The notes beneath the pieces are model-generated. The model was not told the origin of the DNA. It saw only the letters and a list, made by a program, of their open reading frames with translations, and made no database searches. The position numbers were made by a program, and so were the translations under genes. A stretch of 64,000 bases of DNA from an uncultured Solirubrobacteraceae bacterium. GTDB taxonomy: Bacteria; Actinomycetota; Thermoleophilia; Solirubrobacterales; Solirubrobacteraceae. The stretch is taken from positions 88,554 to 152,553 of the forward strand of contig CAWHAP010000014.1 of assembly GCA_963827335.1 (NCBI GenBank), read 5' to 3'. This document shows positions 1 to 64,000 of this stretch, piece after piece. Every line of letters begins with the position of its first letter. Position 1 is the stretch's first letter.

Positions 1-1
1 C

Positions 2-856
2 GGGGCGCTGCTGCTGGAGGACCGGCTGATCAAGACGCTGCGCCCGCCCGGCAACACCCGCGGCAAGCGCACCGCCGACGGCTACGTCTACCTGCGCTGC
101 CGGCTCGACATCCCGTTCCCGATCCTCGAGGTCGCGCTCGAGCCGGCCGCGGGCCACGCCGTCACCGTCGGCCCGGTGCGCGGGCGCGCCGCGGCGTCGG
201 AGCTGGTCGAGCAGCTCAACTCGCTCTTCGGCCTGCGCCACTGCGGCCGGCGCATGCCGCGCCGCGAGCACCCGAGCGCCTACGGGCAGATGGGCCGCTG
301 CCTCTCGCCCTGCCTCGGCGACCTCGACCCGAACCTCTACCGCGAGCGCCTCGACCGGGCGCTGCGGCTCTTCGTCGACTCCCGCGACGGGGGCGGCGCG
401 CTGCTCGCCCACATCGACGGCCAGATCCGCGCCGCCGCCGCCGAGCGCAACTACGAGCGCGCGGCGTGGCTGCGGCGGCGGCGCGAGCGGCTCGAGGCGC
501 TCGTGCGCCGGCTCGGCGGGCTGCTGCGGGCGACGCACGCCGGGGCGCGCCTCGTGCTGGCGCCCCACCCCGAGCGCGGCGCCCACGACGCGTTCTGGCT
601 CGCCGGCGGGCGCGTGGTCGACTGGGGCGCGCTGCCCGGCGACCCGCAGGAGCTGGCCGCGCGCACCGCCGCGGCGCTGCGCGCGGTGCCGCGCCGGGAG
701 CTCGGCGGCTGGCTGCCGGCGGAGGAGCTGGCGGAGATCCGGCTCGTCGGCGCCTGGATCGCGGCGCACGACCCGCCGTGGCTCGAGCTCGACGCGGGCG
801 TGCTCGAGGACGGGCGACTCGCGCGCTGGGTCCGCACCGTAGAGTCCCGGGAGTGA
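2..856 (+). CDS. UvrC-like GIY-YIG / UvrC-homology nuclease, 5' end outside the window
   Basis: The frame is open from the window edge. It reads GALLLEDRLIKTLRPPGN (end of a GIY-YIG-type motif) and continues through ELVEQLNSLFGLRHCGRR...ERNYERAAWLRRRRERLEAL. Stop TGA 854-856. The family call rests on motif recall only. Confidence 0.6.
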   Translation, partial: GALLLEDRLIKTLRPPGNTRGKRTADGYVYLRCRLDIPFPILEVALEPAAGHAVTVGPVRGRAAASELVEQLNSLFGLRHCGRRMPRREHPSAYGQMGRCLSPCLGDLDPNLYRERLDRALRLFVDSRDGGGALLAHIDGQIRAAAAERNYERAAWLRRRRERLEALVRRLGGLLRATHAGARLVLAPHPERGAHDAFWLAGGRVVDWGALPGDPQELAARTAAALRAVPRRELGGWLPAEELAEIRLVGAWIAAHDPPWLELDAGVLEDGRLARWVRTVESRE

Positions 857-1221
857 TCGCGGGCATCCATCACGTGCAGGTCGCGGCGCCCCCGGGCTGC
901 GAGGAGGAGGCTCGCCGGTTCTTCACCGGCGTCCTCGGGCTCGAGGAGGTCCCGAAGCCCGATCCGCTCGCCGCGCGCGGCGGCGCGTGGTTCGAGGTCG
1001 GCGCGGGCGTGCAGCTGCACGTCGGCGTCGCCGCGGACTTCGCTCCCGCCACGAAGGCCCATCCGGCGTTCAGGGTCGACGGCGCCGAGCGCCTGTCCGC
1101 GCTCGCGGCGCGCCTCGGCGGCGCCGGGATCGAGGTGCTCTGGGACCAGGCGGCGCCCGGCGAGTCGCGCTTCTACGCGACCGACCCGTGGGGCAACCGG
1201 CTGGAGTTCATCACCGGCTGA
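853..1221 (+). CDS. VOC (glyoxalase/bleomycin resistance/dioxygenase) family protein
   Basis: GTG 853 overlaps the upstream stop (GTGA). IAGIHHVQVAAPPG...ARRFFTGVLGLEEVPKP...DPWGNRLEF is a typical VOC pattern. Confidence 0.7.
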   Translation: MIAGIHHVQVAAPPGCEEEARRFFTGVLGLEEVPKPDPLAARGGAWFEVGAGVQLHVGVAADFAPATKAHPAFRVDGAERLSALAARLGGAGIEVLWDQAAPGESRFYATDPWGNRLEFITG

Positions 1222-1717
1222 AGCGCTGGTCGCGCGGGCGCGCCCCGCGGTAGGCCATCACGTTGAGCATCCCGAGCGGCGCGCGCTCGCGCGGCGCCGG
1301 CGGCTCGCCGTGCATGACCGGCTTGACCATGCTCACGGCGACGACGTGCGTCACCGGCAGATCGGTCAGCGCGCCGATCCGGTACGGGACGTCCCAGCGC
1401 AGCCAGCGCGAGGTCTGGCCGGGCAGCGTCGACACGATGACCTCGTCGAAGCGGCCGGGCTGCCAGGTCTCGGCCACGGCCTGGACGGGGTCGGCGTCGC
1501 CGATCACGCCCTCGGCCTCCAGCCCGGCGTCGTGCCAGCGGGCGAGCGCCTCCTCGAGCTGGGACTGCATCGCCGAGGCCGGCTCTGGGCCCGACGCGGG
1601 CATCAGGAGCGTGAAGTCCGTCGGCACCGAACCCCTGCGGGCGCGCTCGGTCAGGGCGGCCAGCAGGTCGTCCGAGGCGGCGGTGACGGTGGCGACGACG
1701 AGCACGTGCGCGGCCAT
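1211..1717 (-). CDS. hypothetical protein (alpha/beta, USP-like N-terminus)
   Basis: ATG at 1717 is preceded by GAGGGAGG. MAAHVLVVATVTAASDDLLAAL... has ordinary composition. The Arg/Pro-rich upstream part of ORF 1211..1924 was trimmed. Confidence 0.5.
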   Translation of the reverse strand: MAAHVLVVATVTAASDDLLAALTERARRGSVPTDFTLLMPASGPEPASAMQSQLEEALARWHDAGLEAEGVIGDADPVQAVAETWQPGRFDEVIVSTLPGQTSRWLRWDVPYRIGALTDLPVTHVVAVSMVKPVMHGEPPAPRERAPLGMLNVMAYRGARPRDQRFSR

Positions 1718-1874
1718 GGGGCCTCCCTCTGAGGTGACCCCACGGAGCTTACGCCGCGCGCGTCGGCGGCGCGATCGGCGCCGTGGTGACGGCGCTGTCG
1801 GCGTGGCGGTGCGGGATGCCCTGGACACCAGGCATCGAGGGAAGGGGTCGGGGGAAGTGGCGCTCCCTCGGCCC

Positions 1875-2157
1875 GCGAACGTCGAGGTTGCGCCCGTGCA
1901 GCGCATGGGCTCGACGTTTGCCACCTATGCGGCAGCAAACGTCGAGCGCGAGCCGGCGCAGCGCGGGCGCTCGACGTTGTACGCGTACATATGGCAGCAA
2001 AACGTCGCGTTGCCGCGCGCGTCCGGACGGCTTGCGACGTTTTGCGGGCTATAGCCGCAAACGTCGCACGGCCTCGCCTGCCCGCGCCCAATGTGACGCT
2101 CTGCAGGTCCGGAGGAGCGCCGCTGCCTGGACCCGCTCCCCTCAATGCCCGGTGTCC
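1875..2157. repeat. nested-palindrome intergenic repeat, divergent copy 1 (multi-hairpin AACGTCG...CGACGTT modules)
   Basis: Three stems are visible: GAACGTCGAG/CTCGACGTTT (1877-1886/1910-1919), AACGTCGAGCGC/GCGCTCGACGTT (1938-1949/1967-1978, perfect 12 bp) and GCAAAACGTCGC/GCGACGTTTTGC (1997-2008/2034-2045, perfect 12 bp). There is a central GGCTATAGCC palindrome at 2047-2056. The right end CCTCAATGCCCGGTGT resembles the termini of the other copies. Confidence 0.75.
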
Positions 2158-2206
2158 GCAGGCATCCCGCGCTGCGACCGCGAGAGCGCCGTCACCTGAA
2201 CGCTGA

Positions 2207-3169
2207 TCAGGACGCGGCGAACGGCAGATCGACCACCGTCGCCCGCACGTCGCCGTCGCCGACGGCGACCACGTCGCCGGGGGCGGCCTCGCGACGCACC
2301 AGCGCGAGCGCGATGGGCCCGTGCACGGGGGAGGCGACGACGGTGCCGAGCCGCCCGACCTCGCGCTCGCCGAGCACGAGCGCGTCGCCCCGCGCCGCCG
2401 CGCCCGTGAGGCGCAGGCCGCGCAGGTGGCGGTTCGGCTTGCCGCGGAAGTAGAGCCGCGCGACGGTCTCCTGGCCGACGTAGCAGCCCTTCTCGAACGA
2501 CACCGCGCGGGCGTTGAGCCCCGCCTCCTGCGGGATCACGGTGTCGTTCAGCTCGAAGCCGTAGCGGGGGCGGCCGGTCTCGACACGCCGGACCTCGGCC
2601 GCGTCCTCGCCCGCGGGCACGGCGCCCGCGGCCATCAGCGCGGCGGCGACGGCCTCGGCGTCGGCGGCCTCGCACAGCACGTCCACGCCCAGGTCGGTCG
2701 CGATCAGCCGCACCTCGGCGCCCGCGATCCGCGCGCTTCGGTGGGCGTGCTCGGTCGCGGGCAGGTCCTCGGCGCCCGCCACGCGGCGGGCGTGCGGCCC
2801 GATCAGCGAGAGCAGGCCGGACTCGAGCGTGCGCTTGTGCAGCTCGACCTCGCGTCCGAGCTTGAAGCGCCGGATCATGTTGAACAGCTCCTGCAGGGTG
2901 GCGCGCTCGCAGTCGAGCAGCAGGCCGGCGGCACCGGCGTCCAGGACCCGCAGGTCGCCGAGCATCTTGCCCTTGTGCGTGAGGAAGGCGGCGTAGCAGC
3001 CGGTGCCGGGCTCGAGCCCCTCGATGTCGTTCGTGACCTGCCCGTGGAGGAACTCCTTCGCCTCCGCGCCGGTCAGCGCGAGCTTGCCGCGCTCGGAGCG
3101 GTCGACCACCGCGCAGGCCTCCGTCATCGCCCGGTGCGCGTCGGTGCTCGTGTCGGCCAGGGTCACCAT
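2207..3169 (-). CDS. ygfZ: YgfZ/GcvT-like folate-binding protein
   Basis: 320 aa. KGCYVGQE signature (FEKGCYVGQETVARLYFRGKP) plus an aminomethyltransferase-like N-terminal domain. Confidence 0.8.
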   Translation of the reverse strand: MVTLADTSTDAHRAMTEACAVVDRSERGKLALTGAEAKEFLHGQVTNDIEGLEPGTGCYAAFLTHKGKMLGDLRVLDAGAAGLLLDCERATLQELFNMIRRFKLGREVELHKRTLESGLLSLIGPHARRVAGAEDLPATEHAHRSARIAGAEVRLIATDLGVDVLCEAADAEAVAAALMAAGAVPAGEDAAEVRRVETGRPRYGFELNDTVIPQEAGLNARAVSFEKGCYVGQETVARLYFRGKPNRHLRGLRLTGAAARGDALVLGEREVGRLGTVVASPVHGPIALALVRREAAPGDVVAVGDGDVRATVVDLPFAAS

Positions 3170-3426
3170 GCCTGCTCATCGTAGAACCGGTGCGTGCGGA
3201 TCAGCCGCCGCTCGACCTCCCGCTGCAGCTCCTCGAGCACGACCATCGAGGGCACGCCGGCCTCGATCGCGCCCCGCACCACGGCGCACTCGGCCGCGCC
3301 GTCGAGCCGCTCGAGCAGGTCCATGAGGCCGTCGAGCCCCAGGCCGCGAGCGGGGGCGAGCGGGTCGTCGGGGTCGGATGGGGGCGGCGGGTCGGCCATG
3401 ACCGTCAGCGGGTCTCCTCGTGACAT
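3163..3426 (-). CDS. small hypothetical protein (start uncertain: 3426 or 3399)
   Basis: Its stop overlaps the ygfZ start by 7 nt (ATGGTGA). The C-terminal half (LMDLLERLDGAAECAVVRGAIEAGVPSMVVLEELQREVERRLIRTHRFYDEQAW) has protein-like composition. No clear RBS. Confidence 0.4.
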   Translation of the reverse strand: MSRGDPLTVMADPPPPSDPDDPLAPARGLGLDGLMDLLERLDGAAECAVVRGAIEAGVPSMVVLEELQREVERRLIRTHRFYDEQAW

Positions 3427-3588
3427 CCCGCTCGCGAGACCGATTGCCGGCGCCGACAGGCGAGGACGCAGACCCGCAGGAATCCCTCCGGGATTTCAAG
3501 TGGTCGAGGACAAAGCATGTCGGTGATCGGCAATCGTCGATTGCGGGTGGGATGTTGCGAGGGGGCCCGCTAGATTCCACGGCACATC

Positions 3589-3948
3589 ATGCCGCTCGCG
3601 GAGACCTTCTCGGAGATCGTCGACTCGCTGCCGTCCGACTGGACGGACCTCGAGTTCGACCTGCGCGTCGACGAGTCGCGCTACATCGACGCCGCGACGC
3701 TGCTCGTGCAGGTCAACGCGCAGCCCTACTCCCACCACGACTGGCACTGGCGGATCCTGGTCGCGCACCAGTTCGGGCACGCGGCGGCGGCGCCCGTCAC
3801 CCACGGGACGCTCAAGCTGCTCGACGACCAGGGGATCCGGGGCGAGCTCGTGCTGCGCGAGCTGCGCACGGGCCGGGTCGAGACGACCCAGATGTGGGGG
3901 CGCCCGGAGTCGGTGCGCCAGGAGTTCCGCCGCGTCCGCGCGCAGTAG
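3589..3948 (+). CDS. hypothetical protein
   Basis: 119 aa with balanced composition (MPLAETFSEIVDSLPSDWTDLEFDLRVDESRYIDAATLL...). I do not recognise a family. Confidence 0.6.
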   Translation: MPLAETFSEIVDSLPSDWTDLEFDLRVDESRYIDAATLLVQVNAQPYSHHDWHWRILVAHQFGHAAAAPVTHGTLKLLDDQGIRGELVLRELRTGRVETTQMWGRPESVRQEFRRVRAQ

Positions 3949-4283
3949 TGGCGCGCGTCCTCGCGGTCTTCGACGATCTCCTGCTCGGCTCCAACGTCCT
4001 CGGCATGCTCCGTGCCGCGGGGCACGATGCCCGGCTCGCCGGCGCCGACGCGGCCGCGGACGACGCCGACGTCGTCATCGTCGACCTGGGGGCGGGCAGC
4101 TTCGACGGGGTCGCGCTCCGTGCGCGATTCGCGGGCGCGGCGACGATCGGCGTCTACTCCCACGTCCACCACGACGTCAAGGTGCGCGCCGAGGCGGCGG
4201 GGTTCGACCTCGTCGTGCCGCGGTCGCGGATGGCGCGCGAGGGGCCGGAGCTGGTGGCGCGGCTCGCTCCGCCGCCTGGTTGA
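3948..4283 (+). CDS. hypothetical protein (receiver-like alpha/beta pattern)
   Basis: GTG 3948 overlaps the upstream TAG (TAGTG). VARVLAVFDDLLLGSNVLGMLRAAGHDARL...ADVVIVDLG... The upstream part of ORF 3420..4283 was trimmed as a shadow frame. Confidence 0.5.
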   Translation: MARVLAVFDDLLLGSNVLGMLRAAGHDARLAGADAAADDADVVIVDLGAGSFDGVALRARFAGAATIGVYSHVHHDVKVRAEAAGFDLVVPRSRMAREGPELVARLAPPPG

Positions 4284-4326
4284 CGGGCGGGCCGCCGCTG
4301 CCTGCCGTGTCGCGCGAGCGGCGGCC

Positions 4327-4567
4327 CCGGCGAACGTCAACGGCGGGCATCGAGGGGGGCGGGTTCGGTGGAGTGGCGTGCCCAACGTCGTAATCGTCCG
4401 GCGGCCAGGAGCGATTACGACGTTGAGGGTGCTATGGGACCCCAACGTCGTACGGCGCCCGGTTCGTCGAGCCGTTGTGACGTTGGGGGCAGGCCCACCC
4501 GGACTCGCCCCCCTCGATGCCCCCCGTTGACGTTCGCGGAGCGCCCGCCATCACCACAGCGGACGAC
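4327..4567. repeat. nested-palindrome intergenic repeat, copy 2 (archetype)
   Basis: Outer inverted repeats are CGAACGTCAACGGCGGGCATCGAGGGGGGCG (from 4331) and CGCCCCCCTCGATGCCCCCCGTTGACGTTCG (to 4536). An inner hairpin has a perfect 14-bp stem, CAACGTCGTAATCG/CGATTACGACGTTG. There is a second hairpin, CCCCAACGTCG...GACGTTGGGG. The centre is GGTGCTATGGGAC. A tail follows: GAGCGCCCGCCATCACCACAGCGGACGAC. Confidence 0.85.
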
Positions 4568-4572
4568 CACCG

Positions 4573-5550
4573 CTACGGCGCGGGCGGAGGACCGGCGGCC
4601 GTGAAGTCGAACGCGCGATCGACGTCCAGCGGCTCCTTCAGGATCCCGAACTCGCGGTCCCAGGCCGCCCAGTCCCGCAGGACGTCCCGCCGCAGCTGAC
4701 CGAACCCCGCCGCGCCGGCGGTGAACGCCTCGTCGACCGCGTCGAGCTCCGCGGCGAGCGCGTCCTGGTCGAGCCGCGGCTCGACCGCGGCCATCGCCGC
4801 CACGGCGCTCTCGGGGTCGCGCTGCGCCTCGCCGTACCCGCGCTGCAGCGCACGGATCGTCGCCCGGACCATCGGCTCCTCGTCCTCGAGGGTCTCGCGG
4901 GTGACGGCGAGCACGAGCTCGGGATAGCTCGGCGCGCCGTAGTCGTCCACGCGGAACTCCCGGACCGCCGGCCGCTCGCGCTGGAGCGCGACGCCCTCGA
5001 CGTTCCAGAACGCGGTCGCGCCGTCGACCCGCCCCGCCAGCATCGCCTTGACGGCCTGGAAGCCGATCGTGGTCGAGCGCACCGCGTCCGGGTCGCCGCC
5101 GTCGCCGGCGACGACGGAGCGCAGCACGGCGTCGTCGGACGGCAGGCCCGTGACGCCGACGCGGCGGCCCTCGAGCTGCTTCGGGGAGCGGATGCCGGGC
5201 TGGGTCAGCACCGCGGCCAGCGGGCGCTGCACGAACGCCATGACGCCGACGATGTCGCGACCCTGCTCGCGCGCGAGGCCCAGGTCGTGGATGTCGAGGA
5301 TCGCCAGGTCGGCGCGTCCCGCCTGCAGCAGCTTGAGGGCGTCGGTCGACGCCCCGGGCGCCTGGATCTCGAGCGCCACGCCCTCGGCATCGTCGAAGCC
5401 GCGCTCCGTCGCCAGGTAGAGCCCGGCGTGGACGGCGTTGGGCTGGAAGTCGAGCAGCAGCGTGGGCTCGGACCCGGGACGGTCGTTCCCCGTGGTCGAG
5501 CCGCACCCCGCCACGACGGCGGCGAGGAGCAGGAGCATCAGGGCGCGCAC
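4573..5550 (-). CDS. ABC transporter substrate-binding lipoprotein, NMT1/THI5-like (nitrate/sulfonate/bicarbonate family)
   Basis: Lipobox-type signal LLLLLAAVVAGCGS. LDFQPNAVHAGLYLATERGFF-like core. Start set at GTG 5550 (ATG 5538 is also possible). The upstream Arg-rich extension to 5616 was trimmed. Confidence 0.7.
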   Translation of the reverse strand: MRALMLLLLAAVVAGCGSTTGNDRPGSEPTLLLDFQPNAVHAGLYLATERGFDDAEGVALEIQAPGASTDALKLLQAGRADLAILDIHDLGLAREQGRDIVGVMAFVQRPLAAVLTQPGIRSPKQLEGRRVGVTGLPSDDAVLRSVVAGDGGDPDAVRSTTIGFQAVKAMLAGRVDGATAFWNVEGVALQRERPAVREFRVDDYGAPSYPELVLAVTRETLEDEEPMVRATIRALQRGYGEAQRDPESAVAAMAAVEPRLDQDALAAELDAVDEAFTAGAAGFGQLRRDVLRDWAAWDREFGILKEPLDVDRAFDFTAAGPPPAP

Positions 5551-5609
5551 GCCGCGGAGGCTAGATGAGCGGGCGGGAATATCGCGCCGCCTGGGGCCGT
5601 CGGTAGGGA

Positions 5610-7001
5610 ATGCCACGAATCGTCGTGCTCGGCGGCGGGGTGTGCGGGCTCGCCGCCGGATTGCTGCTCGCCCGCGACGGCCACGCCGTCACCCTGCTCG
5701 AACGCGACCCGGCGCCCGTCCCCGACTCCCCGGAGGCCGCCTGGGAGGCATGGGAGCGACGCGGGGTCGCCCAGTTCCACCAGACGCACTTCCTGCAGTC
5801 GCGCGGCCGGCGGGTGCTCGAGGACGAGCTGCCGGACGTGCTGGACGCGTTCGCGGCCGCAGGCGCGGCGCGCTTCAACGCGCTCGACCGCATGCCGCCC
5901 GGGATCGCGGACCGCGCGCCGCGGCCCGGCGACGACCGCTTCGCGACCCTGACGGGCCGCCGCACGACGCTGGAGCACGTCCTCGCCGGCACCGCCGCGG
6001 CCCAGCCGGGCCTGACGGTGCGCCGCGGCGACGCCGCCTTCGAGCTCATAACCCGCCCGGGCCGGGCGGCGCCGCACGTCGTCGGCGTGCGCACCGCGGC
6101 CGGCGAGGCGCTCGGCGCCGACCTCGTCGTCGACGCGATGGGCCGCGGCTCGCGCATGCCGCAGCTCGCCGCGGCGGCGGGCGGGGAGCCCGGGGAGGAG
6201 GAGGCCGAGGACTGCGGCTTCATCTACTACACGCGCTTCTTCCGCGGCCCCGCCGCCCCCGAGCTGCGCGGACCGCTGCTGACGCCGTACGGCTCGTTCT
6301 CGATCCTCACCGCCCCCGCCGACTCGGGCACCTGGTCGATCACCGTCTACGTGGCCTCGGGTGACCGGCCGCTCAAGCGGCTGCGCCACGAGGCGGCGTG
6401 GACCGCGCTCGTGCGGGCGTGCCCGCTGCAGGCGCACTGGCTCGACGGCGAGCCGATCTCGGGCGTGCTGGCCATGGCCGGCGTGCTCGACCGGCGCAGG
6501 GCGGCGACGCCGACCGTCACGGGCGTCGCCGCCGTGGGCGACGCATGGGCGTGCACGAACCCGTCGACCGGCCGCGGCATCGCGCTCGGGCTGAGCCACG
6601 TCGCGCTGCTGCGCGACACGGTGCGCGCGCACCTCGGCGACCCCGACGCGTTCGCGGAGGCCTGGCGCGAGACGACGGCGCGCGAGCTGGAGCCCTGGTA
6701 CCGCGCGACGGTCGCCGCCGACCGGGCGCGGCTCGCCCAGATGACGGCCGACCGCGAAGGGCGCGTCCTGGACCCGCCGGGCGACCGGATGGGCGCGCTG
6801 GGCGCGGCCATGATGCGCACGATGGCCCACGACGCCGAGGTGTTCCGGGCTGCGCTGGAGATCTCGAACGTGCTCGCGCATCCCCGAGAGGTGTTCGGGC
6901 GGCCGGGGTTCGCCGACCGCCTGCTCGCCCTCGCCGGCGAGCAGCGCCACGCAGGGCCGCCGGGCCCGAGCCGGGAGGACCTGCTCGCCCTCGTGGCGTG
7001 A
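5610..7001 (+). CDS. FAD-dependent oxidoreductase
   Basis: N-terminal dinucleotide-binding motif IVVLGGGVCGLAAGLLLARDGHAVTLLER. 463 aa. Confidence 0.7.
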   Translation: MPRIVVLGGGVCGLAAGLLLARDGHAVTLLERDPAPVPDSPEAAWEAWERRGVAQFHQTHFLQSRGRRVLEDELPDVLDAFAAAGAARFNALDRMPPGIADRAPRPGDDRFATLTGRRTTLEHVLAGTAAAQPGLTVRRGDAAFELITRPGRAAPHVVGVRTAAGEALGADLVVDAMGRGSRMPQLAAAAGGEPGEEEAEDCGFIYYTRFFRGPAAPELRGPLLTPYGSFSILTAPADSGTWSITVYVASGDRPLKRLRHEAAWTALVRACPLQAHWLDGEPISGVLAMAGVLDRRRAATPTVTGVAAVGDAWACTNPSTGRGIALGLSHVALLRDTVRAHLGDPDAFAEAWRETTARELEPWYRATVAADRARLAQMTADREGRVLDPPGDRMGALGAAMMRTMAHDAEVFRAALEISNVLAHPREVFGRPGFADRLLALAGEQRHAGPPGPSREDLLALVA

Positions 7002-7045
7002 ACGGGCGGAGGCCCGCAGGCGCGTCTCCGTAGACTGCGCCGCGG

Positions 7046-9265
7046 ATGCGCCGCCGGGTCACGTTCTCGCGCAACGTCACGCTCTCCCTGTCGCGGACCT
7101 GCGTCTCGCACTGCAAGTACTGCGCGTTCGCGACGCACCAGCCGCACCTGCACGAGCCCGACGAGGTCGAGCGCCTCATCGACGGCGCCGCGCGGCGCAA
7201 CGTCAAGGAGCTGCTGATCCTGACCGGCGACGAGCCCGACCACCACCCGGGCGTCCGCGAGCGGCTGGCCGCGCTCGGCTTCGACGATTTCGTCGGCTAC
7301 GTGGTCTGGGCGTGCGAGCGCGCGCTGGAGCGCGGCGTGCTCCCGCACACGAACCTGGGCGCGCTCGGCCGCGACGACCTCGCCCGGCTGCGCGAGGTGA
7401 CCGCCAGCCAGGGCTTGATGCTCGAGTCGCTGCGGCCCGATCTCGTCGCCCACCAGGGCTCGCCGACCAAGGCCCCGGACCTGCGGCTGGCGACGCTGCG
7501 CGCCGCCGAGGAGCTGCGGATCCCGTGGACGAGCGGCATCCTCGTCGGCATCGGCGAGACCGAGGCCGACCGGATGGCCGCGCTCGAGGCGCTCGCCGGC
7601 TTCGGCCACCTGCAGGAGGTGATCCTCCAGAACTTCGTGCCGCACCGCCGCTACTACGGCGAGGAGCCGGCCGAGATCGCCACCGAGGCCGCCGAGGCGT
7701 ACTGGCGCACCGGGCTCCACGACGGCCCCGAGCGCAGCGGTGACGAGCGCTCAGCGCGAGGCAGGACTCCGGCGCCGGCCTGGGCCTCACCCGTCACGGT
7801 CGACGACATGGAGCGGCTCGTGCAGGAGGCGCGCCGGCTCATGCCGGGCGTGGGGATCCAGATCCCGCCGAACCTCGCCGACTGGTGGCCGCGGCTCGTC
7901 GCCGCGGGCGCCACGGACCTCGGCGGCCTGAGCGCGAACGGCGACCACATCTCCCCCGAGCACCCGTTCCCGTCGCCCAACCAGGTGCGCAAGCGGCTCG
8001 CCCGCGACGGCTACGCGCTGACCGAGCGCCTCTGCGTCTACCCGCAGTTCATCGATCCCGAGTGGATCGCGCAGGGCGTGCTCGACGTGATCAAGGCGCG
8101 CTTCTGGAGCTTCATCCCGCGGCGCGGATCCGGCCGCATCGACGGTCCCAAGGGCGCGCTGCGGCCCGACACGATCGCCCGGGCACGCGCCGGCGCGCCG
8201 CTCGGCGGCGACGAGGTGACGGCGCTGTTCGCCGAGACCCGCGCCGAGGTCATCGAGGACATGCGCCAGGCCGCCGACGAGCTGCGCGCCGAGCTGGCCG
8301 GGGACACGGTCACGTTCGTGGTCAACCGCAACATCAACGTGTCGAACGTGTGCATCGTCGGCTGCGCGTTCTGCGGCTTCGGCCAGGGCCGGCGCTCGCC
8401 CGACGCCTACCAGCACGACGAGGCGGAGCTCCGGTCGCGCGTCCGCGACGCGGTGGCCTACGGCGCGACCGAGATCTGCATGCAGTCGGGCATCCACCCC
8501 GAGTGGGCGTTCGAGGACTACGAGCACTGGCTGCGGATCGTCAAGGACGAGGCCCCCGACATCCACCTGCACGCGTACTCGCCGATGGAGATCGACGCCA
8601 TGGCGGGCGACCTCCCGCTGGACGAGGTGTTCGCGCGGCTGACCGCCGCCGGGCTCGGCTCGGTGCCCGGCACGGCCGCGGAGGTGCTCGACGACGGCGT
8701 GCGCCAGCGGATCAGCCCGAACAAGCTGCCGGCCGCCCGCTGGGTGCAGATCATCGAGGCCGCGCACGCGGCCGGTCTGCGCTCCACGGTCACCGTGATG
8801 TTCGGGCACATCGAGGAGCCGCACGAGCTGGCCGAGCACATGCGGGTCGTGCGGGCGCTGCAGGAGCGCACGGGCGGGTTCACCGAGTTCGTCCCGCTCT
8901 CGTTCATCCCGTTCCACACGCTGCTCGGGCGCACGCACGGGATCGAGGAGATCTCGCGCGAGGAGAACCTCAAGCACACCGCCGCGTTCCGGCTCGCGCT
9001 CGGCAAGACGATCCCGAGCCTGCAGGCGAGCTGGGTGAAGATGGGCCTCGACGCCGCCACCGAGGCATTGCGCTGGGGCGTGAACGACCTCGGCGGGACG
9101 CTGATGGAGGAGAGCATCTCGCGCCTCGCGGGGTCCTATCACGGCGTGAAGCTCGACCCGGAGGACCTCGTCGCCGCCGCCCATCGCGCCGGCCGTCCGG
9201 CGGCCGAGCGGACCACCCTCTACGGCGAGCGGCGCCGCTACCCGCTGGTCGCGAACGCGGCGTGA
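7046..9265 (+). CDS. fbiC: bifunctional FO synthase (CofG+CofH fusion), F420 chromophore biosynthesis
   Basis: 739 aa with two radical-SAM CxxxCxxC motifs (CVSHCKYC near the N-terminus, CIVGCAFC in the second half). Length and architecture match FbiC. Confidence 0.9.
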   Translation: MRRRVTFSRNVTLSLSRTCVSHCKYCAFATHQPHLHEPDEVERLIDGAARRNVKELLILTGDEPDHHPGVRERLAALGFDDFVGYVVWACERALERGVLPHTNLGALGRDDLARLREVTASQGLMLESLRPDLVAHQGSPTKAPDLRLATLRAAEELRIPWTSGILVGIGETEADRMAALEALAGFGHLQEVILQNFVPHRRYYGEEPAEIATEAAEAYWRTGLHDGPERSGDERSARGRTPAPAWASPVTVDDMERLVQEARRLMPGVGIQIPPNLADWWPRLVAAGATDLGGLSANGDHISPEHPFPSPNQVRKRLARDGYALTERLCVYPQFIDPEWIAQGVLDVIKARFWSFIPRRGSGRIDGPKGALRPDTIARARAGAPLGGDEVTALFAETRAEVIEDMRQAADELRAELAGDTVTFVVNRNINVSNVCIVGCAFCGFGQGRRSPDAYQHDEAELRSRVRDAVAYGATEICMQSGIHPEWAFEDYEHWLRIVKDEAPDIHLHAYSPMEIDAMAGDLPLDEVFARLTAAGLGSVPGTAAEVLDDGVRQRISPNKLPAARWVQIIEAAHAAGLRSTVTVMFGHIEEPHELAEHMRVVRALQERTGGFTEFVPLSFIPFHTLLGRTHGIEEISREENLKHTAAFRLALGKTIPSLQASWVKMGLDAATEALRWGVNDLGGTLMEESISRLAGSYHGVKLDPEDLVAAAHRAGRPAAERTTLYGERRRYPLVANAA

Positions 9266-10584
9266 GGAGCGCGCTCGGCGCGGGCCGCGCGCTCGCCGCG
9301 GGTGAGCTCGACCCGGTGGCGCTGTGCGAGGCCGCGCTGGCGGCGGCGCGCGCCGCCCCGGCGGTGTTCACGCAGCTGACGGAGGAGCGGGCGCGGGGCG
9401 AGGCGGAGGCGAGCGCCGCCCGGCTGCGTGCCGGCACGCCGCGCGGCCCGCTCGACGGCGTCCCGGTGGCCTGGAAGGACCTCGTCGACGTCGCCGGCAC
9501 GCCGACCACCGCGGCGTCCGCGCTGCGCCGCGACGCCCCGCCCGCCGCGGCCGACGCGCCCGTCGTGGCCGCGCTGGCCGCGGCCGGGATGGTCTGCGTC
9601 GGCAAGACCAACCTGAGCGAGCTGGCCTTCTCCGGGATCGGCACGAACCCGCACTTCGGGACGCCGCCCAACCCGCGCGCGCCGGGTCGCGTGCCGGGCG
9701 GCTCGTCGTCGGGCTCGGCCGTCGCCGTCGCCGTCGGCATCGTGCCCGTGGCGATCGGGACCGACACGGCGGGCTCGATCCGCGTGCCCGCGGCGTTCTG
9801 CCGCGTGGCGGGGTTCAAGCCGTCTGCGGCGCGGATCGACCGGACCGGGCTGCTGCCCCTGGCGCCGACGCTCGACAGCATCGGCCCGCTGGCCGCGTGC
9901 GTGGCCGACCTGATCGCGGTGGACGCCGCGCTGCGCGGCGCGGTCGGCGGCGCGCGCACGGGCGGCGCGTCCGGCGACGGGGGCCCGCTGCGGCTCGTCG
10001 TCCCCGCGGGCGTGCTGACCGAGGACGTCGAGCCGTCGGTCGCGGACCGCTTCGCGGCGGACCTGGACGCGCTCGCCGGCGCCGGCGCGCAGATCGCCCG
10101 CCGGCCGCTCGCCGCGCTCGACCGTGCCCTCGCCCTGCTCGCCGAGCACGGCGGCATGGTCGCGCACGAGGCGTGGCGCGGCCACGTCGCGCTGCTCGAC
10201 TCGCCGGACGCCGAGCGCCTCGACCCGCCCGTGCTGCGGCGCCTCCGGGAGGGCCGCGCGCTGCCCGCCGCGGGCTACGACGCGCTGGTGCGGGAACGCC
10301 CCGGCGTGCAGGCGGCGCTCGCCGACGAGCTGGCCGGCGCGTTCGTCGCCCTGCCGGCCGCCCCGCACGATCCGCCGGAGATCGCGCCGCTGCTCGCCGA
10401 CGTGGAGCGGTTCCTCGCCGTCAACGCGCGCACGCTGCGGGCGACGCTGCCGCTCAGCTTCCTCGACGCGCCGGGCGTCACGCTCCCGTCCGGGCTCCTG
10501 CTCAGCGGCCCGAGCGGCGCCGACGACCGCGTGCTGGCGGCGGCGCTCGCCGCCGAGCGGGTCCTAGGGCAGCAGGAGGTGTGA
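9262..10584 (+). CDS. amidase-signature family amidase
   Basis: GTG 9262 overlaps the fbiC stop (GTGA). GGSSSGSAVAVAVG and GTDTAGSIRVPAAF are amidase signature motifs. The upstream part of ORF 7885..10584 is a shadow frame of fbiC. Confidence 0.8.
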   Translation: MRSALGAGRALAAGELDPVALCEAALAAARAAPAVFTQLTEERARGEAEASAARLRAGTPRGPLDGVPVAWKDLVDVAGTPTTAASALRRDAPPAAADAPVVAALAAAGMVCVGKTNLSELAFSGIGTNPHFGTPPNPRAPGRVPGGSSSGSAVAVAVGIVPVAIGTDTAGSIRVPAAFCRVAGFKPSAARIDRTGLLPLAPTLDSIGPLAACVADLIAVDAALRGAVGGARTGGASGDGGPLRLVVPAGVLTEDVEPSVADRFAADLDALAGAGAQIARRPLAALDRALALLAEHGGMVAHEAWRGHVALLDSPDAERLDPPVLRRLREGRALPAAGYDALVRERPGVQAALADELAGAFVALPAAPHDPPEIAPLLADVERFLAVNARTLRATLPLSFLDAPGVTLPSGLLLSGPSGADDRVLAAALAAERVLGQQEV

Positions 10585-11640
10585 GTCGCCGAACTCGTGC
10601 CAGCGGTAGCCGCGCGCCACGGCCGCCGCGTAGGAGCGCTCGACGAGCCGGCGGCCGGCGACCGCCTCGAGCAGCAGCAGGTGGCTGGCGTCCGGCTCGT
10701 GCCAGCCGGTGATCAGGCCGTCGACCACCCGCACGCCGCGCCCGGGCGTGATGACGAGCCCGGTCCAGCCCGCCGCGGGGGCGATCGTGCCGTCCTCGCC
10801 CGCCGCGCTCTCGAGCGCGCGGGTCACCGTCGTGCCGACCGCGACCACCCGCCCGCCGGCCGCGCGCGTGGCGCGGACGGCCGCCGCCGTGGCCGCCGGC
10901 ACCTCGTAGCGCTCCGGGTAGGGCCGCTCGCCGCGCTCCTGCGAGCTGACGCCGGTGTGGAGCAGGATCGGCGCGACGGCGACTCCGCGGGCGCGCAGGT
11001 CGCGCAGGGTCCGCGCCGTGAACGGCCGCCCGGCGCTCGGCATCTCCGCGCTGCCGGGCGTGCGGGCGAACACGGTCTGGTGGTCGGCGAGCGGGCGCGG
11101 GCGCGGCTGGTGCGCGTAGCGGATCGGCCGCCCGTGGGCGGCCAGGTGGTCGAGCAGCGGCGCGGGCAGGTCGAGCGCGGCCACCCACAGCCGGTCCGCC
11201 GACAGGTACGGCGCGACCAGCTCGGCCGTGCCGCCGCCCGCGAGCGCGAGCCGCTCGCCGCAGCGGGCGCCGCGGAGCCGCTCGCCGCCGCGCCGCAGCT
11301 CCACCACCCAGCGCGGCCGCACCGCCGCGAGGGCGGCGACCGCCTCGCGGACGGCGCCGCGGTCGCGTCCCGGCGGCTCCGGCGTCGACAGGTGCAGCGC
11401 GACGGTCGTGCCGTCCGCGCGCCGCGCGGTCAGGGCGGCGGGGATCGTGGCCGACTCGTTGACCACCAGCAGATCGCCGCGGCGCAGGTGGCCGGGGAGG
11501 TCGCGGAAGCGCGCGTGGACGAGCGGCGCGCCGTCCCGCGCGACCATCAGCCGCACGGCGTCGCGGGCGAGGCCGTGCGCCTCGGGCGGCTCGGCCGCCT
11601 CGAGCGCGGCCGGCAGCGTGAACGCGAGCGCCCCGCTCAC
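10564..11640 (-). CDS. queA: S-adenosylmethionine:tRNA ribosyltransferase-isomerase (QueA)-like protein
   Basis: GTG 11640 overlaps the upstream stop (GTGA). FTLPAALEAAEPPE...RDAVRLMV...FRDLPGHLRRGDLLVVNESATIPAAL and the C-terminal GYRWHEFGDSHLLL match the QueA pattern. Confidence 0.7.
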   Translation of the reverse strand: MSGALAFTLPAALEAAEPPEAHGLARDAVRLMVARDGAPLVHARFRDLPGHLRRGDLLVVNESATIPAALTARRADGTTVALHLSTPEPPGRDRGAVREAVAALAAVRPRWVVELRRGGERLRGARCGERLALAGGGTAELVAPYLSADRLWVAALDLPAPLLDHLAAHGRPIRYAHQPRPRPLADHQTVFARTPGSAEMPSAGRPFTARTLRDLRARGVAVAPILLHTGVSSQERGERPYPERYEVPAATAAAVRATRAAGGRVVAVGTTVTRALESAAGEDGTIAPAAGWTGLVITPGRGVRVVDGLITGWHEPDASHLLLLEAVAGRRLVERSYAAAVARGYRWHEFGDSHLLLP

Positions 11641-12332
11641 GCAGGCGCCTTCGCGAGCGCGCGGGCCGCGTAGCGCCCGCTCGGGAGATCGCCCTCGATC
11701 AGGGCGAGCAGGCCGGGCACGCTCGCCGACGGATCCGGGCGGTCGGAGATGTCCTCGCCCGGGAACGCCTCCTGGTGCATGCGCGTGTTCATGTCGCCGG
11801 GGTCGACGGCGTAGACGCGCAGCCCGGGGTGCTCCGCGGCGAGCACCGCGCCGAGGTGGTCGAGCGCGGCCTTCGACGAGCCGTAGCCGCCCCAGCCCTC
11901 GTAGGCCTCGACGGCGGCGTCGGAGCTGAGGTTGAGCACCCGCGCGCGCTCGGCGAGCCGGGGCAGGGCGAGTTGCGTGAGCGCGAGGGGAGCGAGCACG
12001 TTCACGCGGTACACCTGCTCCAGCGCGTCGAGGGGGTAGCGCGCGAGCGGGGGGAGCGGGGACTCCCCGAGCGTGGAGGCGTTGTTGACGAGGAGGTCGA
12101 GCGGGCCGTCGACCGCGGCGAGCAGCGCGTGGCGGTGCCACGGGTCGGTCACGTCGCCGGCGAGCGCGACGACCTCGGCGCGATCGCGCAGCGCGGCGGC
12201 CGCCTGCTCGAGGGCGACGCCGTCGCGGGCATCGACGACGAGGCGCCAGCCGCGGTCGGCGAGGGCGTCGGCGAGGGCGAGGCCGAGGCCCCGCGAGGCA
12301 CCGGTGACGATGGCGGTGGGCATGCCGGCCAC
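11637..12332 (-). CDS. SDR family oxidoreductase
   Basis: TGASRGLG cofactor motif, NNAS and YGSSK catalytic motifs. 231 aa (start may be ATG 12323). Confidence 0.8.
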   Translation of the reverse strand: MAGMPTAIVTGASRGLGLALADALADRGWRLVVDARDGVALEQAAAALRDRAEVVALAGDVTDPWHRHALLAAVDGPLDLLVNNASTLGESPLPPLARYPLDALEQVYRVNVLAPLALTQLALPRLAERARVLNLSSDAAVEAYEGWGGYGSSKAALDHLGAVLAAEHPGLRVYAVDPGDMNTRMHQEAFPGEDISDRPDPSASVPGLLALIEGDLPSGRYAARALAKAPA

Positions 12333-12386
12333 GCTAGGCCCGGCGCCGCCCGCTTTCGATCGGGAATTGGTCCTAGGACCCGTGTT

Positions 12387-12635
12387 GGTCTCCGCCGGCG
12401 AACGTCAACGGCGGCATTGAGGAGGCGGGTCCGATGGGTGCGGTCCCCCCCAACGTCGCCCGCCGTCCGGATCGCCGAGCCGATGCGACGTCGGGGGTGC
12501 TATAGGACCCAAACGTCGCACAGCGCCCGGTTCGTCGAGCCGTTGTGACGTTGGGGGCAGGCCCACCCGGACTCGCCCCCCTCGATGCCCGCCGTTGACG
12601 TTCGCCACGCGCCCGCCATCACGCCGGCGGACGAC
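12387..12635. repeat. nested-palindrome intergenic repeat, copy 3
   Basis: GGTCTCCGCCGGCGAACGTCAACGGCGGCATTGAGGAGGCGGG ... CCCGGACTCGCCCCCCTCGATGCCCGCCGTTGACGTTCG, then the tail CGCGCCCGCCATCACGCCGGCGGACGAC. Centre GGTGCTATAGGAC. A perfect palindrome GGTCCTAGGACC lies just upstream (12369-12380). Confidence 0.85.
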
Positions 12636-12676
12636 CAGCGCGCATCCCCACCCGCGAACCGGGAACATGCACCGCC

Positions 12677-13027
12677 ATGGCCACCTACACGGTCAACGAC
12701 CGCGCCGTCGCCCGCGCCCGCGAGCTGATCGACGCGCGCCAGTACGTCCTCGAGAGCGACTGGGGCACCTCGCAGCCGAAGGCGGGCGACGAGAACGCCT
12801 ACCTGGAGAAGCACGACTGGGACGAGTACGCCGCCTGGCACCTCGGGCTCACCGAGGGGGCGACGGACGGCACCAAGGCCCGCTACGCGTTCGTCTACGG
12901 CGACTTCCGCCGCATCCACCGCGTGGGGTTGATCGCCTGCGTGTACCGCGCCTCGGAGTGGCGGCACAAGGCGATCGAGCTGGCCGCGCACGACCTGCTG
13001 CAGCACCTGGACGCCACGAGCGGCTAG
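12677..13027 (+). CDS. hypothetical protein
   Basis: 116 aa with balanced composition (MATYTVNDRAVARARELIDARQYVLESDWGTSQPKAGDENAYLEKHDWDEY...). I do not recognise a family. Confidence 0.6.
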   Translation: MATYTVNDRAVARARELIDARQYVLESDWGTSQPKAGDENAYLEKHDWDEYAAWHLGLTEGATDGTKARYAFVYGDFRRIHRVGLIACVYRASEWRHKAIELAAHDLLQHLDATSG

Positions 13028-13028
13028 C

Positions 13029-13616
13029 TCACGCCGTGTGGCTCGTGTCGTTCCAGAGCCACAGCACGCGCCGCTCGCGTTCGTAGCCGAGGTCGCACAG
13101 GGCAGCCGTGTCGAGGCCGAGCGAGGCGGCGGCCTCCGGCGGCAGCCCCAGCCAGCGCGCGCCGACGATGCGCAGGATGTGGCCGTGGCCGAAGAGCGCG
13201 ACGTCGCCGCCGGCCGCGTCCGCACGGGCGATCACGCGATCCACGCGCGCGCCGGCGTCGGCGAGGGACTCGCCGCCGGGGGCGCCGTCCGCCCACAGGT
13301 CCCAGCCCGGCCGCTCCTCGCGGATCTCCGCCGTCGTGAGCCCCTCGTAGTCGCCGTAGCCGAACTCGACGAGATCCTCGGTCACCTCCGCGACGCCGCC
13401 GAGGCCCGCGAGGTCCGCCGTCGCCCGCGCCCGCTCGAGCGGGCTGGTGAGCACGAGCGCGAACGACCGGCCGGCAAGACGCCGTGCGAGCGCCTCGGCG
13501 GCCGCCCGGCCCTCGTCGAGCAGCGGGAGGTCGGTGCGGCTCGTGTGCTGGCCGGACCGGCTCCACTCGGTCTCCCCGTGACGAACCAGCAGTACGGCAT
13601 GTCCGGTGCGCGCCAT
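13029..13616 (-). CDS. histidine phosphatase family protein (phosphoglycerate mutase-like)
   Basis: RHGETEWS catalytic motif ([24 protein letters not shown]) and a later GHGH motif. Start is ATG 13616. Confidence 0.8.
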
Positions 13617-13708
13617 CTGCGCACTATCCACGAAGTCGGGGGATGACGCGGCTTGCCCCGCCCCATATGCTGCGCGCGGGGTCGGGTCCGAAGCGAAGGG
13701 GAGCACAC

Positions 13709-16700
13709 ATGGCCACGGTCGGGTCGGAGAGAACGGGCGGCATGCGCGGGAAGCGCGCCGCGGGGCTGCTCGTCACGGCGGTCGCCGCCGCAGCGGGCCT
13801 GGTGCCGCTGCTCGGCTCCGAGGCGGGCGGGCACGGCGGGAGCGGCCATCACGGCGGCCGCGACGCGGGCAAGCTGCTCTTCTTCGCGTCCGACGGCCTG
13901 CGCCAGGAGGCGGTCGCCAGGTACGCCGCCGAGGGCGCCGTGCCCGGCTTCCGCGCGCTCCTGCGCCACGGCGCCAAGGCGTCCGGCAACGGGCTCCTGA
14001 CCCAGGCGCCGCCGAACACGGGCGCGGGCTGGTTCACGCTGGCCACGGGCGCGTGGCCGGGCGTCGCCGGCTCGACCAACAACACGTTCCACGTGAACGG
14101 CCAGCCGTTCGGCAACAGCACGTCGGCGCTCGGCTCGCCCAACGTGCTCCAGGCCGAGACGCTCGCCCAGTCGGCCGAGCGCGGCGGCAAGAAGGTCGCG
14201 CAGATCGAGTGGGCCGGCGGCCGTGCCGGCACGATCGCGGGGCCGACGCTCGACTTCCGCAACTTCCGCTCGGGCCGCGGCGTGGCCACGAACTACATCG
14301 CGCCGACCGACGACCCCGGGTTCACCGCCGCGTTCGGCCTGCAGTTCGACCATCCGCAGGGCTTCGCCGGCCGGGATCCGTACCCGCAGGCCGCGCCGGC
14401 GGACGCCACGGGCTGGACGAACGTGCCCGAGTCCTTCAGCCCGCCCAAGGAGATGCGGCTGCGGGTGCTCGACGGCACCGTCGACAAGTACGGCCTGAAC
14501 GCCTACCTCTACGACAGCCGCGACGACGGCCGCACGCGCTACGACCGCGTGCTCTTCTCGCCGACGAAGGACGGCGACGCCGCCGTCGGCGACCTGCGCG
14601 AGGGCGAGTGGGCCGACGTGAAGGTCAAGATCCAGGGCAGCGACCTCGACGGCAAGACGGGCGCGATGCTCGTCAAGGTCGAGCGGCTGGCCGGCGACCT
14701 CTCCGAGGTGCGCCTCTTCCACACGTCGGTGACCCGCGCGATCGCGATCTGGCCGACGTGGCCGGGCGAGCCGGGCTTCACCGGCACGTTCGAGGACTAC
14801 GTGGCCGAGCGCTTCCCGTCCTCGCAGGCCGGCGACTTCGCCGTGCTCGAGGCCGGCATCGTCAGCGAGGACACCTACATCGAGCAGGGCGCGTACTGGG
14901 AGACCGCCTACCGCCCGCTGATCAAGTACGTGCTCGACACCTACAAGCCTGACCTGGCGATGGTCGGCTACCCCGTGACCGACGAGGTGCAGCACCAGTT
15001 CCTCGGGCTCGTCACCAAGCGGCTGCCGAACGGCGCGCGCAACCCGGCGTACGACGACGTCCAGGTCAACGGCACGCCGGACGGCCGGGTCGCCGAGCGC
15101 AAGGCGTACATCCGCGACGCCTACAAGGGCAGCGACCGGACCATGCGCCTCGCGCAGCGGCGCATGCGCGACCGCGGCCTCACGACGTTCGTGTCGTCCG
15201 ACCACGGCTTCGCGCCGCAGTTCGCGGCGATCGACGCGAGCAAGGTGCTCGTGGACCTCGGCCTGCTGTCGACGCCGCAGACGTCGAACTGCCGCCCGGC
15301 CGCGACCGAGACCATCGCCAAGGCGAAGGCCTGCTATGCGGGCGGAACGGTCCAGATCTACCTCAACCTCGCCGGGCGCGACCCGGCGCCGGCCGCCGGC
15401 GGCCCGCCGCAGGTGCCGGCCAACCAGGAGGCAGCGGAGGTCGCCCGGATCAAGGCGGCGTTCCTCGCGCTGGAGGACCCGAACGACTGGACCGGCGACG
15501 GGCAGCCCGAGGGCTGGAAGGTCATCGACCGGGCCTACACCAAGGCCGAGGCGCGCTACATCCCGAACGGCGCGGACAGTACGGCCGACATGTCGCATCC
15601 GACCCGGACCGGCGACGTCGTGGTCTTCTCCGCGCCGCCCTACCAGTTCGACGCGGCGACGCCTGGCACGCTGATCGCGCGCTCGGCGTTCTTCGGCCAG
15701 CACGGCTACGTGCCGGACGTGCAGGACCTCGACACGAACACGAACATGCGGGCCACGTTCCTCGCCGGAGGTGCGGCGATCCGCGGCGGCACGAAGCGCG
15801 GGGTGCGCAGCATCGACCTCGCGCCGACGGCCGCGTTCCTGCTCGACGTCCCGGCACCGCAGCACAGCCAGGGCGTCGTGCGGCGCGACGTCGTCGGCGC
15901 CGGCCGGCGCTACACGCCGGTCTCGATCGTCGGGCTGAACGACTTCCACGGCCAGCTCGATCCGTCGACGTTCACCATCGACGGGAAGGCGATCCCGGTC
16001 GGCGGCGCGGGCCAGCTCGCGACGCTGTTCGACGAGGAGGCGGACGCGCTGCCCGGCCGGACGCTGCTGCTGGCGGCCGGTGACAACGTCGGCGCCTCGC
16101 CGCCGACCTCGGCGCTGCTCGACGACATGCCCACCATCGACGTCGAGAACGCGTGGGGGCTCGACGCGACGAGCTTCGGCAACCACGAGTTCGACTTCGG
16201 GGTGGAGCGGATCCTGGCGCAGCAGGGCCGCAGCGACTTCCCGTGGCTCTCGGCGAACATCGTCGCGGAGGACACGGGCGAGGCGCCGGACTGGATCCAG
16301 CCATCGGCCGTGTTCCGCGTCAACGGCGTGCGCGTGGGCGTGATCGGCGCCACCGTGCGCACGACGCCGGAGCTGGTCCGGACCGGCAACACCGCGGGCC
16401 TCGCCTTCCTCGACGAGGCCGAGCGGATCGAGCGCGAGTCGCGCGCGCTGCGCCGGCGCGGCGTGCGCGTGCAGGTCGTGGTCATCCACGAGGGCGCAAC
16501 GGTCGGCGCCAACGCGGTCGACGGCCAGCCCGCCGTGCCGTGGGACGGGCCGATCAAGGCCATCACCGAAGCGCTCGGGGATACGACCATCGACCTCGTC
16601 ATCGCGGGCCACACGCACCGCGCGGCGAACACCGTGATCGCCGGTATCCCGGTGGTCGAGGGCTTCAACGCGGGCGTCAGCTACTCCGTCGCGCAGTTGC

Positions 16701-17476
16701 TGGTGCGGCGCGGCGACGTGGCCTGGGCCGGCGCGGCGACCCGGGTGGCCAAGAACCAGGGCGTCGCCTCGCGCGCCGACGTCAAGGCGATCGTCGATGC
16801 GGCGGACGCCGAGACGGCACCGCAGCGCAACGAGGTCATCGGCACGCAGGTCGGTGACATCCTGCGCGACCCGACGCGGTTGAGCGAGTCGGCGATGGGC
16901 AACCTCGTCGCCGACGTGATCCGCCTGAAGTACCCGGACGCCGAGGCGGCCCTGACCAACTCCGGCGGCCTCCGGGCCGATCTCCGGTTCGCGCCGCCGG
17001 CGCCGCCGACGCAGGGCGGCGGGCCCGGCGAGATCACGTGGGGCGAGGCGTTCAACGTGCTCCCGTTCGCCAACCTCACGGCGCTCACCACGATCACGGG
17101 CGCGCAGCTCACCGCGGCGCTGCTCAACGGGTTCGCCCCGGCGTGCGACCCGGCGTTCCCCGGCGGCACGGGCCGCTTCCCGCAGGTCTCGGGCCTGAAG
17201 ATCACGTACCACTGCAACGGCACGACGCCGGTGGTGGACTCGGTCGGCCGCGCGCCCGACGGGCCGGGCGGCACGATCACCCCGATCGGCCCGGCGGACA
17301 CGATCCGCATCGTCACCAACGACTTCATGCTCGGCGGTGGCGACGGCTACACGGCGCTCGCAGGGGGCACCGACGAGGTCCAGCCGGACGTGATGCTCGA
17401 CGTGCTCGTGGAGTACATCCGCGCCAACTCGCCGGTCTCCGCGGCGGTCGAGGGGCGGATCGTCAGGGGGAGCTGA
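13709..17476 (+). CDS. secreted fusion protein: nucleotide pyrophosphatase/phosphodiesterase (alkaline-phosphatase superfamily) + 5'-nucleotidase/metallophosphoesterase
   Basis: ATG 13709 follows GAAGGGGAG. There is a hydrophobic signal-like segment ([17 protein letters not shown]). The N-terminal half has [21 protein letters not shown] and SSDHGF (NPP-type). The C-terminal half has NDFHG, AAGDNVG, GNHEFD, AGHTH, and the 5'-nucleotidase C-terminal motifs NSGGLRADL and [12 protein letters not shown]. Confidence 0.8.
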
Positions 17477-17483
17477 CGCGGAC

Positions 17484-17515
17484 GGGCTCGCCGGCGCTCA
17501 GGCGTCGGCGAGCCC
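17484..17515. terminator. GC-rich hairpin between convergent genes
   Basis: GGGCTCGCCG - 12 nt - CGGCGAGCCC, a perfect 10-bp stem. The right arm lies inside the last codons of the response-regulator gene. No U-tract. Confidence 0.35.
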
Positions 17516-18133
17516 TTCGCGCGCCGCGTACAGCGCGGCCTGCGTGCGGTCGGTCAGGTCGAGCTTGGCCAGCACGTGGCCGACGTGCGTCTTGACGGTC
17601 TTCTCGGCCACGCCGAGCTCGAGCGCGATGCGCTTGTTCGAGCGCCCGCGCGCGATCAGCCGGAGGACGTCGAGCTCGCGCGGGGTGAGGACGTCGAGCG
17701 CCCGCGGGCGGCCGCCCGCGGCCAGCTCCTCGACGACGCGCGTGGCGACGGCGGGGGAGAGCGGCGCCTGCCCGGCGTGCGCCGTGCGGATCGCGCGGAT
17801 GAGCTCGGCGGGCTCGGTGTCCTTGAGCAGGAACCCGGCCGCGCCGGAGCGCAGCGCGGCGAACAGCCGGTCGTCCTCGCCGAAGCTCGTGAGGACGAGC
17901 ACCCGCGCGTCCGGGACGCGCTCGCGCAGGACCTTCAGCGCGGCGACCCCGTCGAGCCGCGGCATCGCCAGGTCGAGCAGCACGACGTCGGGCGCGTGGC
18001 GCTGCGCGGCGTCGACCGCCGCCGCGCCGTCCGCGGCCTCGCCGACGACCTCGACGTCGTCCTGCAGCTCCAGGTAGGTCCGCAGGCCCTGCCGCACCAC
18101 GGCGTGGTCGTCGGCGATGAGGACGCGGATCAT
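17498..18133 (-). CDS. NarL/LuxR-family response regulator
   Basis: MIRVLIADDHAVVRQGL receiver N-terminus, LDLAMP phospho-acceptor region, and a C-terminal LuxR HTH (LTPRELDVLRLIARGRSNKRIALELGVAEKTVKTHV). Confidence 0.9.
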   Translation of the reverse strand: MIRVLIADDHAVVRQGLRTYLELQDDVEVVGEAADGAAAVDAAQRHAPDVVLLDLAMPRLDGVAALKVLRERVPDARVLVLTSFGEDDRLFAALRSGAAGFLLKDTEPAELIRAIRTAHAGQAPLSPAVATRVVEELAAGGRPRALDVLTPRELDVLRLIARGRSNKRIALELGVAEKTVKTHVGHVLAKLDLTDRTQAALYAAREGLADA

Positions 18134-19263
18134 GCGGGCACCTCCAGCCGCACGGTCGTGCCGGCGCCGGGACGGCTGTCGACCACGACCTGCCCGCCGA
18201 GCGCGGTGGCGCGCTCCTCCATCGACGTGAGGCCCAGCCGGCGGCCGCGCACCGCGGGCGACTCCGCGTCGAAGCCGCGCCCGTCGTCGGCGACGGTCAG
18301 CACGAGCCGCCCCCGCTCGGCCCCGAGCCGCACGGCGATGTGCTCCGCGCCGGCGTGCCGCAGCGCGTTCTGCAGCGCCTCCTGCGCGATCCGGAAGACC
18401 TCGCCCGCGACCTGCGCACGCAGGGCCGGGGGCGCGGCGACGGCGAGCTCGATCGCCTGACCCGACACGCGCCGCAGGACGTCGACGTGCTTGCGCAGCG
18501 CCTGGGCCAGCCCCTCGGCCTCCAGCGAGGCCGGGCGGAGCTCGAAGACGACGGAGCGCAGCTCGTCCATCGCGCCGCGCGCGAGCTCCTGCACACGGCC
18601 GATCTGGTCGGCGGCGCCGGCGTCCCCGCTCGCCAGCAGCTCGCTCGCCGACTCGGCCGCGAGCACGACGCCGAACAGCTGCTGGGTGACCGAGTCGTGC
18701 AGCTCGCGGGCGAGCCGGTTGCGCTCCTCCACGATGCTCAGCTCGCGGCTGCGCTCGTGCAGGCGCGCGTTCTCGATCGCGAGCGCCGCGTGCGCGGCCA
18801 GGAGCGAGATCAGGCGCTCGTCGGCGTCGGTGAAGCCGGCCGCGCCCTCCCTGTCGGTGAGGTAGAGCGCGGCGAGGATGCGGCCGCGCGAGACGATCGG
18901 CACGCCGAGGAACGAGCGCATGTCGGGATGCGCGCGGGGCCACCAGCCGCGGAAGCGCGGATGGGTGTGGATGTCGTCGGTCCGGTAGGGCTCGGGCGAC
19001 TCGAGCATCGCCCCGAGCAGGCCGTGCGTGCGCGGCAGCGGGCCCATCGCCGCGATCAGCTCGTCGCTCATGCCGGAGGTGATGAAGCGGGCGAACGCGC
19101 CCTCGCCGTCCGGGATGCCGAGCGCCGCGTAGCGCGCGCCGCCGAGCTCGCGGGCGGCGTGGACGAGCTGCTGCAGCACGGGCTCGACCTCCCGCTCGGC
19201 GGCGAGGGCGAGCACCACGTCCGAGAGCGTGCGGAAGGCCGACGAGTCGCGGCGGTCGAGCAT
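18130..19263 (-). CDS. GAF-domain sensor histidine kinase (HisKA_3 type)
   Basis: N-terminal GAF-like region. H-box ERNRLARELHDSVTQQLF. C-terminal HATPase motifs (QEALQNALRHAGA, DDGRGF, GLTSMEERA). Its stop overlaps the response-regulator start (ATGA). Confidence 0.85.
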   Translation of the reverse strand: MLDRRDSSAFRTLSDVVLALAAEREVEPVLQQLVHAARELGGARYAALGIPDGEGAFARFITSGMSDELIAAMGPLPRTHGLLGAMLESPEPYRTDDIHTHPRFRGWWPRAHPDMRSFLGVPIVSRGRILAALYLTDREGAAGFTDADERLISLLAAHAALAIENARLHERSRELSIVEERNRLARELHDSVTQQLFGVVLAAESASELLASGDAGAADQIGRVQELARGAMDELRSVVFELRPASLEAEGLAQALRKHVDVLRRVSGQAIELAVAAPPALRAQVAGEVFRIAQEALQNALRHAGAEHIAVRLGAERGRLVLTVADDGRGFDAESPAVRGRRLGLTSMEERATALGGQVVVDSRPGAGTTVRLEVPA

Positions 19264-19269
19264 CGCGGC

Positions 19270-20973
19270 CTACGGTACGCGGCGCGCGACCGCGAGCAGC
19301 GCGCGCGCCGCCATGCCGGTCGGCTCGATCGCGCCGGCGTCGGTCACGCGCACGGGCGGCCGGGCGGGCCTGCGCCCCAGCCGCCAGCGCAGCTCGTCGA
19401 GCTTGCGGAACGGCGCCAGCAGCGGCGGCTCGCGCAGCTTCCAGACCGGGCATGGCCGCGCGGGCGAGCCCGTGGCGGCGAGGATCGCGTTGACCGCGCG
19501 GCGGGCCGCCTCGTTGGCGCCCTCCATCGTCGCGAGGTCGGTGTGCGTGCGCACGAAGTCGGCGGCGAGGAACAGGTTCGGGATCCGCGTCGCGGCCTCG
19601 GGCCGGTCGGCCCACGAGCCCTTCGTGTTGATCAGGAGCGGCTCGAGGTTCGTGGCGGCGGTCGGGTTGGGGAACTCGATCGCCGGGTCGAGGAACCAGT
19701 CGAGGACGTTCGCCGCCTCCAGCGACCCGTCGTCGATGTGGTCGGTCAGCTGGCCCCACACCTCCGTGCGGATCTCCTCGCGCGTGCAGGCCATGGCCAC
19801 CTTGCCCGTGCGCCGGCCGGGGCGCTCCCACTCGGAGATGTCGACCGAGAGCACGCCCTCGACGCGCCCGTCGCCGCGCTGCTCGAGGTCGACGTCCGGC
19901 CAGAACTGGGCCTGCGAGATCGCCGTGAGCGCCCACTCGGAGTCGATGAACAGCGCGTGCCCGTGCTGCAGCGGCACGTCGCGGTCGAGGTAGAACATCG
20001 CGCCGTTCATCCAGCGCGTGACGAGCCGCGGGAGGGCGGCGAGTCGCGGCTCCGCGGCGCGCAGCTCGGGCGAGACGAGCAGGCGCAGGCGCTCCACCGG
20101 CAGCGCGGCGACGTAGTGGTCGGCCGTGACGGCCTCCGGCCCGGCCGGTGTCTGCACCGTGACACCGGTGATGCGGTGGCCGTCGCACGCGATGCCGGCG
20201 ACCCCGTGCTCGGCGTGCAGCGTCACCCCAAGCCCGCGGAGGTGCGCGAGCCACGGGTCGATCCATGCCTCGTTCGTCGGCATGTCGAGCACGCGGTCGG
20301 CCGCGCGCCCGCCGACGCGCGTGAGGTCCAGCACGAGCTGCGCGAGGATCAGCCCGCCCGTGCGGGCGCTTATCTGGCGCGCCTGGGCGGCCACGAGCGT
20401 GCGCGTGAGGCCGTCGGCGAGGAACTTCTGGAACGCGGCGGTGCGGCGCTCGGCGCCGGTGTACTCCCACCAGCTCTGCTCCTCCCATTGCGCGAACCGG
20501 CGCGCGTCGCAGGACACGAGGAGGGTGATGAGCCGCTCGGTGAACAGGGCGAGCTCCTGCGGCGGGATGCCGGTCTGCGCGCCGACCTCGCGCACGAAGC
20601 GCGCGAGCACCTCGAGGTCGCCGGCCGACGACGGCGGGCCGGCCGGCGCGATCAGCTCGGGTCGCCCGCCCGCCTGCGCGAGCAGGATGGTCGTGGCCGG
20701 CACGAGATGGCCGGCGGCGGTCCCGGAGCCGTGCGGGATGCGGGCCATCGTGTCCGGCAGATGCCGGTAGAACCCGGGGAAGAAGCGGAAGCCGTGCTCG
20801 GCCGGGAGGTCGGCGCGCCCGCCGGTGCCGGAGCCGGGCACGGGCATCGAGCGCGCCTTGCCGCCGAAGTCGGGGCGCGTTTCGTACACGGCCACCGCGA
20901 AGCCGCGCTCAGCGAGTTCGTGCGCGGCGCTCAGGCCGCCGACCCCGCCGCCGAGCACCGCCACGGTCGTCAC
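19270..20973 (-). CDS. FAD/NAD(P)-binding oxidoreductase (amine-oxidase / desaturase-like)
   Basis: VAVLGGGVGGLSAAHELAERGFAVAVYE dinucleotide fold followed by GGKARS and HGFRFFPGFY. 567 aa. Confidence 0.7.
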   Translation of the reverse strand: MTTVAVLGGGVGGLSAAHELAERGFAVAVYETRPDFGGKARSMPVPGSGTGGRADLPAEHGFRFFPGFYRHLPDTMARIPHGSGTAAGHLVPATTILLAQAGGRPELIAPAGPPSSAGDLEVLARFVREVGAQTGIPPQELALFTERLITLLVSCDARRFAQWEEQSWWEYTGAERRTAAFQKFLADGLTRTLVAAQARQISARTGGLILAQLVLDLTRVGGRAADRVLDMPTNEAWIDPWLAHLRGLGVTLHAEHGVAGIACDGHRITGVTVQTPAGPEAVTADHYVAALPVERLRLLVSPELRAAEPRLAALPRLVTRWMNGAMFYLDRDVPLQHGHALFIDSEWALTAISQAQFWPDVDLEQRGDGRVEGVLSVDISEWERPGRRTGKVAMACTREEIRTEVWGQLTDHIDDGSLEAANVLDWFLDPAIEFPNPTAATNLEPLLINTKGSWADRPEAATRIPNLFLAADFVRTHTDLATMEGANEAARRAVNAILAATGSPARPCPVWKLREPPLLAPFRKLDELRWRLGRRPARPPVRVTDAGAIEPTGMAARALLAVARRVP

Positions 20974-21072
20974 TCGCGCACCTTACCTCCCGGTGGGTGG
21001 CATGATGGGCACGGGGTGGGAATCTCGATCCAGACGAGGGAGCACGCGGTTGCGCCGGTGCGCATCGCGTTG

Positions 21073-24000
21073 ATGGAGCTCATCGCCGCGCGGCGACCGC
21101 GCGACGGCGCCGCGCTCGCGGAGTTCGCGAGCGCGTACCTGCGCCGCCTCTCGGCCGACAGCGCGCTCACGACGTCGCCGCAGGAGCTGTTCGCCGAGGT
21201 CAGCGGCGCGTTCGACTTCGCCGCCGGCCGCGGCGACCGGCCGATCCTCGTGCGCGCGTTCAACCCCGTCGCCGACCTGCACGGCTACGAGCGCCCGGGC
21301 AGCGTCCTGGAGACGAGCACCGAGGACCTGCCGTTCCTCGTGGACTCGGTCCGCGCCGCGCTCGCCGCCGAGGACCTCACGATCCACCGCGTGATGCACC
21401 CGGTCGTCGGCCTGGAGCGCAACGACGCCGGCGAGATCACCGGCGTGCTCCACCCGCGCGAGGCCAGCGCGCGCGAGTCGATCATGCACTTCGACCTCGA
21501 CCAGCGGCTCGACGAGGCCGGCCTCGAGGCGCTCGCGGGCACGGTCCGGTCCGTCCTGGGCGACGTGCGCCGCGCGGTGCTCGACTTCCCGGCGATGGCC
21601 GACCGCGGCCGGCGCATGGTGCAGCTCGCCGGGGCGGGCGCGGCGCGCTACGCCGACGACGAGGTCGACGAGACGGTCGCCTTCCTCGAGTGGCTGCTCG
21701 CCGACCACTTCATCTTCCTGGGCTACCGCGAGTACAAGATCGCCGACGACACGGTCGGCGTCGTGCCCGGCTCCGGGCTCGGCATCCTCGCCGACGAGGC
21801 GTCGTCGGCGTTCGCCCGGCCGCGGCCGCTCGCCGACCTGCCCGCCGACATGCGCGAGCGGGTGCTCGAGGGCGACCTGCTGATCGTGTCCAAGACGAAC
21901 CGGCTCTCCACGGTGCACCGGCGCGCGCGGATGGACTACGTCGGCGTGCGCAAGGTCGCCCACGACGGCCGCGTGACCGGCGAGGCGCGGATGCTCGGCC
22001 TCTTCACCACGAAGGCCTACGCCGAGCCCGCGTCGCAGACGCCGCTGCTCAACCGCAAGCTGCGCCAGATCCTGCGCCACGAGGACCTGATCGAGGGCTC
22101 GCACGACTACAAGGCCGCGGTCACGCTGTTCGACTCGTTCCCCAAGGACGAGCTGTTCTCCGCCCGCACCGAGGACCTGCGCCGCGCGGTGGTCGAGCTG
22201 CTCTCGCTGGAGGGCGACCGGGTGCGGCTGCTCGGCCGCCGGTCGGGCGACGGCCGCTCCGTGTCGCTGATCGCGGCGCTGCCCGCCGCGCGTTACGACG
22301 CCGAGCTGCTCGACGCGTTCATCGAGCTGCTGCGCGAGCGCTTCGCCACCGATGCGGTCGACACGCAGACGGTGCTGGGGGAGGGCGAGCGCGTCCGCGT
22401 CCACGCCACCGTCCATGCGCAGTCCGGCGTGCCCGACGTGCCGCTGCGCGACCTCGAGCAGGAGCTGATCGCGCTCACCCGCACGTGGGAGGACGGCCTG
22501 CGCGAGCAGCTCGTCGAGCGCTTCGGCGCGGCGCGCGGATCGGCGCTCGCCGCCACGTGGGGGCCGCGCTTCCCCGCCTACTACCGCGCGTCGGTCAAGC
22601 CGGCCATCGCGGTCGCCGACGTGCACTGCTTCGACCGGCTGGAGACGGAGGGCCAGCCGTTCGTCGTCGGGCTGGAGAACGAGCCCAACCGGACGCGCAT
22701 CGCGCTCTACAAGACCGCCGGCAAGGTCGAGCTGGGCGACGCCATGCCGACGCTCGAGGACCTCGGGCTGCGGGTCGTCGAGGAGGTGCCGACGCGGCTG
22801 CTCGGCGGCGACGGCGACACCTGGGTGCAGGACTTCGGCGTGCTCGGCCCGGACGACCGGCCGCTCGACCTCGACGCCGTCGGCGACCGCGTGGGGGAGA
22901 CGATCGCGGCTGTGCGGCGCGGCGACGCCGAGTCGGACACGCTCAACCGCCTGGTGATCGTGGCGGGCCTGAACTGGCGCCAGATCAACATCCTGCGCGC
23001 CTACCGCATGTACCGCCAGCGGATCGGCTCGCGCTTCACGCAGGGCTACCAGAACGACGTGCTGGCGGCCAACCCCGGCGTCACGGCCAAGCTGATGCGC
23101 TACTTCGAGCTGCGCTTCGACCCGGACCGGCCGCGCGACGCGGACGCCGAGGCGGCCCTGCGCGAGGAGATCGTCGCCGACCTCGACGAGGTGGCCTCGC
23201 TCGACCACGACCGCATCCTGCGCAACCAGCTCGGGCTCATCGATGCGACGCTGCGCACGAACGCCTTCGACTCGGACCGGCAGGTCACGGCCTTCAAGCT
23301 GCGCTCCGCCGACGTCCCCGCGATCCCGCAGCCCGCCCCGCTGTTCGAGATCTACGTCTACTCGCCGGCGATGGAGGGCATCCACCTGCGCGGCGGCGAG
23401 GTCGCCCGCGGCGGCATCCGCTGGTCCGACCGGCAGGACTACCGGACCGAGGTCTTCGGGCTGATGCGCGCCCAGGTCACCAAGAACGCCGTGATCGTCC
23501 CGGCCGGTGCCAAGGGCGGCTTCTACCTCAAGCGGCCGCCGGCGGACCGCGACGAGCTCAAGGCCGAGGTCGAGCGCCAGTACGTCCGCTACATCGGCGG
23601 GCTGTTGGAGCTGACCGACAACCTCGTCGAGGGCGAGGTCGTCCATCCCGAGCGGGTGCGGGTGCTCGACGCGGACGACACCTACCTCGTCGTCGCTGCC
23701 GACAAGGGGACCGCGACGTTCTCCGACACCGCCAACCGCGTGAGCGAGGAGCGCGGCTTCTGGCTCGGCGACGCGTTCGCCTCGGGCGGCTCCAGCGGCT
23801 ACGACCACAAGGCGCTCGGGATCACCGCGCGCGGTGCGTGGGAGTCGGTCAAGCGCCACTTCGCCGAGCTCGACGTCGACGTCGCGACGGACCCGTTCAC
23901 CGTGGTCGGCATCGGCGACATGTCGGGCGACGTGTTCGGCAACGGGATGCTGCTGTCGGACCGGATCCGGCTCGTCGGCGCCTACGACCACCGCCACGTG

Positions 24001-25788
24001 TTCCTCGATCCCGACCCGGATCCGGACGCGGGCTTCGCCGAGCGAAAGCGGCTGTTCGCGCTCGCGGGCTCGTCATGGGACGACTACGACCGCGGGCGGA
24101 TCTCGGAGGGCGGCGGCGTGTGGCCGCGGACCGCGAAGTCGATCCCGCTCTCGCCGCAGGCGCGCGAGGCGCTCGGCGTCGGCGACGAGCGGCTCGCCCC
24201 GAACGACCTGATCCGCGCGATCCTGCGCGCGCCGGTCGACCTGCTGTGGAACGGCGGCATCGGCACCGTCGTCAAGGCGTCCGACGAGACCGACGCCGAC
24301 GCCATGGACCGCGCCTCCGACGCGATCCGCGTGGACGCGCGGGACGTGCGGGCGCGCGTCGTCGGGGAGGGCGGGAACCTCGGCCTCACGCGCCGCGCCC
24401 GCGTGGAGTACGCTCGCGAGGGCGGGCTGGTCAACGCGGACTTCATCGACAACTCCGCCGGCGTCGACTGCTCCGACCACGAGGTCAACCTGAAGATCCT
24501 GCTCGGCCTCGCCGAGCGGCGCGGCGAGCTCGACCGGCCCGCGCGCGACGCGCTCCTGCTCGAGGTCACCGACGACGTCGTCGCCCACGTGCTCTACGAC
24601 TCGTTCCTGCAGGCGCAGATCCTCTCCGAGGAGGTCGCGGTCGCGAAGGGCCGCATGTACGCCTACGAGGACCTGATGACCGCGCTCGAGGGCCGCGGGC
24701 TGCTCGACCGCGGCGCCGAGAAGCTGCCGGGCACGGAGGAGGTCGCCGAGCGCCGGCGCGCGAACCGCGGCCTCGAACGGCCGGAGCTGGCGCTGCTGCT
24801 CGCCTACGCGAAGCAGGCGCTGGCCCTCGACCTGCTCGACTCGGACTTCTGCGAGGACCCGTGGCTCGAGCGCGACCTGCGCGACTACTTCCCGGACCGC
24901 GTCGTCGAGCGCTTCGGCCACCTGCTGGCGGAGCACCCGCTGCGCCGCGAGCTGATCGCGATGATCAACGCCAACGCGGTCGTGAACTCGCTCGGCCCCA
25001 CGTTCGTCTCCCAGCTCAGCGCGGAGCGCGGCGCCGAGCCCGCCGAGATCGTGCGCGCGTACCGGATCGCCCGTGACGTGACGGGCGTCGAGGCGCGCTG
25101 GGACGCCGTCGAGCAGCTGCCGCGCGGGATGGACCGCGACGTCGTGACCGAGCTCATGGTCGGCGTCGACCGCCTCGTGGAGGCCACGACCCGCTGGTAC
25201 CTCGCCCATGCGGCGGCCGATCCGCTCGAGGATCGCATCGCCGCGGCCGAGGCGCCGTTCGCGCGCCTGATGGGCGTCCTGCCGGACATCGGGTCGGACG
25301 AGTGGCGCGCGCACCGGCGCGCCACGGCCGACGAGCTGGTCGAGCAGGGCGTCCCCGACGAGGTCGCCTGGGCCCACGCGCTGACGCCGGAGCTGATGCC
25401 GGCCGCGGACATCATCGCCGTAGCCGAGCACACCGGGCGCCCGGTCGAGGAGGTCACGCGCGCGTTCCACGCCCTGGCGGCGCGGCTCGACCTCGTGTGG
25501 CTGCTCGGCGCGCTCGACGAGCTCCCGCAGCCGACCCGCACCCAGCGCTGGGCGGTGCAGGCGGTGCGCGAGGACTGCATGGACGCGCTCGCCGAGCTCG
25601 CGCGCTGCGCGCTGGGCGCCGCGGCGCCGGAGCAGGACGCGACCGAGGCGGTGCACGCCTTCCTCGAGCGGCGGGCGGCGCTGAGCCGGCGCCTGGCCGC
25701 GGTCACGGCGTCGCTCACCGTGGAGGGCACGGGCGATCTGCCGGCGCTCATGCTTGCCGTCCGCGCCGTCCGGGCACTCGCCGCCTGA
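21073..25788 (+). CDS. gdh: large NAD-specific glutamate dehydrogenase (~180 kDa class)
   Basis: About 1570 aa. Motifs VPAGAKGGFYLKRPP and VVAADKGTATFSDTAN are characteristic of the giant GDH family. Start is ATG 21073 (GTG 21016 is also in frame). The 5' 900 codons of ORF 18340..25788 are antisense shadow of the kinase and oxidoreductase genes. Confidence 0.85.
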   Translation: MELIAARRPRDGAALAEFASAYLRRLSADSALTTSPQELFAEVSGAFDFAAGRGDRPILVRAFNPVADLHGYERPGSVLETSTEDLPFLVDSVRAALAAEDLTIHRVMHPVVGLERNDAGEITGVLHPREASARESIMHFDLDQRLDEAGLEALAGTVRSVLGDVRRAVLDFPAMADRGRRMVQLAGAGAARYADDEVDETVAFLEWLLADHFIFLGYREYKIADDTVGVVPGSGLGILADEASSAFARPRPLADLPADMRERVLEGDLLIVSKTNRLSTVHRRARMDYVGVRKVAHDGRVTGEARMLGLFTTKAYAEPASQTPLLNRKLRQILRHEDLIEGSHDYKAAVTLFDSFPKDELFSARTEDLRRAVVELLSLEGDRVRLLGRRSGDGRSVSLIAALPAARYDAELLDAFIELLRERFATDAVDTQTVLGEGERVRVHATVHAQSGVPDVPLRDLEQELIALTRTWEDGLREQLVERFGAARGSALAATWGPRFPAYYRASVKPAIAVADVHCFDRLETEGQPFVVGLENEPNRTRIALYKTAGKVELGDAMPTLEDLGLRVVEEVPTRLLGGDGDTWVQDFGVLGPDDRPLDLDAVGDRVGETIAAVRRGDAESDTLNRLVIVAGLNWRQINILRAYRMYRQRIGSRFTQGYQNDVLAANPGVTAKLMRYFELRFDPDRPRDADAEAALREEIVADLDEVASLDHDRILRNQLGLIDATLRTNAFDSDRQVTAFKLRSADVPAIPQPAPLFEIYVYSPAMEGIHLRGGEVARGGIRWSDRQDYRTEVFGLMRAQVTKNAVIVPAGAKGGFYLKRPPADRDELKAEVERQYVRYIGGLLELTDNLVEGEVVHPERVRVLDADDTYLVVAADKGTATFSDTANRVSEERGFWLGDAFASGGSSGYDHKALGITARGAWESVKRHFAELDVDVATDPFTVVGIGDMSGDVFGNGMLLSDRIRLVGAYDHRHVFLDPDPDPDAGFAERKRLFALAGSSWDDYDRGRISEGGGVWPRTAKSIPLSPQAREALGVGDERLAPNDLIRAILRAPVDLLWNGGIGTVVKASDETDADAMDRASDAIRVDARDVRARVVGEGGNLGLTRRARVEYAREGGLVNADFIDNSAGVDCSDHEVNLKILLGLAERRGELDRPARDALLLEVTDDVVAHVLYDSFLQAQILSEEVAVAKGRMYAYEDLMTALEGRGLLDRGAEKLPGTEEVAERRRANRGLERPELALLLAYAKQALALDLLDSDFCEDPWLERDLRDYFPDRVVERFGHLLAEHPLRRELIAMINANAVVNSLGPTFVSQLSAERGAEPAEIVRAYRIARDVTGVEARWDAVEQLPRGMDRDVVTELMVGVDRLVEATTRWYLAHAAADPLEDRIAAAEAPFARLMGVLPDIGSDEWRAHRRATADELVEQGVPDEVAWAHALTPELMPAADIIAVAEHTGRPVEEVTRAFHALAARLDLVWLLGALDELPQPTRTQRWAVQAVREDCMDALAELARCALGAAAPEQDATEAVHAFLERRAALSRRLAAVTASLTVEGTGDLPALMLAVRAVRALAA

Positions 25789-27440
25789 TGCCGCGCCTGG
25801 TCCTGGGACCGCTCCTCCGCTACACGGGGGACGACGACGCGACGATCTGGGTGGAGACGGACGCCCCCTGCGAGGTCGAGGTGCTCGGCTGCCGCGAGCG
25901 GACGTTCCACGTCTCGGGCCACAACTACGCGCTCGTGCACGTCACCGGGCTCGAGCCCGAGGCGACGATCCCCTACGCGGTGGCGCTCGACGGCGAGCAC
26001 GTCTGGCCCGAGCCGGACTCGCCGTACCCGCCGAGCGTCATCCGCACGGTCGCGGGGAAGGGGACGTTCCGCATCGCCTGGGGCTCGTGCCGCGTCGACG
26101 CGCCGCACGAGCCGCCCTACTCGCTGCGCAAGGACGAGGACCCGGCGGGACGCGAGGTCGACGCCCTGCGCGTGCTCGCCGACCACATGTGCCGCGATGC
26201 CGATCCCGCGGGGTGGCCGCACGCGCTCGTGATGCTCGGTGACCAGGTCTACGCCGACGAGGTCGGCGTCGACGTGCGCGAGCACATCCGCGCCACGCGC
26301 GACGTGACGCTGCCGCCCTACGAGACGGTCGCGAACTTCGAGGAGTACACGTGGCTGTACCGGGCGGCGTGGTCGGAGCCGCACATCCGCTGGCTGCTCT
26401 CGACCGTGCCCTCGGCGATGATCTTCGACGACCACGACGTCCACGACGACTGGAACACGTCGAAGACGTGGGTCGACACGATGCGCGCGACGGGCTGGTG
26501 GGACGAGCGCATCGTCGGCGGGTTCGCGACCTACTGGCTCTACCAGCACATGGGCAACCTGTCGCCCCAGCACCTCGCGCAGGACGACCTGTACGCGGCG
26601 CTGCGCGCGGCCGAGGACGGCGGTCCGCTCCTGCGCGAGTTCGCGTTCCGCGCCGACCGCGAGGTGGCCGGCACGCGCTGGAGCTACTGCCGCGACTTCG
26701 GCCGCTCGCGGCTGGTGATGATCGACTCGCGGGCCGGCCGCGTGCTCGACCCGCCCGAGGATCGCTCGATGCTCGACCCGCACGAGTGGGCGTGGCTCGA
26801 GGAGCACTGCGAGGGCGACTTCGACCATCTCCTGCTGGGGACCTCGCTGCCGCTGCTGCTCGCGCCCGGCCTGCACTACCTGGAGTCCTGGAACGAGGCG
26901 GTCTGCAACGGCGTGTGGCGCAAGCCGGCCGCGCGGCTGGGCGAGCGCCTGCGCCAGGCGGTCGACCTCGAGCACTGGGCGGCGTTCGGCAGCTCGCTGA
27001 CGCGCATCGTCGAGCTGGTCCGGGACGTGGGCACGGGCGCGAAGGGCGCGCCGCCGGCGTCGATCGTCGCGCTCTCGGGCGACGTGCACCACGCCTACCT
27101 CGCGGAGGTGACCTGGCCGAGCGGCACGGGGATGCGCGCGCCGTTCTACCAGGCCACCTGCTCGCCGTTCCGCAATCCGCTCGACGGGCACGAGCGGCGG
27201 TCGATCCGCTTCGCCTGCAGCAGGGCGGGGACGCTCGTCGGGAAGCTGCTGGCCCGGTCCGCGGGGGTCGGCGATCCGCCGATCCGCTGGCGCTTCAACG
27301 AGGAGGCGCCCTACTTCGACAACCAGGTCTGCTTCCTCGAGCTCGACGGCCGCGCCGCGCAGCTGCGGCTGCAGAAGACGGTCCCCGGCGAGAACGAGGG
27401 CTACTCGCTCGAGACGGTCTTCGAGCGCGCCATCGCCTGA
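25788..27440 (+). CDS. PhoD-like alkaline phosphatase / metallophosphatase family protein
   Basis: The ATG overlaps the gdh stop by 1 nt (TGATG). LGPLLRYTGDDDATIWVETD N-terminal beta-domain pattern, GDQVYADE, FDDHDVHDDW, LSGDVHHAY. Confidence 0.65.
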   Translation: MPRLVLGPLLRYTGDDDATIWVETDAPCEVEVLGCRERTFHVSGHNYALVHVTGLEPEATIPYAVALDGEHVWPEPDSPYPPSVIRTVAGKGTFRIAWGSCRVDAPHEPPYSLRKDEDPAGREVDALRVLADHMCRDADPAGWPHALVMLGDQVYADEVGVDVREHIRATRDVTLPPYETVANFEEYTWLYRAAWSEPHIRWLLSTVPSAMIFDDHDVHDDWNTSKTWVDTMRATGWWDERIVGGFATYWLYQHMGNLSPQHLAQDDLYAALRAAEDGGPLLREFAFRADREVAGTRWSYCRDFGRSRLVMIDSRAGRVLDPPEDRSMLDPHEWAWLEEHCEGDFDHLLLGTSLPLLLAPGLHYLESWNEAVCNGVWRKPAARLGERLRQAVDLEHWAAFGSSLTRIVELVRDVGTGAKGAPPASIVALSGDVHHAYLAEVTWPSGTGMRAPFYQATCSPFRNPLDGHERRSIRFACSRAGTLVGKLLARSAGVGDPPIRWRFNEEAPYFDNQVCFLELDGRAAQLRLQKTVPGENEGYSLETVFERAIA

Positions 27441-27443
27441 CGG

Positions 27444-28391
27444 CTACGCGGCGCCGAGCACGGAGGGGAACCCCTCGCGCCAGGTCGCGTGCGCGGGCGC
27501 CCAGCCGAGCTCCCGCCGGGCCTTCGCGTTCGACACGCCGCTGACCTCGGTCATCATCGTCGTCACCGCCTCGCCCGCCGCGATCCGCGCGAGCCAGCGC
27601 GGGATCCGGCGCGGCGGCTTCGCGCCCGCGGCCGCCGCGAGCACGGGCAGCCACTCGCGCGCCGGCGCCGGCTCGTCGTCGACGACGTTGTAGACGCCGC
27701 GCGCGCCGCGCTCGAGCGCCGCGAGCGTCGCGGCCGCCGCGTCGTCGATGTGGACGAACGACCACGCGCCCGCCCCGTCGCCGACGACCGGGAAGCGGCG
27801 CTTGCGGACCAGGTCGAGCTGCTCGCCGCCGGGCGCGATGCCGGTGCCCGCGCCGTAGAAGCCGCCGTAGCGCAGGACGATCCCGTCGAGGTCCGTCGCC
27901 CCGAGCACGAGCGCCTCCATCCGCCGTATCGCGCCGAGCGACGCGCGCATCGACGCGACGGGGTGCGGGTCCAGCCCGTCGTCCTCCGTCTTGGGCTGCG
28001 CGCCGGTGCGCGGCGACGTCCAGCCGGCGTAGGACTGCACCAGCAGCCGCCGGGCGCCGGCGGCCCGCGCACCGGCGAGCAGGTGCTCGGTGCCCTCGAC
28101 GCGCAGGCGGTTCGTGGTGGCGAACGCGGCGTCGAAGTCCCGCAGGTCCGCGAGCCCGGCGAGCGCGGTGAGCTGGTTGACGACCGCGTCGGGCCGCGCG
28201 GCGGTCACGGCGGCGACGACCGCGTCGCCGTCGAGGCCGTCCGCGACGACGGGCTCGGCGCCGGCCGCGCGCAGCGCGGCGGCCTTGGCCGGGGTGCGGG
28301 TCATGCCCGTCACCTCGTGGCCGGCGGCCACGAGGAGGGGGACGAGCCGGGATCCGAGGGCGCCGGTGGCGCCGGCGAGGAAGATGCGCAT
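27444..28391 (-). CDS. NAD(P)-dependent epimerase/dehydratase (atypical SDR) family protein
   Basis: MRIFLAGATGALGSRLVPLLVAAGHEVTGMTR (GxxGxxG). ATG 28391 is preceded by GGAGG. Confidence 0.8.
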   Translation of the reverse strand: MRIFLAGATGALGSRLVPLLVAAGHEVTGMTRTPAKAAALRAAGAEPVVADGLDGDAVVAAVTAARPDAVVNQLTALAGLADLRDFDAAFATTNRLRVEGTEHLLAGARAAGARRLLVQSYAGWTSPRTGAQPKTEDDGLDPHPVASMRASLGAIRRMEALVLGATDLDGIVLRYGGFYGAGTGIAPGGEQLDLVRKRRFPVVGDGAGAWSFVHIDDAAAATLAALERGARGVYNVVDDEPAPAREWLPVLAAAAGAKPPRRIPRWLARIAAGEAVTTMMTEVSGVSNAKARRELGWAPAHATWREGFPSVLGAA

Positions 28392-28429
28392 GGAATGCCT
28401 CCGTCTGATGTGATGGCCTCTGAGACGAG

Positions 28430-29293
28430 ATGGCCGCCTCGGACGTGACACCCGATGCGCTCCGCCCGCTCCTCTTCTCGCTCGCCTATCGCATGGTCGG
28501 CGAGGTGGGAGAGGCCGAGGACCTCGTGCAGGAGGCGTTCCTGCGCCTGCACCGCGAGGACGGGGTGGCGGCGCCCAAGGCGTTCCTCACCACCGTGGTC
28601 ACCCGCCTCGCGATCGACCACCTGCGCTCCGCGCGCGTGCGGCGCGAGGCCTACACCGGGCCGTGGCTGCCCGAGCCGCTCGTGCGCGACGCCGCCGAGG
28701 AGGTCGAGGACGACGAGACGCTGTCGCTCGCGTTCCTCGCCCTGCTCGAGCGGCTCACGCCGGTCGAGCGCGCGGTCTACGTCCTGCACGAGCTGTTCGC
28801 CTACTCGCACGACGAGGTCGCCGAGGTCGTCGGCAAGCGGCCGGCGAACTGCCGCCAGATCCTCGCCCGCGCGCGCCGGCACGTCGATGCCGGGCGCCCC
28901 CGGTTCGAGCCCACCCGCGAGCGCCGCGAGGCGCTGCTCGCCCGCTTCATGGACGCCGTCCGCGCCGGGAACGTGGAGGCGCTCGCCGGGCTGCTCGCCA
29001 CGGACGCCGTCCACTACGCCGACGGCGGCGGCAAGGCGCGCGCCACGCTCCTGCCGATCTACGGCCCGGCGAAGATCGCGCGGCTGTGGGCGGCGCTCGG
29101 CGCGCAGGCCGGCGAGTTCGTGCTCCGCGCCGTCGACGTGAACGGGCAGCCGGGCGTGGCCGGGTTCCTCCCCGGCGGGGCGCTGATCTCCGTGATCACC
29201 CTCGACGGCGCGGACGGCGTGATCGACGGGATCAGCGTGGTGGCGAACCCGGACAAGCTCGCCCGGGCCGCCAGCGCGCTCGCCTCGGCCTAG
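28430..29293 (+). CDS. ECF sigma factor with C-terminal SnoaL-like extension (ECF41 / SigJ-like)
   Basis: Region 2 (LVQEAFLRLHRE), region 4 (SHDEVAEVVGKRPANCRQILARARRHV) and a C-terminal extension of about 110 aa. It sits divergently next to an epimerase-type gene, as described for ECF41. Confidence 0.8.
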   Translation: MAASDVTPDALRPLLFSLAYRMVGEVGEAEDLVQEAFLRLHREDGVAAPKAFLTTVVTRLAIDHLRSARVRREAYTGPWLPEPLVRDAAEEVEDDETLSLAFLALLERLTPVERAVYVLHELFAYSHDEVAEVVGKRPANCRQILARARRHVDAGRPRFEPTRERREALLARFMDAVRAGNVEALAGLLATDAVHYADGGGKARATLLPIYGPAKIARLWAALGAQAGEFVLRAVDVNGQPGVAGFLPGGALISVITLDGADGVIDGISVVANPDKLARAASALASA

Positions 29294-30468
29294 CCGAGGC
29301 GCATGTTCGGCTCGGTGCCGTCCATCCCGCCCTCGCTCGTGCAGGCGCCGGTGCGGTTGCCCAGGTAGGCCTGGCGCAGGCAGTTGCGCAGCGCGAGCTG
29401 GCCCCAGTAGCTCGGGTGCAGGTCCTCCTGCAGCTGGTACGGGGGCACGAGCGTCGTCACCGTGCGGATCTGGCTCACCCACTCGGACCGGTCGGCCGCG
29501 CCGGAGGACGTCCAGTTGGCGGTGCCGGTCTCCTCGAGCAGGCCGACCGTGCTCTCGCACAGGCGGTGGCCGGCGAGGGCGTTCTGCGCGTCGAAGACCT
29601 GCGCGCCGTTGGCGGCCGCGGCGTTCCGCACGACGGTGTTGAGCGTCGTGACCATCGTCGCGTTCGCCCAGTCGGCGTCGCGGTTCCACACGCCGCAGCC
29701 GCCGATCGACTGGCGGGTGTAGCCGCTCTCCTTGTAGCGGATGCCGGCCCCGCCGGGGATCGGCGAGGAGTACGTCTGCGCGAGCAGGCGGTAGTCGCCG
29801 TCGGCGTAGCCGGCGTTGCGCATCGCCGTGCGCACGTTGCCGAGCGCGCCGCTGACCGCCGCCTGCTGCTGCGCGACGTAGGCGGGCGTGAACATGCCCG
29901 CGACGCTCGCGTCGTCGTGGCAGTAGTTCTTCCACCAGGTCGGCGACGTCAGCCAGTTCGTGAGGCAGGTCTGGACGACGCTCGCGAAGCCGAAGTTGTT
30001 CGCGCCGATCAGGACGACGACGAGCCGCACGCGGCGCGTCCTGGCGTAGTCCTGCAGCGCGCGCGCCTGGCCGACGCGGCCGGCGCTGTCGCTGTAGAAG
30101 TCGATCCCGGGCTTGAAGTCGCCCGAGCCGGGTGCCTGGGTGTACGTGCGCGCGCCGGAGCAGGCGAGGTTCTTCGAGTCGACGCCCGCGACGTTCAGGT
30201 GGATCTCGGCGGCCCTGGAGCGGTGGCAGCCCTTGATCGCCTCGGCGCCGTTCGCGTCGTGGTACGCCGTCGAGCCGAGCGCGTCGACGCGCGACGGGCT
30301 CTGGTTCGTGTTGCCGGCCCAGCGGCCCGCCTCACCGGAGATCGCCGAGTCCCCGAGCGCCACCACCGCATCGCGCACGCCCGTCGGCGGGGCCGCGCCG
30401 GCCGGGGCCGTCGCGATCACCCAGGCCGCGAGGCCCAGCGCACAGAGCACACCAGCACGTCGCTTCAC
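29290..30468 (-). CDS. secreted SGNH/GDSL hydrolase
   Basis: GTG 30468 is preceded by GGGAGGG. Signal peptide (LCALGLAAWVIATAPAGA), GDS block (VALGDSAISGE) and later GANNFG. Confidence 0.75.
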   Translation of the reverse strand: MKRRAGVLCALGLAAWVIATAPAGAAPPTGVRDAVVALGDSAISGEAGRWAGNTNQSPSRVDALGSTAYHDANGAEAIKGCHRSRAAEIHLNVAGVDSKNLACSGARTYTQAPGSGDFKPGIDFYSDSAGRVGQARALQDYARTRRVRLVVVLIGANNFGFASVVQTCLTNWLTSPTWWKNYCHDDASVAGMFTPAYVAQQQAAVSGALGNVRTAMRNAGYADGDYRLLAQTYSSPIPGGAGIRYKESGYTRQSIGGCGVWNRDADWANATMVTTLNTVVRNAAAANGAQVFDAQNALAGHRLCESTVGLLEETGTANWTSSGAADRSEWVSQIRTVTTLVPPYQLQEDLHPSYWGQLALRNCLRQAYLGNRTGACTSEGGMDGTEPNMRLG

Positions 30469-30563
30469 CGTCGCCCTCCCTCAGGTCACGGGCGACCGTG
30501 CCCCCTGCTCGTCCCTCGCCCGGGGTTCTAGCGTGCGCAGGGGCCGGGGGCAAGCGCCGGCGC

Positions 30564-30890
30564 TCAGCCGGCGTCGACGTAGCGGACCGCGCCGTCGAGC
30601 GGCGCGATCGCGACGCGGGCCTCCAGGCCGTGCCCGACGATCGTGTCGTAGCCCTGGGCGGCGAGCAGCGCGGTGACCGACAGCTGCTCGTGCAGGCTGC
30701 GCGGGGCGCGGAACGTGGCATGGCGCGCGGCGGCGTCCCGGCGCGCGGCGGCGACGCGCTCGGCCGCGGCAGGGCCTGAGGCGTCGACGACGACGGCCAC
30801 GCGCTCGGTCGCACGCGGCGCAGGCGCCGCCTGGGCGACCGACAAGCCGGCCGTGAGGGCGACGAGCGTGGCGACGAGGTACCTGGTCAT
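30564..30890 (-). CDS. small secreted hypothetical protein
   Basis: MTRYLVATLVALTAGLSVAQA|AP signal peptide. 108 aa. Preceded by an AT-richer promoter-like region. Confidence 0.5.
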   Translation of the reverse strand: MTRYLVATLVALTAGLSVAQAAPAPRATERVAVVVDASGPAAAERVAAARRDAAARHATFRAPRSLHEQLSVTALLAAQGYDTIVGHGLEARVAIAPLDGAVRYVDAG

Positions 30891-30897
30891 ACGTATG

Positions 30898-30926
30898 AAA
30901 GTACTACGTATGACGAGAATTGACAA
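30898..30926 (-). promoter_or_regulatory. sigma-70-like promoter (TTGTCA-17-TACTTT) giving a near-leaderless transcript, overlapped by a 12-bp palindrome
   Basis: The minus strand reads TTGTCA ATTCTCGTCATACGTAG TACTTT CATACGT ATG. The palindrome ACAAGGCCTTGT (30923-30934) overlaps the -35. Confidence 0.35.
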
Positions 30927-30961
30927 GGCCTTGTTGCGAAACCTTCACACGGCGTCGCCGA

Positions 30962-31972
30962 TCAGCGCGGCGGGGCGGTGGAGCCGCGGACGAGCAGCCG
31001 GACCGCCAGCACGCGGTTGCGCGGCTTGCGGCCCGCGAACTGGGCGTGCAGCAGCTCGAACGCGATGCGGCCCATCTCGCGGCCGTCCGCCACCACGGTG
31101 GTCAGCGGCGGGTCCAGGACGCGCCCGATCTCGAGCCCGTCGAAGCCGACGACGGACAGATCCCCGGGGATGCGCAGGCCCAGCTCGCGGGCGGCGAGGT
31201 ACGCGCCCGCGGCGATCACGTCGTCGTCGCAGAACACCGCCGTCGTCTCCGGCGCGGCGCCGAGCAGCGCGAGCGTCGCCGCCTGCGCGCCGTCGAGCTC
31301 GAACGTCGAGCGCACCCGCGCCGCGCCGGGCACGAGCCGGTCGACCGCGCGCTGCCGGGCCCGGAACGTCGGCCGGTCGAAGACCGCGGCGACGTGCCCG
31401 ATGCGCGTGTGGCCCAGCTCCAGGAGATGGCGCACGGCGGCGTCGGCGCCGTCGCCCGCGTCGAAGCGCACGGAGGGATGCCCGCGCGCCTCGCGCTCGA
31501 TCATCACCACGGGCTCGGAGCCGGCCCGCCCCGGGGGATCGATCTCGAGCAGCAGCAGCCCGTCGGCAGGACCGGCGTTGAGCGCCTCTGCCGACGCGGC
31601 CCCCCAGGCGCGGTCGTTGTTCGTGTCGACCAGGGCGACGGTGTAGCCCGCGGCGCGGGCCGCGTTCTGCGCGCCGCGCAGCAGGCCGCCGAAGAACGGG
31701 TTCGTGACGTCGGGCACCACGAGCACGACCGTGCGCGCCAAGCCCGTCTTCAGGGCGCGCGCGGCGGCGTTGGGGCGATAGCCCAGCTCCTCCGCGGCCG
31801 CGCGGACCGCGGCCTCGGTGCGCGCCGACACGCGCCCCGGGGCCTTCCCGGAGAAGACCAGGGAGACCGTGGACTGCGAGACGCCGCACCGCTCGGCGAC
31901 GTCGATGCTGGTGATTCGCTCGGCGCTCAGGGGGCGTAGCTTGCCAAGCAGGCCAACGGAAGGCGCCTCCAC
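30962..31972 (-). CDS. LacI-family transcriptional regulator
   Basis: N-terminal HTH ITSIDVAERCGVSQSTVSLVFSG, YRPNAAARAL, and a periplasmic-binding-protein-like core. Start set at GTG 31972, because ATG 32044 would overlap the divergent hxlR-type gene. Confidence 0.8.
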   Translation of the reverse strand: MEAPSVGLLGKLRPLSAERITSIDVAERCGVSQSTVSLVFSGKAPGRVSARTEAAVRAAAEELGYRPNAAARALKTGLARTVVLVVPDVTNPFFGGLLRGAQNAARAAGYTVALVDTNNDRAWGAASAEALNAGPADGLLLLEIDPPGRAGSEPVVMIEREARGHPSVRFDAGDGADAAVRHLLELGHTRIGHVAAVFDRPTFRARQRAVDRLVPGAARVRSTFELDGAQAATLALLGAAPETTAVFCDDDVIAAGAYLAARELGLRIPGDLSVVGFDGLEIGRVLDPPLTTVVADGREMGRIAFELLHAQFAGRKPRNRVLAVRLLVRGSTAPPR

Positions 31973-32025
31973 TTCGCCCGCCGGTCCACTGACAGGGGGC
32001 CCGGGGGCCAGCAGAATTCGCCCCC

Positions 32026-32451
32026 ATGCCTGCTGCCCCGACATCCATCCGCACCTCGGAGCGCGCCCGCTCCGCCCGCCTGATCCGCGACGCCCTCGGT
32101 CTCCTCTCGTCGAAGTGGAGCGTCGACGTCCTGCTCGCGCTCGGGGACGGCACCCGCCGCTACCACGAGCTGCTGGGCGACCTCGAGCCGATCTCCGAGA
32201 AGGTGCTGACCCAGACGCTGCGCGCGATGGAGCGCGACGGCCTGATCGCGCGCCGCGTGCACGCGGAGGTGCCGCCGCGCGTGGACTACGCGCTCACGCC
32301 GCTCGGCGCGACGCTCGCCGCGCCGATGCGGGCGCTGGGCAGCTGGTCGCTCGGCCACGGCCGTCACGTCGACGCCGCTCGCGAGCGGTTCGACCTGCGC
32401 CGGGCCATCCAGCAGCAGGAGCAGCGGCGGGCTGCTGCGGCTGCTGCGTAG
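32026..32451 (+). CDS. HxlR-family winged-helix transcriptional regulator
   Basis: LLSSKWSVDVLLALGDGTRRYHELLGDLEPISEKVLTQTLRAMERDGLIARRV...YALTPLG is the HxlR signature pattern. Confidence 0.8.
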   Translation: MPAAPTSIRTSERARSARLIRDALGLLSSKWSVDVLLALGDGTRRYHELLGDLEPISEKVLTQTLRAMERDGLIARRVHAEVPPRVDYALTPLGATLAAPMRALGSWSLGHGRHVDAARERFDLRRAIQQQEQRRAAAAAA

Positions 32452-32472
32452 CGCGGGGCGGCCGCGGCCGCG

Positions 32473-32772
32473 GTCGTCCGCCGGCGTGATGGCGGGCGCT
32501 CCACGCAGGTCAACGGCGGGCATCGACGGGGTGGGCGGGTTTCGCGGTGGCGCCCCCAACGTCGCACGCCGTCCGGATCGCCGAGCCGATGCGACGTTGG
32601 GGGTGCTATAGGACCCAAACGTCGCACCCCGCCCGGATCGCCGAGCCAATGCGACGTTGGGGGCACACCCCACCCGGACTCGCCCCCCTCAATGCCGGTG
32701 TTGACGTTCGCCGGCGGAGACCGCAGGCCCCCGAACCCGGCTCCTCAATGCCGGTGTTGACGTTCGCCGGCG
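32473..32772. repeat. nested-palindrome intergenic repeat, copy 4 (tail on the left, duplicated right terminus)
   Basis: The reverse-complemented tail GTCGTCCGCCGGCGTGATGGCGGGCGCTCC lies at the left. Two nearly identical inner hairpins (C(C/A)AACGTCGCAC(G/C)CCG(T/C)CCGGATCGCCGAGCC(G/A)ATGCGACGTTGGGGG) flank GTGCTATAGGAC. The right terminus CTCAATGCCGGTGTTGACGTTCGCCGGCG occurs twice (about 32689-32717 and 32744-32772). Confidence 0.85.
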
Positions 32773-32779
32773 CCGCCAC

Positions 32780-33529
32780 TCACCCGAACAGATCCTGCTC
32801 CCGGGCGCGCAGCAGCGCGCCCGCGACCCCCGGGCCGTCCTCGCCGAGCACGAACCGGTCCAGGCCGCGCAGCCGCACGGCGGGCTCACGGCTGTCCTTG
32901 CCGCGCACGAGGTCGGACGCGGCCGCGACCTGGTCGGCGACGGCGATCACGGTGGCGTGCAGCACCCGCCCCTGCGCGTCGGGCAGCCCGCGCCAGTCCT
33001 CGAGCGGCGCGAGCCCGGCACAGCCGATCGCCACCTCGGCCTGGCCGACGCGCCACGCGCGGCCGAACGAGTCGGTCACCACGACGGCGCAGCCGAGCCG
33101 TGCCCGCAGCGCCCGCGCGGACGCGTCCGGGTCGGCCGGGAGGAGCACCGCGTGCGCCGCGCCGCCGGCGTTGGACTGGTCGACGCCTGCGTTCGCGCAC
33201 ACGAAGCCGTGGTGCGTGCGGGCGATCAGGCGGCCCGCATCCGCCCGCAGCAGCTCGGCGCTCTCGCCCAGGATCAGCTCGACGAGCCGCGGGTCCTTGC
33301 CGTGCTCGGCGCCGAGCGCGACGGCATGCGCGCCGGGCGTGACGTCCGCGAGCCGCACGACGCGCCCCTCGGCCTTGGCGACCGCCTTGTGCGCGACCGC
33401 CAGGACGTCCGCCGGCCCCAGCCCGGGCTCGGGCAGCCGCGCGGCCGCCTCCGCGAGCAGCGCGGCGAGGTCGTCGCCGGGCCGGATCTCGGGCAGCCCG
33501 GGCAGCGGCTCCGCGGCGAGTGCCGTCAC
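32780..33529 (-). CDS. cofE: coenzyme F420:L-glutamate ligase, single-domain CofE type
   Basis: 249 aa. GTG 33529 overlaps the cofC stop (GTGA). Motifs AHKAVAKAEGR, GFVCANAGVDQSN, VTDSFGRAWR. There is no C-terminal nitroreductase-like domain. Confidence 0.8.
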   Translation of the reverse strand: MTALAAEPLPGLPEIRPGDDLAALLAEAAARLPEPGLGPADVLAVAHKAVAKAEGRVVRLADVTPGAHAVALGAEHGKDPRLVELILGESAELLRADAGRLIARTHHGFVCANAGVDQSNAGGAAHAVLLPADPDASARALRARLGCAVVVTDSFGRAWRVGQAEVAIGCAGLAPLEDWRGLPDAQGRVLHATVIAVADQVAAASDLVRGKDSREPAVRLRGLDRFVLGEDGPGVAGALLRAREQDLFG

Positions 33530-34191
33530 GCGAGCGCGGAGCGCGGCGCCATCCGGTCCAGGAGCGCCCGCGTCCGCGGCGCCGCCTCCGGGAGGCGCGT
33601 CAGCGCCCGCTGCAGCGCCGCGAGGTCGCCCGGCGTGTCCACGTCGAGCTCGAGCGACGGCGCGTGCGCGACGCGGACGCGCACGCCCGCTGCGGCCCCG
33701 CCGGCCGCGTGGCGCGCGAACGAGCCGGGGCCGAACGACGGCGCGATCGCGCGCGGCGGCGTGAGCAGCAGGGCGTTCGTGCCGGACCCGTGCCGGTCCG
33801 GGACGATCACCACGCCGGCGCCGGGGTGGCCGCCGAGCAGCGCCGACACCTCGTCCGGGGCGAGCGCCGGGCAGTCGCCCGGTACGAGTAGAGCCCGCTC
33901 GGCGCCGCGGCGCGCCGCCTCGGCCACGCCCAGCGCGGCGGCGGCCGACTGGCCGGCCTCGACCGGGTCCCCGATCACGTGCGCGCCGGCCTCGCGGGCC
34001 GCGGCGGCGGCCCGCGGCTCGGCCGTCACCACGATCACGTCGTCGAGCTCCGGCACCGCGGCCAGCGCCGCGAGCACGTCGCCGACCATGCCGGCGGCGA
34101 GCTCCGCCCGGTCGGGCTGCCCGACCGCGTCGCCCAAGCGCTGCTTGGCGCGGCCGAACGACTTGACGGGGAGGACGGCGGCCGTGCGCAT
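33526..34191 (-). CDS. cofC: 2-phospho-L-lactate / phosphoenolpyruvate guanylyltransferase (CofC/FbiD)
   Basis: AVLPVKSFGRAKQRL N-terminus, GDCPAL and GSGTNALL motifs. 221 aa. Confidence 0.8.
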   Translation of the reverse strand: MRTAAVLPVKSFGRAKQRLGDAVGQPDRAELAAGMVGDVLAALAAVPELDDVIVVTAEPRAAAAAREAGAHVIGDPVEAGQSAAAALGVAEAARRGAERALLVPGDCPALAPDEVSALLGGHPGAGVVIVPDRHGSGTNALLLTPPRAIAPSFGPGSFARHAAGGAAAGVRVRVAHAPSLELDVDTPGDLAALQRALTRLPEAAPRTRALLDRMAPRSALA

Positions 34192-34203
34192 GGGCCCGGA
34201 AGG

Positions 34204-35121
34204 CTAACCAGTCCGCCCGAGCGCCTCCGCGAACCCGAGCGCCGCCGCCGCCACGCGCCGCCGCCCGGCGGCGTCGGGCATGGCCACGTCGATCTCGAGC
34301 AGCGGCAGGGCGTCGGTCCGCTCGTCGGCCACGAGCCCGTCGAGCAGCCCGTCGTAGCGTGCCGCGATGCCGTCGGCCGACAGCGGGTCGCCGGTCCAGG
34401 CCATGAACTGGTCGGTCGGCCCCTTCAGCACCTGTCCGCCGACGAGCGGCGAGACCGCCACGACCGGCGCCGGCGTCGCCCGCAGCGCCTCGCGCATGCC
34501 GGGCACCGCGAGGATCGGGCCGATCGAGATGACCGGGTTCGAGGGGCCGACGATCACCGCGCGCGCCCCGGCGATCGCGGCCGCGACCTCCGGGCCCATC
34601 GACGCCGCCTCGGCGCCGCGGAACGCCACGTCCTCCACCGGCCCGGCCGCGCCGTCCTGGATCATGAACGCCTGGAAGGGCCGCCACTCGCCGCGCGCCC
34701 TGACCCAGGTGCGCACGGGCGCGTCGGCCATCGGCAGCACGCGGGCGGGTACGCCGAGCGCGCGCCGGAGCTCGTCGATCGCCTGGGTCAGCGTCGCGCC
34801 CTCGGCGAGCCGCCGCGCCCGCTGCAGGCAGACCGCGAGGTCCTGGTCGCCGAGGGCGAACCACACGTCCTCGCCCAGGGCGCGCAGCGCGTCCATCACC
34901 GCGAACGTGTCGCCGCGCAGCCCCCAGCCGCGCTCGTCGATGCGGTCGGCGAGCCAGAAGGTCACGAGGTCCGGGTCGGGCGAGACGTGGCCGCCGTGGA
35001 TCTCGACGTCGTCGCCCGTGTTGGCGATCACGACGAGGTCCTCGCCGGCGACGTCGAGCATCCCGCGCGCGAGCTTGGCGCCGCCGGTGCCGCCGCTGAG
35101 GACGACGACGGGGCCGCTCAC
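34204..35121 (-). CDS. cofD: 2-phospho-L-lactate transferase (CofD/FbiA)
   Basis: GTG 35121 overlaps the upstream stop (GTGA). VVVLSGGTGGAKLARG, IANTGDD and GPSNPVISIGPIL motifs. Confidence 0.85.
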   Translation of the reverse strand: MSGPVVVLSGGTGGAKLARGMLDVAGEDLVVIANTGDDVEIHGGHVSPDPDLVTFWLADRIDERGWGLRGDTFAVMDALRALGEDVWFALGDQDLAVCLQRARRLAEGATLTQAIDELRRALGVPARVLPMADAPVRTWVRARGEWRPFQAFMIQDGAAGPVEDVAFRGAEAASMGPEVAAAIAGARAVIVGPSNPVISIGPILAVPGMREALRATPAPVVAVSPLVGGQVLKGPTDQFMAWTGDPLSADGIAARYDGLLDGLVADERTDALPLLEIDVAMPDAAGRRRVAAAALGFAEALGRTG

Positions 35122-35900
35122 CGGCCGCTGAACTCCGGGGCGCGCTTCTCGCGGAACGCTCGCGCGCCCTCCGCGAAGTCGGCCGTCGCCGCGCAGCGCT
35201 CCTGCGCCAGGACCTCGAGCTCGAGCGTCGTCGAGAGCGCCGGGCGGGCCGAGGCGTCCATCACGCGCTTGGCGAGCCCCACGGCGAGCGGCGCGCAGGC
35301 CAGCAGCTCGTCCGCGAGCGCCTGCACGGCCGCGTCGAGCTCCTCCGGCTGCGCCACGCGGTTGACGAGGCCGATGCGCTCGGCCTCCTCGGCGCCGATC
35401 AGCCTGCCGGTCATCACGAGCTCCTTGGCCCGCCCGAGGCCGACCACCTGCGGCAGCCGCGAGGCGCCGCCGACGTCGGGGATCAGGCCGATCCGCGTCT
35501 CCGGCATGCCGACGATCGCGTCGGCGGCGATCACGCGGAGGTCGCAGGCGAGGGCGAGCTCGAGCGCGCCGCCGATGCACGCCCCCTGGATCGCGCAGAT
35601 GACCGGCTTGGGCATCTCCTCGGCCAGGCTCCACGCCTCGACGCAGTGGCGCCGGAACGTGCGCAACCGCTCCGGCTCGGCCGCCAGCCCGGCGAGCGAC
35701 CCCAGGTCCATGCCGGACGAGAACAGCGGTCCGGCGCCGCGCAGCACCACGCAGCGCACGTCCGGGTCGTCGGCGGCGGCGCGCAGCGCCGCCCCGATGG
35801 CCAGCACCAGCTCGCCGTGGAACGCGTTGCGCTTCTCGGGGCGGTTGAGGACGAGGTGGCGGACGGGGCCGCGGTCTTCTGACAGGACGAGCTCGCTCAT
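35118..35900 (-). CDS. enoyl-CoA hydratase/isomerase (crotonase) family protein
   Basis: LNRPEKRNAF, GAGPLFSSGMDL and GACIGGALELALACDLR (oxyanion-hole pattern). Start is ATG 35900. Confidence 0.85.
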   Translation of the reverse strand: MSELVLSEDRGPVRHLVLNRPEKRNAFHGELVLAIGAALRAAADDPDVRCVVLRGAGPLFSSGMDLGSLAGLAAEPERLRTFRRHCVEAWSLAEEMPKPVICAIQGACIGGALELALACDLRVIAADAIVGMPETRIGLIPDVGGASRLPQVVGLGRAKELVMTGRLIGAEEAERIGLVNRVAQPEELDAAVQALADELLACAPLAVGLAKRVMDASARPALSTTLELEVLAQERCAATADFAEGARAFREKRAPEFSGR

Positions 35901-35926
35901 GGGCGGCCAAGGGTAATCCGCCCGGC

Positions 35927-36805
35927 ATGACCACTGCCCCGCCTGCATCCCTCACCGCCGTCCTCGACCGGATCGAGACGGCCTCCGCGCTCGATCCGCC
36001 CGCCGCGGTCTACGGCAAGGCCGTGCGCCGCGCCGTCCCCGCCGGCCCGGTGAAGGACGCGCTGAGCGGCACGTGGCTCGGCCACGCGCTGCACCCGCTG
36101 CTCACCGATCTCCCGATCGGGACGTGGACGAGCGCGGTGCTGCTCGACTGGCTCGGCGGGCGGGCCGCGGAGCCGGCGGCCGACCGCCTGATCGGCATGG
36201 GGATCGCGTTCACGCTCCCCGCCGCCGCGTCCGGCGCGACGGACTGGGCCGACACCGAGCTCGGGGACGAGCCGGCCCGGCGCGTCGGGTTGGTGCACGC
36301 CGCCACGAACGTCGGCGCGACCGTGCTGTTCGGCGCCTCGCTCGCCGCCCGCCGGCGCGGCGCGCGCGGCCGCGGCAAGCTGCTCGCGCTGGCCGGCGCC
36401 GGGGTGCTGGGCGCGAGCGGGTACCTCGGCGGCCACCTGTCCTACGCGCAGGGCGTCGGGGTCGACCAGACGGTGTTCGAGCCGCAGGCGGACGAGTGGA
36501 CGCCCGTGCTGCGCGACGACGAGCTGCCCGACGGCGAGCTGCGCTGCGCCGAGGTCGGGGGCGTGCCGGTCGTGCTGGCGCGCCACGCGGGGGCGCTGCA
36601 CGCGCTGTCGGACCGCTGCGCGCACCGCGGCGGGGCGCTGCACGAGGGCGAGCTCGAGGACGGCTGCGTCGTCTGCCCGCTGCACGGCTCCGCGTTCCGC
36701 CTGGACGACGGCGCGATCGAGCGCGGCCCGTCCGCCTATCCCCAGCCGGTCTGGGAGGCGCGCGTCCGCGACGGCATGATCGAGCTGAAGGGGTCGGCTG
36801 TCTAG
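35927..36805 (+). CDS. membrane-anchored Rieske [2Fe-2S] domain protein
   Basis: The N-terminal half has hydrophobic segments (HALHPLLTDLPIGTWTSAVLL...). The C-terminal part has CAHRGG ... CPLHG Rieske ligand motifs. Confidence 0.8.
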   Translation: MTTAPPASLTAVLDRIETASALDPPAAVYGKAVRRAVPAGPVKDALSGTWLGHALHPLLTDLPIGTWTSAVLLDWLGGRAAEPAADRLIGMGIAFTLPAAASGATDWADTELGDEPARRVGLVHAATNVGATVLFGASLAARRRGARGRGKLLALAGAGVLGASGYLGGHLSYAQGVGVDQTVFEPQADEWTPVLRDDELPDGELRCAEVGGVPVVLARHAGALHALSDRCAHRGGALHEGELEDGCVVCPLHGSAFRLDDGAIERGPSAYPQPVWEARVRDGMIELKGSAV

Positions 36806-36818
36806 CATCCCGCGGCGC

Positions 36819-37836
36819 ATGGCCCGCCGCGACGACCTGCTCGAGCTGCTGCGCCCGCCCGCGCACCGCGGGCCGCTGATCGCCGCCGGGGCGGTCCTGT
36901 TCACGCTCGGCATCGCGCTCGAGGAGGTCCGGCTCGACGAGGAGCTGCCCAACGGCGTCCACGTCCTCCTCCTCGCCCTGGCGGCGGCGCTCGTCTACGG
37001 CCTCGGCCTGCAGGCGCGGCCGGAGGGCGGCGCGCCGGCGGCGTACCAGTCCGTGCTGGTCGTGTGCGGTCTGCTGCTGCTGGCGGGCATGCTGCTCGAG
37101 CTGTCGAGCCTGCTCGGCGCGGACTACGACGGCGGCCTGCCGGCGGGCGCGATCGTGTGGACGTCGCTCCTGCTGTGCGGCGCCGCGGTCGTGGCCGCGC
37201 TGCGGCGCGGCTCCGCGGTCGCCGGCGATGGTGGCCGGGCTCGCGGCGGGCGCCGCGGTCCTGGCCGCCGCGAACTGGATCTTCGGCGCCTCGTCGCAGG
37301 GCGTCTACCGCTGGCTCCTGCTGGCGCTCGCGGCGGCCTTCGTGCTCGGCTCGCTCGTGCTGCGCGGGGGCCGGCCGCGCCATGCGGAGCTGATGGTCGT
37401 CACGGCGGGGCTCGCGACGCTGTCGATCGCGGTCATCGCCTCCGCGACGGCGTTGTTCGGCACGTTCCTGATCGTCGGCGGAGCGGGGCCCTCGGACGAC
37501 CTCCTCCCGGCCTTCTGGGAGCTCGTCGTGCTCGCCGCCGGCTGCGGGCTGATCGCCTACGGGGCGGTCGACCGCGTGCCGGGCGCGGCCTGGCTGGGCT
37601 TCGCGCACCTCGCCGCGTTCCTGGTGCTCGCGAGCGCCGGAGCGGACGACACGCTGCAGTGGTGGCCGCTGCTGCTGCTGGCGCTCGGCGGGGGCGTCCT
37701 GGTCGCCGGGCTGCGGCCGCGCAGCCCGCTCCCGCCCGAGCCGGACGGGTACTCCGTCGAGCGCCCGCTCGCCTCGCGCGCCGACGACGACGAGCTGGTG
37801 GTGCGGGTGCGCAACGACGACCCGCCCACTCGCTAG
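36819..37836 (+). pseudogene. polytopic membrane protein interrupted by an apparent +1 frameshift near 37215-37230
   Basis: Frame 0 (from ATG 36819) is membrane-protein-like up to ...CGAAVVAALRRGSAVAG, then turns into Arg/Gly-rich nonsense. The frame +1 ORF from 37228 (MVAGLAAGAAVLAAANWIFG...) continues as a membrane protein to the stop at 37836. Confidence 0.5.
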
Positions 37837-37846
37837 GTTCCAGGGC

Positions 37847-39370
37847 ATGACCGACGCCGAGCACGCCTTCGCGCGCGCCTACGCCGGCGGGCCCGAGCGC
37901 CACCGCACCAAGGCCGCCGAGCAGGGCAAGCTGCCCGTGCGCGAGCGCGTGGCGCTGCTGCTCGACCCCGACTCCTTCGCCGAGGACGCGCTGCTGGCCA
38001 ACTGGGAGGCCGACGGGCTCGGCGCCGACGGCGTCGTGACCGGCATGGGCACGATCGGCGGCCGGACCGTCGCGCTGATGGCCAACGACCCCACGGTGAA
38101 GGCCGGCTCGTGGGGGCCCAAGACGGTGGAGAAGATCCTCCGCATCCAGGAGGCCGCGCTCGCCCACCGGGTGCCGATGGTGTACCTCGTCGACTCGGCC
38201 GGCGCGCGCATCACCGAGCAGGTCCAGATGTTCCCGGGCCGGCGCCACGCGGGCCGCATCTTCTTCAACGAGGTCAAGCTGTCGGGCGCGGTGCCGCAGG
38301 TCTGCGTGCTGTTCGGCCCGAGCGCCGCGGGCGGCGCCTACATCCCCGCCTTCTGCGACGTCGTGATCATGCGCGACGGCAACGCCTCGATGTACCTGGG
38401 CTCGCCGCGCATGGCCGAGATGGTGATCGGCGAGCACGTGTCGCTGGAGGAGATGGGCGGCGCGAAGATGCACACGGGCGTCTCGGGCTGCGGCCACTTC
38501 CTCGTCAAGACGGACGAGGAGGGCATCGCGGCCGCGCGGCGCTATCTCGGCTACCTGCCGTCGCACTGGGAGGACACGCCGCCGGCCGCGCCCCCGGCGC
38601 CGCCCGCCGCGGACGCCACGCCGATCCGCGCGCTGATCCCCGCCGACGAGAACAAGCCGTGGGACATGCGCGAGCTGCTCGACGCGCTCGTCGACGAGGG
38701 CTCCTTCCTCGAGGTCCACAAGCGCTGGGCGAAGGAGCTGATCGTCGGCTACGCCCGGCTCGACGGGCGCGTGGTCGGGATCGTCGCCAACCAGCCGAAG
38801 TTCAAGGGCGGCGTGCTGTTCGTCGACTCGGCCGACAAGGCGGCGCGCTTCATCTGGACCTGCAACGCGTTCGGCGTCCCGCTGCTCTTCCTCGCCGACG
38901 TGCCCGGCTTCATGATCGGGACGGCGGTCGAGCGCCAGGGGATCATCCGCCACGGCGCGAAGATGATCTCGGCCGTGTCGGAGGCGACGGTGCCCAAGCT
39001 CTCCGTCGTCGTGCGCAAGGCCTACGGCGCCGGCCTCTACGCGATGGCCGGCCCGGCCTTCGATCCCGACTCCTGCCTGGCGCTGCCGACCGCCAAGATC
39101 GCCGTGATGGGGCCGAGCGCGGCCGTCAACGCCGTGTTCTACAACCAGCTCGCGGCGATCGAGGACGAGGACGAGCGCGCGGCGAAGCGATCCGAGCTGA
39201 TGGCCGAGTACGCCGAGGGCGTCGACCTGCTGCACCTCGCGTCGGAGCTCGTGATCGACGCCGTCGTGCAGCCCGAGGACCTGCGCGGCGAGCTGATCCG
39301 GCGCTACGCCCGCTACGCGGGGCGCGAGCGCGCGCTGCCGCGCAAGCGCAACGCGATCCCGCCCGCCTAG
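37847..39370 (+). CDS. acyl-CoA carboxylase carboxyltransferase (beta) subunit
   Basis: 507 aa. Motifs GRTVALMANDPTVKAGSWG, GPSAAGGAYIPAFCD and ANQPKFKGGVLFVDSADKAARFI are typical of propionyl/methylcrotonyl-CoA carboxylase beta chains. Confidence 0.85.
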   Translation: MTDAEHAFARAYAGGPERHRTKAAEQGKLPVRERVALLLDPDSFAEDALLANWEADGLGADGVVTGMGTIGGRTVALMANDPTVKAGSWGPKTVEKILRIQEAALAHRVPMVYLVDSAGARITEQVQMFPGRRHAGRIFFNEVKLSGAVPQVCVLFGPSAAGGAYIPAFCDVVIMRDGNASMYLGSPRMAEMVIGEHVSLEEMGGAKMHTGVSGCGHFLVKTDEEGIAAARRYLGYLPSHWEDTPPAAPPAPPAADATPIRALIPADENKPWDMRELLDALVDEGSFLEVHKRWAKELIVGYARLDGRVVGIVANQPKFKGGVLFVDSADKAARFIWTCNAFGVPLLFLADVPGFMIGTAVERQGIIRHGAKMISAVSEATVPKLSVVVRKAYGAGLYAMAGPAFDPDSCLALPTAKIAVMGPSAAVNAVFYNQLAAIEDEDERAAKRSELMAEYAEGVDLLHLASELVIDAVVQPEDLRGELIRRYARYAGRERALPRKRNAIPPA

Positions 39371-39373
39371 CCC

Positions 39374-41263
39374 GTGAAGCCGCTGTGGGAGCCGCCGGAG
39401 GAGCTGCGCGAGCGCTCGCAGATGGCGCGCCTGATGGCCGACCGCGGCGCGGCCGACTACGCGGCCCTGTGGCAGTGGTCGGTCGACGACCTCGCCGGGT
39501 TCTGGGCGGAGGTGTGGCGGCGGTTCGACGTGGGCGGCGAGCCCGGCGAGGTGCTGGCGGACGCCGCGATGCCCGGGGCCGTCTGGTTCCCGGAGGCGCG
39601 GCTCAACTACGCCGAGCGCGTGTTCCGCGGCAAGCCGGACGACCGGGTGGCGATCCTGCACGCCTCCGAGCACCGCGAGCTGGGCGAGTGGACGTGGGGC
39701 GAGCTGCGCGCGCAGACCGCGGGCATCCGCGCCGGGCTGGCGGCGCGCGGCGTCGGGCCCGGCGACCGCGTCGCGGCGTACCTCCCCAACATCCCCGAGA
39801 CGATCGCGGCGTTCCTGGCGGTCGCCTCGCTCGGCGCGATCTGGTCCTCGGCGGCGCCCGAGTTCGGGGCGCGCAGCGTGATCGACCGCTTCGGGCAGAT
39901 CGAGCCGAAGGTGCTGCTCGCCGTCGACGGCTACCGCTACGGCGGGAAGGACTTCGACAAGGGCGCCGCCGTCGACGCGATCGCCGCCGAGATCGGCGCG
40001 CCCGTGGTGCGGCTCGGCTACCTCGACGGGAGCGGGTGGGAGGACGGGTTCCTCGGCGACGATCCGCTCGCATTCGAGCCGGTGCCGTTCGGCCATCCGC
40101 TCTGGGTCCTCTACTCGTCGGGCACGACCGGGCTGCCGAAGGCGATCGTCCAGGGGCAGGGCGGGATCCTGCTCGAGCACCTGAAGATGATGTACCTGCA
40201 CCTCGACTGCCATGCCGGCGACCGGGTGTTCTGGTTCACCACCACGGGCTGGATGATGTGGAACTTCCTCGTCTCCGTGCTCCTGACCGACGCGGCGATC
40301 GTGCTCTACGACGGCAACCCGGGCACGCCCGACCTGAACCGGCTGTGGGATCTCGCCGAGGACGCGGGCATGACCACCTTCGGCACGAGCGCGAGCTACC
40401 TCGCCTCGTGCATGAAGGCGGGGGTCGAGCCGGCCGCGGGCCGCGACCTCGGCGCGCTGCGGGCCGTCGGCTCGACGGGCTCGCCGCTCGCGCCCGAGGC
40501 GTTCGAATGGGTCTACGAGCACGTCGGCGCCGGCACGTGGCTGTTCTCGACGTCGGGCGGGACCGACGTGTGCACCGCGTTCGTCGGCGGCTGCCCCGTG
40601 CTGCCGGTGTACCTGGGCGAGCTGCAGGCGCGGGCCCTCGGCGCCGACCTGCACGCCTTCGACGACGAGGGCAACCCCGTGATAGACGAGGTCGGCGAGC
40701 TCGTGCTCACGAAGCCGATGCCGTCGATGCCGGTCGCCTTCTGGGACGACGAGGACGGCACGCGGCTGCGGGAGGCCTACTTCGAGCACTATCCCGGCGT
40801 CTGGCGCCACGGCGACTGGATCCGCATCACGCCGCGCGGGACCGCGGTGATCTACGGCCGCTCGGACTCGACCATCAACCGCGGCGGCGTGCGCATGGGG
40901 ACGAGCGAGATCTACCGCGCCGTGCTCGCGCTCGACGCGGTGGTGGACGCGCTCGTCGTCGACGTCCCGCGCGACGGCGAGGAGAACTGGATGCCCCTGT
41001 TCGTCGTGCTGCGCGACGGCGTCGAGCTGGACGACGACCTCGTCGCCGCGATCCGCCGCCGTGTGCGCGAGGACTGCTCGCCGCGCCACGTGCCGAGCGA
41101 GGTGCGGGCGATCGCCGAGGTGCCGCGCACGCTCTCAGGCAAGGTGCTCGAGGTCCCGGTCAAGCGGATCCTGATGGGCGAGCGGCCCGAGCGCGCGGCG
41201 AGCCGCGACTCGCTCGCCAACCCCTCCGCGCTCGACTACTTCGCCGAGCTGGCCGCGTCCTAG
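39374..41263 (+). CDS. acetoacetyl-CoA synthetase (acetoacetate-CoA ligase)
   Basis: 629 aa, GTG start. N-terminus PLWEPPEEL...MARLMA...LWQWSVDDLAGFW. AMP-binding motif YSSGTTGLPKAIV. Confidence 0.85.
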   Translation: MKPLWEPPEELRERSQMARLMADRGAADYAALWQWSVDDLAGFWAEVWRRFDVGGEPGEVLADAAMPGAVWFPEARLNYAERVFRGKPDDRVAILHASEHRELGEWTWGELRAQTAGIRAGLAARGVGPGDRVAAYLPNIPETIAAFLAVASLGAIWSSAAPEFGARSVIDRFGQIEPKVLLAVDGYRYGGKDFDKGAAVDAIAAEIGAPVVRLGYLDGSGWEDGFLGDDPLAFEPVPFGHPLWVLYSSGTTGLPKAIVQGQGGILLEHLKMMYLHLDCHAGDRVFWFTTTGWMMWNFLVSVLLTDAAIVLYDGNPGTPDLNRLWDLAEDAGMTTFGTSASYLASCMKAGVEPAAGRDLGALRAVGSTGSPLAPEAFEWVYEHVGAGTWLFSTSGGTDVCTAFVGGCPVLPVYLGELQARALGADLHAFDDEGNPVIDEVGELVLTKPMPSMPVAFWDDEDGTRLREAYFEHYPGVWRHGDWIRITPRGTAVIYGRSDSTINRGGVRMGTSEIYRAVLALDAVVDALVVDVPRDGEENWMPLFVVLRDGVELDDDLVAAIRRRVREDCSPRHVPSEVRAIAEVPRTLSGKVLEVPVKRILMGERPERAASRDSLANPSALDYFAELAAS

Positions 41264-42255
41264 CCGCGCGGCGCAGCGAGCCTGAGGGCGCGCGCGACCG
41301 CCTCCGCGTGGCCGGGCGGCACCTCGGCGGCGGGCACGCCCCGGGGACCGTCGCGGCGCGGGGCGAGGCCGGCGGCCAGCAGCGCGGCGCGCCACTGCGG
41401 ATGGCGGCTGCGCGCCGCGCCGGGCCGGACGTGCAGGAGCGCGGTGCGCGCGGGATCGAGCCGCTCGCGCCGCAGGTGGGCGCGCAGCGCGTCCGGCCCG
41501 GCGAGCACCAGCCCCGTGTTCACGCCGGCGGGGGCGTCGCGCACGAGCGCGGCGTGGGCGGCGAGCGCGGCCGCCAGCGCCTCCGTCTCAGGTCCGCCGT
41601 CGCCGGGCCGCGCGACGGCGGCGTCGAGCGCGGCGGTCGCGGCCGCGAGCAGGACGACGGTGGGGACGAGCTGGAGCGCGCCGAGCAGCGTCCCCTCCGC
41701 GCCGGCCGCGCGCGCCGCGGCGGCCGCGGTGACGGCGAGCGCGGCGACGGCGAGCCACGCGAGGCCGCCGGGCACGCGCGCGAGCCGCCGCGCGACGCCC
41801 GCGCGCGGCGCGTCGGTGCGCGCGACGAGGAGCAGGTCGACGGGCGGGGCCTCCGGCGCGTCGCCGCCGGCCGCGCCCGTCCACAGCGCGTCGCCCGCCG
41901 ACGGCGCCACCAGCACGACCTGCGTCGCCCGGCGCGGCAGCAGCAGGCGGAGCGGGCTCGCCCGCCCAGCGACGTCGAGCCCGACGCAGAGCGCCGCGAG
42001 CGCGGTCGCGACCAGCCCCGCGACCGGCGCGCCGATCGCGACGAGCCCGCCGATCGCGCAACCCGCGCAGCCGAGCGCGAGCGCGACGTCGCGGCGCGGG
42101 CGCACCCAGTGCGCCTCGACCCACGCCTCGTGCCCGCGGGCGCGCAGGTCGTCGTGCACGGCGACCGCGAGGCGGCGCTCGGCGTCGCTGCACGCCGTGC
42201 CGGCGACCCGCATCGCGGTGGCCGCTCCCGCGCCCCGCATGCCCGGCGTCGCCAT
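41260..42255 (-). CDS. hypothetical membrane protein
   Basis: This is the only non-shadow-like frame here. It has several hydrophobic segments (ALALGCAGCAIGGLVAIGAPVAGLVATALAAL; LAWLAVAALAVTAAAAA; LQLVPTVVLLAAATAAL). I do not recognise a family. Confidence 0.45.
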   Translation of the reverse strand: MATPGMRGAGAATAMRVAGTACSDAERRLAVAVHDDLRARGHEAWVEAHWVRPRRDVALALGCAGCAIGGLVAIGAPVAGLVATALAALCVGLDVAGRASPLRLLLPRRATQVVLVAPSAGDALWTGAAGGDAPEAPPVDLLLVARTDAPRAGVARRLARVPGGLAWLAVAALAVTAAAAARAAGAEGTLLGALQLVPTVVLLAAATAALDAAVARPGDGGPETEALAAALAAHAALVRDAPAGVNTGLVLAGPDALRAHLRRERLDPARTALLHVRPGAARSRHPQWRAALLAAGLAPRRDGPRGVPAAEVPPGHAEAVARALRLAAPRG

Positions 42256-42287
42256 GGCGCGACAACCTACCGCTAGGGTCCTGCGCC

Positions 42288-43652
42288 GTGGACGCCACCG
42301 ACCTCGCCTTCGCCGGGCTCGCCCGCCAGGCCGAGCTCGTCCGCGAGGGAGCGGTGACGGCGCGCGAGCTGGTGGAGCTGTACCTCGAGCGGATCGCCCG
42401 ACTGGACCCGCAGCTCAACGCGTTCCGGGTCGTGCTCGCCGAGGAGGCGCTCGCGGCGGCCGACGCGGCCGACGGGCGTCGCGGCGCCGGCGCACCGCCG
42501 CTCAACGGCGTGCCGGTGGCGATCAAGGACGACACCGACGTCGCGGGCCAGATCACCGCGCACGGCTCGCTGGGCCACGGCCCGCCCGCCGGGCGCGACG
42601 CCGAGGTCGTGCGCCGCCTGCGCGCCGCCGGCGCCCTGGTGATCGGCAAGACCCACGTGCCCGAGCTCGAGGCGCTGGCCACCACGGAGTCGCTCGCCTT
42701 CGGCGCCACCCGGAACCCGTGGGACCCGGCGCGGATCGCCGGCGGGTCGAGCGGCGGCTCGGCGGCCGCCGTCGCCGCCGGCCTCGCCGCCGCCGCGCTC
42801 GGCACCGACGGCGCCGGCTCGATCCGCATCCCGGCCGCCTGCTGCGGCCTGTTCGGCCTCAAGCCGCAGCGCGACCGCGTCCCGATGGCGAGCGACTGGC
42901 GCGGCATGTCCACGGCCGGTCCGCTCACGCGGAGCGTGCGCGACGCCGCGCTGTTCTACGACGCCGTCAAGGACGGCGGCCCGTCGTTCGCCGAGGCCGC
43001 CGCGCGCCCGCCCGGCCGGCTGCGGATCGCCTGGTCGCTCGCCGTCCCGCGCGGCTCGACCGCGCGGGTGCACCCCGAGATGCGCGGGCTGGTCGAGCGC
43101 ACCGCGGCGCGCCTGCGCGACCTCGGCCATGCCGTCGAGCAGCGCGATCCGGACTACGGCACCGCGATCGTGCGCGTGACGACGCGCTACCTGGAGGGCA
43201 TCAGCGGCGACGCCGCGGCGCTGCCGCACCCGGAGCGGCTGGCCCGCTGGACGCGCGGCCTGGCGCGCATGGGCGACCGGATCCCGCGTCCACTGGTCGC
43301 GCGGGCGCACGCCCTGGAGGCCGCCGACCGCGACCGCCTCGGCGTGTTCGGCGACTGCGACGTCCTGCTCACGCCCGTGCTCACCCGCCGGCCGCCGCCG
43401 CTGGGCGCGTGGCTCGGGCTGCCCGCCCCGCTGCTGCTCAACGGCATGGCCAACTTCATCCCCCACCTCCCGATCTGGAACCACGTCGGCCAGCCCGCCG
43501 CCGCCGTGCCGGTCGAGGCGGCGCCCGACGGCATCCCGCTCGCCGTGCAGCTCGTCGGCCGCCCGGGGGACGAGGCGACGCTGCTGTCGCTCTCCGCGCA
43601 GCTCGAGGCCGACACCGGCTGGACCGCCCGCCGGCCGCCGCTCGCCGCATGA
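42288..43652 (+). CDS. amidase-signature family amidase (second paralogue)
   Basis: GTG start. Motifs GVPVAIKDD, GGSSGGSAAAVAAG and GTDGAGSIRIPAA. Confidence 0.85.
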   Translation: MDATDLAFAGLARQAELVREGAVTARELVELYLERIARLDPQLNAFRVVLAEEALAAADAADGRRGAGAPPLNGVPVAIKDDTDVAGQITAHGSLGHGPPAGRDAEVVRRLRAAGALVIGKTHVPELEALATTESLAFGATRNPWDPARIAGGSSGGSAAAVAAGLAAAALGTDGAGSIRIPAACCGLFGLKPQRDRVPMASDWRGMSTAGPLTRSVRDAALFYDAVKDGGPSFAEAAARPPGRLRIAWSLAVPRGSTARVHPEMRGLVERTAARLRDLGHAVEQRDPDYGTAIVRVTTRYLEGISGDAAALPHPERLARWTRGLARMGDRIPRPLVARAHALEAADRDRLGVFGDCDVLLTPVLTRRPPPLGAWLGLPAPLLLNGMANFIPHLPIWNHVGQPAAAVPVEAAPDGIPLAVQLVGRPGDEATLLSLSAQLEADTGWTARRPPLAA

Positions 43653-44428
43653 GCTCGCAGGACGAGCTGCTGGCGCTCGCGACCGGCGTCGCCCGCGAGG
43701 CGGGCGCGGAGCTGCGCACCGCCTTCGGCCGCCTCGGCGAGCTGGAGATCAGCGCGAAGTCGACGCCGACCGACCTCGTGTCGGAGGCCGACGTGGCCAC
43801 CGAGCGGCTGATCCGCGCGCGCCTGGAGGACGCCCGGCCGGACGACGCGATCCTCGGCGAGGAGGGCGACGACCGGGCCGGCACGAGCGGGTTGCGCTGG
43901 GTCGTGGATCCCCTCGACGGCACCGTGAACTTCCTGTTCGGGATCCCGCAGTGGTGCGTGAGCATCGCCGTCGAGGACGCGGGCGGCGCGCTCGCCGGCG
44001 TCGTGTACGACCCGATGCGCGACGAGACCTGGGCCGCGACGCGCGACGGCGCCGCCACGCTCGACGGCGCGCCGCTGCGCCCGCCGGCGCGCGGCGGCCT
44101 CGAGACGGCGCTCGTGGCCACGGGCTTCGGCTACGACGCCGGCGTGCGCGCGCAGCAGGCCGCGATCGTCGCCCGGCTGCTGCCGCGGGTGCGCGACGTG
44201 CGGCGGCTCGGCGCTGCCGCGCTCGACCTGGCGTGGGTCGCCGCCGGCCGCTACGACGGCTACTTCGAGCGCGGCGTCAAGCACTGGGACGTCGCCGCGG
44301 GCGCGCTCATCTGCACCCGCGCGGGCCTCGCCGTGCACGCGCTGCCGCCCGCCCCGCCGGCGGCCGGCGGTCTGCTCGCCGCGGCGCCCGGCATCGCCGG
44401 CGAGCTGCTCGCGCTCGTGACCGACTGA
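43649..44428 (+). CDS. inositol monophosphatase family protein
   Basis: ATG 43649 overlaps the amidase stop (ATGA). Motifs EADVATERLI, WVVDPLDGTVNF and WDVAAG. Confidence 0.85.
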   Translation: MSSQDELLALATGVAREAGAELRTAFGRLGELEISAKSTPTDLVSEADVATERLIRARLEDARPDDAILGEEGDDRAGTSGLRWVVDPLDGTVNFLFGIPQWCVSIAVEDAGGALAGVVYDPMRDETWAATRDGAATLDGAPLRPPARGGLETALVATGFGYDAGVRAQQAAIVARLLPRVRDVRRLGAAALDLAWVAAGRYDGYFERGVKHWDVAAGALICTRAGLAVHALPPAPPAAGGLLAAAPGIAGELLALVTD

Positions 44429-44457
44429 TCGGCATGCCGCCTGGGTAGGGCAGCGAT

Positions 44458-44700
44458 ATGACCATCGCCGCCGTCGCAGTCTTCTGCGTCCTCCTCCTCG
44501 TCCTCGCCTTCCTGCTGCCGCGCCTCTCGCGGCACCCCGAGCGCGGCGGCCAGAAGGTCGCGGGCGCGCCCACGAAGGTCACCGACCACGCGCCGGGCAA
44601 GCTCGGTCACTGGCTGAGCAAGCCGTTCCGCAGCAGCCAGAAGGCGATCTCCAAGTCCGGCAGCACCGGCCGCAAGGGCCGGGACAAGATGCCGTTCTGA
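44458..44700 (+). CDS. small membrane protein (one N-terminal TM helix, basic tail)
   Basis: MTIAAVAVFCVLLLVLAFLLPRL followed by a Lys/Ser-rich tail. 80 aa. Confidence 0.55.
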   Translation: MTIAAVAVFCVLLLVLAFLLPRLSRHPERGGQKVAGAPTKVTDHAPGKLGHWLSKPFRSSQKAISKSGSTGRKGRDKMPF

Positions 44701-44794
44701 GGATTGCGCGGATCCGCACGAACGAGCAGTACATGTGTTGAGGTTCGGGTCCGGGCGCTTGTGCGATCCGCGGGTCGCCGCGTAGCCTCGCGGC

Positions 44795-44980
44795 ATGGTC
44801 GCACTCGCCTCCGAACTCGGCACCCTCGTCCTCGCGGTGCTGTTCTGCGCGCTCTCGGTCGCGCTCTGCGCCGCGATCGTCCTCGCCGTCGCCTCCGTGT
44901 ACCGGACGAGCGCCGCGATGGTCCGCCGACTCGTGCACCGGGACGAGCTCGTCGCACGGACGCAGTTCGACCGGTACTAG
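44795..44980 (+). CDS. small membrane protein
   Basis: 61 aa. LGTLVLAVLFCALSVALCAAIVLAVASV hydrophobic core. It ends 3 nt before tRNA-Leu. Confidence 0.4.
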   Translation: MVALASELGTLVLAVLFCALSVALCAAIVLAVASVYRTSAAMVRRLVHRDELVARTQFDRY

Positions 44981-44983
44981 CAG

Positions 44984-45070
44984 TACCCGGGGCGGGACTC
45001 GAACCCGCACGGCCGCGAAGGGCCAACGGCTTTTGAGGCCGTCGTGTCTGACCAGTTCCACCACCCGGGC
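44984..45070 (-). tRNA. tRNA-Leu (anticodon CAA), type II with long variable arm
   Basis: I folded the minus strand by hand. Acceptor GCCCGGG/CCCGGGT, anticodon arm ACGGC-CTCAAAA-GCCGT, variable stem GGCC/GGCC, T arm GCGGG-TTCGAGT-CCCGC. No encoded CCA. Confidence 0.9.
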
Positions 45071-45098
45071 GGGGTGCCCCACATGATATGGACGGGGC

Positions 45099-45956
45099 AT
45101 GAGCTCCCCTGACAGCGTCGCCGTGCTCGGCACGGGCATCATGGGTGCGCCGATGGCGCGCCACCTCGCCGCGGCCGGCTTCCCGGTGCGGGCCTGGAAC
45201 CGCAGCCCGGAGAAGGCGGAGCCGCTGCGCGCCGCCGGCGCGGAGGTCGCGGCCTCGCCCGCCGAGGCCGCCGCGGGGGCCGCGGTCCTGCTGACCATGC
45301 TCACCGACGCGGACGCCGTGCTCGAGACCGCCGGCGCCGCGCTCGACGGGCAGGACGTGTGGGTCCAGGCCTCGACGGTCGGCATCGAGGGGACGGAGCG
45401 CTGCGCGGCGCTGGCCGCCGAGCGCGGCGTCGCCTTCGTCGACGCGCCCGTGCTCGGCACGCGCCAGCCGGCGGAGGACGGCCGGCTGATCGTGCTCGGG
45501 TCGGGGCCCGCTGACGTGCGCGAGCGCCTCGATCCGCTGTTCGGCGCCTTCGCCGCGCGCACGCTGTGGCTCGGCGAGGCGGGCGCCGGCACGCGCCTCA
45601 AGCTCGTCGCCAACACGTGGGTGCTGGCGCTGGTGGAGGGGCTCGCGGAGACGCTGGCGCTCGCCGAGGGGCTCGGCGTCGCGCCCGCGTCCTTCCTCGA
45701 CGCGATCGCCGGCGGGCCGCTCGACGCGGGCTACGCGCAGGCGAAGGGCCGGGGCATGATCGCGCGCGACTTCGCGCCCGCGTTCCCGCTGCGCCACGCC
45801 GCGAAGGACCTGCGGCTGGTGGAGGACGCGGCGGCGCGCCACGAGCTCGACGTCCCGCTCGTCGCCGCGATCGCCGCGCGCTTCGCCGAGGGCGTCGAGC
45901 GCGGGCACGGCGACCTCGACATGTCCGCCACGTTCCTCACGACCGCCGAGCGCTGA
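45099..45956 (+). CDS. NAD(P)-dependent beta-hydroxyacid dehydrogenase (3-hydroxyisobutyrate / 6-phosphogluconate dehydrogenase-like)
   Basis: VAVLGTGIMGAPMARHLAAAGFPVRAWNRS Rossmann motif. The later LKLVANT block is typical of the family. Confidence 0.85.
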   Translation: MSSPDSVAVLGTGIMGAPMARHLAAAGFPVRAWNRSPEKAEPLRAAGAEVAASPAEAAAGAAVLLTMLTDADAVLETAGAALDGQDVWVQASTVGIEGTERCAALAAERGVAFVDAPVLGTRQPAEDGRLIVLGSGPADVRERLDPLFGAFAARTLWLGEAGAGTRLKLVANTWVLALVEGLAETLALAEGLGVAPASFLDAIAGGPLDAGYAQAKGRGMIARDFAPAFPLRHAAKDLRLVEDAAARHELDVPLVAAIAARFAEGVERGHGDLDMSATFLTTAER

Positions 45957-46430
45957 TCAGGCGGGCGCTGCGGCCTCGCCGCCCGCGGGGCGCTCCACCT
46001 CGACGTTCCACGCCTGCTGGAAGCCGCGCATCGCGAAGGCGACGAGCAGCGCCTGCAGCGGCACGAGGATCGCGGTCAGCAGCCCGATCACGTCGGACGC
46101 GATCGCGGGGTCGGTGAAGCCGTCCTTGTCGCGCTCGAACCAGCCGGGCACGGACACGAGGGCGAAGATGAACAGCACGATCGCGAGCGCGGCGGCGAGC
46201 GGCAGCACGCCGCGGCTCCAGCGCAGCACGAGGAACGCGATCCCGAGGTAGAGCACGATGTAGATGACCTGCAGCGGCTTGGCGCCGACGAGCGTGTCCC
46301 AGGCCCCGACGGAGATCACGATCAGCAGGAAGGCCGACGCGAGCAGGAGCGCGACGACGACGAGCCGCGTGACCTTCGACGCGGCCCGGTCGCGGTTCGG
46401 GTGCGCAATGGCGACCTCGGATTCCGCCAT
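45957..46430 (-). CDS. hypothetical integral membrane protein
   Basis: 157 aa with 4 clear hydrophobic helices (LVVVALLLASAFLLIVISV, VIYIVLYLGIAFLVL, LPLAAALAIVLFIFALV, VIGLLTAILVPLQALLVAF). Confidence 0.7.
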   Translation of the reverse strand: MAESEVAIAHPNRDRAASKVTRLVVVALLLASAFLLIVISVGAWDTLVGAKPLQVIYIVLYLGIAFLVLRWSRGVLPLAAALAIVLFIFALVSVPGWFERDKDGFTDPAIASDVIGLLTAILVPLQALLVAFAMRGFQQAWNVEVERPAGGEAAAPA

Positions 46431-46478
46431 CGTCGTGCGACCTTACAATCTCGGTGCGGCCGGTGCGCCGGCCGCCGC

Positions 46479-46560
46479 GCGGGCGTGGTGAAACTGGCAA
46501 ACACGCCAGGTTTAGGTCCTGGTGCCGCAAGGCTTGGGGGTTCAAGTCCCTCCGCCCGCA
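46479..46560 (+). tRNA. tRNA-Leu (anticodon TAG), type II
   Basis: Acceptor GCGGGCG/CGCCCGC, anticodon arm CCAGG-TTTAGGT-CCTGG, long variable arm, T arm GGGGG-TTCAAGT-CCCTC. A TACAAT hexamer lies 30 nt upstream (46444-46449). Confidence 0.9.
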
Positions 46561-46940
46561 CTGAGCGCGAGCATCGTCCACGCCGGCAGGCCGCCCGCTA
46601 GGCGCAGCTCGTCGCGCACGACGTAGCCGTGGCGCTCGTACAGGCGCACGTTGCCCGGGGACGAGGTCTCGAGGTAGAGCGGCTCCGCCCCGCGCGCGGC
46701 GAGCGCCCGCAGCATCGCGCCGGCCCGCCCGCGCCCCTGTTGCGCGGGGTCGACCCCGAGCGTGAGCAGCGTCCGGTGCGCGATCTCGGGGTGCGCGCCC
46801 TCGAGGCGGATCAGCCCGCGCAGGACGGTCGGGAGCCGGCGCAGCCCCGTCGTGCGGACCAGGTCGGGCAGCTGGCGCAGCTGGTCGCGCGGCCCGAGGT
46901 CCAGCGCGCCCGGATGAGACGGGCCGCACGCTCCGGGCAT
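46542..46940 (-). CDS. GNAT-family N-acetyltransferase (short; possibly N-terminally truncated)
   Basis: Motif A region LGVDPAQQGRGRAGAMLRAL...LYLETSSPGNVRLYERHGY. Its 3' end overlaps tRNA-Leu(TAG) by 19 nt on the opposite strand. Only about 130 aa from ATG 46940. Confidence 0.55.
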   Translation of the reverse strand: MPGACGPSHPGALDLGPRDQLRQLPDLVRTTGLRRLPTVLRGLIRLEGAHPEIAHRTLLTLGVDPAQQGRGRAGAMLRALAARGAEPLYLETSSPGNVRLYERHGYVVRDELRLAGGLPAWTMLALSAGGGT

Positions 46941-47074
46941 TCCGAGTTCACATTCTGACAAACCGCATTTCGGCCCGCCATCGGGCCGCGCGGCGCCATG
47001 CCCGTCCGCCCCCGCGGCGCGGCGCCCCCGCGTACGGTCCGCGTGCCCATTCACTGACATGGAGGTCGGATCAC

Positions 47075-48901
47075 ATGGTGCAGGAGCCCAGTCGGGACCC
47101 GGGACGCGAGACGGTCCAGGGGACCTGGGAAGGCGAGTCCGTCGAGTACTTCGCCAACCGGGTGATCGTGAAGTTCAAGGCCGGCCGCGAGGACGCGTCC
47201 GGGATCTCGTCGATCGCGGCCGACCTGGTCGCCGAGGTCGACGAGGCCGCGGCGATCGTGCGCCCGCCCGGCCCGACCCGTCGCGCGCTGGTCGCCGTGA
47301 CGGCCGAGGCCGACGTGGCCGAGGTCGCCGCGAAGCTCTCCGCGCGGCCCGACGTGCTGTACGCCGAGCCGGACATCGTCGACCACGCCGCGGTCACGCC
47401 GAACGACACGCGGCTGGCCGAGCAGTGGTCGCTCCCCATGGTCGACGCGTTCGACGCGTGGGACCTCGAGACGGGCGATCCGACCGTGCTGATCGGGGTC
47501 ATCGACTCCGGCATCTCGATGACCGGGGGCGCGCTCGACCACCCGGACCTGAGCGGCTCGCGCTTCACGCTCGGGACCGACTTCGTCGACGGCGGCGAGC
47601 CGCGCGACCTCAACGGCCACGGCACGCACGTCGCCGGCATCGCGGCCGGCCTCGGCGACAACGCCGCCGGCGTCGCCGGGATGGCGTGGGGCACGCGCGT
47701 CTACATCTGCCGCACGCTCGACGCCGCCGGCAGCGGATCCTCGGCGGACTTCGCCGACGCGGTCGAGGAGATCGTCGACTTCGCGCTGGCGAACAACCTG
47801 AAGGCCGTCATCAACTACAGCGGCGGCGGCGGGGCGAACCAGACCAAGCTGGACGCCTGCAACTACGCGAGCACGAACGGCATGCTCCTGTGCGCCGCCA
47901 CGGGCAACGACGACCACGGGCCGGTCATCTGGCCCGCGGCGTACTCGCTCACGGTCCCGGGCGTCGTCGCGGTCGGCTCGACCGACCAGGCCGACCAGGT
48001 CTCGACGTTCTCCAACGTCGGGCCCGAGGTCACGGTCGTCGCGCCGGGCACGGGGATCCTCTCGGCGATGCCGACGTACGCGGTGACGATCAACGCCGGC
48101 CTCAACTTCGGGACGCTCGACGGCACCTCGATGGCGACGCCGCTCGTCACGGGTCTGGCCGCGCTGATGTGGAGCCGGCACATCGGCTTCACGAACCAGA
48201 AGATCAAGGACTGCCTGATCTCCAGCGCGGTCAAGCTGGGCGCCGGCTCGTTCGACAACGCGTGGGGCAACGGCCGCGTGAGCGCCGAGGCGGCGCTGCG
48301 CTGCGGCGACGTCGTCGTGCTCCCCTCGCTCGTCGGGCCGGGCTGCACGCCGTCGCGGATCATCGTGCAGTGCCCGAGCCGCATCGTCGCGCAGTGCCCG
48401 ACGCGGATCCCGGTCCGCTGCCCGTCGCGGATCATCGTGCAGTGCCCGTCGCTCGTGCCGGAGACGTGCCCGACGCAGGTCCCGGCGCTGTGTCCGACGC
48501 AGGTCCCGGCGCGCTGTCCGTCGCGGGCGCCCGTGCTGTGCCCGGTGTCGCGCGTGCCGGCCGAGTGCCCGTCGCGGCTGCCGGTGCTGTGCCCGACGAC
48601 GCTGGTCCCGGCGACGTGCGGCCGGGTCTCGCAGATCCCGGCGCTGTGCCCGACCCCGTCGGCGATCCCGGCGACGTGCCCGATCCCGTTCCCGGACCTC
48701 CCGATCCCGGACCCGGGACCGCTGCGGCCCGCGGGCGAGGGGTCCGAGCAGTGGTACGGCGATGGCGAGTGGTACGTGCTGGACGACGCGGGCGAGGCAC
48801 GGGCGTTCCCCGGCCCGGACGCGGCCGCCGCCTCGCCGGAGTCGGCGGAGTGGTACTGGCTCGACGACCAGGGCGGGACGCACTACTGGTCCGGCGGTTG
48901 A
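47075..48901 (+). CDS. subtilisin-like (S8) serine protease with N-terminal I9-like propeptide, no signal peptide, and a C-terminal Cys-Pro-Ser/Thr repeat tail
   Basis: GGAGG lies 9 nt upstream of ATG 47075. Catalytic triad contexts are VIGVIDSGI, NGHGTHVAGIAAG and LDGTSMATPLVTG. The propeptide-like region is NRVIVKFKAG...PDVLYAEPD. The N-terminus MVQEPSRDPGRETVQGTWEGE has no hydrophobic segment. Confidence 0.9.
   Translation: MVQEPSRDPGRETVQGTWEGESVEYFANRVIVKFKAGREDASGISSIAADLVAEVDEAAAIVRPPGPTRRALVAVTAEADVAEVAAKLSARPDVLYAEPDIVDHAAVTPNDTRLAEQWSLPMVDAFDAWDLETGDPTVLIGVIDSGISMTGGALDHPDLSGSRFTLGTDFVDGGEPRDLNGHGTHVAGIAAGLGDNAAGVAGMAWGTRVYICRTLDAAGSGSSADFADAVEEIVDFALANNLKAVINYSGGGGANQTKLDACNYASTNGMLLCAATGNDDHGPVIWPAAYSLTVPGVVAVGSTDQADQVSTFSNVGPEVTVVAPGTGILSAMPTYAVTINAGLNFGTLDGTSMATPLVTGLAALMWSRHIGFTNQKIKDCLISSAVKLGAGSFDNAWGNGRVSAEAALRCGDVVVLPSLVGPGCTPSRIIVQCPSRIVAQCPTRIPVRCPSRIIVQCPSLVPETCPTQVPALCPTQVPARCPSRAPVLCPVSRVPAECPSRLPVLCPTTLVPATCGRVSQIPALCPTPSAIPATCPIPFPDLPIPDPGPLRPAGEGSEQWYGDGEWYVLDDAGEARAFPGPDAAAASPESAEWYWLDDQGGTHYWSGG
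48344..48700 (+). repeat. in-frame tandem 24-27-nt repeats encoding about 14 Cys-Pro-(Ser/Thr)-x5 units
   Basis: CTPSRIIVQ CPSRIVAQ CPTRIPVR CPSRIIVQ CPSLVPET CPTQVPAL CPTQVPAR CPSRAPVL CPVSRVPAE CPSRLPVL CPTTLVPAT CGRVSQIPAL CPTPSAIPAT CPIPFPDL. The TGCCCG(A/T)C(G/C) periodicity is visible in the DNA. Confidence 0.9.
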
Positions 48902-49851
48902 CCGAGGAGCACGGGCCGGCGGCGATCGTGCAGCTGCGCGCCGCCGGCCTCCTCTCCGCACGCGAGATCGTCGAGCAGGGCGTGCGCGTGGTCGACCGGT
49001 CGCGCTCGCACGCGGTCCGGCTCGTCGAGGTCGGCAGCCGCCCGGCCTACGCGGTCAAGGCCCTGGACGACGGCGCCGACGGCGACGTCCAGGGCTCGCC
49101 CGCGCGCGAGCTCGCGGCCTACGCGCTCGCGCGCAGCGACCCGGGGCTCGCGCCGCTGCTCGCACGCAGCCACCCCGCCGCCGACGGCGCGGGCGTCCTG
49201 ATCCTCGAGGCCGGCGGGTCCGCGACCGCGGCGGCGAGCGCCGCCGACCCCGCAGCGCTGCGGGCGCTCGCCACCACGCTCGCGGCGTGGCACGCCGGCA
49301 CGCGCGGCGTGCCGTTCCCGCCGCTGCGGCCGTGGCCGCTCGACCTGCTGGCCGGCGCCCCGCCCGCCTTCCTCGCGGGCAACGACGGCGTGCGCGCGCT
49401 GCTCGCCTGGCTGCCGGAGCGCGCGCTGCTGACGGCCACGCTCGCCGCGGCCGGCGCGCGCTGGGCGCCGCTGGCCGTCGTCCACGGGGACGCGCGGCTC
49501 GACAACTGGCTGCTCGACGGGGCCGGCGGCGCGACGCTGATCGACTGGGAGACGTCCGGGCGCGGCGACCCGGCCTGGGACGTCGCCGCCGTCCTCCAGG
49601 ACGTGATCACCGTGAGCGGCGCCGAGCGGCTCGCCGCCGTGCCCGCCGCGCGCGTGCGCCCGTTCCTGGACGCCTACGCGCAGGCGGCGGGCGACGACGT
49701 GCGCGAGCGGCTCGCCGGGCTGCTGTGCGCGCGGCTGCTGCAGCGCGCGGTGCAGGCGGCGGCGTGGGATCCGGCGGGGACGGTGCCCGAGGCGCGGCGC
49801 CATGCGCGCCTCGCCGCCGAGCTCGCCGGCCGGCCGCCGGCATGGGCATGA
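48898..49851 (+). CDS. aminoglycoside-phosphotransferase-like (APH / protein-kinase-like fold) kinase
   Basis: Catalytic loop VVHGDARLDNWLL and LIDWETSGRGDPAWDVA; N-lobe AYAVKAL. The start is uncertain: TTG 48898 (overlapping the protease stop, TTGA) or GTG 48928. Confidence 0.75.
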   Translation: MTEEHGPAAIVQLRAAGLLSAREIVEQGVRVVDRSRSHAVRLVEVGSRPAYAVKALDDGADGDVQGSPARELAAYALARSDPGLAPLLARSHPAADGAGVLILEAGGSATAAASAADPAALRALATTLAAWHAGTRGVPFPPLRPWPLDLLAGAPPAFLAGNDGVRALLAWLPERALLTATLAAAGARWAPLAVVHGDARLDNWLLDGAGGATLIDWETSGRGDPAWDVAAVLQDVITVSGAERLAAVPAARVRPFLDAYAQAAGDDVRERLAGLLCARLLQRAVQAAAWDPAGTVPEARRHARLAAELAGRPPAWA

Positions 49852-50729
49852 CCGTCGAGGAGCAGCTGCGCGAGGCCGCGGCGCTGGTCCGCCCCGGCAC
49901 GGGCCGGGAGGCGCTCGCCGAGGCCCTCTACGCCGGCTGGTACCTGCAGCTCGCCGCCGAGCCGCCACCGTCCGGGCCGCTGCGCCCGATCGAGCTCGAC
50001 GTCGTCGCCGCCCTGCGCGCCGCCCATGCCGGCAGCGACCGCTTCGAGCCGGGCTGGCGGGCGCGGCGCGTCTCGACCCATGGCCGCGCCGAGGCGGTCC
50101 GCGGCGACCTGACCCGCGTGGTGGACCGCGGCGACTACCTCGTCCTCGCCCGCCCGGGCCTGCGCGCCGAGCCCGGCGACGAGCTGGCGCTGCTCGCGCG
50201 CGAGGACACGGTCGAGAACGGGTTCTGGATGACGTTCTTCGGCGACTGGGAGGAGGCGGCCAAGGCGGTCGTCACGCGGCTCTACTGGCGCGTGTCCGCG
50301 GCCGGCGCGCCCGCGCTCGTGCGGGCGCTCACCGGCGTGCTGCTCGACGGCGGGGCGTCCGCCGCGCTCAAGGCGCCCGTGCGGGCCGACGGCTTCGGGC
50401 GCGCCGACGCCGTCGTCGTCTACCTGCCGCCGCCGACCTTCTCCGCGCTGTCGGACCGCCTCGCCGCGGTCGCGGCGGCACTGGAGGGGGAGCTGCGCGA
50501 CCCGCCGCCGCGGCTCGCGCGCCGCCTCGCCCGCGGCGTGGGCGCCGCGGAGGGCCGTGCCGGCGCCGAGAGCTTCGGCCAGGCGCGCTGCCGGCTGGTC
50601 GCCGCCGCCCTCGCGGCGCCGGGCGACGAGCCGCCCGTCGAGCGCATCCGGGCGACCTTCGCCGCGGCCGGGCTCGATCCCGTCCGCCCGCACCTCGAGC
50701 CCGGGAGCCGCGAGCGCTATGCCTGGTGA
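49842..50729 (+). CDS. HopA1-effector-like family protein (putative phospho-Ser/Thr lyase component)
   Basis: VTRLYWRVSAAGAPALVRALTGVLLDGG...LKAPVRADGFGRADAVVVYLPP matches my recollection of the actinobacterial HopA1-family pattern. ATG 49842 or ATG 49848 (the latter overlaps the kinase stop as ATGA). Confidence 0.6.
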   Translation: MGMTVEEQLREAAALVRPGTGREALAEALYAGWYLQLAAEPPPSGPLRPIELDVVAALRAAHAGSDRFEPGWRARRVSTHGRAEAVRGDLTRVVDRGDYLVLARPGLRAEPGDELALLAREDTVENGFWMTFFGDWEEAAKAVVTRLYWRVSAAGAPALVRALTGVLLDGGASAALKAPVRADGFGRADAVVVYLPPPTFSALSDRLAAVAAALEGELRDPPPRLARRLARGVGAAEGRAGAESFGQARCRLVAAALAAPGDEPPVERIRATFAAAGLDPVRPHLEPGSRERYAW

Positions 50730-51969
50730 CGGCGCGCGCCTGCTGGAGGCGGCGTGCGCGGTGGGCGATCAGCTCGTGCGCGACGCGGTGTGGTGGGACG
50801 GGCGCTGCACCTGGCTCGGCGACGCCGTCGAGCTCGACGAGGACGAGTGGCGCGTCGTGCACCGCTCCTGTGCCGGCGATCTCTACGCGGGCACGAGCGG
50901 GGTCGGCGTGTTCCTCGCCCGGCTCGCCGAGCACACCGGCGACGACCGGCACGGCGCGGCCGCGCGGGGCGCGCTGCTCCAGGCGCTGGCCGGCGCCGAC
51001 GGCGACCTCTCGCTCTACGGCGGAGCCACGGGCGTCGCGTGGGCGGCGGCCGAGGCGGGACGGGCGACCGGCGACGACGAGCTGCTCGAGCACGCGGCGG
51101 CGCTGACGGCCCGGATCGCCGCGGATGCGGCCGGCGGCGTCTTCGCCGACGACCTCGTCGGCGGCCGCGCGGGGGTCGCGCTGGGCCTGCTCGACCTCGG
51201 CCGGCGGCTCGGGCTGCCGGCGGCGCGGAGCGCCGCGCTGGACCTCGGGGAGGCGCTCGTGGCCGTCGCGCACCGGGACGCGAGCGGATTGTCGTGGCCG
51301 CTCGGCACGCCGCCCGGCGAGCCCGGCCTGTGCGGGCTCGGGCACGGCGCCGCCGGCGTCGCCCACGCGCTGCTCGAGCTGCACGCGGCCGGCGGCGACG
51401 CCGCGCTCGGAGCGGCGGCCGCCTCCGCCGCGGCCTACGAGCGCGCCTGGCTGAGCCCGGCGCAGGCGAACTGGCCCGACCTGCGCGGCCTGGAGCGCGA
51501 CGCCGTCGCGGCCGGCACGCTCCCCGCGTACTCGAGCTTCTGGTGCCACGGCTCGGTGGGCGTCGGGCTGGCGCGGCTGCGCGCGTGGGAGCTGACCGGC
51601 TCCCAGCGCGACCTCGCGGACGCCGGCATCGCGCTGCAGGCCGCGACGCACGACGCGCGGGCGCTCGTCGCCGGCGGCGACCCGTCGCTCTGCCACGGCG
51701 TCGCCGGGCTCGCCGAGCTGTTCCTCTACGCGGGCGAGGTCCTCGGGCGGCCCGAGCACCGCGCCGTCGGCTGCCGGCTCGCGGCGACGATCGTCGACGC
51801 GCGCGAACGGACCGGCACGTGGGGGAGCGGGGTGCTCGGCGGCGGGGAGGCGCCCGGCCTCATGGTCGGCCTCGCGGGCCTCGGCTGCGTGCTCCTGCGT
51901 GCCGCTCTGCCCGGGCGCAGCGCGCCCGCCGGGCTGCTCTGCGTCCCGGCTGCGACAATCTCGGCATGA
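50719..51969 (+). CDS. LanC-like lanthionine cyclase
   Basis: Motifs LYAGTSGVGVFL, GLGHGAAGVAHALLEL, SFWCHGSVGVGLA and SLCHGVAGLAELF, i.e. the conserved His and the Cys-His Zn-ligand pairs of LanC. The ATG overlaps the upstream gene by 11 nt. Confidence 0.85.
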   Translation: MPGDGARLLEAACAVGDQLVRDAVWWDGRCTWLGDAVELDEDEWRVVHRSCAGDLYAGTSGVGVFLARLAEHTGDDRHGAAARGALLQALAGADGDLSLYGGATGVAWAAAEAGRATGDDELLEHAAALTARIAADAAGGVFADDLVGGRAGVALGLLDLGRRLGLPAARSAALDLGEALVAVAHRDASGLSWPLGTPPGEPGLCGLGHGAAGVAHALLELHAAGGDAALGAAAASAAAYERAWLSPAQANWPDLRGLERDAVAAGTLPAYSSFWCHGSVGVGLARLRAWELTGSQRDLADAGIALQAATHDARALVAGGDPSLCHGVAGLAELFLYAGEVLGRPEHRAVGCRLAATIVDARERTGTWGSGVLGGGEAPGLMVGLAGLGCVLLRAALPGRSAPAGLLCVPAATISA

Positions 51970-52208
51970 GCGAGGAGCCGCGCGCCCTGTCGCGCGTGAT
52001 CGTGAAGCTCACCGGCACGGATCTCGAGGCGCGCGCCGCCGAGCTCGCCGGCCGGCTGCCAGGCGGCACCGTCGTGCGCGTCTCCGGCTCGGGCCGCGCC
52101 GTGATCGCCATCGAGCCCGGCGCCGACACCGCCGCGGCGGCCGCCTCGCTCTCCGCGGAGCCCGACGTGGTCTACGCCGAGCCCGACACCGAGGACCGCG
52201 CCGTCTAG
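51966..52208 (+). CDS. stand-alone subtilisin-propeptide (inhibitor I9)-like protein
   Basis: 80 aa. The ATG overlaps the LanC stop (ATGA). SRVIVKLTG...LSAEPDVVYAEPDTEDRAV parallels the protease's own NRVIVKFKAG...LSARPDVLYAEPDIVDHAAV. It contains no Cys. Confidence 0.7.
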   Translation: MSEEPRALSRVIVKLTGTDLEARAAELAGRLPGGTVVRVSGSGRAVIAIEPGADTAAAAASLSAEPDVVYAEPDTEDRAV

Positions 52209-53419
52209 ACGCTGACGAGCAGGCCGGTCGCGAACATCAGCGCGAGCCCGGCCAGCAGCCCGGTCACCGCGACCGGGTGCAGCGTGCGGCCCTCGCCGTC
52301 GCGGAGCGTGGGGGCGAGCTGCACGATCACCTGGACGATCGCGCCGGCGCCGAACCCGAACAGGAACGCCGCCAGGCTGGCGTTGAACGCCGCCGCGCCG
52401 ATCCAGGCGCCCAGCACCGCCGGCGCGCCCGCGATCAGGCCGAGCAGCGCGAGCCGCCGCAGCGACGGGCGCAGGTGGGCGACCGGCGCGACGATCGCGA
52501 GCCCCTCGGTCGTGTTGTGCAGCGCGAAGCCCACGACGAGGAACGCGCCGAGCGCCAGCGCTCCCGCGGAGTAGGCCGAGCCGATGGCCACGCCCTCGCC
52601 GAGGTTGTGCAGGCCGATGCCGGTGGCGACCAGCAGCGCGAGGTGCCCGCCCGACGCGCCCGCCGCGCGGGCGGCCGCGCGGCGCTGCTGCAGCCATGCC
52701 GACACGCCCGTGAGGAGCAGGAAGGCGACGACCGCGCCGACGAGCACCAGCGCCGCGCCGCCGAAGGCCTGGGACCCCTCGCCGGCCAGCTCGAAGCCCT
52801 CGAGCGTGGCGTCGATCGCCAGGAACACGAGCAGCCCGACGGTGAGCGCCATGATCCCGCGCAGCCAGCCGGGCGGGATGCGCCGGATCCAGGGCAGCCA
52901 GAGCATCCCGAGCGCGACCGGGATCACGCCCACGTAGATGCCGAGCAGCGCCATCAGGCCGAAGAACGAGAGGTCGGTGTCGGGCGTCGCGACGGCGACG
53001 GGGATCTCGTGCGCGATCGTCCCGCCCGACGACGTGAGCAGCGCGACCTCGTAGGCCTCGCCCTCGACCCACGGCTGCTGGAGGCGGACGGTGGCGGTCT
53101 CGAGCCGGCCGACGGGCGCGTCCGCGCCGCTGAACTGCACGAACGCGTCGTTGACCTGCGCCTGGGCGATCGAGACCGCGTCGGGCCCGTCGTTGCGGAC
53201 GGTCAGCTCGATCGTGCCGGGCTCCAGGACGGTCTTCTCGACCGCCAGCTCCTCGGCGGGCGGTCCGCGACGGTCGCCGAGCCCAGGGCCGCCGAGCGCG
53301 GCGAACGCGCCCACCGCGGCGATGATGAGGACCAGCGGGACGAGGCCGAGCAGCCACGCCGGCAGGCCGGCGGTCGGATCGTCGCGCAGCTCGCGCTCCG
53401 TGGCCGCCGAGCTCTCCAT
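52205..53419 (-). CDS. ZIP-family divalent metal transporter with an N-terminal extra-membrane domain
   Basis: GIGLHNLGEGVAIG and GFALHNTTEGLAIV (HNxxEG motifs) and multiple TM helices. The ATG overlaps the upstream stop by 1 nt (TGATG). Confidence 0.8.
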   Translation of the reverse strand: MESSAATERELRDDPTAGLPAWLLGLVPLVLIIAAVGAFAALGGPGLGDRRGPPAEELAVEKTVLEPGTIELTVRNDGPDAVSIAQAQVNDAFVQFSGADAPVGRLETATVRLQQPWVEGEAYEVALLTSSGGTIAHEIPVAVATPDTDLSFFGLMALLGIYVGVIPVALGMLWLPWIRRIPPGWLRGIMALTVGLLVFLAIDATLEGFELAGEGSQAFGGAALVLVGAVVAFLLLTGVSAWLQQRRAAARAAGASGGHLALLVATGIGLHNLGEGVAIGSAYSAGALALGAFLVVGFALHNTTEGLAIVAPVAHLRPSLRRLALLGLIAGAPAVLGAWIGAAAFNASLAAFLFGFGAGAIVQVIVQLAPTLRDGEGRTLHPVAVTGLLAGLALMFATGLLVSV

Positions 53420-54462
53420 CACGTGACCTCGAAGAAGCCCTGCCAGCCGAGCTCGGTGAACTCGGACTGGTGGGCGTGGAACATGAACTTGCCGGCGTGC
53501 GGGAAGCGCCACTCGAGGATCCCGCGCTGGCCCTGGCAGAGCATCACGGTGTCCGTGAGCTCCGACGGGGTCTTGCCGGTCCCGGTCGGGTAGTAGTGGA
53601 ACAGGTTCCCGTGCAGGTGGAACGAGTTGATCAGGTCGTACTCGAGCACGTTGACGAGGTAGACGCGGACCAGCTCGTCGCGCGCCGCGGCGATCGGCGT
53701 GTCCATGTAGGCGAAGCCGATCGTGTTGGCCGCGTAGACCTCGTTGGCGCGGTCGAAGTTCGTGTCGAACCCGTTCATGACCATCACCAGCTCGTCGGCG
53801 TCCTCGCGCCCGTCGGCGGGGTCGACGATGAACGCGCCGTACAGGCCCTTGGCGATGTGCTCGGCGAGGGGGCGGACGTGGCAGTGGTAGAGGTGCAGCC
53901 CGGCGGGCAGCGCGTCGAACTCGTAGACGGTGCTCCCGCCCGGGGGGATCTCGCCCGCGCCGAGCCCGGGCACGCCGTCCATCTCGGCCGGGTGGATGCC
54001 GTGGAAGTGGATCGTGTGCGGATGGGCGGAGCCGTTGGCGAACGTGATCCGCAGCCGCTCGCCCTCCCGGCAGCGCAGCGTCGGCCCCGGGATGCGGCCG
54101 TTGTAGGTCCACGCCGCGAAGCGCACGCCGGGCGCGACCTCGATCTCGCGGTCGACGGCGTGCAGCTCCCACTCGCGCAGCACGCGGCCGTTCGCCATCC
54201 GGGTCGTCGTGCCCCAGTCGAAGTCGCGCAGGATCTCGTGCGGGTCGAAGCCGTTCGCCGCGTGGTCCACCGTCCGGCCGTCGCGGAAGCTCGCGTGCCC
54301 GCCGTGCGTCGCCGTGGCGGCGTGCCCCTCGTGCGTGCCCGCCGCGAGCGCCTCGTGCTCCCACGGGTGGCCGTGCGGGACGACGGAGTGCAGCGCCGCC
54401 GCCACGCCGCCGGCGGCCGGCACGGAGGCGGCGAGCAGGCGGCGGCGGCTGAGCTTGGGCAT
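53419..54462 (-). CDS. Tat-exported two-domain multicopper oxidase
   Basis: MPKLSRRRLLAAS twin-arginine signal. Cu-binding motifs HTIHFHG, LYHCHV, FHLHG and FHAHQ. 347 aa. Confidence 0.8.
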   Translation of the reverse strand: MPKLSRRRLLAASVPAAGGVAAALHSVVPHGHPWEHEALAAGTHEGHAATATHGGHASFRDGRTVDHAANGFDPHEILRDFDWGTTTRMANGRVLREWELHAVDREIEVAPGVRFAAWTYNGRIPGPTLRCREGERLRITFANGSAHPHTIHFHGIHPAEMDGVPGLGAGEIPPGGSTVYEFDALPAGLHLYHCHVRPLAEHIAKGLYGAFIVDPADGREDADELVMVMNGFDTNFDRANEVYAANTIGFAYMDTPIAAARDELVRVYLVNVLEYDLINSFHLHGNLFHYYPTGTGKTPSELTDTVMLCQGQRGILEWRFPHAGKFMFHAHQSEFTELGWQGFFEVT

Positions 54463-54494
54463 GACAGTGATTATGGCACGCCTAAATCTCGGGT

Positions 54495-54524
54495 GTCCAG
54501 CGAGGCGAGGGCGGCGGCTACAAT
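54495..54524 (+). promoter_or_regulatory. promoter-like TGTCCA-18-TACAAT upstream of tRNA-Trp
   Basis: The TACAAT hexamer at 54519-54524 ends 18 nt before the tRNA 5' end. Comparable TAnnAT hexamers precede the other tRNA genes in the window. Confidence 0.4.
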
Positions 54525-54542
54525 CGCCCGGCGTCACCCTCG

Positions 54543-54614
54543 GGGGGACTGGTCCAACGGCTAGGATGGCGGTCTCCAAAACCGCAGGTTGGGGTTCGAT
54601 TCCCTGGTCCCCCG
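54543..54614 (+). tRNA. tRNA-Trp (anticodon CCA)
   Basis: Acceptor GGGGGAC/GTCCCCC, anticodon arm GCGGT-CTCCAAA-ACCGC, T loop TTCGATT. The T stem has two G-U pairs. Confidence 0.8.
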
Positions 54615-54615
54615 C

Positions 54616-55263
54616 TTGATCCGCGCCGTCATCTTCGATCTCGACGGCCTCCTGCTCGACTCGGAGTCCGCCTGGGACGGCGGTCGCCGGGCGCTCGTCG
54701 CCGAGCACGGCCTCGACTGGCCCGACGGGGCGACGGAGGCGATGCTCGGCATGAGCTCGCCGGAATGGTCGCGCCACGTCCGCGACGAGCTGGGCGTGGA
54801 CCTCGATCCCGCGGCGATCAGCGACCGCGTCGTCGCGCACGTGCTCGACACCTACGCCGAGCGGCTGCCGCTGCTGCCGGGCGCCGAGGCCGCGGTCGCG
54901 CGGATCGCGGAGCGCTGGCCGCTCGCGCTCGCGTCCTCCTCCAACAAGGAGGTCATCGACCGGGTGCTGGCGACCTCCGGCTGGGACGCGGTCTTCCGCG
55001 TGTGGGTGTCCTCGGAGGAGGTCGGCCGCGGCAAGCCGGCGCCCGACGTGTTCCTGGAGGCGGCCCGCCGGATCGCGGTCGACCCGGCCGAGGCGGCCGG
55101 CGTCGAGGACTCGCACAACGGCATCCTGGCGGCGCGCGCGGCCGGGCTGCGCGTGATCGCGATCCCCAACCACGAGTTCCCTCCGGGGGACGAGGCCCTC
55201 GGCGCCGCCGACGTGGTGCTCGGCGGGCTGGACGAGCTCACGCCCGCCGTGATCGAGGGATAG
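54616..55263 (+). CDS. HAD-superfamily hydrolase (beta-phosphoglucomutase-like phosphatase subfamily)
   Basis: AVIFDLDGLLLDSE (DxD motif I), SSSN (motif II) and GVEDSHNGILAARAAG (motif IV). The only start upstream of motif I that does not lie inside the tRNA is TTG 54616. Confidence 0.8.
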   Translation: MIRAVIFDLDGLLLDSESAWDGGRRALVAEHGLDWPDGATEAMLGMSSPEWSRHVRDELGVDLDPAAISDRVVAHVLDTYAERLPLLPGAEAAVARIAERWPLALASSSNKEVIDRVLATSGWDAVFRVWVSSEEVGRGKPAPDVFLEAARRIAVDPAEAAGVEDSHNGILAARAAGLRVIAIPNHEFPPGDEALGAADVVLGGLDELTPAVIEG

Positions 55264-55268
55264 GGCGG

Positions 55269-55304
55269 CCGGCTGGGCGGGCCCTGCGACCCCCGCCCAG
55301 CCGG
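55269..55304. terminator. GC-rich hairpin between convergent genes
   Basis: CCGGCTGGGCGGG - 10 nt - CCCGCCCAGCCGG, a perfect 13-bp stem, 5 nt after the HAD stop. No U-tract. Confidence 0.45.
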
Positions 55305-55310
55305 TCGTCC

Positions 55311-55448
55311 CTACGTGCGGGGCGGCTCGACGAGGACGAGCTTCCCGCGGTTCAGCAGTGCGGCGAGCGTGCAGGCCTTCTCGATCTGCGCGTACGAATA
55401 TCGAGTCGGGTTGTGCAGCGTCTCGATGTGAACGCCTGGGATCTGCAT
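55311..55448 (-). CDS. 45-aa ORF in a lower-GC patch (hypothetical; not in the supplied track)
   Basis: I translated it by hand: MQIPGVHIETLHNPTRYSYAQIEKACTLAALLNRGKLVLVEPPRT. The composition is not shadow-like, and the codons include several A/T-ending ones. Weak RBS. Confidence 0.3.
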   Translation of the reverse strand: MQIPGVHIETLHNPTRYSYAQIEKACTLAALLNRGKLVLVEPPRT

Positions 55449-55532
55449 GTCCGGGTTGTTCCCCGAAACCGGCCCCGGCTATCAGCGACCGGGGGCGGAT
55501 CTGACCGGTGCGCGCGTAGACTCGCTTGCCGC

Positions 55533-56372
55533 ATGACCGGCTCGGAGGTGTTCGCCGACGGCGCGCTCGCGGGCCGGGCCGTCCTCGTCACGGGCGGCGG
55601 GACCGGCCTCGGCCGCGCCGCCGCCGCCGAGCTGCGCCGCTGCGGCGCCGAGGTCGTCATCTGCGGCCGCCGGGCCGGCGTGCTCGCCGCGACGGCCGAG
55701 GAGCTGGGCTGCGGGTTCGTGCCCGGCGACGTGCGCGAGGACGCCGACGCCGAGCGGATCGTGCGCGGGGCGCTCGAGCGCTGCGGCCGGCTCGACGCGC
55801 TCGTCAACAACGCCGGCGGGCAGTACTTCACGCCCGCCGAGGCGATCGAGCCGAAGGGCTGGCGGGCGGTCACGCGGCTCAACGTGGGCGGGACGGAGCG
55901 GATGACGCGGCTCGCGGTCGACCTGGCGTTCCGCCCGGGCGGCGGCGGCACCGTGGTCAACGTCACGCTCTCCCCGCACCACGGGCTCGCGGGCATGACG
56001 CACTCGAGCGCCGCGCGGGCGGCGGTCGAGGGCTACACGCGCGCGCAGGCGCAGGCGTGGGAGGCCGACGGCGTGTCGGTGATCGCCGTCGCCGCGGGCG
56101 TGTTCGACACGGCGGCGCTGCGCAAGTACCCCGAGCCGGTCTGGCGCGCCGCCGCACGCACGGTGCCGCTCCAACGGCTGGGGGAGGAGCGCGAGCACGC
56201 CTGGCTCGTCGCGCTCTGCTGCTCACCGCTCGGCGCCGCGCTCTCGGGGTCGGTCGTCACGCTGGACGGGGCGCGCGACAACTGGTTCGGGCCGTGGCCG
56301 CCGGAGGCGCTGTCGGGCGAGGAGGGCGACGTCCCGGCCGAGGCCCGCGGGCCGAAGCCGCCGGGCTCCTGA
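55533..56372 (+). CDS. SDR family oxidoreductase
   Basis: VLVTGGGTGLGRAAA cofactor motif and NNAGG. 279 aa. The upstream part of ORF 54765..56372 is shadow frame. Confidence 0.8.
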   Translation: MTGSEVFADGALAGRAVLVTGGGTGLGRAAAAELRRCGAEVVICGRRAGVLAATAEELGCGFVPGDVREDADAERIVRGALERCGRLDALVNNAGGQYFTPAEAIEPKGWRAVTRLNVGGTERMTRLAVDLAFRPGGGGTVVNVTLSPHHGLAGMTHSSAARAAVEGYTRAQAQAWEADGVSVIAVAAGVFDTAALRKYPEPVWRAAARTVPLQRLGEEREHAWLVALCCSPLGAALSGSVVTLDGARDNWFGPWPPEALSGEEGDVPAEARGPKPPGS

Positions 56373-56397
56373 CCGGCGCCCCTGGGGCGGCTATGAT
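56369..56397 (+). promoter_or_regulatory. promoter-like CTGACC-17-TATGAT upstream of tRNA-Gly/tRNA-Pro
   Basis: The -10-like TATGAT at 56392-56397 ends 12 nt before tRNA-Gly. The -35-like hexamer overlaps the SDR stop codon. Confidence 0.4.
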
Positions 56398-56409
56398 CGG
56401 GTCGTCCGC

Positions 56410-56480
56410 GCGGGCGAAGTGTTGTGGTTGCACAGAAGCCTTCCAAGCTTCTAGGGCGGGTTCGATTCCCGTCGCCCGCT
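56410..56480 (+). tRNA. tRNA-Gly (anticodon TCC)
   Basis: Acceptor GCGGGCG/CGCCCGC, anticodon arm GAAGC-CTTCCAA-GCTTC, T arm GCGGG-TTCGATT-CCCGT. 71 nt. Confidence 0.9.
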
Positions 56481-56493
56481 TGCGTGACAGCCA

Positions 56494-56567
56494 CGGGGAG
56501 TGGCGCAGTCTGGTAGCGCACCCGGCTGGGGGCCGGGCGGTCGCAGGTTCAAATCCTGTCTCCCCGA
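56494..56567 (+). tRNA. tRNA-Pro (anticodon GGG)
   Basis: Acceptor CGGGGAG/CTCCCCG, D arm GCGC/GCGC, anticodon arm CCCGG-CTGGGGG-CCGGG, T arm GCAGG-TTCAAAT-CCTGT. 74 nt. Confidence 0.9.
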
Positions 56568-56835
56568 TCATCACCTCGATAGGGACGCCGTGACGAACGG
56601 GCCCTCACCTCTCCGGGAGCGACGTTCGCAAACGGCAGCGGCCACTCGACGACGGGCGTACACGCGGTCGACCGTCAGCCGCGACTCGGACAGCCATGAG
56701 GGGGAGGGGGAGGACTCTCGAAAGGCTCAACACGGACGGTGCTTCTCACGCTCTCGCGAGAAACGCTCGGGGAAACGCGGGCCTCGTGGCCCACAAACGA
56801 CGACTCCGTCAACGCTCGAGCGGTCTGGCGCTCGA

Positions 56836-56994
56836 GGGCGTTCCGCACGTGTCGCGCTCGGCGTCGCCCTGATCGCACGCGGCGGCATGCGTGTGCGCAG
56901 CGCCGCCAGCGGCGTTCCGCAAGCCACGCTGCACGACGCCGCGCGTCGCGTTCGTGGTTGCTTCGATTACAGGGATGCCGGGCGGGGTCGATGA
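56836..56994 (+). pseudogene. possible remnant of a transposase/recombinase N-terminal helix-turn-helix
   Basis: ARVALGVALIARGGMRVRSAASGVPQATLHDAARRVRG resembles the HTH of IS481/IS630-type transposases. It has no credible start and lies in a lower-GC stretch after tRNA-Pro. Confidence 0.3.
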
Positions 56995-57044
56995 CGATGG
57001 TGGAGCGACCGCTGCGCACCCCTGCGCGCGGCCGCCGGACATCC

Positions 57045-57473
57045 ATGCTCACCCGGCTACGCGCACAACAGGGCTTCATGCTCATCGAGCTGCTCGTCGT
57101 CATCGTGATCATCGGCATCCTCGCCGCGATCGCGCTTCCGTCGTTCCTCGCGCACCGCGCCAAGGCGTACGACGCCAGTGCCAAGGCGATGGTCCGCCAT
57201 GCACAGACCGCGATCGAGACCCACGGGTTGGCGAAGCAGACCTACGTCGGCGCCACGGTCGCTGCGCTGCGCGTGATCGACCCGCATCTCAACCAGCCCG
57301 CACCCCCGACGCTCGCGGCGCCCAGCGCGCTCAGCGCCACCGGCTACGTCGTCATCGTCACCTCCCGGACCGGCAACACGTTCAGGATCACGCGAGCCAC
57401 CACGGGGGTCGTCACCCGAGTGTGCACGCGTAGCAATCAGCGGGGCGGCTGCCCGGCGGTGCTGCGCTGGTAG
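57045..57473 (+). CDS. type IV pilin / pseudopilin with class III (prepilin) signal peptide
   Basis: MLTRLRAQQG|FMLIELLVVIVIIGILAAIALPSF has Gly-1, Phe+1 and Glu+5. C-terminal Cys pair (VCTRSNQRGGC). 142 aa. Longer starts at 56991/56997 are possible. Confidence 0.8.
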   Translation: MLTRLRAQQGFMLIELLVVIVIIGILAAIALPSFLAHRAKAYDASAKAMVRHAQTAIETHGLAKQTYVGATVAALRVIDPHLNQPAPPTLAAPSALSATGYVVIVTSRTGNTFRITRATTGVVTRVCTRSNQRGGCPAVLRW

Positions 57474-57513
57474 TCCGCAGCTAGGCGGGGGTCTCGGCCC
57501 GGAGCGAGGTCCC

Positions 57514-57650
57514 GTGCTGCAACTGGGCCACGACGACGGCGGCAAGCTCGTGTGCGAGCTCTACCGGCACCCGACGCGGCGCTCGCCCGCCAGCGCATCC
57601 GCGAAGCGTTCCGCACGGGCGCGAACGTGGCGACGCTGGACACGAGATGA
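57514..57650 (+). pseudogene. possible C-terminal fragment of a tyrosine recombinase (frameshifted)
   Basis: VLQLGHDDGGKLVCELYRHP (LGH...Y.H pattern). After a frame change it reads DAALARQRIREAFRTGANVATLDTR and stops. In-frame stops lie immediately upstream. The evidence is weak and motif-level only. Confidence 0.3.
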
Positions 57651-57712
57651 GACACGACGGGCAAGCAAAGCGCGGCGTAGAGCGCAACTGGCCCCTCCTC
57701 CCCGATCACACG

Positions 57713-57745
57713 AAGGCCCTGCAACGCGGGGCCTTTCGCCTTTCT
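57713..57745 (+). terminator. hairpin followed by a T-rich tract
   Basis: AAGGCCC - 9 nt - GGGCCTT followed by TCGCCTTTCT. Confidence 0.35.
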
Positions 57746-57890
57746 CGGCCGAACGCTCGCGCGGCGCCGGGGTCCACGTCGGGTCCAATGGCGCGACCAC
57801 GCTTGTCGCCACGGTCGTCCTCGCCCTCGCCGCATCGGTCGCCGACTCCGGGTCCGTCGCCCGGACGAGGCGTATGCTCCGGCGCAGGCC

Positions 57891-58823
57891 GTGCCGCTGC
57901 TCTGGCGAATCTTCGTGGGCAACGCCCTGGTGCTCGGGGTCGCGACGACGGCGCTGGTGCTCACGCCCGTGACGGTCTCGTTCCCGGCCGCCGAGCGCGA
58001 GCTGGTGGTCCTCGCGGCGGGGCTCGCGGTGATGCTGCTGGTCAACTACGTGTTGCTGCGACGCGCCGTGGCGCCGCTCCGGCGGCTCGCGCTGGTGATG
58101 CGGGAGGTGGATCCGCTGGCGCCGGGCCGGCGGGCGCGCCTGCCGGGCGCGCCGGCGGAGGTGGCGGAGCTCGGGGTCGCGTTCGACCAGATGCTGCAGC
58201 GGCTCGAGGCCGAGCGGCGTGAGTCGGCTCGCCGGGCGCTGGCTGCCCAGGAGGCCGAGCGGCTGCGGATCGCGCGCGAGCTGCACGACGAGGTCGGGCA
58301 GGCGCTCACGGCGGTGCTGCTGCAGCTCGACCGCGTCCAGGTCGCAGTGGACGGGGAGCCTGCCGAGCGGATCCGCGAGGCGCGAGAGACCGCACGCGAG
58401 ACGCTCGAGGAGGTGCGGGCGATCGCGCGGAACCTGCGTCCCGAGGCGTTGGACGACCTCGGCCTGGCGGCCGCGTTGCGGCAGTTGTGCCTCGAGGCGG
58501 AGCGGGCGGGCGCGATGGTCGAGCGCGTGATCGCTTCGGGCATCTCGCTCGATGCCGAGGCGGAGGTCGTGGTCTATCGCGTCGCGCAGGAGGCGATCAC
58601 GAACGCGCTGCGCCATGCGGGCGCGGAGCGCATCAGGATCAGGTTCGGTCGGGAGGGCGGCACGACGGTGCTTTGCGTGGACGATGACGGGAGTGGGACC
58701 TTGGGCGCCGAGGAGGGCGCAGGCGTGCGGGGGATGCGTGAGCGCGCCGTGCTGGTCGGCGGGGCGCTGGAGCTGAGCGCAGCGCCGGGCGGCGGGACGT
58801 CGGTGACCCTGAGGTTGCCGTGA
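57891..58823 (+). CDS. membrane sensor histidine kinase (HAMP + HisKA_3 + HATPase)
   Basis: GTG start. Two N-terminal TM segments. H-box ERLRIARELHDEVGQALT. Motifs QEAITNALRHAGA, DDDGSG and GVRGMRERA. Confidence 0.9.
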   Translation: MPLLWRIFVGNALVLGVATTALVLTPVTVSFPAAERELVVLAAGLAVMLLVNYVLLRRAVAPLRRLALVMREVDPLAPGRRARLPGAPAEVAELGVAFDQMLQRLEAERRESARRALAAQEAERLRIARELHDEVGQALTAVLLQLDRVQVAVDGEPAERIREARETARETLEEVRAIARNLRPEALDDLGLAAALRQLCLEAERAGAMVERVIASGISLDAEAEVVVYRVAQEAITNALRHAGAERIRIRFGREGGTTVLCVDDDGSGTLGAEEGAGVRGMRERAVLVGGALELSAAPGGGTSVTLRLP

Positions 58824-59458
58824 CGGCTGCGCGGATCCTGTTGGCCGACGACCACGCGATGGTCCGCAAGGGGTTGCGGATGGTCCTCGATGCGCAGCCC
58901 GATCTGACGGTGGTCGCGGAGGCGGGGGACGGCGCGGAGGCGATCGAGCTCGGCATCCGTGAGGACGTTGACTTGGCGGTGCTGGATGTCTCGATGCCGA
59001 AGTTCACCGGTCTGCAGGCCGCCGCCGAGCTGGCGCGCCGGCGGCCGGGGTTGCGGATCTTGATGCTCTCGATGCACGATTCGGAGCAGTACCTGTTCGA
59101 GGCGCTGAGGGCGGGTGCGTCGGGCTATGTGCTCAAGTCGGGGGCGGACCGCGACCTGGTGGAGGCGTGCCGGGCGGCGATGCGTGGCGAGCCGTTCCTG
59201 TATCCGGCCGCCGTCACGCGGCTGATCGGTGACATGCTGGCTCGGCCGGAGGAGCCGGTGGATCCGCTGACGCCGCGCGAGCTGCAGGTGGTCAAGCTGA
59301 TCGCGGAGGCGCACACGAGCGAGCAGATCGCGGAGTTGTTGGTGATCAGCCCGCGCACGGTGGATCGCCATCGCGAGAACATCCTGGCCAAGCTCGGGAT
59401 GCGCGATCGCGTCGAGCTGACCCGCTACGCGATCCGGCGCGGTCTCATCGAGCCCTGA
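58820..59458 (+). CDS. NarL/LuxR-family response regulator
   Basis: The GTG overlaps the kinase stop (GTGA). ILLADDHAMVRKGL, LDVSMP, and the LuxR HTH LTPRELQVVKLIAEAHTSEQIAELLVISPRTVDRH. Confidence 0.9.
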   Translation: MTAARILLADDHAMVRKGLRMVLDAQPDLTVVAEAGDGAEAIELGIREDVDLAVLDVSMPKFTGLQAAAELARRRPGLRILMLSMHDSEQYLFEALRAGASGYVLKSGADRDLVEACRAAMRGEPFLYPAAVTRLIGDMLARPEEPVDPLTPRELQVVKLIAEAHTSEQIAELLVISPRTVDRHRENILAKLGMRDRVELTRYAIRRGLIEP

Positions 59459-59536
59459 AGATGGGAGCGCGCTCGCTCCGGGATGGGAGCGTCCGCCCAT
59501 GGAAGCGACGCGACAGCCTGCGCAGGATGGGCCGTC

Positions 59537-59827
59537 GTGCGCGTCCTGGTGCTGTGGATCCGCTGCTACGTCATCTCGGCCGAGGAGGACGCGCGCTGGG
59601 CGCACGAGGAGACCGAGAAGCTCCGCGCGTGTGACGGGGTGCTGGACCTCGCGCTGCATCGCGTCGAGAAGGTCGGGACGCGGCATGTCCGTCAGTGGGA
59701 CTGGTGCCTCGAGCTGCACGTGGCCGGCGGCGAGGTCATGCGCCAGCGGCGGCTCGCGGAGTTCGTCGCTGATCTGCGGCTGCTGGGAACGCGGCCGGCC
59801 ATGCTCGCGCTTCCGGAGGCCGTGTGA
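59537..59827 (+). CDS. small hypothetical protein
   Basis: VRVLVLWIRCYVISAEEDARWAHEETEKLRACDGVLDLALHRVE... The start is uncertain (GTG 59537 chosen; the track ORF begins at 59483). Its stop overlaps the next start (GTGATG). Confidence 0.45.
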   Translation: MRVLVLWIRCYVISAEEDARWAHEETEKLRACDGVLDLALHRVEKVGTRHVRQWDWCLELHVAGGEVMRQRRLAEFVADLRLLGTRPAMLALPEAV

Positions 59828-61080
59828 TGGCCCTGGCCGTCGGCATCTTCGTGGTCGCGCTGGGCGTGATCGTCAGCGAGAAGGTCCATCGGACCAAGAT
59901 CGCGCTCGCGGGCGCCGTGGCGGTCGTGGTGACGCAGACCGTCAGTCAGGAGGAGGCGATCGGCGCGATCGACTTCAACACGCTGGGGCTGCTGGCGGGG
60001 ATGATGCTGATCGTCCGGCTGACCGAGACGACCGGGGTCTACACGTACCTGGCGATCCGCGCCGGGCAGCTCGCGCGCGGCCGTCCGCTGCTCGTGGTGC
60101 TCGCGCTCGCCGGGTCGACCGCGCTGCTCAGCGCGTTCCTGGACAACCTCACGACCGTGCTCCTGATCGTGCCGATCACGTTCCTGCTGGCCGACACGCT
60201 CGATATCGATCCGCTGCCGCTGGTGCTGATCGAGATCATCACCTCCAACATAGGCGGCACCGCGACGCTGATCGGCGACCCGCCGAACATCATGATCGCC
60301 GGCGCGACCGGACTGAGCTTCGTCGAGTTCATCGTCAATCTCGCGCCGATCGCGATCGTCACGTTCGTCGTGATCACCGGGGTCCTCTACCTGTGGTTTC
60401 GCCCGCGGCTGCAGATCGCGCCCGAGGCGCGCGACCGGGTGATGGAGCTCGACGCGCGCCGCTCGATCGAGGACCCCGAGGAGCTCAAGCGCGCCCTGCC
60501 GGTCCTGCTCGGGACGATCCTGCTGTTCTTCGTGCACAAGCCGCTGCACCTGGAGCCCGCGACCGTCGCGATGCTTGGCGCGACCGTGCTGTTGCTGGTC
60601 ACGACCCAGCCGTTGGAGTCCTCGCTGGCGGGGATCGAGTGGGCGACGCTGTTCTTCTTCATCGGCCTGTTCGTGATGGTCGGCGCGCTGGAGGAGACGG
60701 GCGCGATCGGGGAGATCGCCGACGGCGTCGCCGAGCTCACCGGCGGCGATCGCACCGCGGAGCTGATGGGCATCATGTGGATCTCCGGGATCGCCTCCGG
60801 CATCGTGGACAACATCCCGTTCACCGCCACGATGATCCCTGTGGTGGAGCAGCTCCAGGGCGAGACCATGGACGACGCCTACTGGTGGGCGCTGGCGCTC
60901 GGCGCGTGCTTCGGCGGCAACTTCACGCTCGTGGCGGCCGCGGCCAACGTCGCAGCCGCGGGCATGGCCGAGCGCGCCGGGCGGCCGATCCGGTTCGTCG
61001 AGTTCCTCAAGGTGGGCGTGCCTGCGACGCTGATCTCTCTGCTGCTCGCGACCGTCTACGTTCTGCTGAGGTATGCCTGA
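59824..61080 (+). CDS. ArsB/NhaD-superfamily permease (citrate-transporter-like anion/ion permease)
   Basis: 418 aa, about 10-12 TM helices. Motifs LSAFLDNLTTVLLIVPIT, SNIGGTATLIGDPPNIMI and GIVDNIPFTATMIPV are typical of this family. Confidence 0.8.
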   Translation: MMALAVGIFVVALGVIVSEKVHRTKIALAGAVAVVVTQTVSQEEAIGAIDFNTLGLLAGMMLIVRLTETTGVYTYLAIRAGQLARGRPLLVVLALAGSTALLSAFLDNLTTVLLIVPITFLLADTLDIDPLPLVLIEIITSNIGGTATLIGDPPNIMIAGATGLSFVEFIVNLAPIAIVTFVVITGVLYLWFRPRLQIAPEARDRVMELDARRSIEDPEELKRALPVLLGTILLFFVHKPLHLEPATVAMLGATVLLLVTTQPLESSLAGIEWATLFFFIGLFVMVGALEETGAIGEIADGVAELTGGDRTAELMGIMWISGIASGIVDNIPFTATMIPVVEQLQGETMDDAYWWALALGACFGGNFTLVAAAANVAAAGMAERAGRPIRFVEFLKVGVPATLISLLLATVYVLLRYA

Positions 61081-61541
61081 TGAGCCCCCGCGCCATCGCC
61101 GCGCTCGTGCACCGAGACGCCCCGCTCCTGCGGGCTGATCAGCCGATCGGCGAAGCCCTCGGCATCCTCCTGGGGTCCGAGCTCCCGGCCCTCCCGGTGA
61201 TCGACGACGAGCGCTACGTCGGCATCTTCGGCGAGCGCGAGTTCATCACCGCCCTGTTCCCCGGCTACGTCGGGAGCCTCAAGCATGCCGGCTTCGTCAC
61301 GAAGTCGATCGACGCGGTGCTCGAGAAGCGCCACGCCTGCCGGTTCGAGCCGGTCGCCCGGCACATGAACACCGAGCACGTCGACGTCGGTACCGACTTC
61401 TCCGACGTCGGCCTGGCCGAGATCTTCATCCACCATCGGGTCCTCATCGTCCCGGTCACGGACCGCAAGCACGTCGTGGGCGTGATCACGCGCTCGGACT
61501 TCTTCAGGGTCCTCGCGCAGCGCTTCATCGACGGCGCATGA
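61080..61541 (+). CDS. CBS-pair domain protein
   Basis: The ATG overlaps the upstream stop (TGATG). LPALPVIDDERYVGIFGEREF and HRVLIVPVTDRKHVVGVITRSDF are two CBS motifs. Confidence 0.8.
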   Translation: MSPRAIAALVHRDAPLLRADQPIGEALGILLGSELPALPVIDDERYVGIFGEREFITALFPGYVGSLKHAGFVTKSIDAVLEKRHACRFEPVARHMNTEHVDVGTDFSDVGLAEIFIHHRVLIVPVTDRKHVVGVITRSDFFRVLAQRFIDGA

Positions 61542-62713
61542 CGTTCGCGGCCGCCACCGGTGTGGCCGACATCCTGGTCGCGCTGTTCGTCGTGCTGCTC
61601 GCGGCCAAGCTCGGCGACGAGCTGTTCAAGCGCATCGGGCAGCCGGCGCTGGTCGGCGAGATCCTCGCCGGCGTCATCATCGGCCCGTCCGTGCTCGCCC
61701 TTGTCGAGCCCGACGAGACGCTGGAGGTGTTCGCGGAGCTCGGTGTCGTGTTCCTGTTGTTCTGGGTGGGGCTGGAGACGCGGCTCTCGGACATGCGCGA
61801 CGTCGGCCCGGCCGCGGTGCGCGTGGGCGGCCTCGGGGTCGTGGTGCCGTTCGCGGCCGGCTACGGCGTGGGCGTGGTGCTGGGGGAGAGCGGGGAGACG
61901 AGCGTCTTTCTCGGCGCGGCGCTGGTGGCGACCAGCGTCGGCATCACCTCGGCGGTGCTGATCGAGCTGCAAGCCCTGGCGACGACCGCGGCGCGCACGA
62001 TCCTCGGCGCGGCCGTGATCGATGACATCCTGGCCATGGTCCTGCTCGCCGTCGCCGTCGGCGTGGCCGACCAGGGCGGTGTCGACGTGACCTCGATCGG
62101 TGTGGTGATCGTGCTCGCGCTGGGATTCGTCGTCTTCGTCGCGGTGGGCGGTACCAGGCTCGTGGCACGCTGGCCCGACGTCTTCCACGCTCCGAGGTTC
62201 TCCGAGTCGCCGCTGCTGCCGGCGGTCATCCTCTGCCTCGGTCTCGCCGCATTCGCGGCGCAGATCGGCCTGGCCGCGATCATCGGCGCCTTCCTTGCGG
62301 GCATGGTCGTGGCCGAGACCAAGGACCGCCACGACTTCGAGGAGGAGGTCGCGCCGCTCTATGCGTTCTTCCCGCCGTTCTTCTTCGTCTACATCGGCCT
62401 GGAAGTCGACCTCGGCGCGTTCACGGATGCGGGCACGCTCGGGCTCCTGGTGGCGATCACGGTGCTCGCCTTCGCGACGAAGTTCGGCGCCGCCTGGATC
62501 GCGGCGCGGTCGATGGGCGCGCGCGAGGCCGTGGTCGTCGGGTTGGGCATGGTCCCGCGCGGCGAGGTGGGGATCATCGTCGCCGGCATCGGGGCAACCG
62601 CGGGCGTGATCGAGCCCGACCTGTTCGCGGTGATCGTCGGCATGTCGATCGCCACCACGCTGCTGATCCCGCCGTTGCTGCGCCGTGCGTTGTCCCGCGC
62701 AGGCGCAGCATGA
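61538..62713 (+). CDS. cation:proton antiporter (CPA2 / Kef-NapA type)
   Basis: GQPALVGEILAGVIIGPSVL, LFWVGLE, and about 11 TM helices. The ATG overlaps the CBS gene stop (ATGA). Confidence 0.85.
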   Translation: MTFAAATGVADILVALFVVLLAAKLGDELFKRIGQPALVGEILAGVIIGPSVLALVEPDETLEVFAELGVVFLLFWVGLETRLSDMRDVGPAAVRVGGLGVVVPFAAGYGVGVVLGESGETSVFLGAALVATSVGITSAVLIELQALATTAARTILGAAVIDDILAMVLLAVAVGVADQGGVDVTSIGVVIVLALGFVVFVAVGGTRLVARWPDVFHAPRFSESPLLPAVILCLGLAAFAAQIGLAAIIGAFLAGMVVAETKDRHDFEEEVAPLYAFFPPFFFVYIGLEVDLGAFTDAGTLGLLVAITVLAFATKFGAAWIAARSMGAREAVVVGLGMVPRGEVGIIVAGIGATAGVIEPDLFAVIVGMSIATTLLIPPLLRRALSRAGAA

Positions 62714-62718
62714 GCAGA

Positions 62719-62747
62719 CGCCGCCCGCCGTCGCGCGGCGGGCGGCG
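62719..62747. terminator. GC-rich hairpin between convergent genes
   Basis: CGCCGCCCGCCG - TCGCG - CGGCGGGCGGCG, a perfect 12-bp stem, 6 nt after the antiporter stop. Confidence 0.5.
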
Positions 62748-62755
62748 GGGTCGCG

Positions 62756-62929
62756 TCAGAGCACCGCGACGAAGACGAAGATCGCGACCAGGAGCAGGAT
62801 GGACGCGAGCAACGCAGTGCCCGAGTAGCGGGTTCGATGCTCGATCCGGGCGCGGTCGGTCTGCGGCTCGTTCGCCTTCCAGTCAGGGCGCTCGAAGGCG
62901 GGCCGGTCCTGGGGGGTGTGCGGAGGCAT
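62756..62929 (-). CDS. 57-aa tail-anchored small membrane protein
   Basis: ATG 62929 is preceded by AAGGGAG. MPPHTPQDRPAFERPDWKANEPQTDRARIEHRTRYSGTALLASILLLVAIFVFVAVL. The rest of ORF 62756..63910 is antisense shadow of the kinase gene. Confidence 0.6.
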   Translation of the reverse strand: MPPHTPQDRPAFERPDWKANEPQTDRARIEHRTRYSGTALLASILLLVAIFVFVAVL

Positions 62930-63076
62930 GACGCTCCCTTCGGTAGGGGTAGGGTCAGCGTCCCGCGCCGGCTCGCGCTCCGGTATGGGGAGCACCGCCC
63001 ATCCGGCAGGTTGGGGTACGGCGAGGCCGCGGATGGGGAGCGCCGCCCATGGCCTGCGTGCGCTGCACGCGCGATC

Positions 63077-64000
63077 ATGGATCCCGTGACGCTGTTCGGC
63101 CGGGTGGTCGCGATCAACGCCGCGGTGCTGGTGACGGCGGCGGTCCTGCTCGCCGTCTCGCCTGCGACGGTCAGCCCGACGTTGCAGCTCGCCGAAGCGG
63201 TCGTCCTGGCCGTCGGCACCGTGTTGATGATCTCGGTGAACCTGCTGCTGATGCGGCGCGTGTTCGGGCCGCTCGAGCAGCTCACGAGGCTGATGCGCAG
63301 GGTCGACCCACAAGCCCCTGGCCGGCGGCTGGCGCTCGCGCGTGCCGACTCGGAGGTCGCCGAGCTCCGCGACGCGTTCAACGCGATGCTGGACCGGCTC
63401 GAACAGGAGCGCCGGCACAGCGGCCGGCGCGCGCTCGCGGCTCAGGAGAGCGAACGGCGCCGGCTTGCACGGGAGCTGCACGACGAGATCGGTCAGACGC
63501 TGACCGGCGTCGTGCTCCAGCTCGAGGCGCTGCAGCGCGGGGCGCCGGCCGAGCTGCAGCAGCCGATCTCCGAGGCGCAGGAGACCGCTCGGGGCGGCGT
63601 CGAGGACATGCGCGAGATCGCGCGTGGCCTGCGGCCTCCTGCGCTGGACGAGTTCGGGCTGCGCAGCGCGCTCGTCTCGCTGGCCGCGCAGGTGTCCGAT
63701 CACAGCGGCGTCCGGGTGCGCCCGCGGCTGGCCGAACGGCTCCCGGCCCTCGCACCGGAGCAGGACCTCGCGATCTACCGCGTGGCGCAGGAGAGCCTCA
63801 CCAACGTCGCCCGCCACGCCGCGGCCCGCAACGTCGACCTCTCCCTGACGGCGACGGGCGGCAACGTGCGGCTGCGCGTGCTCGACGACGGCTGCGGCAT
63901 CGCGCCCCATGAGGCGAACGGTGTCAGCACCGGTCTCGCCGGCATGCGCGAGCGGGCGCTGCTGATCGGCGCGCGGTTGACCGTCGGCGCGCGCGCGGAC
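63077..64000 (+). CDS. membrane sensor histidine kinase (paralogue of 57891..58823), 3' end outside the window
   Basis: I translated it by hand; it is not in the track because no stop is reached. MDPVTLFGRVVAINAAVLVTAAVLL..., H-box ERRRLARELHDEIGQTLT, QESLTNVARHAAA, DDGCGI, GLAGMRERALLIG. Confidence 0.85.
   Translation, partial: MDPVTLFGRVVAINAAVLVTAAVLLAVSPATVSPTLQLAEAVVLAVGTVLMISVNLLLMRRVFGPLEQLTRLMRRVDPQAPGRRLALARADSEVAELRDAFNAMLDRLEQERRHSGRRALAAQESERRRLARELHDEIGQTLTGVVLQLEALQRGAPAELQQPISEAQETARGGVEDMREIARGLRPPALDEFGLRSALVSLAAQVSDHSGVRVRPRLAERLPALAPEQDLAIYRVAQESLTNVARHAAARNVDLSLTATGGNVRLRVLDDGCGIAPHEANGVSTGLAGMRERALLIGARLTVGARAD

Follow-up and report, generated by a model that had tools for sequence, protein, structure and literature searches.

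The window, by which we mean the whole 64,000-nucleotide stretch analyzed here, contains four copies of an intergenic, hairpin-bearing element whose neighboring genes are all housekeeping (GcvT-like, NMT1/THI5-like, SDR, HxlR and CofE by Pfam). Copy 1 lies between tandem genes, its downstream neighbor being GcvT-like; copies 2 and 4 are flanked by convergent genes, and copy 3 by divergent ones. These contexts, read from gene calls based on third-position G+C (GC3), agree with those given in a sequence-only reading of the window. The parts of each copy are as follows; a strand is given where one was assigned.

1803-2178, no strand: copy 1, an expanded variant with four hairpin modules, between two minus-strand genes
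1803-1820 / 2161-2178: copy 1, outer inverted repeat
1823-1874 / 2106-2157: copy 1, diverged arms, 73% complementary
1878-2100, no strand: copy 1, hairpin array including the GGGCTATAGCC linker (exact pattern matches and sequence)
1878-1918, 1938-1978, 2001-2041 and 2060-2100: copy 1, hairpins, the fourth degenerate
4300-4329, plus strand: copy 2, left tail, type X (GCCTGCCGTGTCGCGCGAGCGGCGGCCCCG)
4330-4368, plus strand: copy 2, left arm, resembling a terminal inverted repeat (TIR) (GCGAACGTCAACGGCGGGCATCGAGGGGGGCGGGTTCGG; inverted-repeat scan and arm HMM)
4384-4424, no strand: copy 2, hairpin 1, 41 nt, AACGTC...GACGTT, stem extended to 14 perfect bp
4425-4443, no strand: copy 2, 19-nt linker, the center of symmetry (GAGGGTGCTATGGGACCCC)
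4444-4484, no strand: copy 2, hairpin 2 (AACGTCGTA...TGTGACGTT), 60 nt after hairpin 1
4499-4537, minus strand: copy 2, right arm, 39 nt, 92% complementary to 4330-4368
4538-4568, minus strand: copy 2, right tail, type Y (GGAGCGCCCGCCATCACCACAGCGGACGACC)
12387-12637, no strand: copy 3, whole, filling the spacer that separates an SDR gene from a divergent 116-aa gene
12387-12395 and 12607-12637: copy 3, short left tail and right Y tail
12396-12435 and 12565-12606: copy 3, left and right arms
12452-12492 and 12512-12552, with 12493-12511 between: copy 3, hairpins and center
32473-32769, no strand: copy 4, whole, between convergent hxlR-like and cofE genes
32473-32501: copy 4, inverted Y tail
32502-32541, and 32670-32712 plus 32730-32769: copy 4, left arm, and right arm in tandem duplicate
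32558-32598 and 32618-32658, with 32599-32617 between: copy 4, hairpins and center

The left tail of copy 2 begins 17 nt past the TGA stop of the upstream gene (4281-4283), and its right tail ends 4 nt short of the stop of the convergent NMT1-like gene (4573-4575).

The sequence-only reading had held that the four sites share one architecture. Reading the sites directly and with an inverted-repeat scan, we found that all four are genuine copies, and the scan recovered the perfect 14-bp stem described for copy 2 (4383-4396 / 4412-4425). The outer inverted repeats are present as 39-nt arms in copy 2, but those of copy 1, diverged and further out, had been overlooked. Likewise, two internal hairpins is the correct number for copies 2, 3 and 4, whereas copy 1 has four (periods 60, 63 and 59 nt; stem variants GAG/CTC and GCG). 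The central spacer GGTGCTATAGGAC is exact in copies 3 and 4 but has one mismatch in copy 2 (TATGGG), and the center between the hairpins is near-palindromic, GGTGCTAT(A/G)GGAC. This center is AT-rich and TATA-like within a 74.5% G+C genome. The tail AGCGCCCGCCATCACGCCGGCGGACGAC is placed as described, following copies 2 and 3 on their right side and appearing as its reverse complement on the left side of copy 4 (32473-32501); its form, after copies 2 and 3 and as the reverse complement before copy 4, is AGCGCCCGCCATCAC..GGCGGACGAC.

Both the hairpin pattern and the folding exceed what shuffled sequence gives. For AACGTCG-N27-CGACGTT the window has six matches where 0.01 would be expected, a count reached by none of 100 shuffles, and folding z-scores relative to shuffles are -9.1 for copy 3 (as RNA) and -9.6 for copy 2 (as DNA). 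Rfam matches in the window are limited to five tRNAs, all far from the copies.

A modular family in the genome and its relatives

The host assembly is a 5.38-Mb metagenome-assembled genome of 23 contigs, 74.5% G+C and 88% complete, in which our crude GC3-based gene calls cover 84% of the sequence; the window is 88554-152553 of its contig C14. By its FbiC protein, the host groups with uncultured Solirubrobacteraceae (Solirubrobacterales). The family is its commonest repeat, with 83 loci and 197 arm matches, all intergenic. Far from being restricted to the window or forming parts of genes or rRNA/tRNA spacers, the elements overlap a called gene at none of the 83 loci, and the tRNAs in the window are distant from them. 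Profile HMMs built from 15 full-length copies found 73-87 hairpin modules genome-wide, and an overall count gave about 90-110.

The arms are arranged almost always as inward-facing pairs: among adjacent arms, 62 pairs are convergent versus 2 divergent, and the convergent pairs span 136-560 bp (median 217). From these loci we derived a grammar: one to seven units of a ~30-nt tail plus a ~40-nt arm, then zero to four units of a 41-nt hairpin plus a 19-nt linker, then one to seven inverted units of arm plus tail. The tail exists as two related variants, X (GGTCTGCCGCG..GCGCGAGCGGCGGCCC) and Y (GGTCGTCCGCCGGCGTGATGGCGGGCGCT). The suggestion that the full element has longer terminal repeats that are variably truncated was correct, in that the termini reach ~70 nt of inverted sequence and the tails are variably present. 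Tail-arm units also occur alone, as always inward-pointing tandem arrays with a 77-78-nt period and up to seven units, and hairpin arrays occur without arms (e.g. four modules at C1:57474-57701). Local tandem amplification affects both kinds of unit, end and hairpin. Between the 62 pairs of arms lie AACGTC hairpins in 33 cases (exactly two hairpins in 23), an unrelated TTGAYC...GRTCAA hairpin with an AT-rich tip in 10, and other content in 19, these classes overlapping in that some elements are counted in two of them.

Several other identities were considered for these elements and rejected. The 77-nt arm arrays are not CRISPR arrays, since the entire unit is conserved; nor are the hairpin loops (here 23-29 nt) CRISPR spacers, as they recur between copies and have only chance-level matches of 16-20 nt elsewhere. 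Integron attC or cassette sites are not supported: the neighbors are unrelated housekeeping genes, no serine recombinase was found in the genome, and none of the five tyrosine recombinases is near an element. A coding role was raised by a GAGGAGG followed by ATG in some arms; in the 15-copy alignment, however, the ATG is absent from most copies and the frame is not kept. The family is non-coding, as first proposed. Six-frame translation of the element in high-G+C genomes yields long false peptides, and as the family dominates the repeats of this genome and of the genus, annotating it would avoid false ORF and sRNA predictions.

At least 14 unlinked copies match copy 3 over their full length at 81-92% identity, which indicates that the sequence was copied around the genome. 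No two copies in the genome are identical, and in a 99.4%-identical assembly (ERZ25039530, contig_1508) copies 1-3 are the same but for one substitution (12460 C>A, in copy 3), which restores a stem pair; this gives no evidence of current activity. Exact-protein look-ups for near-identical strains returned no match for three of five proteins, namely the hxlR-like protein, CofE and the cofE operon neighbor (33526-34191), all encoded near copy 4.

Comparison with related species revealed turnover at individual junctions. The cofE/hxlR junction, occupied by the 300-bp copy 4 in the host genome (G000), is empty in three sister species and holds different inner modules in three others. In the empty junctions the two stop codons abut (TGACTA, in G005 and G002) or lie ~20 nt apart (G006). 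Among the filled ones, G004 has an element with a different hairpin variant together with a duplicated cofE 3' end, and G009 has an element with the other hairpin type. Filled junctions reflect either repeated hits or an exchange of inner modules between resident arms. The NMT1 junction, the site of copy 2, is occupied only in G000 and G001.

The arms and the hairpins differ in their taxonomic range. Arms were found in 10 of the 11 genomes of the host's own genus and hardly anywhere outside it, with about 80-90 matches in each long-read sister genome (G001, G004 and G010). A double-hairpin pattern with 24 specified bases matched more than 110 loci, all in records of Solirubrobacterales, many of them without arms and in other genera. 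One cultured organism, Patulibacter defluvii DM4, carries it (locus L177). In an even sample of the order, the pattern was present in 2 of 201 genomes, and in the family in 17 of 401, comprising 8 of the 11 genomes of the host's genus and members of five other genera; a reversed-pattern control gave no match in the family sample. Genomes that carry the module include G000, G001, G004, G009, G010 and G260, while about 380 of those sampled lack it. The exact core of the young subfamily was absent from all other species representatives, and plasmid, phage and viral collections contained no match to the element.

Hairpins kept as structure, arms kept as sequence

A single repeat here combines two constraints, the hairpins being kept as structure and the arms as sequence. 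In this genome, 96 of 110 hairpins measure 41 nt, and at 110 loci of other genomes the hairpin period is exactly 60 nt in 115 of 127 instances, where the pattern allowed 59-62. The AACGTC/GACGTT clamp is set by the search pattern itself; the base preceding it was left free in the extraction, and is A in 88 of 91 hairpins. As a word, AACGTC is not special globally, its observed/expected ratio in the genome being 1.11. Three pairs within the clamp and five outside it vary and covary, giving stem variants such as GCA/TGC, ACA/TGT, GTA/TAC, GAG/CTC and CCA/TGG. Across 149 diverse hairpins, 85.4% of cells were paired (69.4% in shuffles) and 400 were double-change cells (177 in shuffles); none of 500 shuffles reached the observed values, and controls with slid partners were 29-41% paired. 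By contrast with the stems, the loops have no conserved sequence among the hairpins. Because loops so strongly diverged should have gained insertions and deletions, the fixed 41-nt length probably represents a real constraint.

In the arm, a variable block of 5-6 nt separates the conserved blocks CGAACGTCAAC and GCATYGAGGRGGCGGGTCCGG, and the AACGTC/GACGTT clamp of the hairpins also begins the arm pair (GAACGTCAAC...GTTGACGTTC). The variable blocks of left and right arms are not coupled (aa 10, ab 8, ba 3, bb 5; Fisher P = 0.67), and partner arms are 72% alike, compared with 68% for random partners; hence the arms are kept as sequence rather than as pairs. Such conservation suggests a protein-recognition site and TIR-like behavior.

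The stems stay paired at a fixed length even though the loops have diverged beyond recognition, which is more constraint than would be expected of a decaying selfish element.

Genomic position and candidate mobilizing enzymes

The elements are strongly biased toward gene 3' ends. In the host genome, 41 of the junctions that hold elements are convergent, 32 tandem and 10 divergent (783, 2901 and 779 among all junctions), so that the convergent share is 49% (41/83), whereas it is 17.5% for the genome's junctions as a whole (P = 3e-11). The ends of the elements point to the 3' end of a gene 89 times and to a 5' end 32 times, X and Y tails alike, and the terminus of the element is separated from the stop codon by ~10-17 nt. 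In other genomes, hairpin arrays behave in the same way: 39 are convergent, 41 tandem and 6 divergent (background 112, 416 and 116), a convergent bias (39/86) with P = 2e-9. Hairpins in tandem-gene contexts are sense in 6 cases and antisense in 3, i.e. there is no strand preference.

None of the mobile-element genes of the host could be linked to the family. In this 88% complete genome there was no match to Y1/RAYT (PF01797), while six control genomes did match, and no gene for TnpB, DDE_Tnp_1, an IS256-type transposase or a serine recombinase. IS4/5 was discarded as a mover because no such gene was found, and none of the IS110-type (one), rve (two) or tyrosine-recombinase (five) genes adjoins an element. 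Self-comparison of the genome yielded no multicopy IS; its large repeats are paralogous or strain-duplicate housekeeping segments instead. A search for an autonomous partner found no arm pair longer than 560 bp in the host genome and none among the matches listed for G001, G004 and G010. At none of 46 x 46 offsets outside the arms was there a consistent direct repeat of at least 5 bp that could be a target-site duplication. Peaks of 2-4-bp direct repeats are palindromic CCGG/GCGC-type parts of the termini, which mimic duplications and would mask a true one of that length.

Relation to known repeats and interpretation

The sequence-only reading had named three candidate classes, a MITE, a REP/BIME-like element and a structured RNA family. 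A mosaic that is MITE-like or REP/BIME-like fits best, while a free-standing structured RNA is not favored and a classical REP-RAYT system is unsupported. The family is best placed with the composite repeats but in no named family, and it extends repeats of the BOX/BIME type to the Thermoleophilia, a large group of soil Actinomycetota with few cultured members.

In design, the family resembles BOX, which in Streptococcus pneumoniae and S. suis has the form boxA - n x boxB - boxC, and in S. suis has alternative end modules around one inner module (Croucher et al. 2011, PMC3049150). In both, a variable tandem array of an independently folding inner module lies between end modules that are partly complementary to each other, and the alternative ends of S. 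suis BOX are comparable to the present arms enclosing different hairpins. Both are non-coding, number ~100 copies, lie mostly behind genes and have no transposase of their own. However, the repeated inner part of the present family is a 41-nt hairpin closed by the clamp, at a strict 60-nt period, the end modules amplify to arrays of up to seven, and the present family is G+C-rich rather than AT-rich and belongs to another phylum. The likeness is one of design only, homology being unlikely given 74% G+C and the distance between the phyla. The pneumococcal SPRITE, a terminator-like repeat (PMC3049150), similarly lies near the 3' ends of coding sequences and was possibly co-opted as a terminator, but the present family lacks a U-rich tract and differs in sequence and size class.

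REP, BIME and REPIN elements of Enterobacteria and Pseudomonas share with the family intergenic palindromes, inverted pairs, mosaics with other motifs, a preference for convergent and co-directional gene junctions, and the lack of a target-site duplication (here, of one of at least 5 bp); roles in termination and mRNA stabilization have been proposed for them. The present elements are indeed high-copy extragenic inverted doublets between convergent or co-directional genes. They are not, however, imperfect palindromes of 20-40 nt with an unpaired GTAG or CGTC tag: their units are twice as long, no RAYT gene was found, an unpaired GTAG tag is absent, and their arms are long (~70 nt) and conserved in sequence. 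The REPs tagged with CGTC have stems of 8-9 bp, loops of 4-5 nt and an unpaired tag, and are described from Proteobacteria, Chlorobi, Bacteroidetes, Spirochaetes and Thermotogae, with no Actinobacteria named in the text (Di Nocera et al. 2013, PMC3733652). Like them, the present hairpins have CGTC at the foot after A residues, form head-to-head dimers that can fold into larger structures, and have no known dedicated transposase; unlike them, they are much larger (41 nt), and AACGTC is paired with GACGTT.

With MITEs (Correia/NEMIS, ERIC, RUP and Nezha) the family shares its size (136-560 bp), sequence-conserved terminal inverted repeats, extensive base pairing, dozens of copies, and presence or absence that differs between relatives; it has terminal inverted repeats, a length below ~600 bp and no coding capacity. 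It differs in that no target-site duplication of at least 5 bp and no IS with matching ends were detected, and in its tandem arrays of one end and its modular interior. NIME and RIME, the neisserial and rhizobial intergenic mosaic elements, are short-repeat mosaics that flank variable inner segments; their sequences and size classes differ from those of the present family.

We consider it probable, though far from settled, that the family is a non-autonomous selfish repeat of the BOX/BIME/MITE type that is tolerated by its host and possibly used as a 3'-end hairpin. Several results count against it: no mobilizing enzyme, no arm pair longer than 560 bp and no consistent target-site duplication of at least 5 bp was found, no two copies are identical, and the stems and the hairpin length are more constrained than a decaying selfish element would lead one to expect. 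On the selfish-repeat reading, a first module, the end unit of a ~30-nt tail and a ~40-nt arm (CGAACGTCAAC-N5-6-GCATYGAGGRGGCGGGTCCGG), would play the part of a terminal inverted repeat, and a second, the 60-nt unit of a 41-nt hairpin and a 19-nt linker, would be held by its clamp base and complementary stem pairs. Whole elements were copied to unlinked intergenic sites, presumably in trans by an enzyme encoded away from them, and they survive almost only at gene 3' ends, chiefly between convergent genes, where they may be harmless. Transcribed as the tail of an mRNA, the element is predicted to adopt a very stable multi-hairpin fold that is the same from either direction, and the folded tail could halt read-through or hold up 3' exonucleases. 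That the elements act at the 3' ends of transcripts is plausible, and would fit both their symmetry and their position.

A stronger version of that role, in which the elements are 3'-end devices selected by the host (bidirectional terminators, read-through insulators or 3'-exonuclease barriers) and their spread is secondary, seems to us possible but doubtful. The strong enrichment at convergent junctions and stop codons, a symmetric fold giving the same structure from both directions, and compensatory changes that preserve the stems of old copies are all consistent with it, as is the median gap of 6 nt between other convergent genes, which leaves no space for a terminator. Nevertheless, only ~5% of convergent junctions carry an element, sister species manage without one at the cofE/hxlR junction, and 10 loci, including copy 3, lie between divergent genes. 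There is no U-tract, and a terminator would need neither the AACGTC clamp nor the 41/60-nt geometry nor arms conserved in sequence. Purifying selection on insertions elsewhere explains the bias in position equally well.

The elements might instead be double-stranded or cruciform DNA sites, phased arrays for a nucleoid, topoisomerase or recombination protein, in the way that BIMEs bind gyrase and IHF. We regard this as improbable. Arms conserved as sequence and not as pairs, a fixed 41/60-nt spacing with free loops that suggests a geometric constraint, and an AT-rich, TATA-like center in a 74.5% G+C genome all speak for it; on the other hand, binding of half-sites on duplex DNA needs no covariation of the stem outside the clamp, and a candidate protein was not found.

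Independent small-RNA genes or cis-regulatory leader RNAs can be given very little credence. Although the predicted folds are very stable (z ~-9) and the stems covary, copy 3 and two further elements had no Rfam match even at E <= 1-10, hairpins in tandem contexts are 6 sense and 3 antisense, and the elements face 3' ends, not 5' ends; moreover, the number of modules varies from 0 to 4, the loops have neither conserved sequence nor long matches elsewhere in the genome, and the arms do not covary with their partners. Just as improbable is a classical REP/REPIN mobilized by RAYT (Y1 HUH), or a palindrome-associated element derived from IS200/IS605: the family consists of intergenic hairpin repeats paired in inverted orientation, has no detected target-site duplication of at least 5 bp, and shows CGTC at the foot of the hairpin like the CGTC-tagged REP super-family (PMC3733652), all of which would suit it, but neither PF01797 nor TnpB was found (at 88% completeness, which leaves their absence unproven), and the hairpins are 41 nt with loops of 13-23 nt and CGTC base-paired, versus the short stems and unpaired tags of the published CGTC REPs (PMC3733652).

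Within the reading of a tolerated selfish repeat, the clamp, the exact length and phasing, and the sequence-conserved arms may leave room for a dedicated enzyme. We offer, as a tentative idea that is possible but doubtful, that the clamp closing every stem, the arm pair included, together with the 41-nt length and the 60-nt phasing across genera with no loop sequence in common, would mark the substrate of a putative hairpin-specific Solirubrobacteraceae enzyme, the arms being a separate, second recognition site. Such an enzyme might copy or process the modules, either as a RAYT counterpart outside the Y1 class or as a structure-specific nuclease or recombinase. The strict length and the lack of a known mobilizer sharpen the question raised in the literature on CGTC REPs, namely who moves or maintains such repeats, and the cultured carrier, P. 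defluvii DM4, makes the question of the mover testable at the bench. The variable arrays could also serve strain typing.

Arm arrays and the longest arm-bounded element

Two giant, symmetric copies of the intergenic element lie outside the window in the uncultured Solirubrobacteraceae genome under study (G000), each with tandem arrays of the arm unit (a ~30-nt tail plus a ~40-nt arm) on either side. The same genome holds the longest element bounded by arms:

C18:347691-349010 (locus L225): giant element of 1.3 kb, comprising seven arm units, four hairpins and six arm units
C10:96989-98486: giant element of 1.5 kb, with six arm units on the left and six on the right
C12:52112-52671 (locus L224:213-772): longest arm-bounded element, 560 bp

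Within any one array of the giant elements the units are alike, yet those of the left array differ from those of the right, which argues that the two sides expanded separately, to a nearly equal number of units. The 560-bp element has a unique core of ~190 bp, lower in G+C and with a hairpin pair on either side; this core gave no Rfam match and contains no convincing ORF.

Both giant elements are flanked by convergent genes. We noted that gene ends in this genome are very compact (median convergent-gene spacer of 6 nt, whole genome), and that in its relatives the stop codons of convergent genes abut or overlap (TGACTA, CTAG). Spacers this short leave no room for a terminator in most convergent pairs.

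Duplication beside cofE in a sister species

One sister species (G004) carries a duplicated element downstream of cofE:

G004 C2:416338-416900 (locus L106:2230-2800): tandemly duplicated element

The duplication takes in not only the element but also the final 15 nt of cofE (GACCTGTTCGGCTGA) and ~20 nt of spacer. Since its boundary thus falls outside the element, the arrangement of the sequence points to an origin by slippage or unequal recombination rather than by transposition.

Local stems at window copies 2 and 3

Copy 3 differs from a 99.4%-identical assembly (ERZ25039530 contig_1508) at a single site, window position 12460, where the window has a C that is unpaired against T; the A of contig_1508 restores the AACGTCGCA/TGCGACGT stem. 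Directly past the stop codon of the gene upstream of copy 2 is a perfect 11-bp hairpin (GGGCCGCCGCT / AGCGGCGGCCC, window 4289-4327). The X tail of copy 2, one of two tail variants, makes up the 3' half of this hairpin. Flank and element end join in a local stem; no such stem was seen at other X tails.

Mobile-element genes and hexamer frequencies

Mobile-element genes are few in G000, and include two sites:

C7:474693-476832: IS110-type transposase adjoining an rve integrase, close to the end of the contig
C20:252622-254510: relaxase-like ORF, inside a two-copy segment (C20:253325-254510)

The second copy of that segment, at C22:1054-2244, is 91% identical.

Over the whole genome, AACGTC and GACGTC occur at their expected frequencies. 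AACGTT is strongly depleted (106 observed versus 625 expected, a ratio of 0.17), a depletion that may reflect restriction-site avoidance.

Follow-up and report, generated by a model that had tools for sequence, protein, structure and literature searches.

A class Vb-type lanthionine synthetase operon in which the cysteine-rich tail of a subtilisin-like protease is very probably the substrate

The operon is located at positions 47075-52208 of a 64,000-nucleotide stretch of DNA (the window) from an uncultured Solirubrobacteraceae bacterium. It comprises five genes on the forward (+) strand, which are chained by overlaps at all four junctions. A thermitase-like S8 protease of 608 amino acids (aa) with a lanthipeptide-precursor-like tail (gene 1, 47075-48901; Pfam Peptidase_S8, E=2e-47) is followed by LanK, an APH-fold Ser/Thr kinase of 317 aa with a TTG start (gene 2, 48898-49851; Pfam APH, E=5.5e-16), LanY, a HopA1-type phosphoSer/Thr lyase of 293 aa (gene 3, 49848-50729; Pfam HopA1 PF17914, E=7.6e-26), LanC, a zinc-dependent lanthionine cyclase of 416 aa (gene 4, 50719-51969; Pfam LANC_like, E=8.4e-49), and a free-standing prodomain paralogue of 80 aa (gene 5, 51966-52208; Pfam Fervidolysin_NPro-like, E=8.4e-8), the stop codon of which is at 52206-52208. 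Stop and start codons are joined as TTGA at 48898-48901 (S8 protease/LanK) and as ATGA at 49848-49851 (LanK/LanY) and 51966-51969 (LanC/gene 5), and LanY and LanC overlap by 11 nt at 50719-50729. The five reading frames and four junctions had been described in a first-pass annotation, and all coordinates were reproduced. The Peptidase_S8, APH, HopA1 and LANC_like matches that had been predicted there were obtained, but in place of Inhibitor_I9 the match was to Fervidolysin_NPro-like, an I9-type prodomain fold. Comparison with the PADLOC anti-phage models yielded a generic "subtilase" match for gene 1 and none for genes 2-5. In the window, ZIP transporter and multicopper-oxidase genes adjoin the operon; these neighbours are common only to close relatives.

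The closest solved structures of gene 1 are AK.1 protease and thermitase, and the alignment with mature thermitase begins at residue 108. A cis N-terminal prodomain (residues 19-100, 47129-47374; Pfam Fervidolysin_NPro-like, E=1.3e-10) precedes the catalytic domain (residues 137-400, 47483-48274), which was delimited by Pfam and carries D144, H182 and S352 together with the oxyanion residue N278. No variation occurs at H182, N278 or S352 among 55 homologues, and D144 is conserved in at least 90% of them. The AlphaFold2 (AF2) model of this domain has pLDDT values mostly between 70 and 97. Inspection of the N-terminus revealed no hydrophobic signal, as had been noted before. The top NCBIfam match, the type VII secretion mycosin (TIGR03921), was rejected, as the score of 150.9 bits is below the cut-off of 278.75; by inspection, the protein also has neither a signal peptide nor a C-terminal transmembrane segment. 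The PatA/G model was matched with 52 bits at a cut-off of 421. Gene 1 shares the subtilase fold, the Asp/His/Ser triad, the prodomain and the location in a lanthipeptide cluster with leader peptidases of the LanP type (NisP, EpiP). In contrast to these, which are separate from their precursors, it unites the protease and the putative core in one open reading frame, has neither signal peptide nor anchor, and is accompanied by a trans copy of the prodomain. It is interpreted as a cytoplasmic LanP-LanA fusion.

The proposed core region is the repeat tail, residues 424-535 (48344-48679), which was recognized by its Cys positions and by a 24-nt tandem repeat in the DNA. It consists of 14 units of the form C-P-[ST]-[RQ]-x4, and its 112 residues include 14 Cys spaced 8-10 residues apart, 19 Ser/Thr and 23 Pro. 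With a pLDDT of about 25 and no secondary structure in the AF2 model, it is predicted to be disordered. The C-terminal module that follows (residues 566-607, 48770-48895) is composed of two copies of a motif of about 17 aa, W[YF]x[LV]DDxGxxHxW, at residues 566 and 593. Both copies were modelled as beta-hairpins (strands 566-569/575-578 and 593-596/602-605; AF2 pLDDT 57-66), and the module is a possible follower or recognition element.

LanK, LanY and LanC all have significant Pfam matches and intact catalytic or zinc-ligand residues, and the motifs quoted in the first-pass annotation were found in LanK and LanC. In LanK the catalytic loop is intact, with HGDARLDN at 196 and IDWE at 215, and an identical gene call of 317 aa is present in public collections. 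The model of the class Va kinase LxmK (NF038156, equivalog) was matched with only 29.7 bits over 46 residues, far below the cut-off of 315, which is a point against the interpretation given below. In LanY the residues R144, K175, R185 and Y192 do not vary among 23 homologues and align to the R..K..RxDAxVxY signature of a solved lyase (9dk1_B). Their spacing of 31/10/17 is nearly that of CaoY (32/10/17), in which R187/K219/R229/Y236 are the catalytic residues and which together with CaoK constitutes an APH kinase/HopA1 lyase pair with reconstituted dehydration activity (PMC9486802). LanC contains GHG at 208, WCHG at 275 and LCHG at 324, which include the Cys/Cys/His zinc ligands (PF05147). It matched the cyclase region of the NCBIfam LanM model with 226 bits and the LanL model with 126 bits, and its closest solved structure is LicM2 (6st5). 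Fusions of LanY with LanC are common among 3829 LanY relatives, and the K-Y-C gene order is kept in all related loci of sufficient length, with the exceptions of L014 and the assembly-damaged L003 and L004.

The enzymes are not new. Kinase, lyase and cyclase of this kind have already been described as the class Vb lanthipeptide synthetase, with SmoK/SmoY/SmoC acting on SmoA as an example (Pei et al. 2022, via the accounts in PMC12291118 and PMC12328550). As far as the descriptions in these accounts extend, the likeness comprises a stand-alone PF01636 kinase, a stand-alone PF17914 lyase and a zinc LanC, which are encoded by adjacent, co-conserved genes, the expected sequence of phosphorylation, elimination and thiol addition, and a set of genes free of LanD, LanX or AviCys machinery. 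The difference, again by description, concerns the substrate, which is a short leader-core peptide in the published case, but in the window would be a protease of 608 aa that bears some 14 ring units in tandem and a C-terminal follower-like module. The window also has an additional copy of the prodomain, linked to LanC. Class Va systems and thioamitides (CaoK/CaoY, LxmK/LxmY, TvaC/TvaD) share the APH kinase/HopA1 lyase pair and the conserved R/K/R/Y set of CaoY, but they operate without LanC, and AviCys is formed on their small precursors by LanX/LanD. Class IV LanL enzymes follow the same functional logic of lyase, kinase and zinc LanC; however, they unite these functions in one chain, the lyase being of the OspF type and the kinase a Ser/Thr protein-kinase domain, whereas in the window the functions are distributed over three proteins with APH and HopA1 folds.

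No plausible small Cys-containing precursor reading frame was found between 44 and 56 kb of the window, in agreement with the first-pass annotation, and the overlaps leave no room for one inside the cassette. The slot of the precursor is filled by the protease with its Cys/Ser/Thr tail. This bears on the possibility that the operon belongs to a conventional lanthipeptide cluster, in which the S8 protein would be a LanP-type leader peptidase, the small precursor would be encoded elsewhere or have been missed, and the Cys tail would be unrelated. Lanthipeptide clusters indeed often employ S8 proteases as leader peptidases, there are documented cases of lanthipeptide genes that are not clustered (PMC8960859, PMC10885120), and distant relatives of the synthetase use small precursors. 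Nevertheless, such a cluster is very unlikely in view of the related loci. The same five-gene cassette recurs in Demequina iriomotensis and Kribbella sp. with other flanking genes and no extra reading frame, and the small precursors are confined to distant lineages, where they occupy the very position that is held by the protease gene here. A short precursor gene of its own in every homologous operon, which would have refuted the earlier proposal, is contrary to what was found.

About 40 related loci were compared, which come from Actinomycetota, Gemmatimonadota, Acidobacteriota, Myxococcota and Pseudomonadota. In these, a region rich in Cys and Ser/Thr forms the end of the gene immediately upstream of LanK. 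The sole exception is L005, in which such a gene lies downstream of LanC instead. The carrier of this region differs. It is an S8 protease in the window and in L001-3, L008-11, L024, L028, L032, L045 and L046, an unrelated trypsin/Nal1-like protease in L004, L012, L013, L021, L022, L026 and L040, a domain without family match in L019/L039, L020/L036, L035, L038 and L044, and a peptide of roughly 35-110 aa in L015, L016, L018, L023 and L031. The closest S8 homologues are split into 63 of a Cys type and 43 of a Cys-free type with xFT repeats. All 13 genomic contexts of the Cys type contained LanK, LanY and LanC, whereas all three contexts of the FT type lacked them and contained a GT2 glycosyltransferase. 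The co-variation of tail and enzymes for which the first-pass annotation had proposed a test was observed, and the absence of the enzymes from the Cys-free sisters further argues against an unrelated Cys tail. Likewise, the C-terminal W[YF]x[LV]DDxGxxHxW motif is present in 54 of the 63 Cys-type tails and in none of the 43 FT-type tails; behind the tail, the FT-type sisters have a larger C-terminal region that shows sequence conservation of its own.

The distribution of Ser/Thr relative to Cys was quantified in 61 S8 tails. A Ser or Thr is present at -8 to -3 of all 696 tail Cys (696/696), a count that does not represent 696 independent observations, because the repeats multiply through duplication of the DNA and the homologues share ancestry. 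All 635 segments between consecutive Cys contain Ser/Thr (635/635, vs 83.5 +/- 1.1% in shuffled sequences). The first Cys has an upstream donor in 61/61 tails, while only 16/61 have a Ser/Thr just downstream of the last Cys. For the tails of S1-type proteases the count is 805/808. The recurrence of the Ser/Thr-before-Cys rule in tails on three unrelated carriers is a further point against a conventional cluster. Together with the Cys-free sister tails it supports the proposal of the first-pass annotation that the tail is acted upon by the enzymes, and the protease tail is very probably the substrate of the neighbouring LanK, LanY and LanC. About 14 (methyl)lanthionine rings, each from Ser/Thr(i) to Cys(i+3..8), are proposed for the window tail, the ring topology of which is not derivable from sequence alone.

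Products without intramolecular rings were also considered. The enzymes might only dehydrate the tail, or LanC might add a small thiol such as mycothiol, much as eukaryotic LanCL adds glutathione, and the tail Cys might bind metal or form disulfides. Intermolecular thiol addition is within the capability of the LanC family (PMC9934072), and genes for a metal transporter of the ZIP family and a multicopper oxidase adjoin the operon. However, these metal genes are absent beside the cassette in Demequina and Kribbella, disulfides are unlikely in a cytoplasmic protein, LanC possesses all the zinc ligands of ring-forming cyclases, and a Ser/Thr before every Cys is to be expected if the residues pair within the molecule. 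A product without rings is consequently regarded as highly improbable.

Gene 5 aligns end to end with the cis prodomain and stops at ...YAEPDTEDRAV. In other taxa a prodomain of this type is fused in-frame to the C-terminus of LanC (L008, L009, L010, L011 and L028; for L008, L009 and L011 of these five the fusion was confirmed with Pfam), and in L002, L003, L007, L045 and L046 the copy stands alone after LanC. Whether free or fused, it always terminates at the junction between prodomain and mature protease. From the LanC fusions and the known behaviour of subtilase prodomains it is proposed that gene 5 may be a docking adaptor for LanC, a trans-inhibitor of the protease, or both.

Taken together, the operon probably, though by no means certainly, encodes a lanthionine system of the class Vb type whose precursor gene was replaced by, or fused to, its own protease. 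According to this interpretation, the S8 protein with its prodomain, catalytic domain, disordered tail of about 150 residues and two C-terminal hairpins would be the substrate, as the comparative evidence suggests. LanK would phosphorylate Ser/Thr residues 3-8 positions upstream of each tail Cys, often in an [ST]-R context, and LanY would remove the phosphate to generate dehydroalanine or dehydrobutyrine, by analogy to the characterized CaoK/CaoY pair. The zinc enzyme LanC would then add each downstream Cys thiol, yielding about 14 consecutive small thioether rings separated by Pro. Gene 5 would most likely bind the catalytic domain, and in this way hold LanC at its substrate and leave the protease inactive until the rings are complete. 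At the end, in what is the least certain step, the protease might cut in cis or between copies and free the ring-laddered tail; the conserved catalytic triad suggests such a cutting step.

The alternative that the tail is modified but retained is possible, albeit rather unlikely. The rings would stiffen the disordered linker, so that the protease would be joined to the C-terminal hairpin module by a tether resistant to proteolysis. Lanthionine modification would then truly take place at the level of a protein, as a counterpart to O-glycosylated Thr-rich linkers of the FT/GT2 sister clade. The tail lies inside the protein, and the conserved modules behind it, in most Cys-type proteins as well as in the FT-type sisters with their paired glycosyltransferase, fit a modified linker as well as a core peptide. 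Units such as CPSRLPVLCP are kept across genera. Furthermore, the cassette has no exporter, immunity or additional tailoring gene as a conserved companion, which is unusual for a released bioactive peptide. On the other hand, the same synthetase clade serves small peptides and non-protease carriers that have the Cys region at the extreme C-terminus, which suggests that the functional product is the tail itself, and the conserved triad and elaborate prodomain control fit a cutting step. With regard to the fate of the tail, release is given roughly an even chance, retention as a protease-proof cross-linked tether a somewhat smaller one, and any other fate a small one.

The first-pass annotation had stated that it knew of no described system with such an architecture. 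The enzyme trio is already described, but the substrate architecture appears to be new. A literature search of open-access text revealed no description of a protease-plus-tail lanthionine arrangement. Partial parallels exist. In borosins, OphMA is a folded enzyme that bears its own substrate tail, but the fused enzyme is the modifying methyltransferase and not a protease. In cyanobactins, the tandem core repeats of PatE are processed by the S8 proteases PatA and PatG, but protease and precursor are encoded by separate genes. It is tempting to speculate, although this extended view is somewhat doubtful, that the folded protease serves as the "leader" of a giant lanthipeptide precursor that is recognized via a LanC-attached, prodomain-like docking module, that the outcome is a ladder of about 14 thioether rings that releases itself or, as the more radical version, a protein with a permanently stapled segment, and that the S8/GT2 and trypsin-like cases belong to a general and widespread class of carrier enzymes with enzymatically modified repeat tails.

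Lanthipeptide mining presumes a short precursor reading frame, and RiPP tools that seek small reading frames would miss such cassettes. Among the best 120 hits of each search, at least about 60 S8 and about 114 trypsin-like protease sequence clusters are suggested to hide multi-ring cores in proteins of 450-650 aa. If the interpretation is true, the operon would represent a natural case of lanthionine chemistry on a folded protein, with a new substrate-recognition principle (docking of the cyclase on a protease domain through a prodomain), an inherent timing mechanism in which modification comes before cutting, and a compact five-gene toolkit to install many tandem thioether rings on a fusion protein. 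The idea is directly testable, since the cassette is carried by cultured strains, i.e., Demequina iriomotensis, Kribbella sp. NPDC026611, Sinosporangium siamense NBRC 109515, S. album CPCC 201354 and Nonomuraea sp. NPDC050556.

As the first-pass annotation had described, the operon comprises five open reading frames on the forward strand (47075-52208), which are chained by overlapping starts and stops. The S8 protease gene and the LanK gene overlap in TTGA (48898-48901), an ATGA joins the LanK and LanY genes (49848-49851), the LanY and LanC genes overlap by 11 nt (50719-50729), and a further ATGA joins the LanC gene with gene 5 (51966-51969), the stop codon of which is located at 52206-52208. 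The predicted Pfam assignments were obtained for Peptidase_S8 (gene 1), APH (LanK), HopA1 (LanY), and LANC_like (LanC), while the prodomain of gene 1 and the product of gene 5 matched a Fervidolysin_NPro-like family instead of the predicted Inhibitor_I9. Public collections contain exactly these gene products, under the names "subtilisin family serine protease", "lantibiotic modifying enzyme", and "hypothetical protein". All four enzymes have intact catalytic residues, namely D144, H182, N278, and S352 in the S8 protein, the motifs HGDARLDN and IDWE in the kinase LanK, R144, K175, R185, and Y192 in the lyase LanY, and the motifs GHG, WCHG, and LCHG in the cyclase LanC. The S8 protein lacks a hydrophobic N-terminal segment, in agreement with the earlier statement that it has no signal peptide. 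G+C makes up about 75% of the window. tRNA genes, five in total, lie on either side of the operon (Leu-CAA, Leu-TAG, Trp, Gly, Pro; 44983-45070, 46479-46561, 54543-54615, 56410-56567). Between the end of tRNA-Leu(TAG) and the S8 start there are about 510 nt, which contain an opposite-strand GNAT acetyltransferase ORF. A promoter and terminator scan and an Rfam search yielded only tRNAs. A LuxR-type two-component pair and the beginning of a CBS-domain gene overlap with the 2-kb block 58001-60000, where the GC skew reached 0.176; it was at most about 0.05 elsewhere in the window.

An APH kinase together with a HopA1-type lyase has been reconstituted as the Ser/Thr dehydratase CaoK/CaoY of class V lanthipeptides, and R187, K219, R229, and Y236 were important for elimination by CaoY (PMC9486802). 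The window LanY has this catalytic R/K/R/Y pattern in common with CaoY: R..K..RxDAxVxY was invariant, with its spacing kept, in LanY and 22 homologues, and a LanY-family profile placed these residues on the solved "Lyase" chain 9dk1_B (E=9e-12). According to two further papers (PMC12291118, PMC12328550), pathways with LanK, LanY, and a LanC cyclase form the "class Vb" subgroup of class V, which Pei et al. 2022 first demonstrated for SmoA/SmoC. An exhaustive HMMER search revealed 3829 LanY relatives among 50%-identity representatives, and many of the best matches were LanY-LanC fusions of 740-822 aa, which is independent evidence for a link between lyase and cyclase. Therefore, the trio is a known type of lanthionine synthetase (class Vb). 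In NCBIfam, LanC was closest to the cyclase domains of LanM and LanL, and the match of LanK to LxmK was sub-threshold. Two LanY-LanC fusions, P0236 (1115 aa) and P0289 (1193 aa), carry an extra C-terminal region of 350-430 residues with a DDLxDLLxD-type motif and no Pfam match. A search of a plasmid collection with LanY yielded one distant cyanobacterial match only.

The first-pass annotation had found no small Cys-containing precursor gene in or next to the operon, and a scan of both strands from 44 to 56 kb for ORFs with a length of 20-130 aa, two or more Cys, and coding-like GC3 also gave nothing beyond a small membrane protein and antisense artefacts. As no plausible Cys ORF was present in this region and the operon genes overlap, a missed small precursor was rejected. 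A set of 49 related loci (L001-L049) was compiled by protein-identity look-ups, a one-genome-per-species scan, and a metagenome scan; only ORFs verified by phmmer or Pfam were used for conclusions, crude GC3-based calls having given antisense frames in several loci. The gene order LanK-LanY-LanC was kept wherever the locus was long enough, except for L014, where LanY alone was detected, and L003/L004, where apparent assembly errors interrupt the genes. In the syntenic relative L003 (7423-12709) the S8, kinase, and LanC genes are split into several frames, either because this cassette copy is decaying or through an assembly or frameshift artefact of the metagenome contig. At all loci where the respective DNA was present, the gene directly 5' of LanK encodes a carrier protein with a Cys- and Ser/Thr-rich end and a variable N-terminal part, the sole exception being L005 with a carrier downstream of LanC.

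Four kinds of carriers were found. Small peptides with 2-6 Cys occur in Gemmatimonadota (L016:3067-3312, L018:8510-8800, L023:4179-4283, L031:3245-3571), where a Lys/Pro/Ala repeat (KKPAKKPAKKP) is followed by RPGC-x-TTG-x-x-C, and in Undibacterium (L015:8290-8568), where the 92-aa precursor contains two PATQKTCTQTCGC units; in this synthetase clade, they represent the classic-looking form. Carriers of intermediate size (165-505 aa), the N-terminal domain of which belongs to no known family (L019:8010-8570 = L039:5010-5570, L020:8039-8722, L036:5084-5767, L035:62-739, L038:4116-5633, L044:5113-5610, and the L005 carrier at 4749-5420), have C-termini rich in Cys, Pro, Ser, and Thr with up to 23 Cys, and their genes adjoin those of LanK, LanY, and LanC in Acidobacteriota, Myxococcota, and other phyla; according to phmmer, an N-terminal domain is common only to L020/L036, L038, L039, and L044. 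The non-protease carriers had no match in Pfam and NCBIfam. The third kind are S8 proteases (L001-L003, L008-L011, L024/L025, L028, L032, L045, L046), and the fourth are trypsin/Nal1-like serine proteases with a GDSGS motif, which are unrelated to S8 (L004:7423-8760, L012:7527-8864, L013:5689-7113, L021:7282-8967, L022:2246-3715/L043, L026:4189-5598/L029, L040:194-1651/L041). The latter also sit directly upstream of LanK-LanY-LanC and have a conserved acidic C-terminal helix (..FW.GY.AAL[ED]..); Pfam and NCBIfam scans gave sub-threshold Trypsin/Nal1 matches only, and precomputed Pfam assignments give PF25819 (Nal1_C) for many homologues. Therefore, its positional equivalence with the carrier slot identifies the S8 gene as the predicted precursor gene of the cassette. 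The full five-gene cassette recurs with different flanks in Demequina iriomotensis (L045) and Kribbella sp. NPDC026611 (L046). In L002 (17136-20915), genes for two TIR-domain proteins and a PP2C phosphatase follow the cassette at a distance of about 5-8 kb, and in the Demequina locus (17276-19737) the downstream region contains a phage integrase gene as well as a P4 cII-like gene; neither neighbourhood had a consistent link to the cassette.

The S8 tail contains 14 Cys at residues 424-535 with spacings of 8-10, and of these 112 residues, 19 are Ser/Thr and 23 are Pro, with Lys, Asp, and aromatic residues absent; the underlying DNA is a 24-nt tandem repeat. A search with the whole S8 protein yielded more than 120 clusters of 540-650 aa with 50-98% identity, and 63 of the best 120 had Cys tails (median 12 Cys, modal spacing 8). 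In the 61 parsable tails, Ser/Thr was present in all inter-Cys segments (635/635), compared to 83.5 +/- 1.1% (maximum 86.6%) in 500 shuffles of the non-Cys residues, and 3-8 residues upstream of every Cys (696/696), counts that overstate independence because the sequences are related and repeats arise by duplication. The first Cys had an upstream Ser/Thr donor in 61/61 tails, while Ser/Thr followed the last Cys in only 16/61; the window tail obeys this rule, with S418 before the first Cys and none after the last. In lanthipeptides, N-to-C donor-acceptor polarity is usual, and the polarity of the tails corresponds to this order and would permit one ring per Cys. Arg followed Ser/Thr 3.8 times more often than predicted from its frequency. 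In the trypsin-like family, which is of equal size, 114 of the best 120 matches had Cys tails of [VIL]-T-[RK]-P-x-x-C units, with Ser/Thr in 805/808 segments. The rule of Ser/Thr before Cys holds on two unrelated scaffolds, even though kinship and repeat duplication make the counts of both families less independent than their size suggests. In an AlphaFold2 model of the S8 protein that was built with 55 Cys-type homologues, the prodomain and catalytic domain were folded, residues 415-565 had no secondary structure (pLDDT about 25), and residues 566-608 formed two short beta-hairpins, each of which is one copy of a W[YF]x[LV]DDxGxxHxW motif. This motif occurs in 54/63 Cys-type tails, where it may act in recognition in the manner of a follower.

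Among the closest S8 homologues, 43 were of an FT-type with almost Cys-free tails of x-F-T triplets, e.g., FTRFTSLTRFTRFT, and another kind of C-terminal region behind the tail; none of the FT-type tails had the hairpin motif (0/43). In all three FT-type contexts retrieved (L047:9001-11758 from Humitalea sp., and L048:9001-11788 and L049:6001-8651 from metagenome or read-assembly contigs), the protease gene overlaps at its end with a gene for a GT2 glycosyltransferase and LanK/Y/C are absent, whereas LanK/Y/C were present in 13/13 Cys-type contexts. A test for covariation had been suggested earlier; the chemistry of the tail follows the enzyme encoded next to it, which is what a substrate of that enzyme would be expected to show. 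These comparisons support the S8 tail as the putative substrate, and the FT-type repeat is probably O-glycosylated. The FT-type proteins in L047-L049 are P0128, P0112, and P0083, and further examples are P0080 and P0132. A description of the S8/GT2 arrangement was not found in the open-access literature.

Over its full length, the 80-aa gene 5 protein is paralogous to the prodomain of the protease itself. Its C-terminus (...YAEPDTEDRAV) is the prodomain/mature boundary, because mature thermitase aligns from residue 108. The copy stands alone downstream of LanC in L002, L003, L007, L045, and L046, and is fused in-frame to the LanC C-terminus in L008, L009, and L010 (Sinosporangium), L011 (Nonomuraea), and L028, the fused copies ending within 0-4 residues of the same boundary. 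Subtilase prodomains bind the catalytic domain, with the C-terminal strand inserted into the active-site cleft. From the fusions and this binding mode, the module would dock LanC onto the protease domain and/or block proteolysis until modification is completed. Neither an equivalent prodomain module nor a trans copy of the N-terminal region was found in the trypsin-type cassettes.

By homology of the enzymes, the tail would be phosphorylated, undergo elimination, and receive thiol addition, giving about 14 rings, and the domain fusions suggest docking or gating by the prodomain. For its subsequent fate, there is about an even chance that the tail is released; the interchangeable N-terminal carriers, the free small precursors in the same enzyme clade, the conserved S8 triad, and the prodomain control of the protease were counted in favor of release. 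It is tentatively conceivable, at less than even chance, that the tail is retained as a cross-linked, protease-proof tether, which is favored by its internal position, the conserved C-terminal modules behind it, the parallel FT/GT2 sister clade, and the lack of an exporter conserved with the cassette.

Two other roles were considered. Metal handling, suggested by ZIP and multicopper-oxidase neighbours, was rejected because this neighbourhood is confined to close relatives, and an anti-phage defence system was rejected, PADLOC giving a generic subtilase match only. A haloarchaeal "protease-precursor system" in the literature is unrelated. In the open-access literature and bioRxiv, the scope of the search, neither a protease-fused or tandem-repeat lanthipeptide precursor nor a prodomain-LanC fusion was found, in line with the earlier remark that no described system with this architecture is known. 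The class Vb chemistry is known, the substrate architecture is new, and the recognition mode is probably new. The architecture is widespread, and the cassette is carried by cultured strains and hence directly testable.

Follow-up and report, generated by a model that had tools for sequence, protein, structure and literature searches.

A tandem Cys-Pro-Ser/Thr array in the tail of a bacterial subtilase is a probable built-in substrate of a co-encoded split lanthionine synthetase

To our knowledge, lanthionine chemistry is known almost solely from short secreted peptides, and the class V substrates that we know of are all short peptides with N-terminal leaders. A core peptide carried at the C-terminus of an enzyme is found in borosins of the OphMA type, where the enzyme is a methyltransferase. 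The three-enzyme systems closest to the locus described here are the class Vb lanthipeptide synthetases, composed of LanK, LanY and a dedicated LanC, for which SmoK/SmoY/SmoC acting on SmoA is the sole experimentally characterised example in the accounts consulted (Pei et al. 2022, as cited in PMC11186320 and PMC12328550). According to the review PMC12328550, actinobacteria are to date the only source of class V lanthipeptides. Class IV LanL enzymes likewise use phosphorylation, elimination and Zn-dependent cyclisation. S8 subtilases are the classical lanthipeptide leader peptidases (LanP), among them NisP and the cytoplasmic ElxP (PMC10885120).

The window analysed here is the whole of a 64,000-nucleotide stretch from an uncultured Solirubrobacteraceae bacterium (assembly GCA_963827335.1, contig CAWHAP010000014.1, positions 88,554 to 152,553 of the forward strand). 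It encodes, in this order, a protease, a kinase, a lyase, a cyclase and a stand-alone prodomain, with starts and stops that overlap or abut and no room for an extra gene between them. The features are as follows.

47075 to 48901, plus strand: S8 subtilase with a Cys-repeat tail, 608 aa, the proposed substrate protein (open reading frame and translation)
47129 to 47374, plus strand: subtilase N-terminal prodomain, residues 19-100 (Pfam PF22148)
47483 to 48274, plus strand: S8 catalytic domain, residues 137-400 (Pfam and motif positions)
48344 to 48700, plus strand: Cys array, Cys424 to Leu542, 119 residues in 14 Cys-initiated units of 8-10 residues
48701 to 48766, plus strand: Pro-rich spacer PIPDPGPLRPAGEGSEQWYGDG linking the Cys array to the C-terminal motifs (translation), partly kept in P0001 and L120
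48767 to 48787, plus strand: first E-W-Y-V-L-D-D motif, missing from the orthologue L120
48848 to 48898, plus strand: terminal motif EWYWLDDQGGTHYWSGG, with W593, D597 and G600 invariant in the alignment
48898 to 49851, plus strand: APH-fold Ser/Thr kinase, LanK-like (Pfam APH, 5.8e-16)
49842 to 50729, plus strand: HopA1-family phospho-Ser/Thr lyase, LanY-like (Pfam HopA1, 8.7e-26), its start overlapping the kinase stop
50719 to 51969, plus strand: zinc-type LanC cyclase (Pfam LANC_like, 1.3e-48), its start overlapping the HopA1 stop
51966 to 52208, plus strand: stand-alone subtilase prodomain-like protein, 80 aa (Pfam Fervidolysin_NPro-like, 8.4e-08), its ATG overlapping the LanC stop (ATGA)

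GC3 in the protease frame was 0.92-0.99, which identifies the frame of 47075-48901 as the coding frame, and the tail peptide quoted in the initial annotation is identical to its translation. The product matched Peptidase_S8 (2.1e-47) and Fervidolysin_NPro-like (1.3e-10) in Pfam, and the closest solved structures in a PDB search were Ak.1 protease, thermitase and subtilisins. All triad and oxyanion motifs were present: D144 (DSG), H182 (HGTH), N278 (GND) and S352 (GTSMA). Two starts are possible for the kinase gene, GTG 48928 and TTG 48898, the latter sharing letters with the protease stop (TTGA). Independent gene calls on L120 returned the same five genes, and a stand-alone prodomain gene also follows LanC in L001, L086 and L120; its product probably inhibits or chaperones the protease. 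A promoter and terminator scan of the operon found nothing, as expected at 75% GC. PADLOC made no defence-system assignment: its generic "subtilase" model matched the protease only, and the kinase, lyase, cyclase and prodomain were unmatched.

The Pfam matches listed above confirmed the neighbours that the initial annotation had named (kinase, HopA1 and LanC), and catalytic motifs are intact in all three, so that as judged from these motifs the enzymes look active. The kinase carries the catalytic-loop and Mg-binding motifs HGDARLDN (HxDxxxxN) and DWE, which are conserved in L114, L116, L118 and L120. In the lyase, K177-x9-R187-x6-Y194 has the same spacing as K219, R229 and Y236 of CaoY, and the Arg of a TRLY motif about 31 residues upstream matches R187 of CaoY; these four are the catalytic residues of CaoY, where the Lys, Arg and Tyr were shown to be essential (PMC9486802). 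The cyclase motifs WCHG, CHG and GLGHGAAG (GxxHGxxG), which seven cassettes share, align with the cyclase domain of LicM2; the best NCBIfam match was the LanM cyclase domain (226 bits). The LanL model matched the cyclase only, at 126 bits and far under its cut-off of 650, so the locus does not encode a LanL. Class IV LanL is a single polypeptide with an OspF-type lyase and a Ser/Thr protein-kinase domain, whereas the window has three genes, a HopA1 lyase and an APH kinase.

By sequence, the enzyme set matches class Vb synthetases, which likewise comprise three separate enzymes: an APH-fold kinase, a HopA1-family lyase with the Lys/Arg/Tyr residues and a zinc-type LanC. The stand-alone kinase, the lyase and the Cys-Cys-His zinc LanC of class Vb were all found in the window, but not the short leader-core precursor of about 110 aa or less. 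The kinase resembled the LxmK equivalog model weakly (29 bits, far under the cut-off of 315), which counts against the array as substrate of these enzymes, as does the restriction of known class V substrates to short leader peptides. As far as class Vb is described in the sources cited above, its substrate is a short peptide with an N-terminal leader, whereas the candidate in the window is a 119-residue C-terminal array on a 608-aa protease, with a conserved motif after it at the C-terminus. SmoA, according to the same sources, has three rings, two of them overlapping, whereas 13 serial rings are expected in the window tail. No separate small Cys/Ser-rich precursor ORF was found in or beside the operon; the sole small conserved ORF nearby (44795-44980, with a homologue in L120) encodes a 61-aa membrane protein lacking a C-terminal Cys/Ser core and was set aside.

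The initial annotation had described about 14 tandem Cys-Pro-(Ser/Thr) units with a 24-nt periodicity in the DNA, and both features were recovered. Fourteen units were counted, with the consensus C-P-[ST]-[RQ]-h-P-h-x; Cys-Pro occurs in 12/14, Cys-Pro-Ser/Thr in 10/14 and Ser/Thr at +2 or +3 in 12/14, and the final unit, CPIPFPDL, has no Ser/Thr. Successive Cys residues are spaced 9, 8, 8, 8, 8, 8, 8, 8, 9, 8, 9, 10 and 10 residues apart. None of 5000 composition-preserving shuffles of the tail matched the observed C-P or C-x-S/T counts (0/5000). Tandem Repeats Finder returned a period of 24 with matches of 69-70%, and the 24-nt units averaged 67% pairwise identity (best pair, 21/24).

Measurement sharpened the earlier statement that a Ser/Thr lies 5-7 residues before the next Cys. 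No inter-Cys segment lacks Ser/Thr, either among the 13 of the window tail (P = 0.024 by shuffling this tail alone) or among the 131 of 12 tails, and a Ser/Thr falls exactly 6 residues upstream of the next Cys in 13/13 segments of the window, 12/12 of L120 and 11/11 of L001. In the 13 units of 9 or 10 residues in these three proteins, the 6-residue distance to the next Cys was held in 13/13 and the Cys-to-Ser/Thr offset in 4/13. In the window lineage, the constraint thus clearly falls on the distance to the following Cys, and the array offers 13 potential donor/acceptor pairs, Ser/Thr(i) to Cys(i+6). In other lineages the Ser/Thr-to-Cys distance is mixed (4-6) and no single offset discriminates ring direction, which counts against the array as substrate.

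With its 14 thiols at regular intervals, 12 of which belong to Cys-Pro dipeptides, the array could also form a site for a metal (Zn or Cu) or heme, through the Cys-Pro "heme regulatory motif", or a disulfide-laddered stalk, in which case the adjacency of the lanthionine enzymes would be functionally uninformative. We judge this reading highly improbable. In heme regulatory motifs, Cys-Pro is usually followed by a hydrophobic residue, whereas here the next residue is Ser/Thr in 10/14 units, with V and I in the other two of the 12 Cys-Pro units. Binding of metal or heme would leave the Ser/Thr exactly 6 residues before every Cys unexplained. A crude hydropathy test of the protease detected neither a signal peptide nor a membrane segment (N-terminal hydropathy was low), which suggests a cytoplasmic protein and makes a disulfide ladder unlikely. 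A ZIP-like transporter and a multicopper oxidase are encoded immediately downstream in the window, L001 and L120, and this pair would favour a metal-related role; however, the metal genes are syntenic in close relatives only, while the kinase, lyase and cyclase persist where protease identity has fallen to 55-66%, and also accompany a second, unrelated scaffold described below.

Purifying selection on the Cys, Pro and Ser/Thr positions was evident in a comparison of the window with L120. Over the 111 codons of the tail, a small sample in which repeat alignments can be mis-registered, dN/dS was 0.10 at these positions (33/34 residues identical) and 1.41 (about 1.2-1.4) at the others (49/77 identical); in the S8 catalytic domain it was 0.11. 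The initial annotation had held that the diverged units argue against a recent slippage artefact. That statement needs softening, since gain or loss of whole units is ongoing: the strain variant P0153 (600 aa, 99% identical) is short of exactly one unit, CPTQVPAR. The array has 13 Cys in L120 and 12 in L001, against 14 in the window.

An exhaustive HMMER search with the tail returned 271 matches, and most of those inspected were spurious, being P/T/S-rich or eukaryote-like low-complexity repeats (P0005-P0009, P0020, P0064, P0089, P0104, P0112 and P0123 were set aside); the only real relatives were P0001, P0002, P0003, P0012, P0051 and P0010. A PDB sequence search with the tail gave nothing beyond low-complexity matches. 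AlphaFold2 modelling of the full protease from a 5-sequence alignment gave a mean pLDDT of 29, and even the S8 domain was unmodelled.

The protease family was surveyed in a metagenome and genome scan seeded on protease motifs only. Ten distinct Cys-tailed loci had a downstream gene that could be read; it was APH in every one of them, and HopA1 and LanC came after it wherever the contig extended further; the tail is thus conserved in orthologues that keep these enzymes. The Cys-tailed loci span 55-66% catalytic-domain identity and include a Planctomycetota MAG (L002), unlike the actinobacterial range given for class V in PMC12328550. Together, selection on the scaffold positions and retention of the tail with the kinase, HopA1 and LanC genes support the lanthionine-substrate reading.

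A sister clade of the same protease subfamily (L003 from Humitalea sp., and L091-L105) likewise has a periodic modifiable repeat after a conserved RCGD that closes the catalytic domain, a modifying-enzyme gene directly downstream and a stand-alone prodomain gene nearby. Its tails differ in having no Cys but 17-30 Thr, in a (F/L)TRFT Thr-repeat; a helical C-terminal domain replaces WYxLDD, and the partner is a GT2 glycosyltransferase, which was the next gene in 10/10 distinct loci. Loci whose protease has a globular C-terminus had neither the APH cassette nor the glycosyltransferase. This pairing of Cys tails with APH and Thr tails with a glycosyltransferase points to the tail as the substrate of the neighbouring enzymes, and a metal or heme role would leave the joint replacement of Cys by Thr and of the enzymes by a glycosyltransferase unexplained. 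In a crude neighbour-joining tree of the family, the Cys tail with kinase, lyase and cyclase formed a single clade, so the 10-versus-10 co-variation reflects about one evolutionary switch and not 20 independent events. The sister-clade system of protease, Thr-repeat and GT2 appears to be undescribed.

The Cys module of the protease tails was also found on a second scaffold. The family of P0010 and P0163-P0183 (22 members) comprises proteins of 370-1040 aa with 20-102 Cys that are unrelated to the protease and have a different N-terminal domain, and a Pfam search found no domain in them. CPSAVDACPSAPG or a near-variant occurs in 10/22 members and is identical in the protease tails of L084, L086 and L087. 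In the three contexts examined (L114/115, L116/117 and L118), the second-scaffold protein is directly followed by APH-HopA1-LanC (3/3). The family has members in Acidobacteriota- and Dormibacteraeota-labelled MAGs, again unlike the class V range in PMC12328550. The Cys/Ser/Thr-periodic module is the sole feature common to both families that precede APH-HopA1-LanC, and its recurrence before the same enzymes on an unrelated scaffold again points to the tail as their substrate. The suggestion in the initial annotation that the Cys/Ser/Thr spacing suits (methyl)lanthionine rings is thus borne out by selection, co-conservation of the enzymes, the fixed 6-residue distance and the second scaffold.

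The same observations bear on whether the three enzymes act on something else, either another protein of the cell or an unannotated small peptide whose gene lies elsewhere, with the tail serving only for docking, scaffolding or as a decoy, or whether the tail is only dehydrated or adopts another topology, such as intermolecular links or mini-rings from Cys(i) to Ser(i+2). Ring closure in some class V pathways needs no cyclase, and the matching of enzyme to substrate can be loose (PMC11186320); outside the window lineage, the Cys-to-Ser/Thr (+2) offset is kept as well as the Ser/Thr-to-Cys offset. Given the lack of a candidate precursor in or near the operon, the shared module and the constraint on the following Cys in the window lineage, we regard this as the least probable of the readings weighed here, with a very slender chance of being correct. 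The co-transcribed lanthionine enzymes very probably act on the protease's own tail rather than on a small peptide.

How the enzymes would recognise the tail is suggested by its C-terminus. Every Cys-tailed member of the protease family ends in a motif with the core aromatic-aromatic-x-[LIVF]-D-D-[DA]; the terminal motif was found in L083-L100, P0004 and P0051. This W-Y-x-L-D-D motif is the likeliest candidate for a recognition ("follower") or docking element for the modifying enzymes; as a lead rather than as support for that role, its Y-x-L-D resembles the F-N-L-D box of the nisin leader. Y-x-x-x-D in the motif is reminiscent of type VII secretion signals, and the best NCBIfam name for the protease was the T7SS mycosin (150.9 bits, under the equivalog cut-off of 278.75). 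A T7SS signal was rejected as a general explanation of the motif, which is equally conserved in the Planctomycetota MAG L002; the protease is no mycosin.

We consider it probable that the array is a built-in "core" substrate of a split lanthionine synthetase encoded by the next three, translationally coupled genes. We infer the chemical steps, the thioethers, the ring topology, the role of the C-terminal motif and the fate of the tail. The APH-type kinase would phosphorylate the Ser/Thr 6 residues upstream of each Cys, the HopA1-type lyase would eliminate the phosphate to give dehydroalanine or dehydrobutyrine, and the zinc LanC would add the thiol of the Cys six residues downstream. The predicted product is a series of (methyl)lanthionine rings, at most 13, each of 7 residues and none overlapping, with a single Pro between neighbours, a thioether "bead chain" on a cytoplasmic subtilase that the stand-alone prodomain probably restrains. 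We incline to the view that the cross-linked module remains on the protein and serves as a regulatory module or a stalk that is redox-proof and protease-resistant.

In the main variant, the protease would release the module. Here the chemistry would be the same, and the protease domain would act as a giant leader with a built-in maturation enzyme: the subtilase would cut off its own tail, in cis or in trans, and free a polycyclic lanthipeptide, either whole (about 120 residues) or in fragments, with the prodomain restraining the protease until modification is complete. The classical role of S8 proteases as leader peptidases fits such a course. LanP proteases are S8 subtilases encoded with lanthionine enzymes, as here, and ElxP is likewise cytoplasmic; they differ in being separate from the precursor and lacking a Cys/Ser repeat, whereas the window has an extra stand-alone prodomain gene and a protease that itself carries the putative core. 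A protease partner also recurs: fused in the window, and, in the unrelated contexts L114 and L118, as a papain-like Peptidase_C1 gene directly upstream of the second-scaffold protein (30.6 and 24.2 bits, cut-off 20.7). The Gly-rich linkers between the repeated Cys modules of the second scaffold recall multi-core precursors, MacB/FtsX-type ABC transporters lie within 5-8 kb in L114 and L116, and the hypervariable non-scaffold positions of the tail are typical of secreted bioactive peptides. However, no exporter was found in the window operon by Pfam, and no conserved cleavage motif lies beside the array or between its units, where the rings would be contiguous and joined by Pro only. The array is internal, with the conserved C-terminal motif after it, and the sister-clade Thr-repeat sits between the protease and a folded-looking helical domain, like a linker rather than a product. 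We therefore regard release of the tail as unlikely.

As in the borosin OphMA, a large catalytic protein would bear a core at its own C-terminus; the fused borosin enzyme itself modifies the core, whereas the enzyme fused to the core here is a protease, and modification would fall to separate enzymes. In the searchable full-text literature, no description of a protease-fused, tandem or protein-sized lanthionine substrate was found. Genome-mining pipelines seek precursors under about 110 residues (PMC9486802), so protein-sized substrates would be systematically missed. If the reading is true, the array would be an undescribed way to cross-link a whole protein, a natural stapling of an enzyme by 13 serial thioether rings, and it could serve engineering as a repeat-encoded scaffold for protease-resistant, redox-proof protein linkers.

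More tentatively, and with somewhat less than an even chance in our estimate, split LanK/LanY/LanC sets in several phyla may go beyond small antibiotics and install long thioether-ring ladders in full-size proteins, among them the subtilase (13 rings) and the 370-1040-aa family, whose members have up to about 100 Cys and a protease partner each, with a parallel glycosylated-tail system in the sister clade. If so, a widespread multi-phylum cassette would consist of a Cys-periodic protein, a protease and LanK/LanY/LanC, and its products would make up a new class, that of ribosomal "lanthionine proteins", with cross-links that are irreversible and redox-insensitive doing in the cytoplasm what disulfides do outside the cell.

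Because the window is about 75% G+C, genes were assigned by third-position GC together with Pfam. The Cys array at 48344-48700 was found to lie in the C-terminal tail of a subtilase, for which thermitase and the subtilisins are the closest solved structures. Four further genes follow directly 3' of the protease gene without gaps, each start overlapping the preceding stop:

47075-48901, + strand: protease gene, 608 codons, encoding in order an N-terminal fervidolysin-type prodomain; an S8 subtilase catalytic domain with complete catalytic motifs (D144, H182, N278, S352); the Cys array, beginning at Cys424; and a Pro-rich spacer followed by two W-Y-x-L-D-D motifs
Start at TTG 48898 (overlapping the protease stop) or GTG 48928: APH-fold kinase
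49842-50729: HopA1-family protein
50719-51969: LanC-like protein
51966-52208, + strand: stand-alone copy of the subtilase prodomain, 80 codons (Pfam Fervidolysin_NPro-like, 8.4e-08)

The same five genes were called independently in the orthologous contig L120. Pfam bore out the kinase, HopA1 and LanC genes recorded in the initial annotation, which had not listed the 80-codon prodomain gene. The ATG of this gene overlaps the LanC stop, and its position after LanC is kept in L120 and two further loci (L001 and L086); its product probably inhibits the protease or acts as its chaperone. The kinase contains an HGDxxxxN catalytic loop and DWE, and the LanC protein, aligned to the LicM2 cyclase domain, has the zinc ligands (WCHG/CHG) and the GxxHGxxG histidine. 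The HopA1 protein carries K177-x9-R187-x6-Y194 with an Arg upstream, matching in spacing the residues that mutagenesis of CaoY showed to be needed for phosphate elimination (PMC9486802). Judged by these motifs, the three enzymes look functional. No small Cys/Ser-rich ORF was found in the operon or adjoining it.

Upstream of the operon, dehydrogenase and small membrane-protein genes are flanked by two tRNA-Leu genes (44983-45070, - strand, and 46479-46561, + strand; anticodons CAA and TAG), the second of which overlaps the 3' end of a mechanically called GNAT ORF. Downstream (52205-54330, - strand, and 54565-55263, + strand) are genes for a ZIP-like transporter, a multicopper oxidase with two domains and a HAD hydrolase. 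The close relative L120 keeps them in this order, and genes for the multicopper oxidase and the HAD hydrolase were also called in the orthologous locus L001; contigs of distant Cys-tailed relatives are too short to reach this region. A link between these genes and the Cys-rich tail is conceivable but not supported.

Translation of the protease gene reproduced the 14 array units exactly as first transcribed, with Cys spacings of 9, 8, 8, 8, 8, 8, 8, 8, 9, 8, 9, 10 and 10. As had been described, most Cys residues are followed by Pro (12 of 14 units) and then Ser or Thr (10 of 14), counts that were reached in none of 5,000 shuffles, and Tandem Repeats Finder recovered the 24-nt period of the DNA (69-70% matches). 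The units had also been considered too diverged for recent slippage. They are indeed only 67% identical on average at the nucleotide level, but the array continues to gain and lose whole units. The unit CPTQVPAR (48491-48514), and nothing else, is missing from P0153 (600 aa, JGI/IMG), a strain variant with 99% identity, and orthologue tails have 12 or 13 Cys. Since this unit differs from its left neighbour at only 3 of 24 bases, copy number shifts by recent recombination or slippage.

Selection on the array was estimated against L120, a clean orthologue. The catalytic domain gave a dN/dS of 0.11. Within the tail, the positions of Cys, of the Pro next to it and of Ser/Thr gave 0.10 (33/34 identical), as compared with 1.41 (49/77 identical) at the remaining positions, both values coming from a small sample of repeats that are possibly mis-registered. 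The noisier L001 gave 0.12, 0.48 and 1.23 for the catalytic domain, scaffold and other tail positions, respectively. Such values are typical of an invariant scaffold for ring formation whose loop residues are free to vary or are diversifying.

The ring-suited distance proposed between Ser/Thr and the next Cys proved to be exactly six residues in every segment of the window (13/13), L120 (12/12) and L001 (11/11). This distance is kept in all thirteen 9- or 10-residue units of the window lineage, while the offset from the preceding Cys to Ser/Thr is kept in 4 of the 13. Insertions have thus been accepted in the stretch from Cys to Ser/Thr but in no case in the stretch from Ser/Thr to the following Cys, as would be expected if Ser/Thr(i) and Cys(i+6) closed a ring of constant size. 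Outside the window lineage the distances vary (4-6) and have no discriminating value. A crude test found no N-terminal hydrophobic segment in any of the proteases or in the second protein family described below. The thiols would therefore be expected in the reducing cytoplasm, where the alternative of a disulfide ladder is unlikely.

Because the tail has few relatives (four in a word-indexed search and a handful of true ones in an exhaustive search), genome and metagenome scans were seeded on motifs conserved where the catalytic domain ends and were blind to tail and neighbours. The window's enzymes served as tblastn queries to type the loci, and every tail was read, giving three groups. Group A contains 10 distinct loci with a readable downstream gene (the window, L001, L120, L002/85/86, L084, L087, L088/89, L090, L097 and L100). 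Its tails have 9-14 Cys at a spacing of 6-10, with Ser/Thr in all inter-Cys segments, and terminate in an aromatic-aromatic-x-[LIVF]-D-D-[DA] motif. The APH kinase is always the next gene, and on contigs that extend far enough HopA1, LanC and the prodomain gene come after it, so that the tail is kept together with its enzymes. L083 has a tail of the same kind on a contig that stops short of the next gene. Group B (L003, from Humitalea sp., and L091-L104; 10 distinct loci) has tails that repeat (F/L)TRFT, contain 17-30 Thr and lack Cys, and a family-2 glycosyltransferase is always next. Group C (L106-L113) has a globular C terminus of about 600 aa and neither a kinase nor a glycosyltransferase partner. 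In a crude neighbour-joining tree group A forms a single clade nested among group B, and the evidence within the family thus counts as a single event in which tail type and partner enzymes switched together. The Cys tail and its enzymes are retained down to 55-66% catalytic-domain identity, including in a Planctomycetota MAG. Frameshifts are frequent in several metagenomic relatives (L001, P0002, P0003 and P0012), where the protease, kinase and HopA1 ORFs are fused or broken up and Arg-rich stretches appear out of frame; since misassembly of high-GC DNA is the apparent cause, only stretches with an intact reading frame were used.

In the Thr-tailed sister clade (L003:8127-8885, Humitalea sp. 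NZ_CP192599; L091-L105), a helical domain of about 100 aa comes after the repeat. The GT2 glycosyltransferase has MftF as its best NCBIfam resemblance, and several loci (e.g. L098, L099 and L103-L105) have a prodomain-like stand-alone stretch immediately upstream of the protease. This looks like a parallel system of modified protease tails, in which the Thr tail is presumably O-glycosylated.

The exhaustive tail search also matched P0010, which is not a protease. Proteins of its family (P0163-P0183) have 370-1040 aa, 20-102 Cys, no Pfam domain and a conserved N-terminal domain (DRLV.DPKNPP...HRRLYLDPEL...); several repeat Cys modules between Gly-rich linkers. The 13-residue motif CPSAVDACPSAPG or a near-variant occurs in 10 of 22 members and is identical in the group A protease tails of L084, L086 and L087. 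Three genomic contexts were examined:

L114:4829-6457 (context L114/115): P0165
L116:10001-11476 (context L116/117; protein with Dormibacteraeota label in NCBI): P0175
L118:10001-12541 (Bryobacteraceae MAG): P0173

The family gene directly precedes APH, HopA1 and LanC in all three; a papain-family protease gene lies directly upstream of it in two, and MacB/FtsX ABC transporters are nearby in two. The Cys/Ser/Thr-periodic module is the sole element common to both kinds of protein preceding the enzyme trio, and a protease recurs as a partner. The nearest HopA1 relative from a named organism (42% identity; L119:3028-8746, Acrocarpospora phusangensis BOOA01000099) also sits in an APH-HopA1-LanC trio, on a contig that begins inside the APH gene; three genes for Ser/Thr protein kinases of 620-643 aa follow on the opposite strand.

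Collectively, these data support the initial interpretation of the tail as a putative lanthionine substrate; the two comparative checks suggested at the outset, for selection on the Cys, Pro and Ser/Thr positions and for retention of the tail alongside the enzymes, both came out in its favour. We infer all chemical steps of ring formation as follows. The kinase would phosphorylate the Ser/Thr six residues ahead of each Cys, the HopA1-type lyase would remove the phosphate to give Dha or Dhb, and the zinc LanC would add the downstream Cys thiol. Up to 13 (methyl)lanthionine rings would result, each spanning seven residues, arranged in series without overlap and with a single Pro between neighbours. 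WYxLDD is conserved in all group A tails, the second family lacks it, and it makes the best candidate for an element docking the enzymes in this family alone; the additional prodomain probably holds the protease in check. We lean towards a modified tail that remains attached to the enzyme, because no cleavage motif was found flanking the array or between units, the array is internal to the protease, and the sister-clade Thr repeat appears to serve as a linker to a helical domain. Release of the tail as a polycyclic peptide is a serious variant, since a protease partner recurs across contexts.

Class V lanthipeptide biosynthesis is defined by LanK and LanY; most members (Va) lack LanC and subgroup Vb adds a dedicated one, its single characterised member being the short peptide SmoA (PMC11186320, PMC12328550). 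The window encodes counterparts of all three Vb enzymes. However, a Vb substrate is a short precursor with an N-terminal leader, which the window system lacks, and its enzymes match the curated LxmK and LanL models only distantly. The system is therefore described as probably working like class Vb, yet not filed as an ordinary member. Earlier genome mining near LanK/LanY took only ORFs below 110 residues (PMC9486802), and a 2023 review of RiPP proteases does not mention a precursor-protease fusion (PMC10885120). No description of protein-sized lanthionine substrates was found in the searchable literature, whose coverage is incomplete, so that an earlier report elsewhere is possible. We judge the system to represent known enzymology acting on an unprecedented substrate that is enzyme-fused, tandem and protein-scale, with putative thioethers. 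The idea of a lanthionine substrate on the scale of a protein would be surprising for the field.
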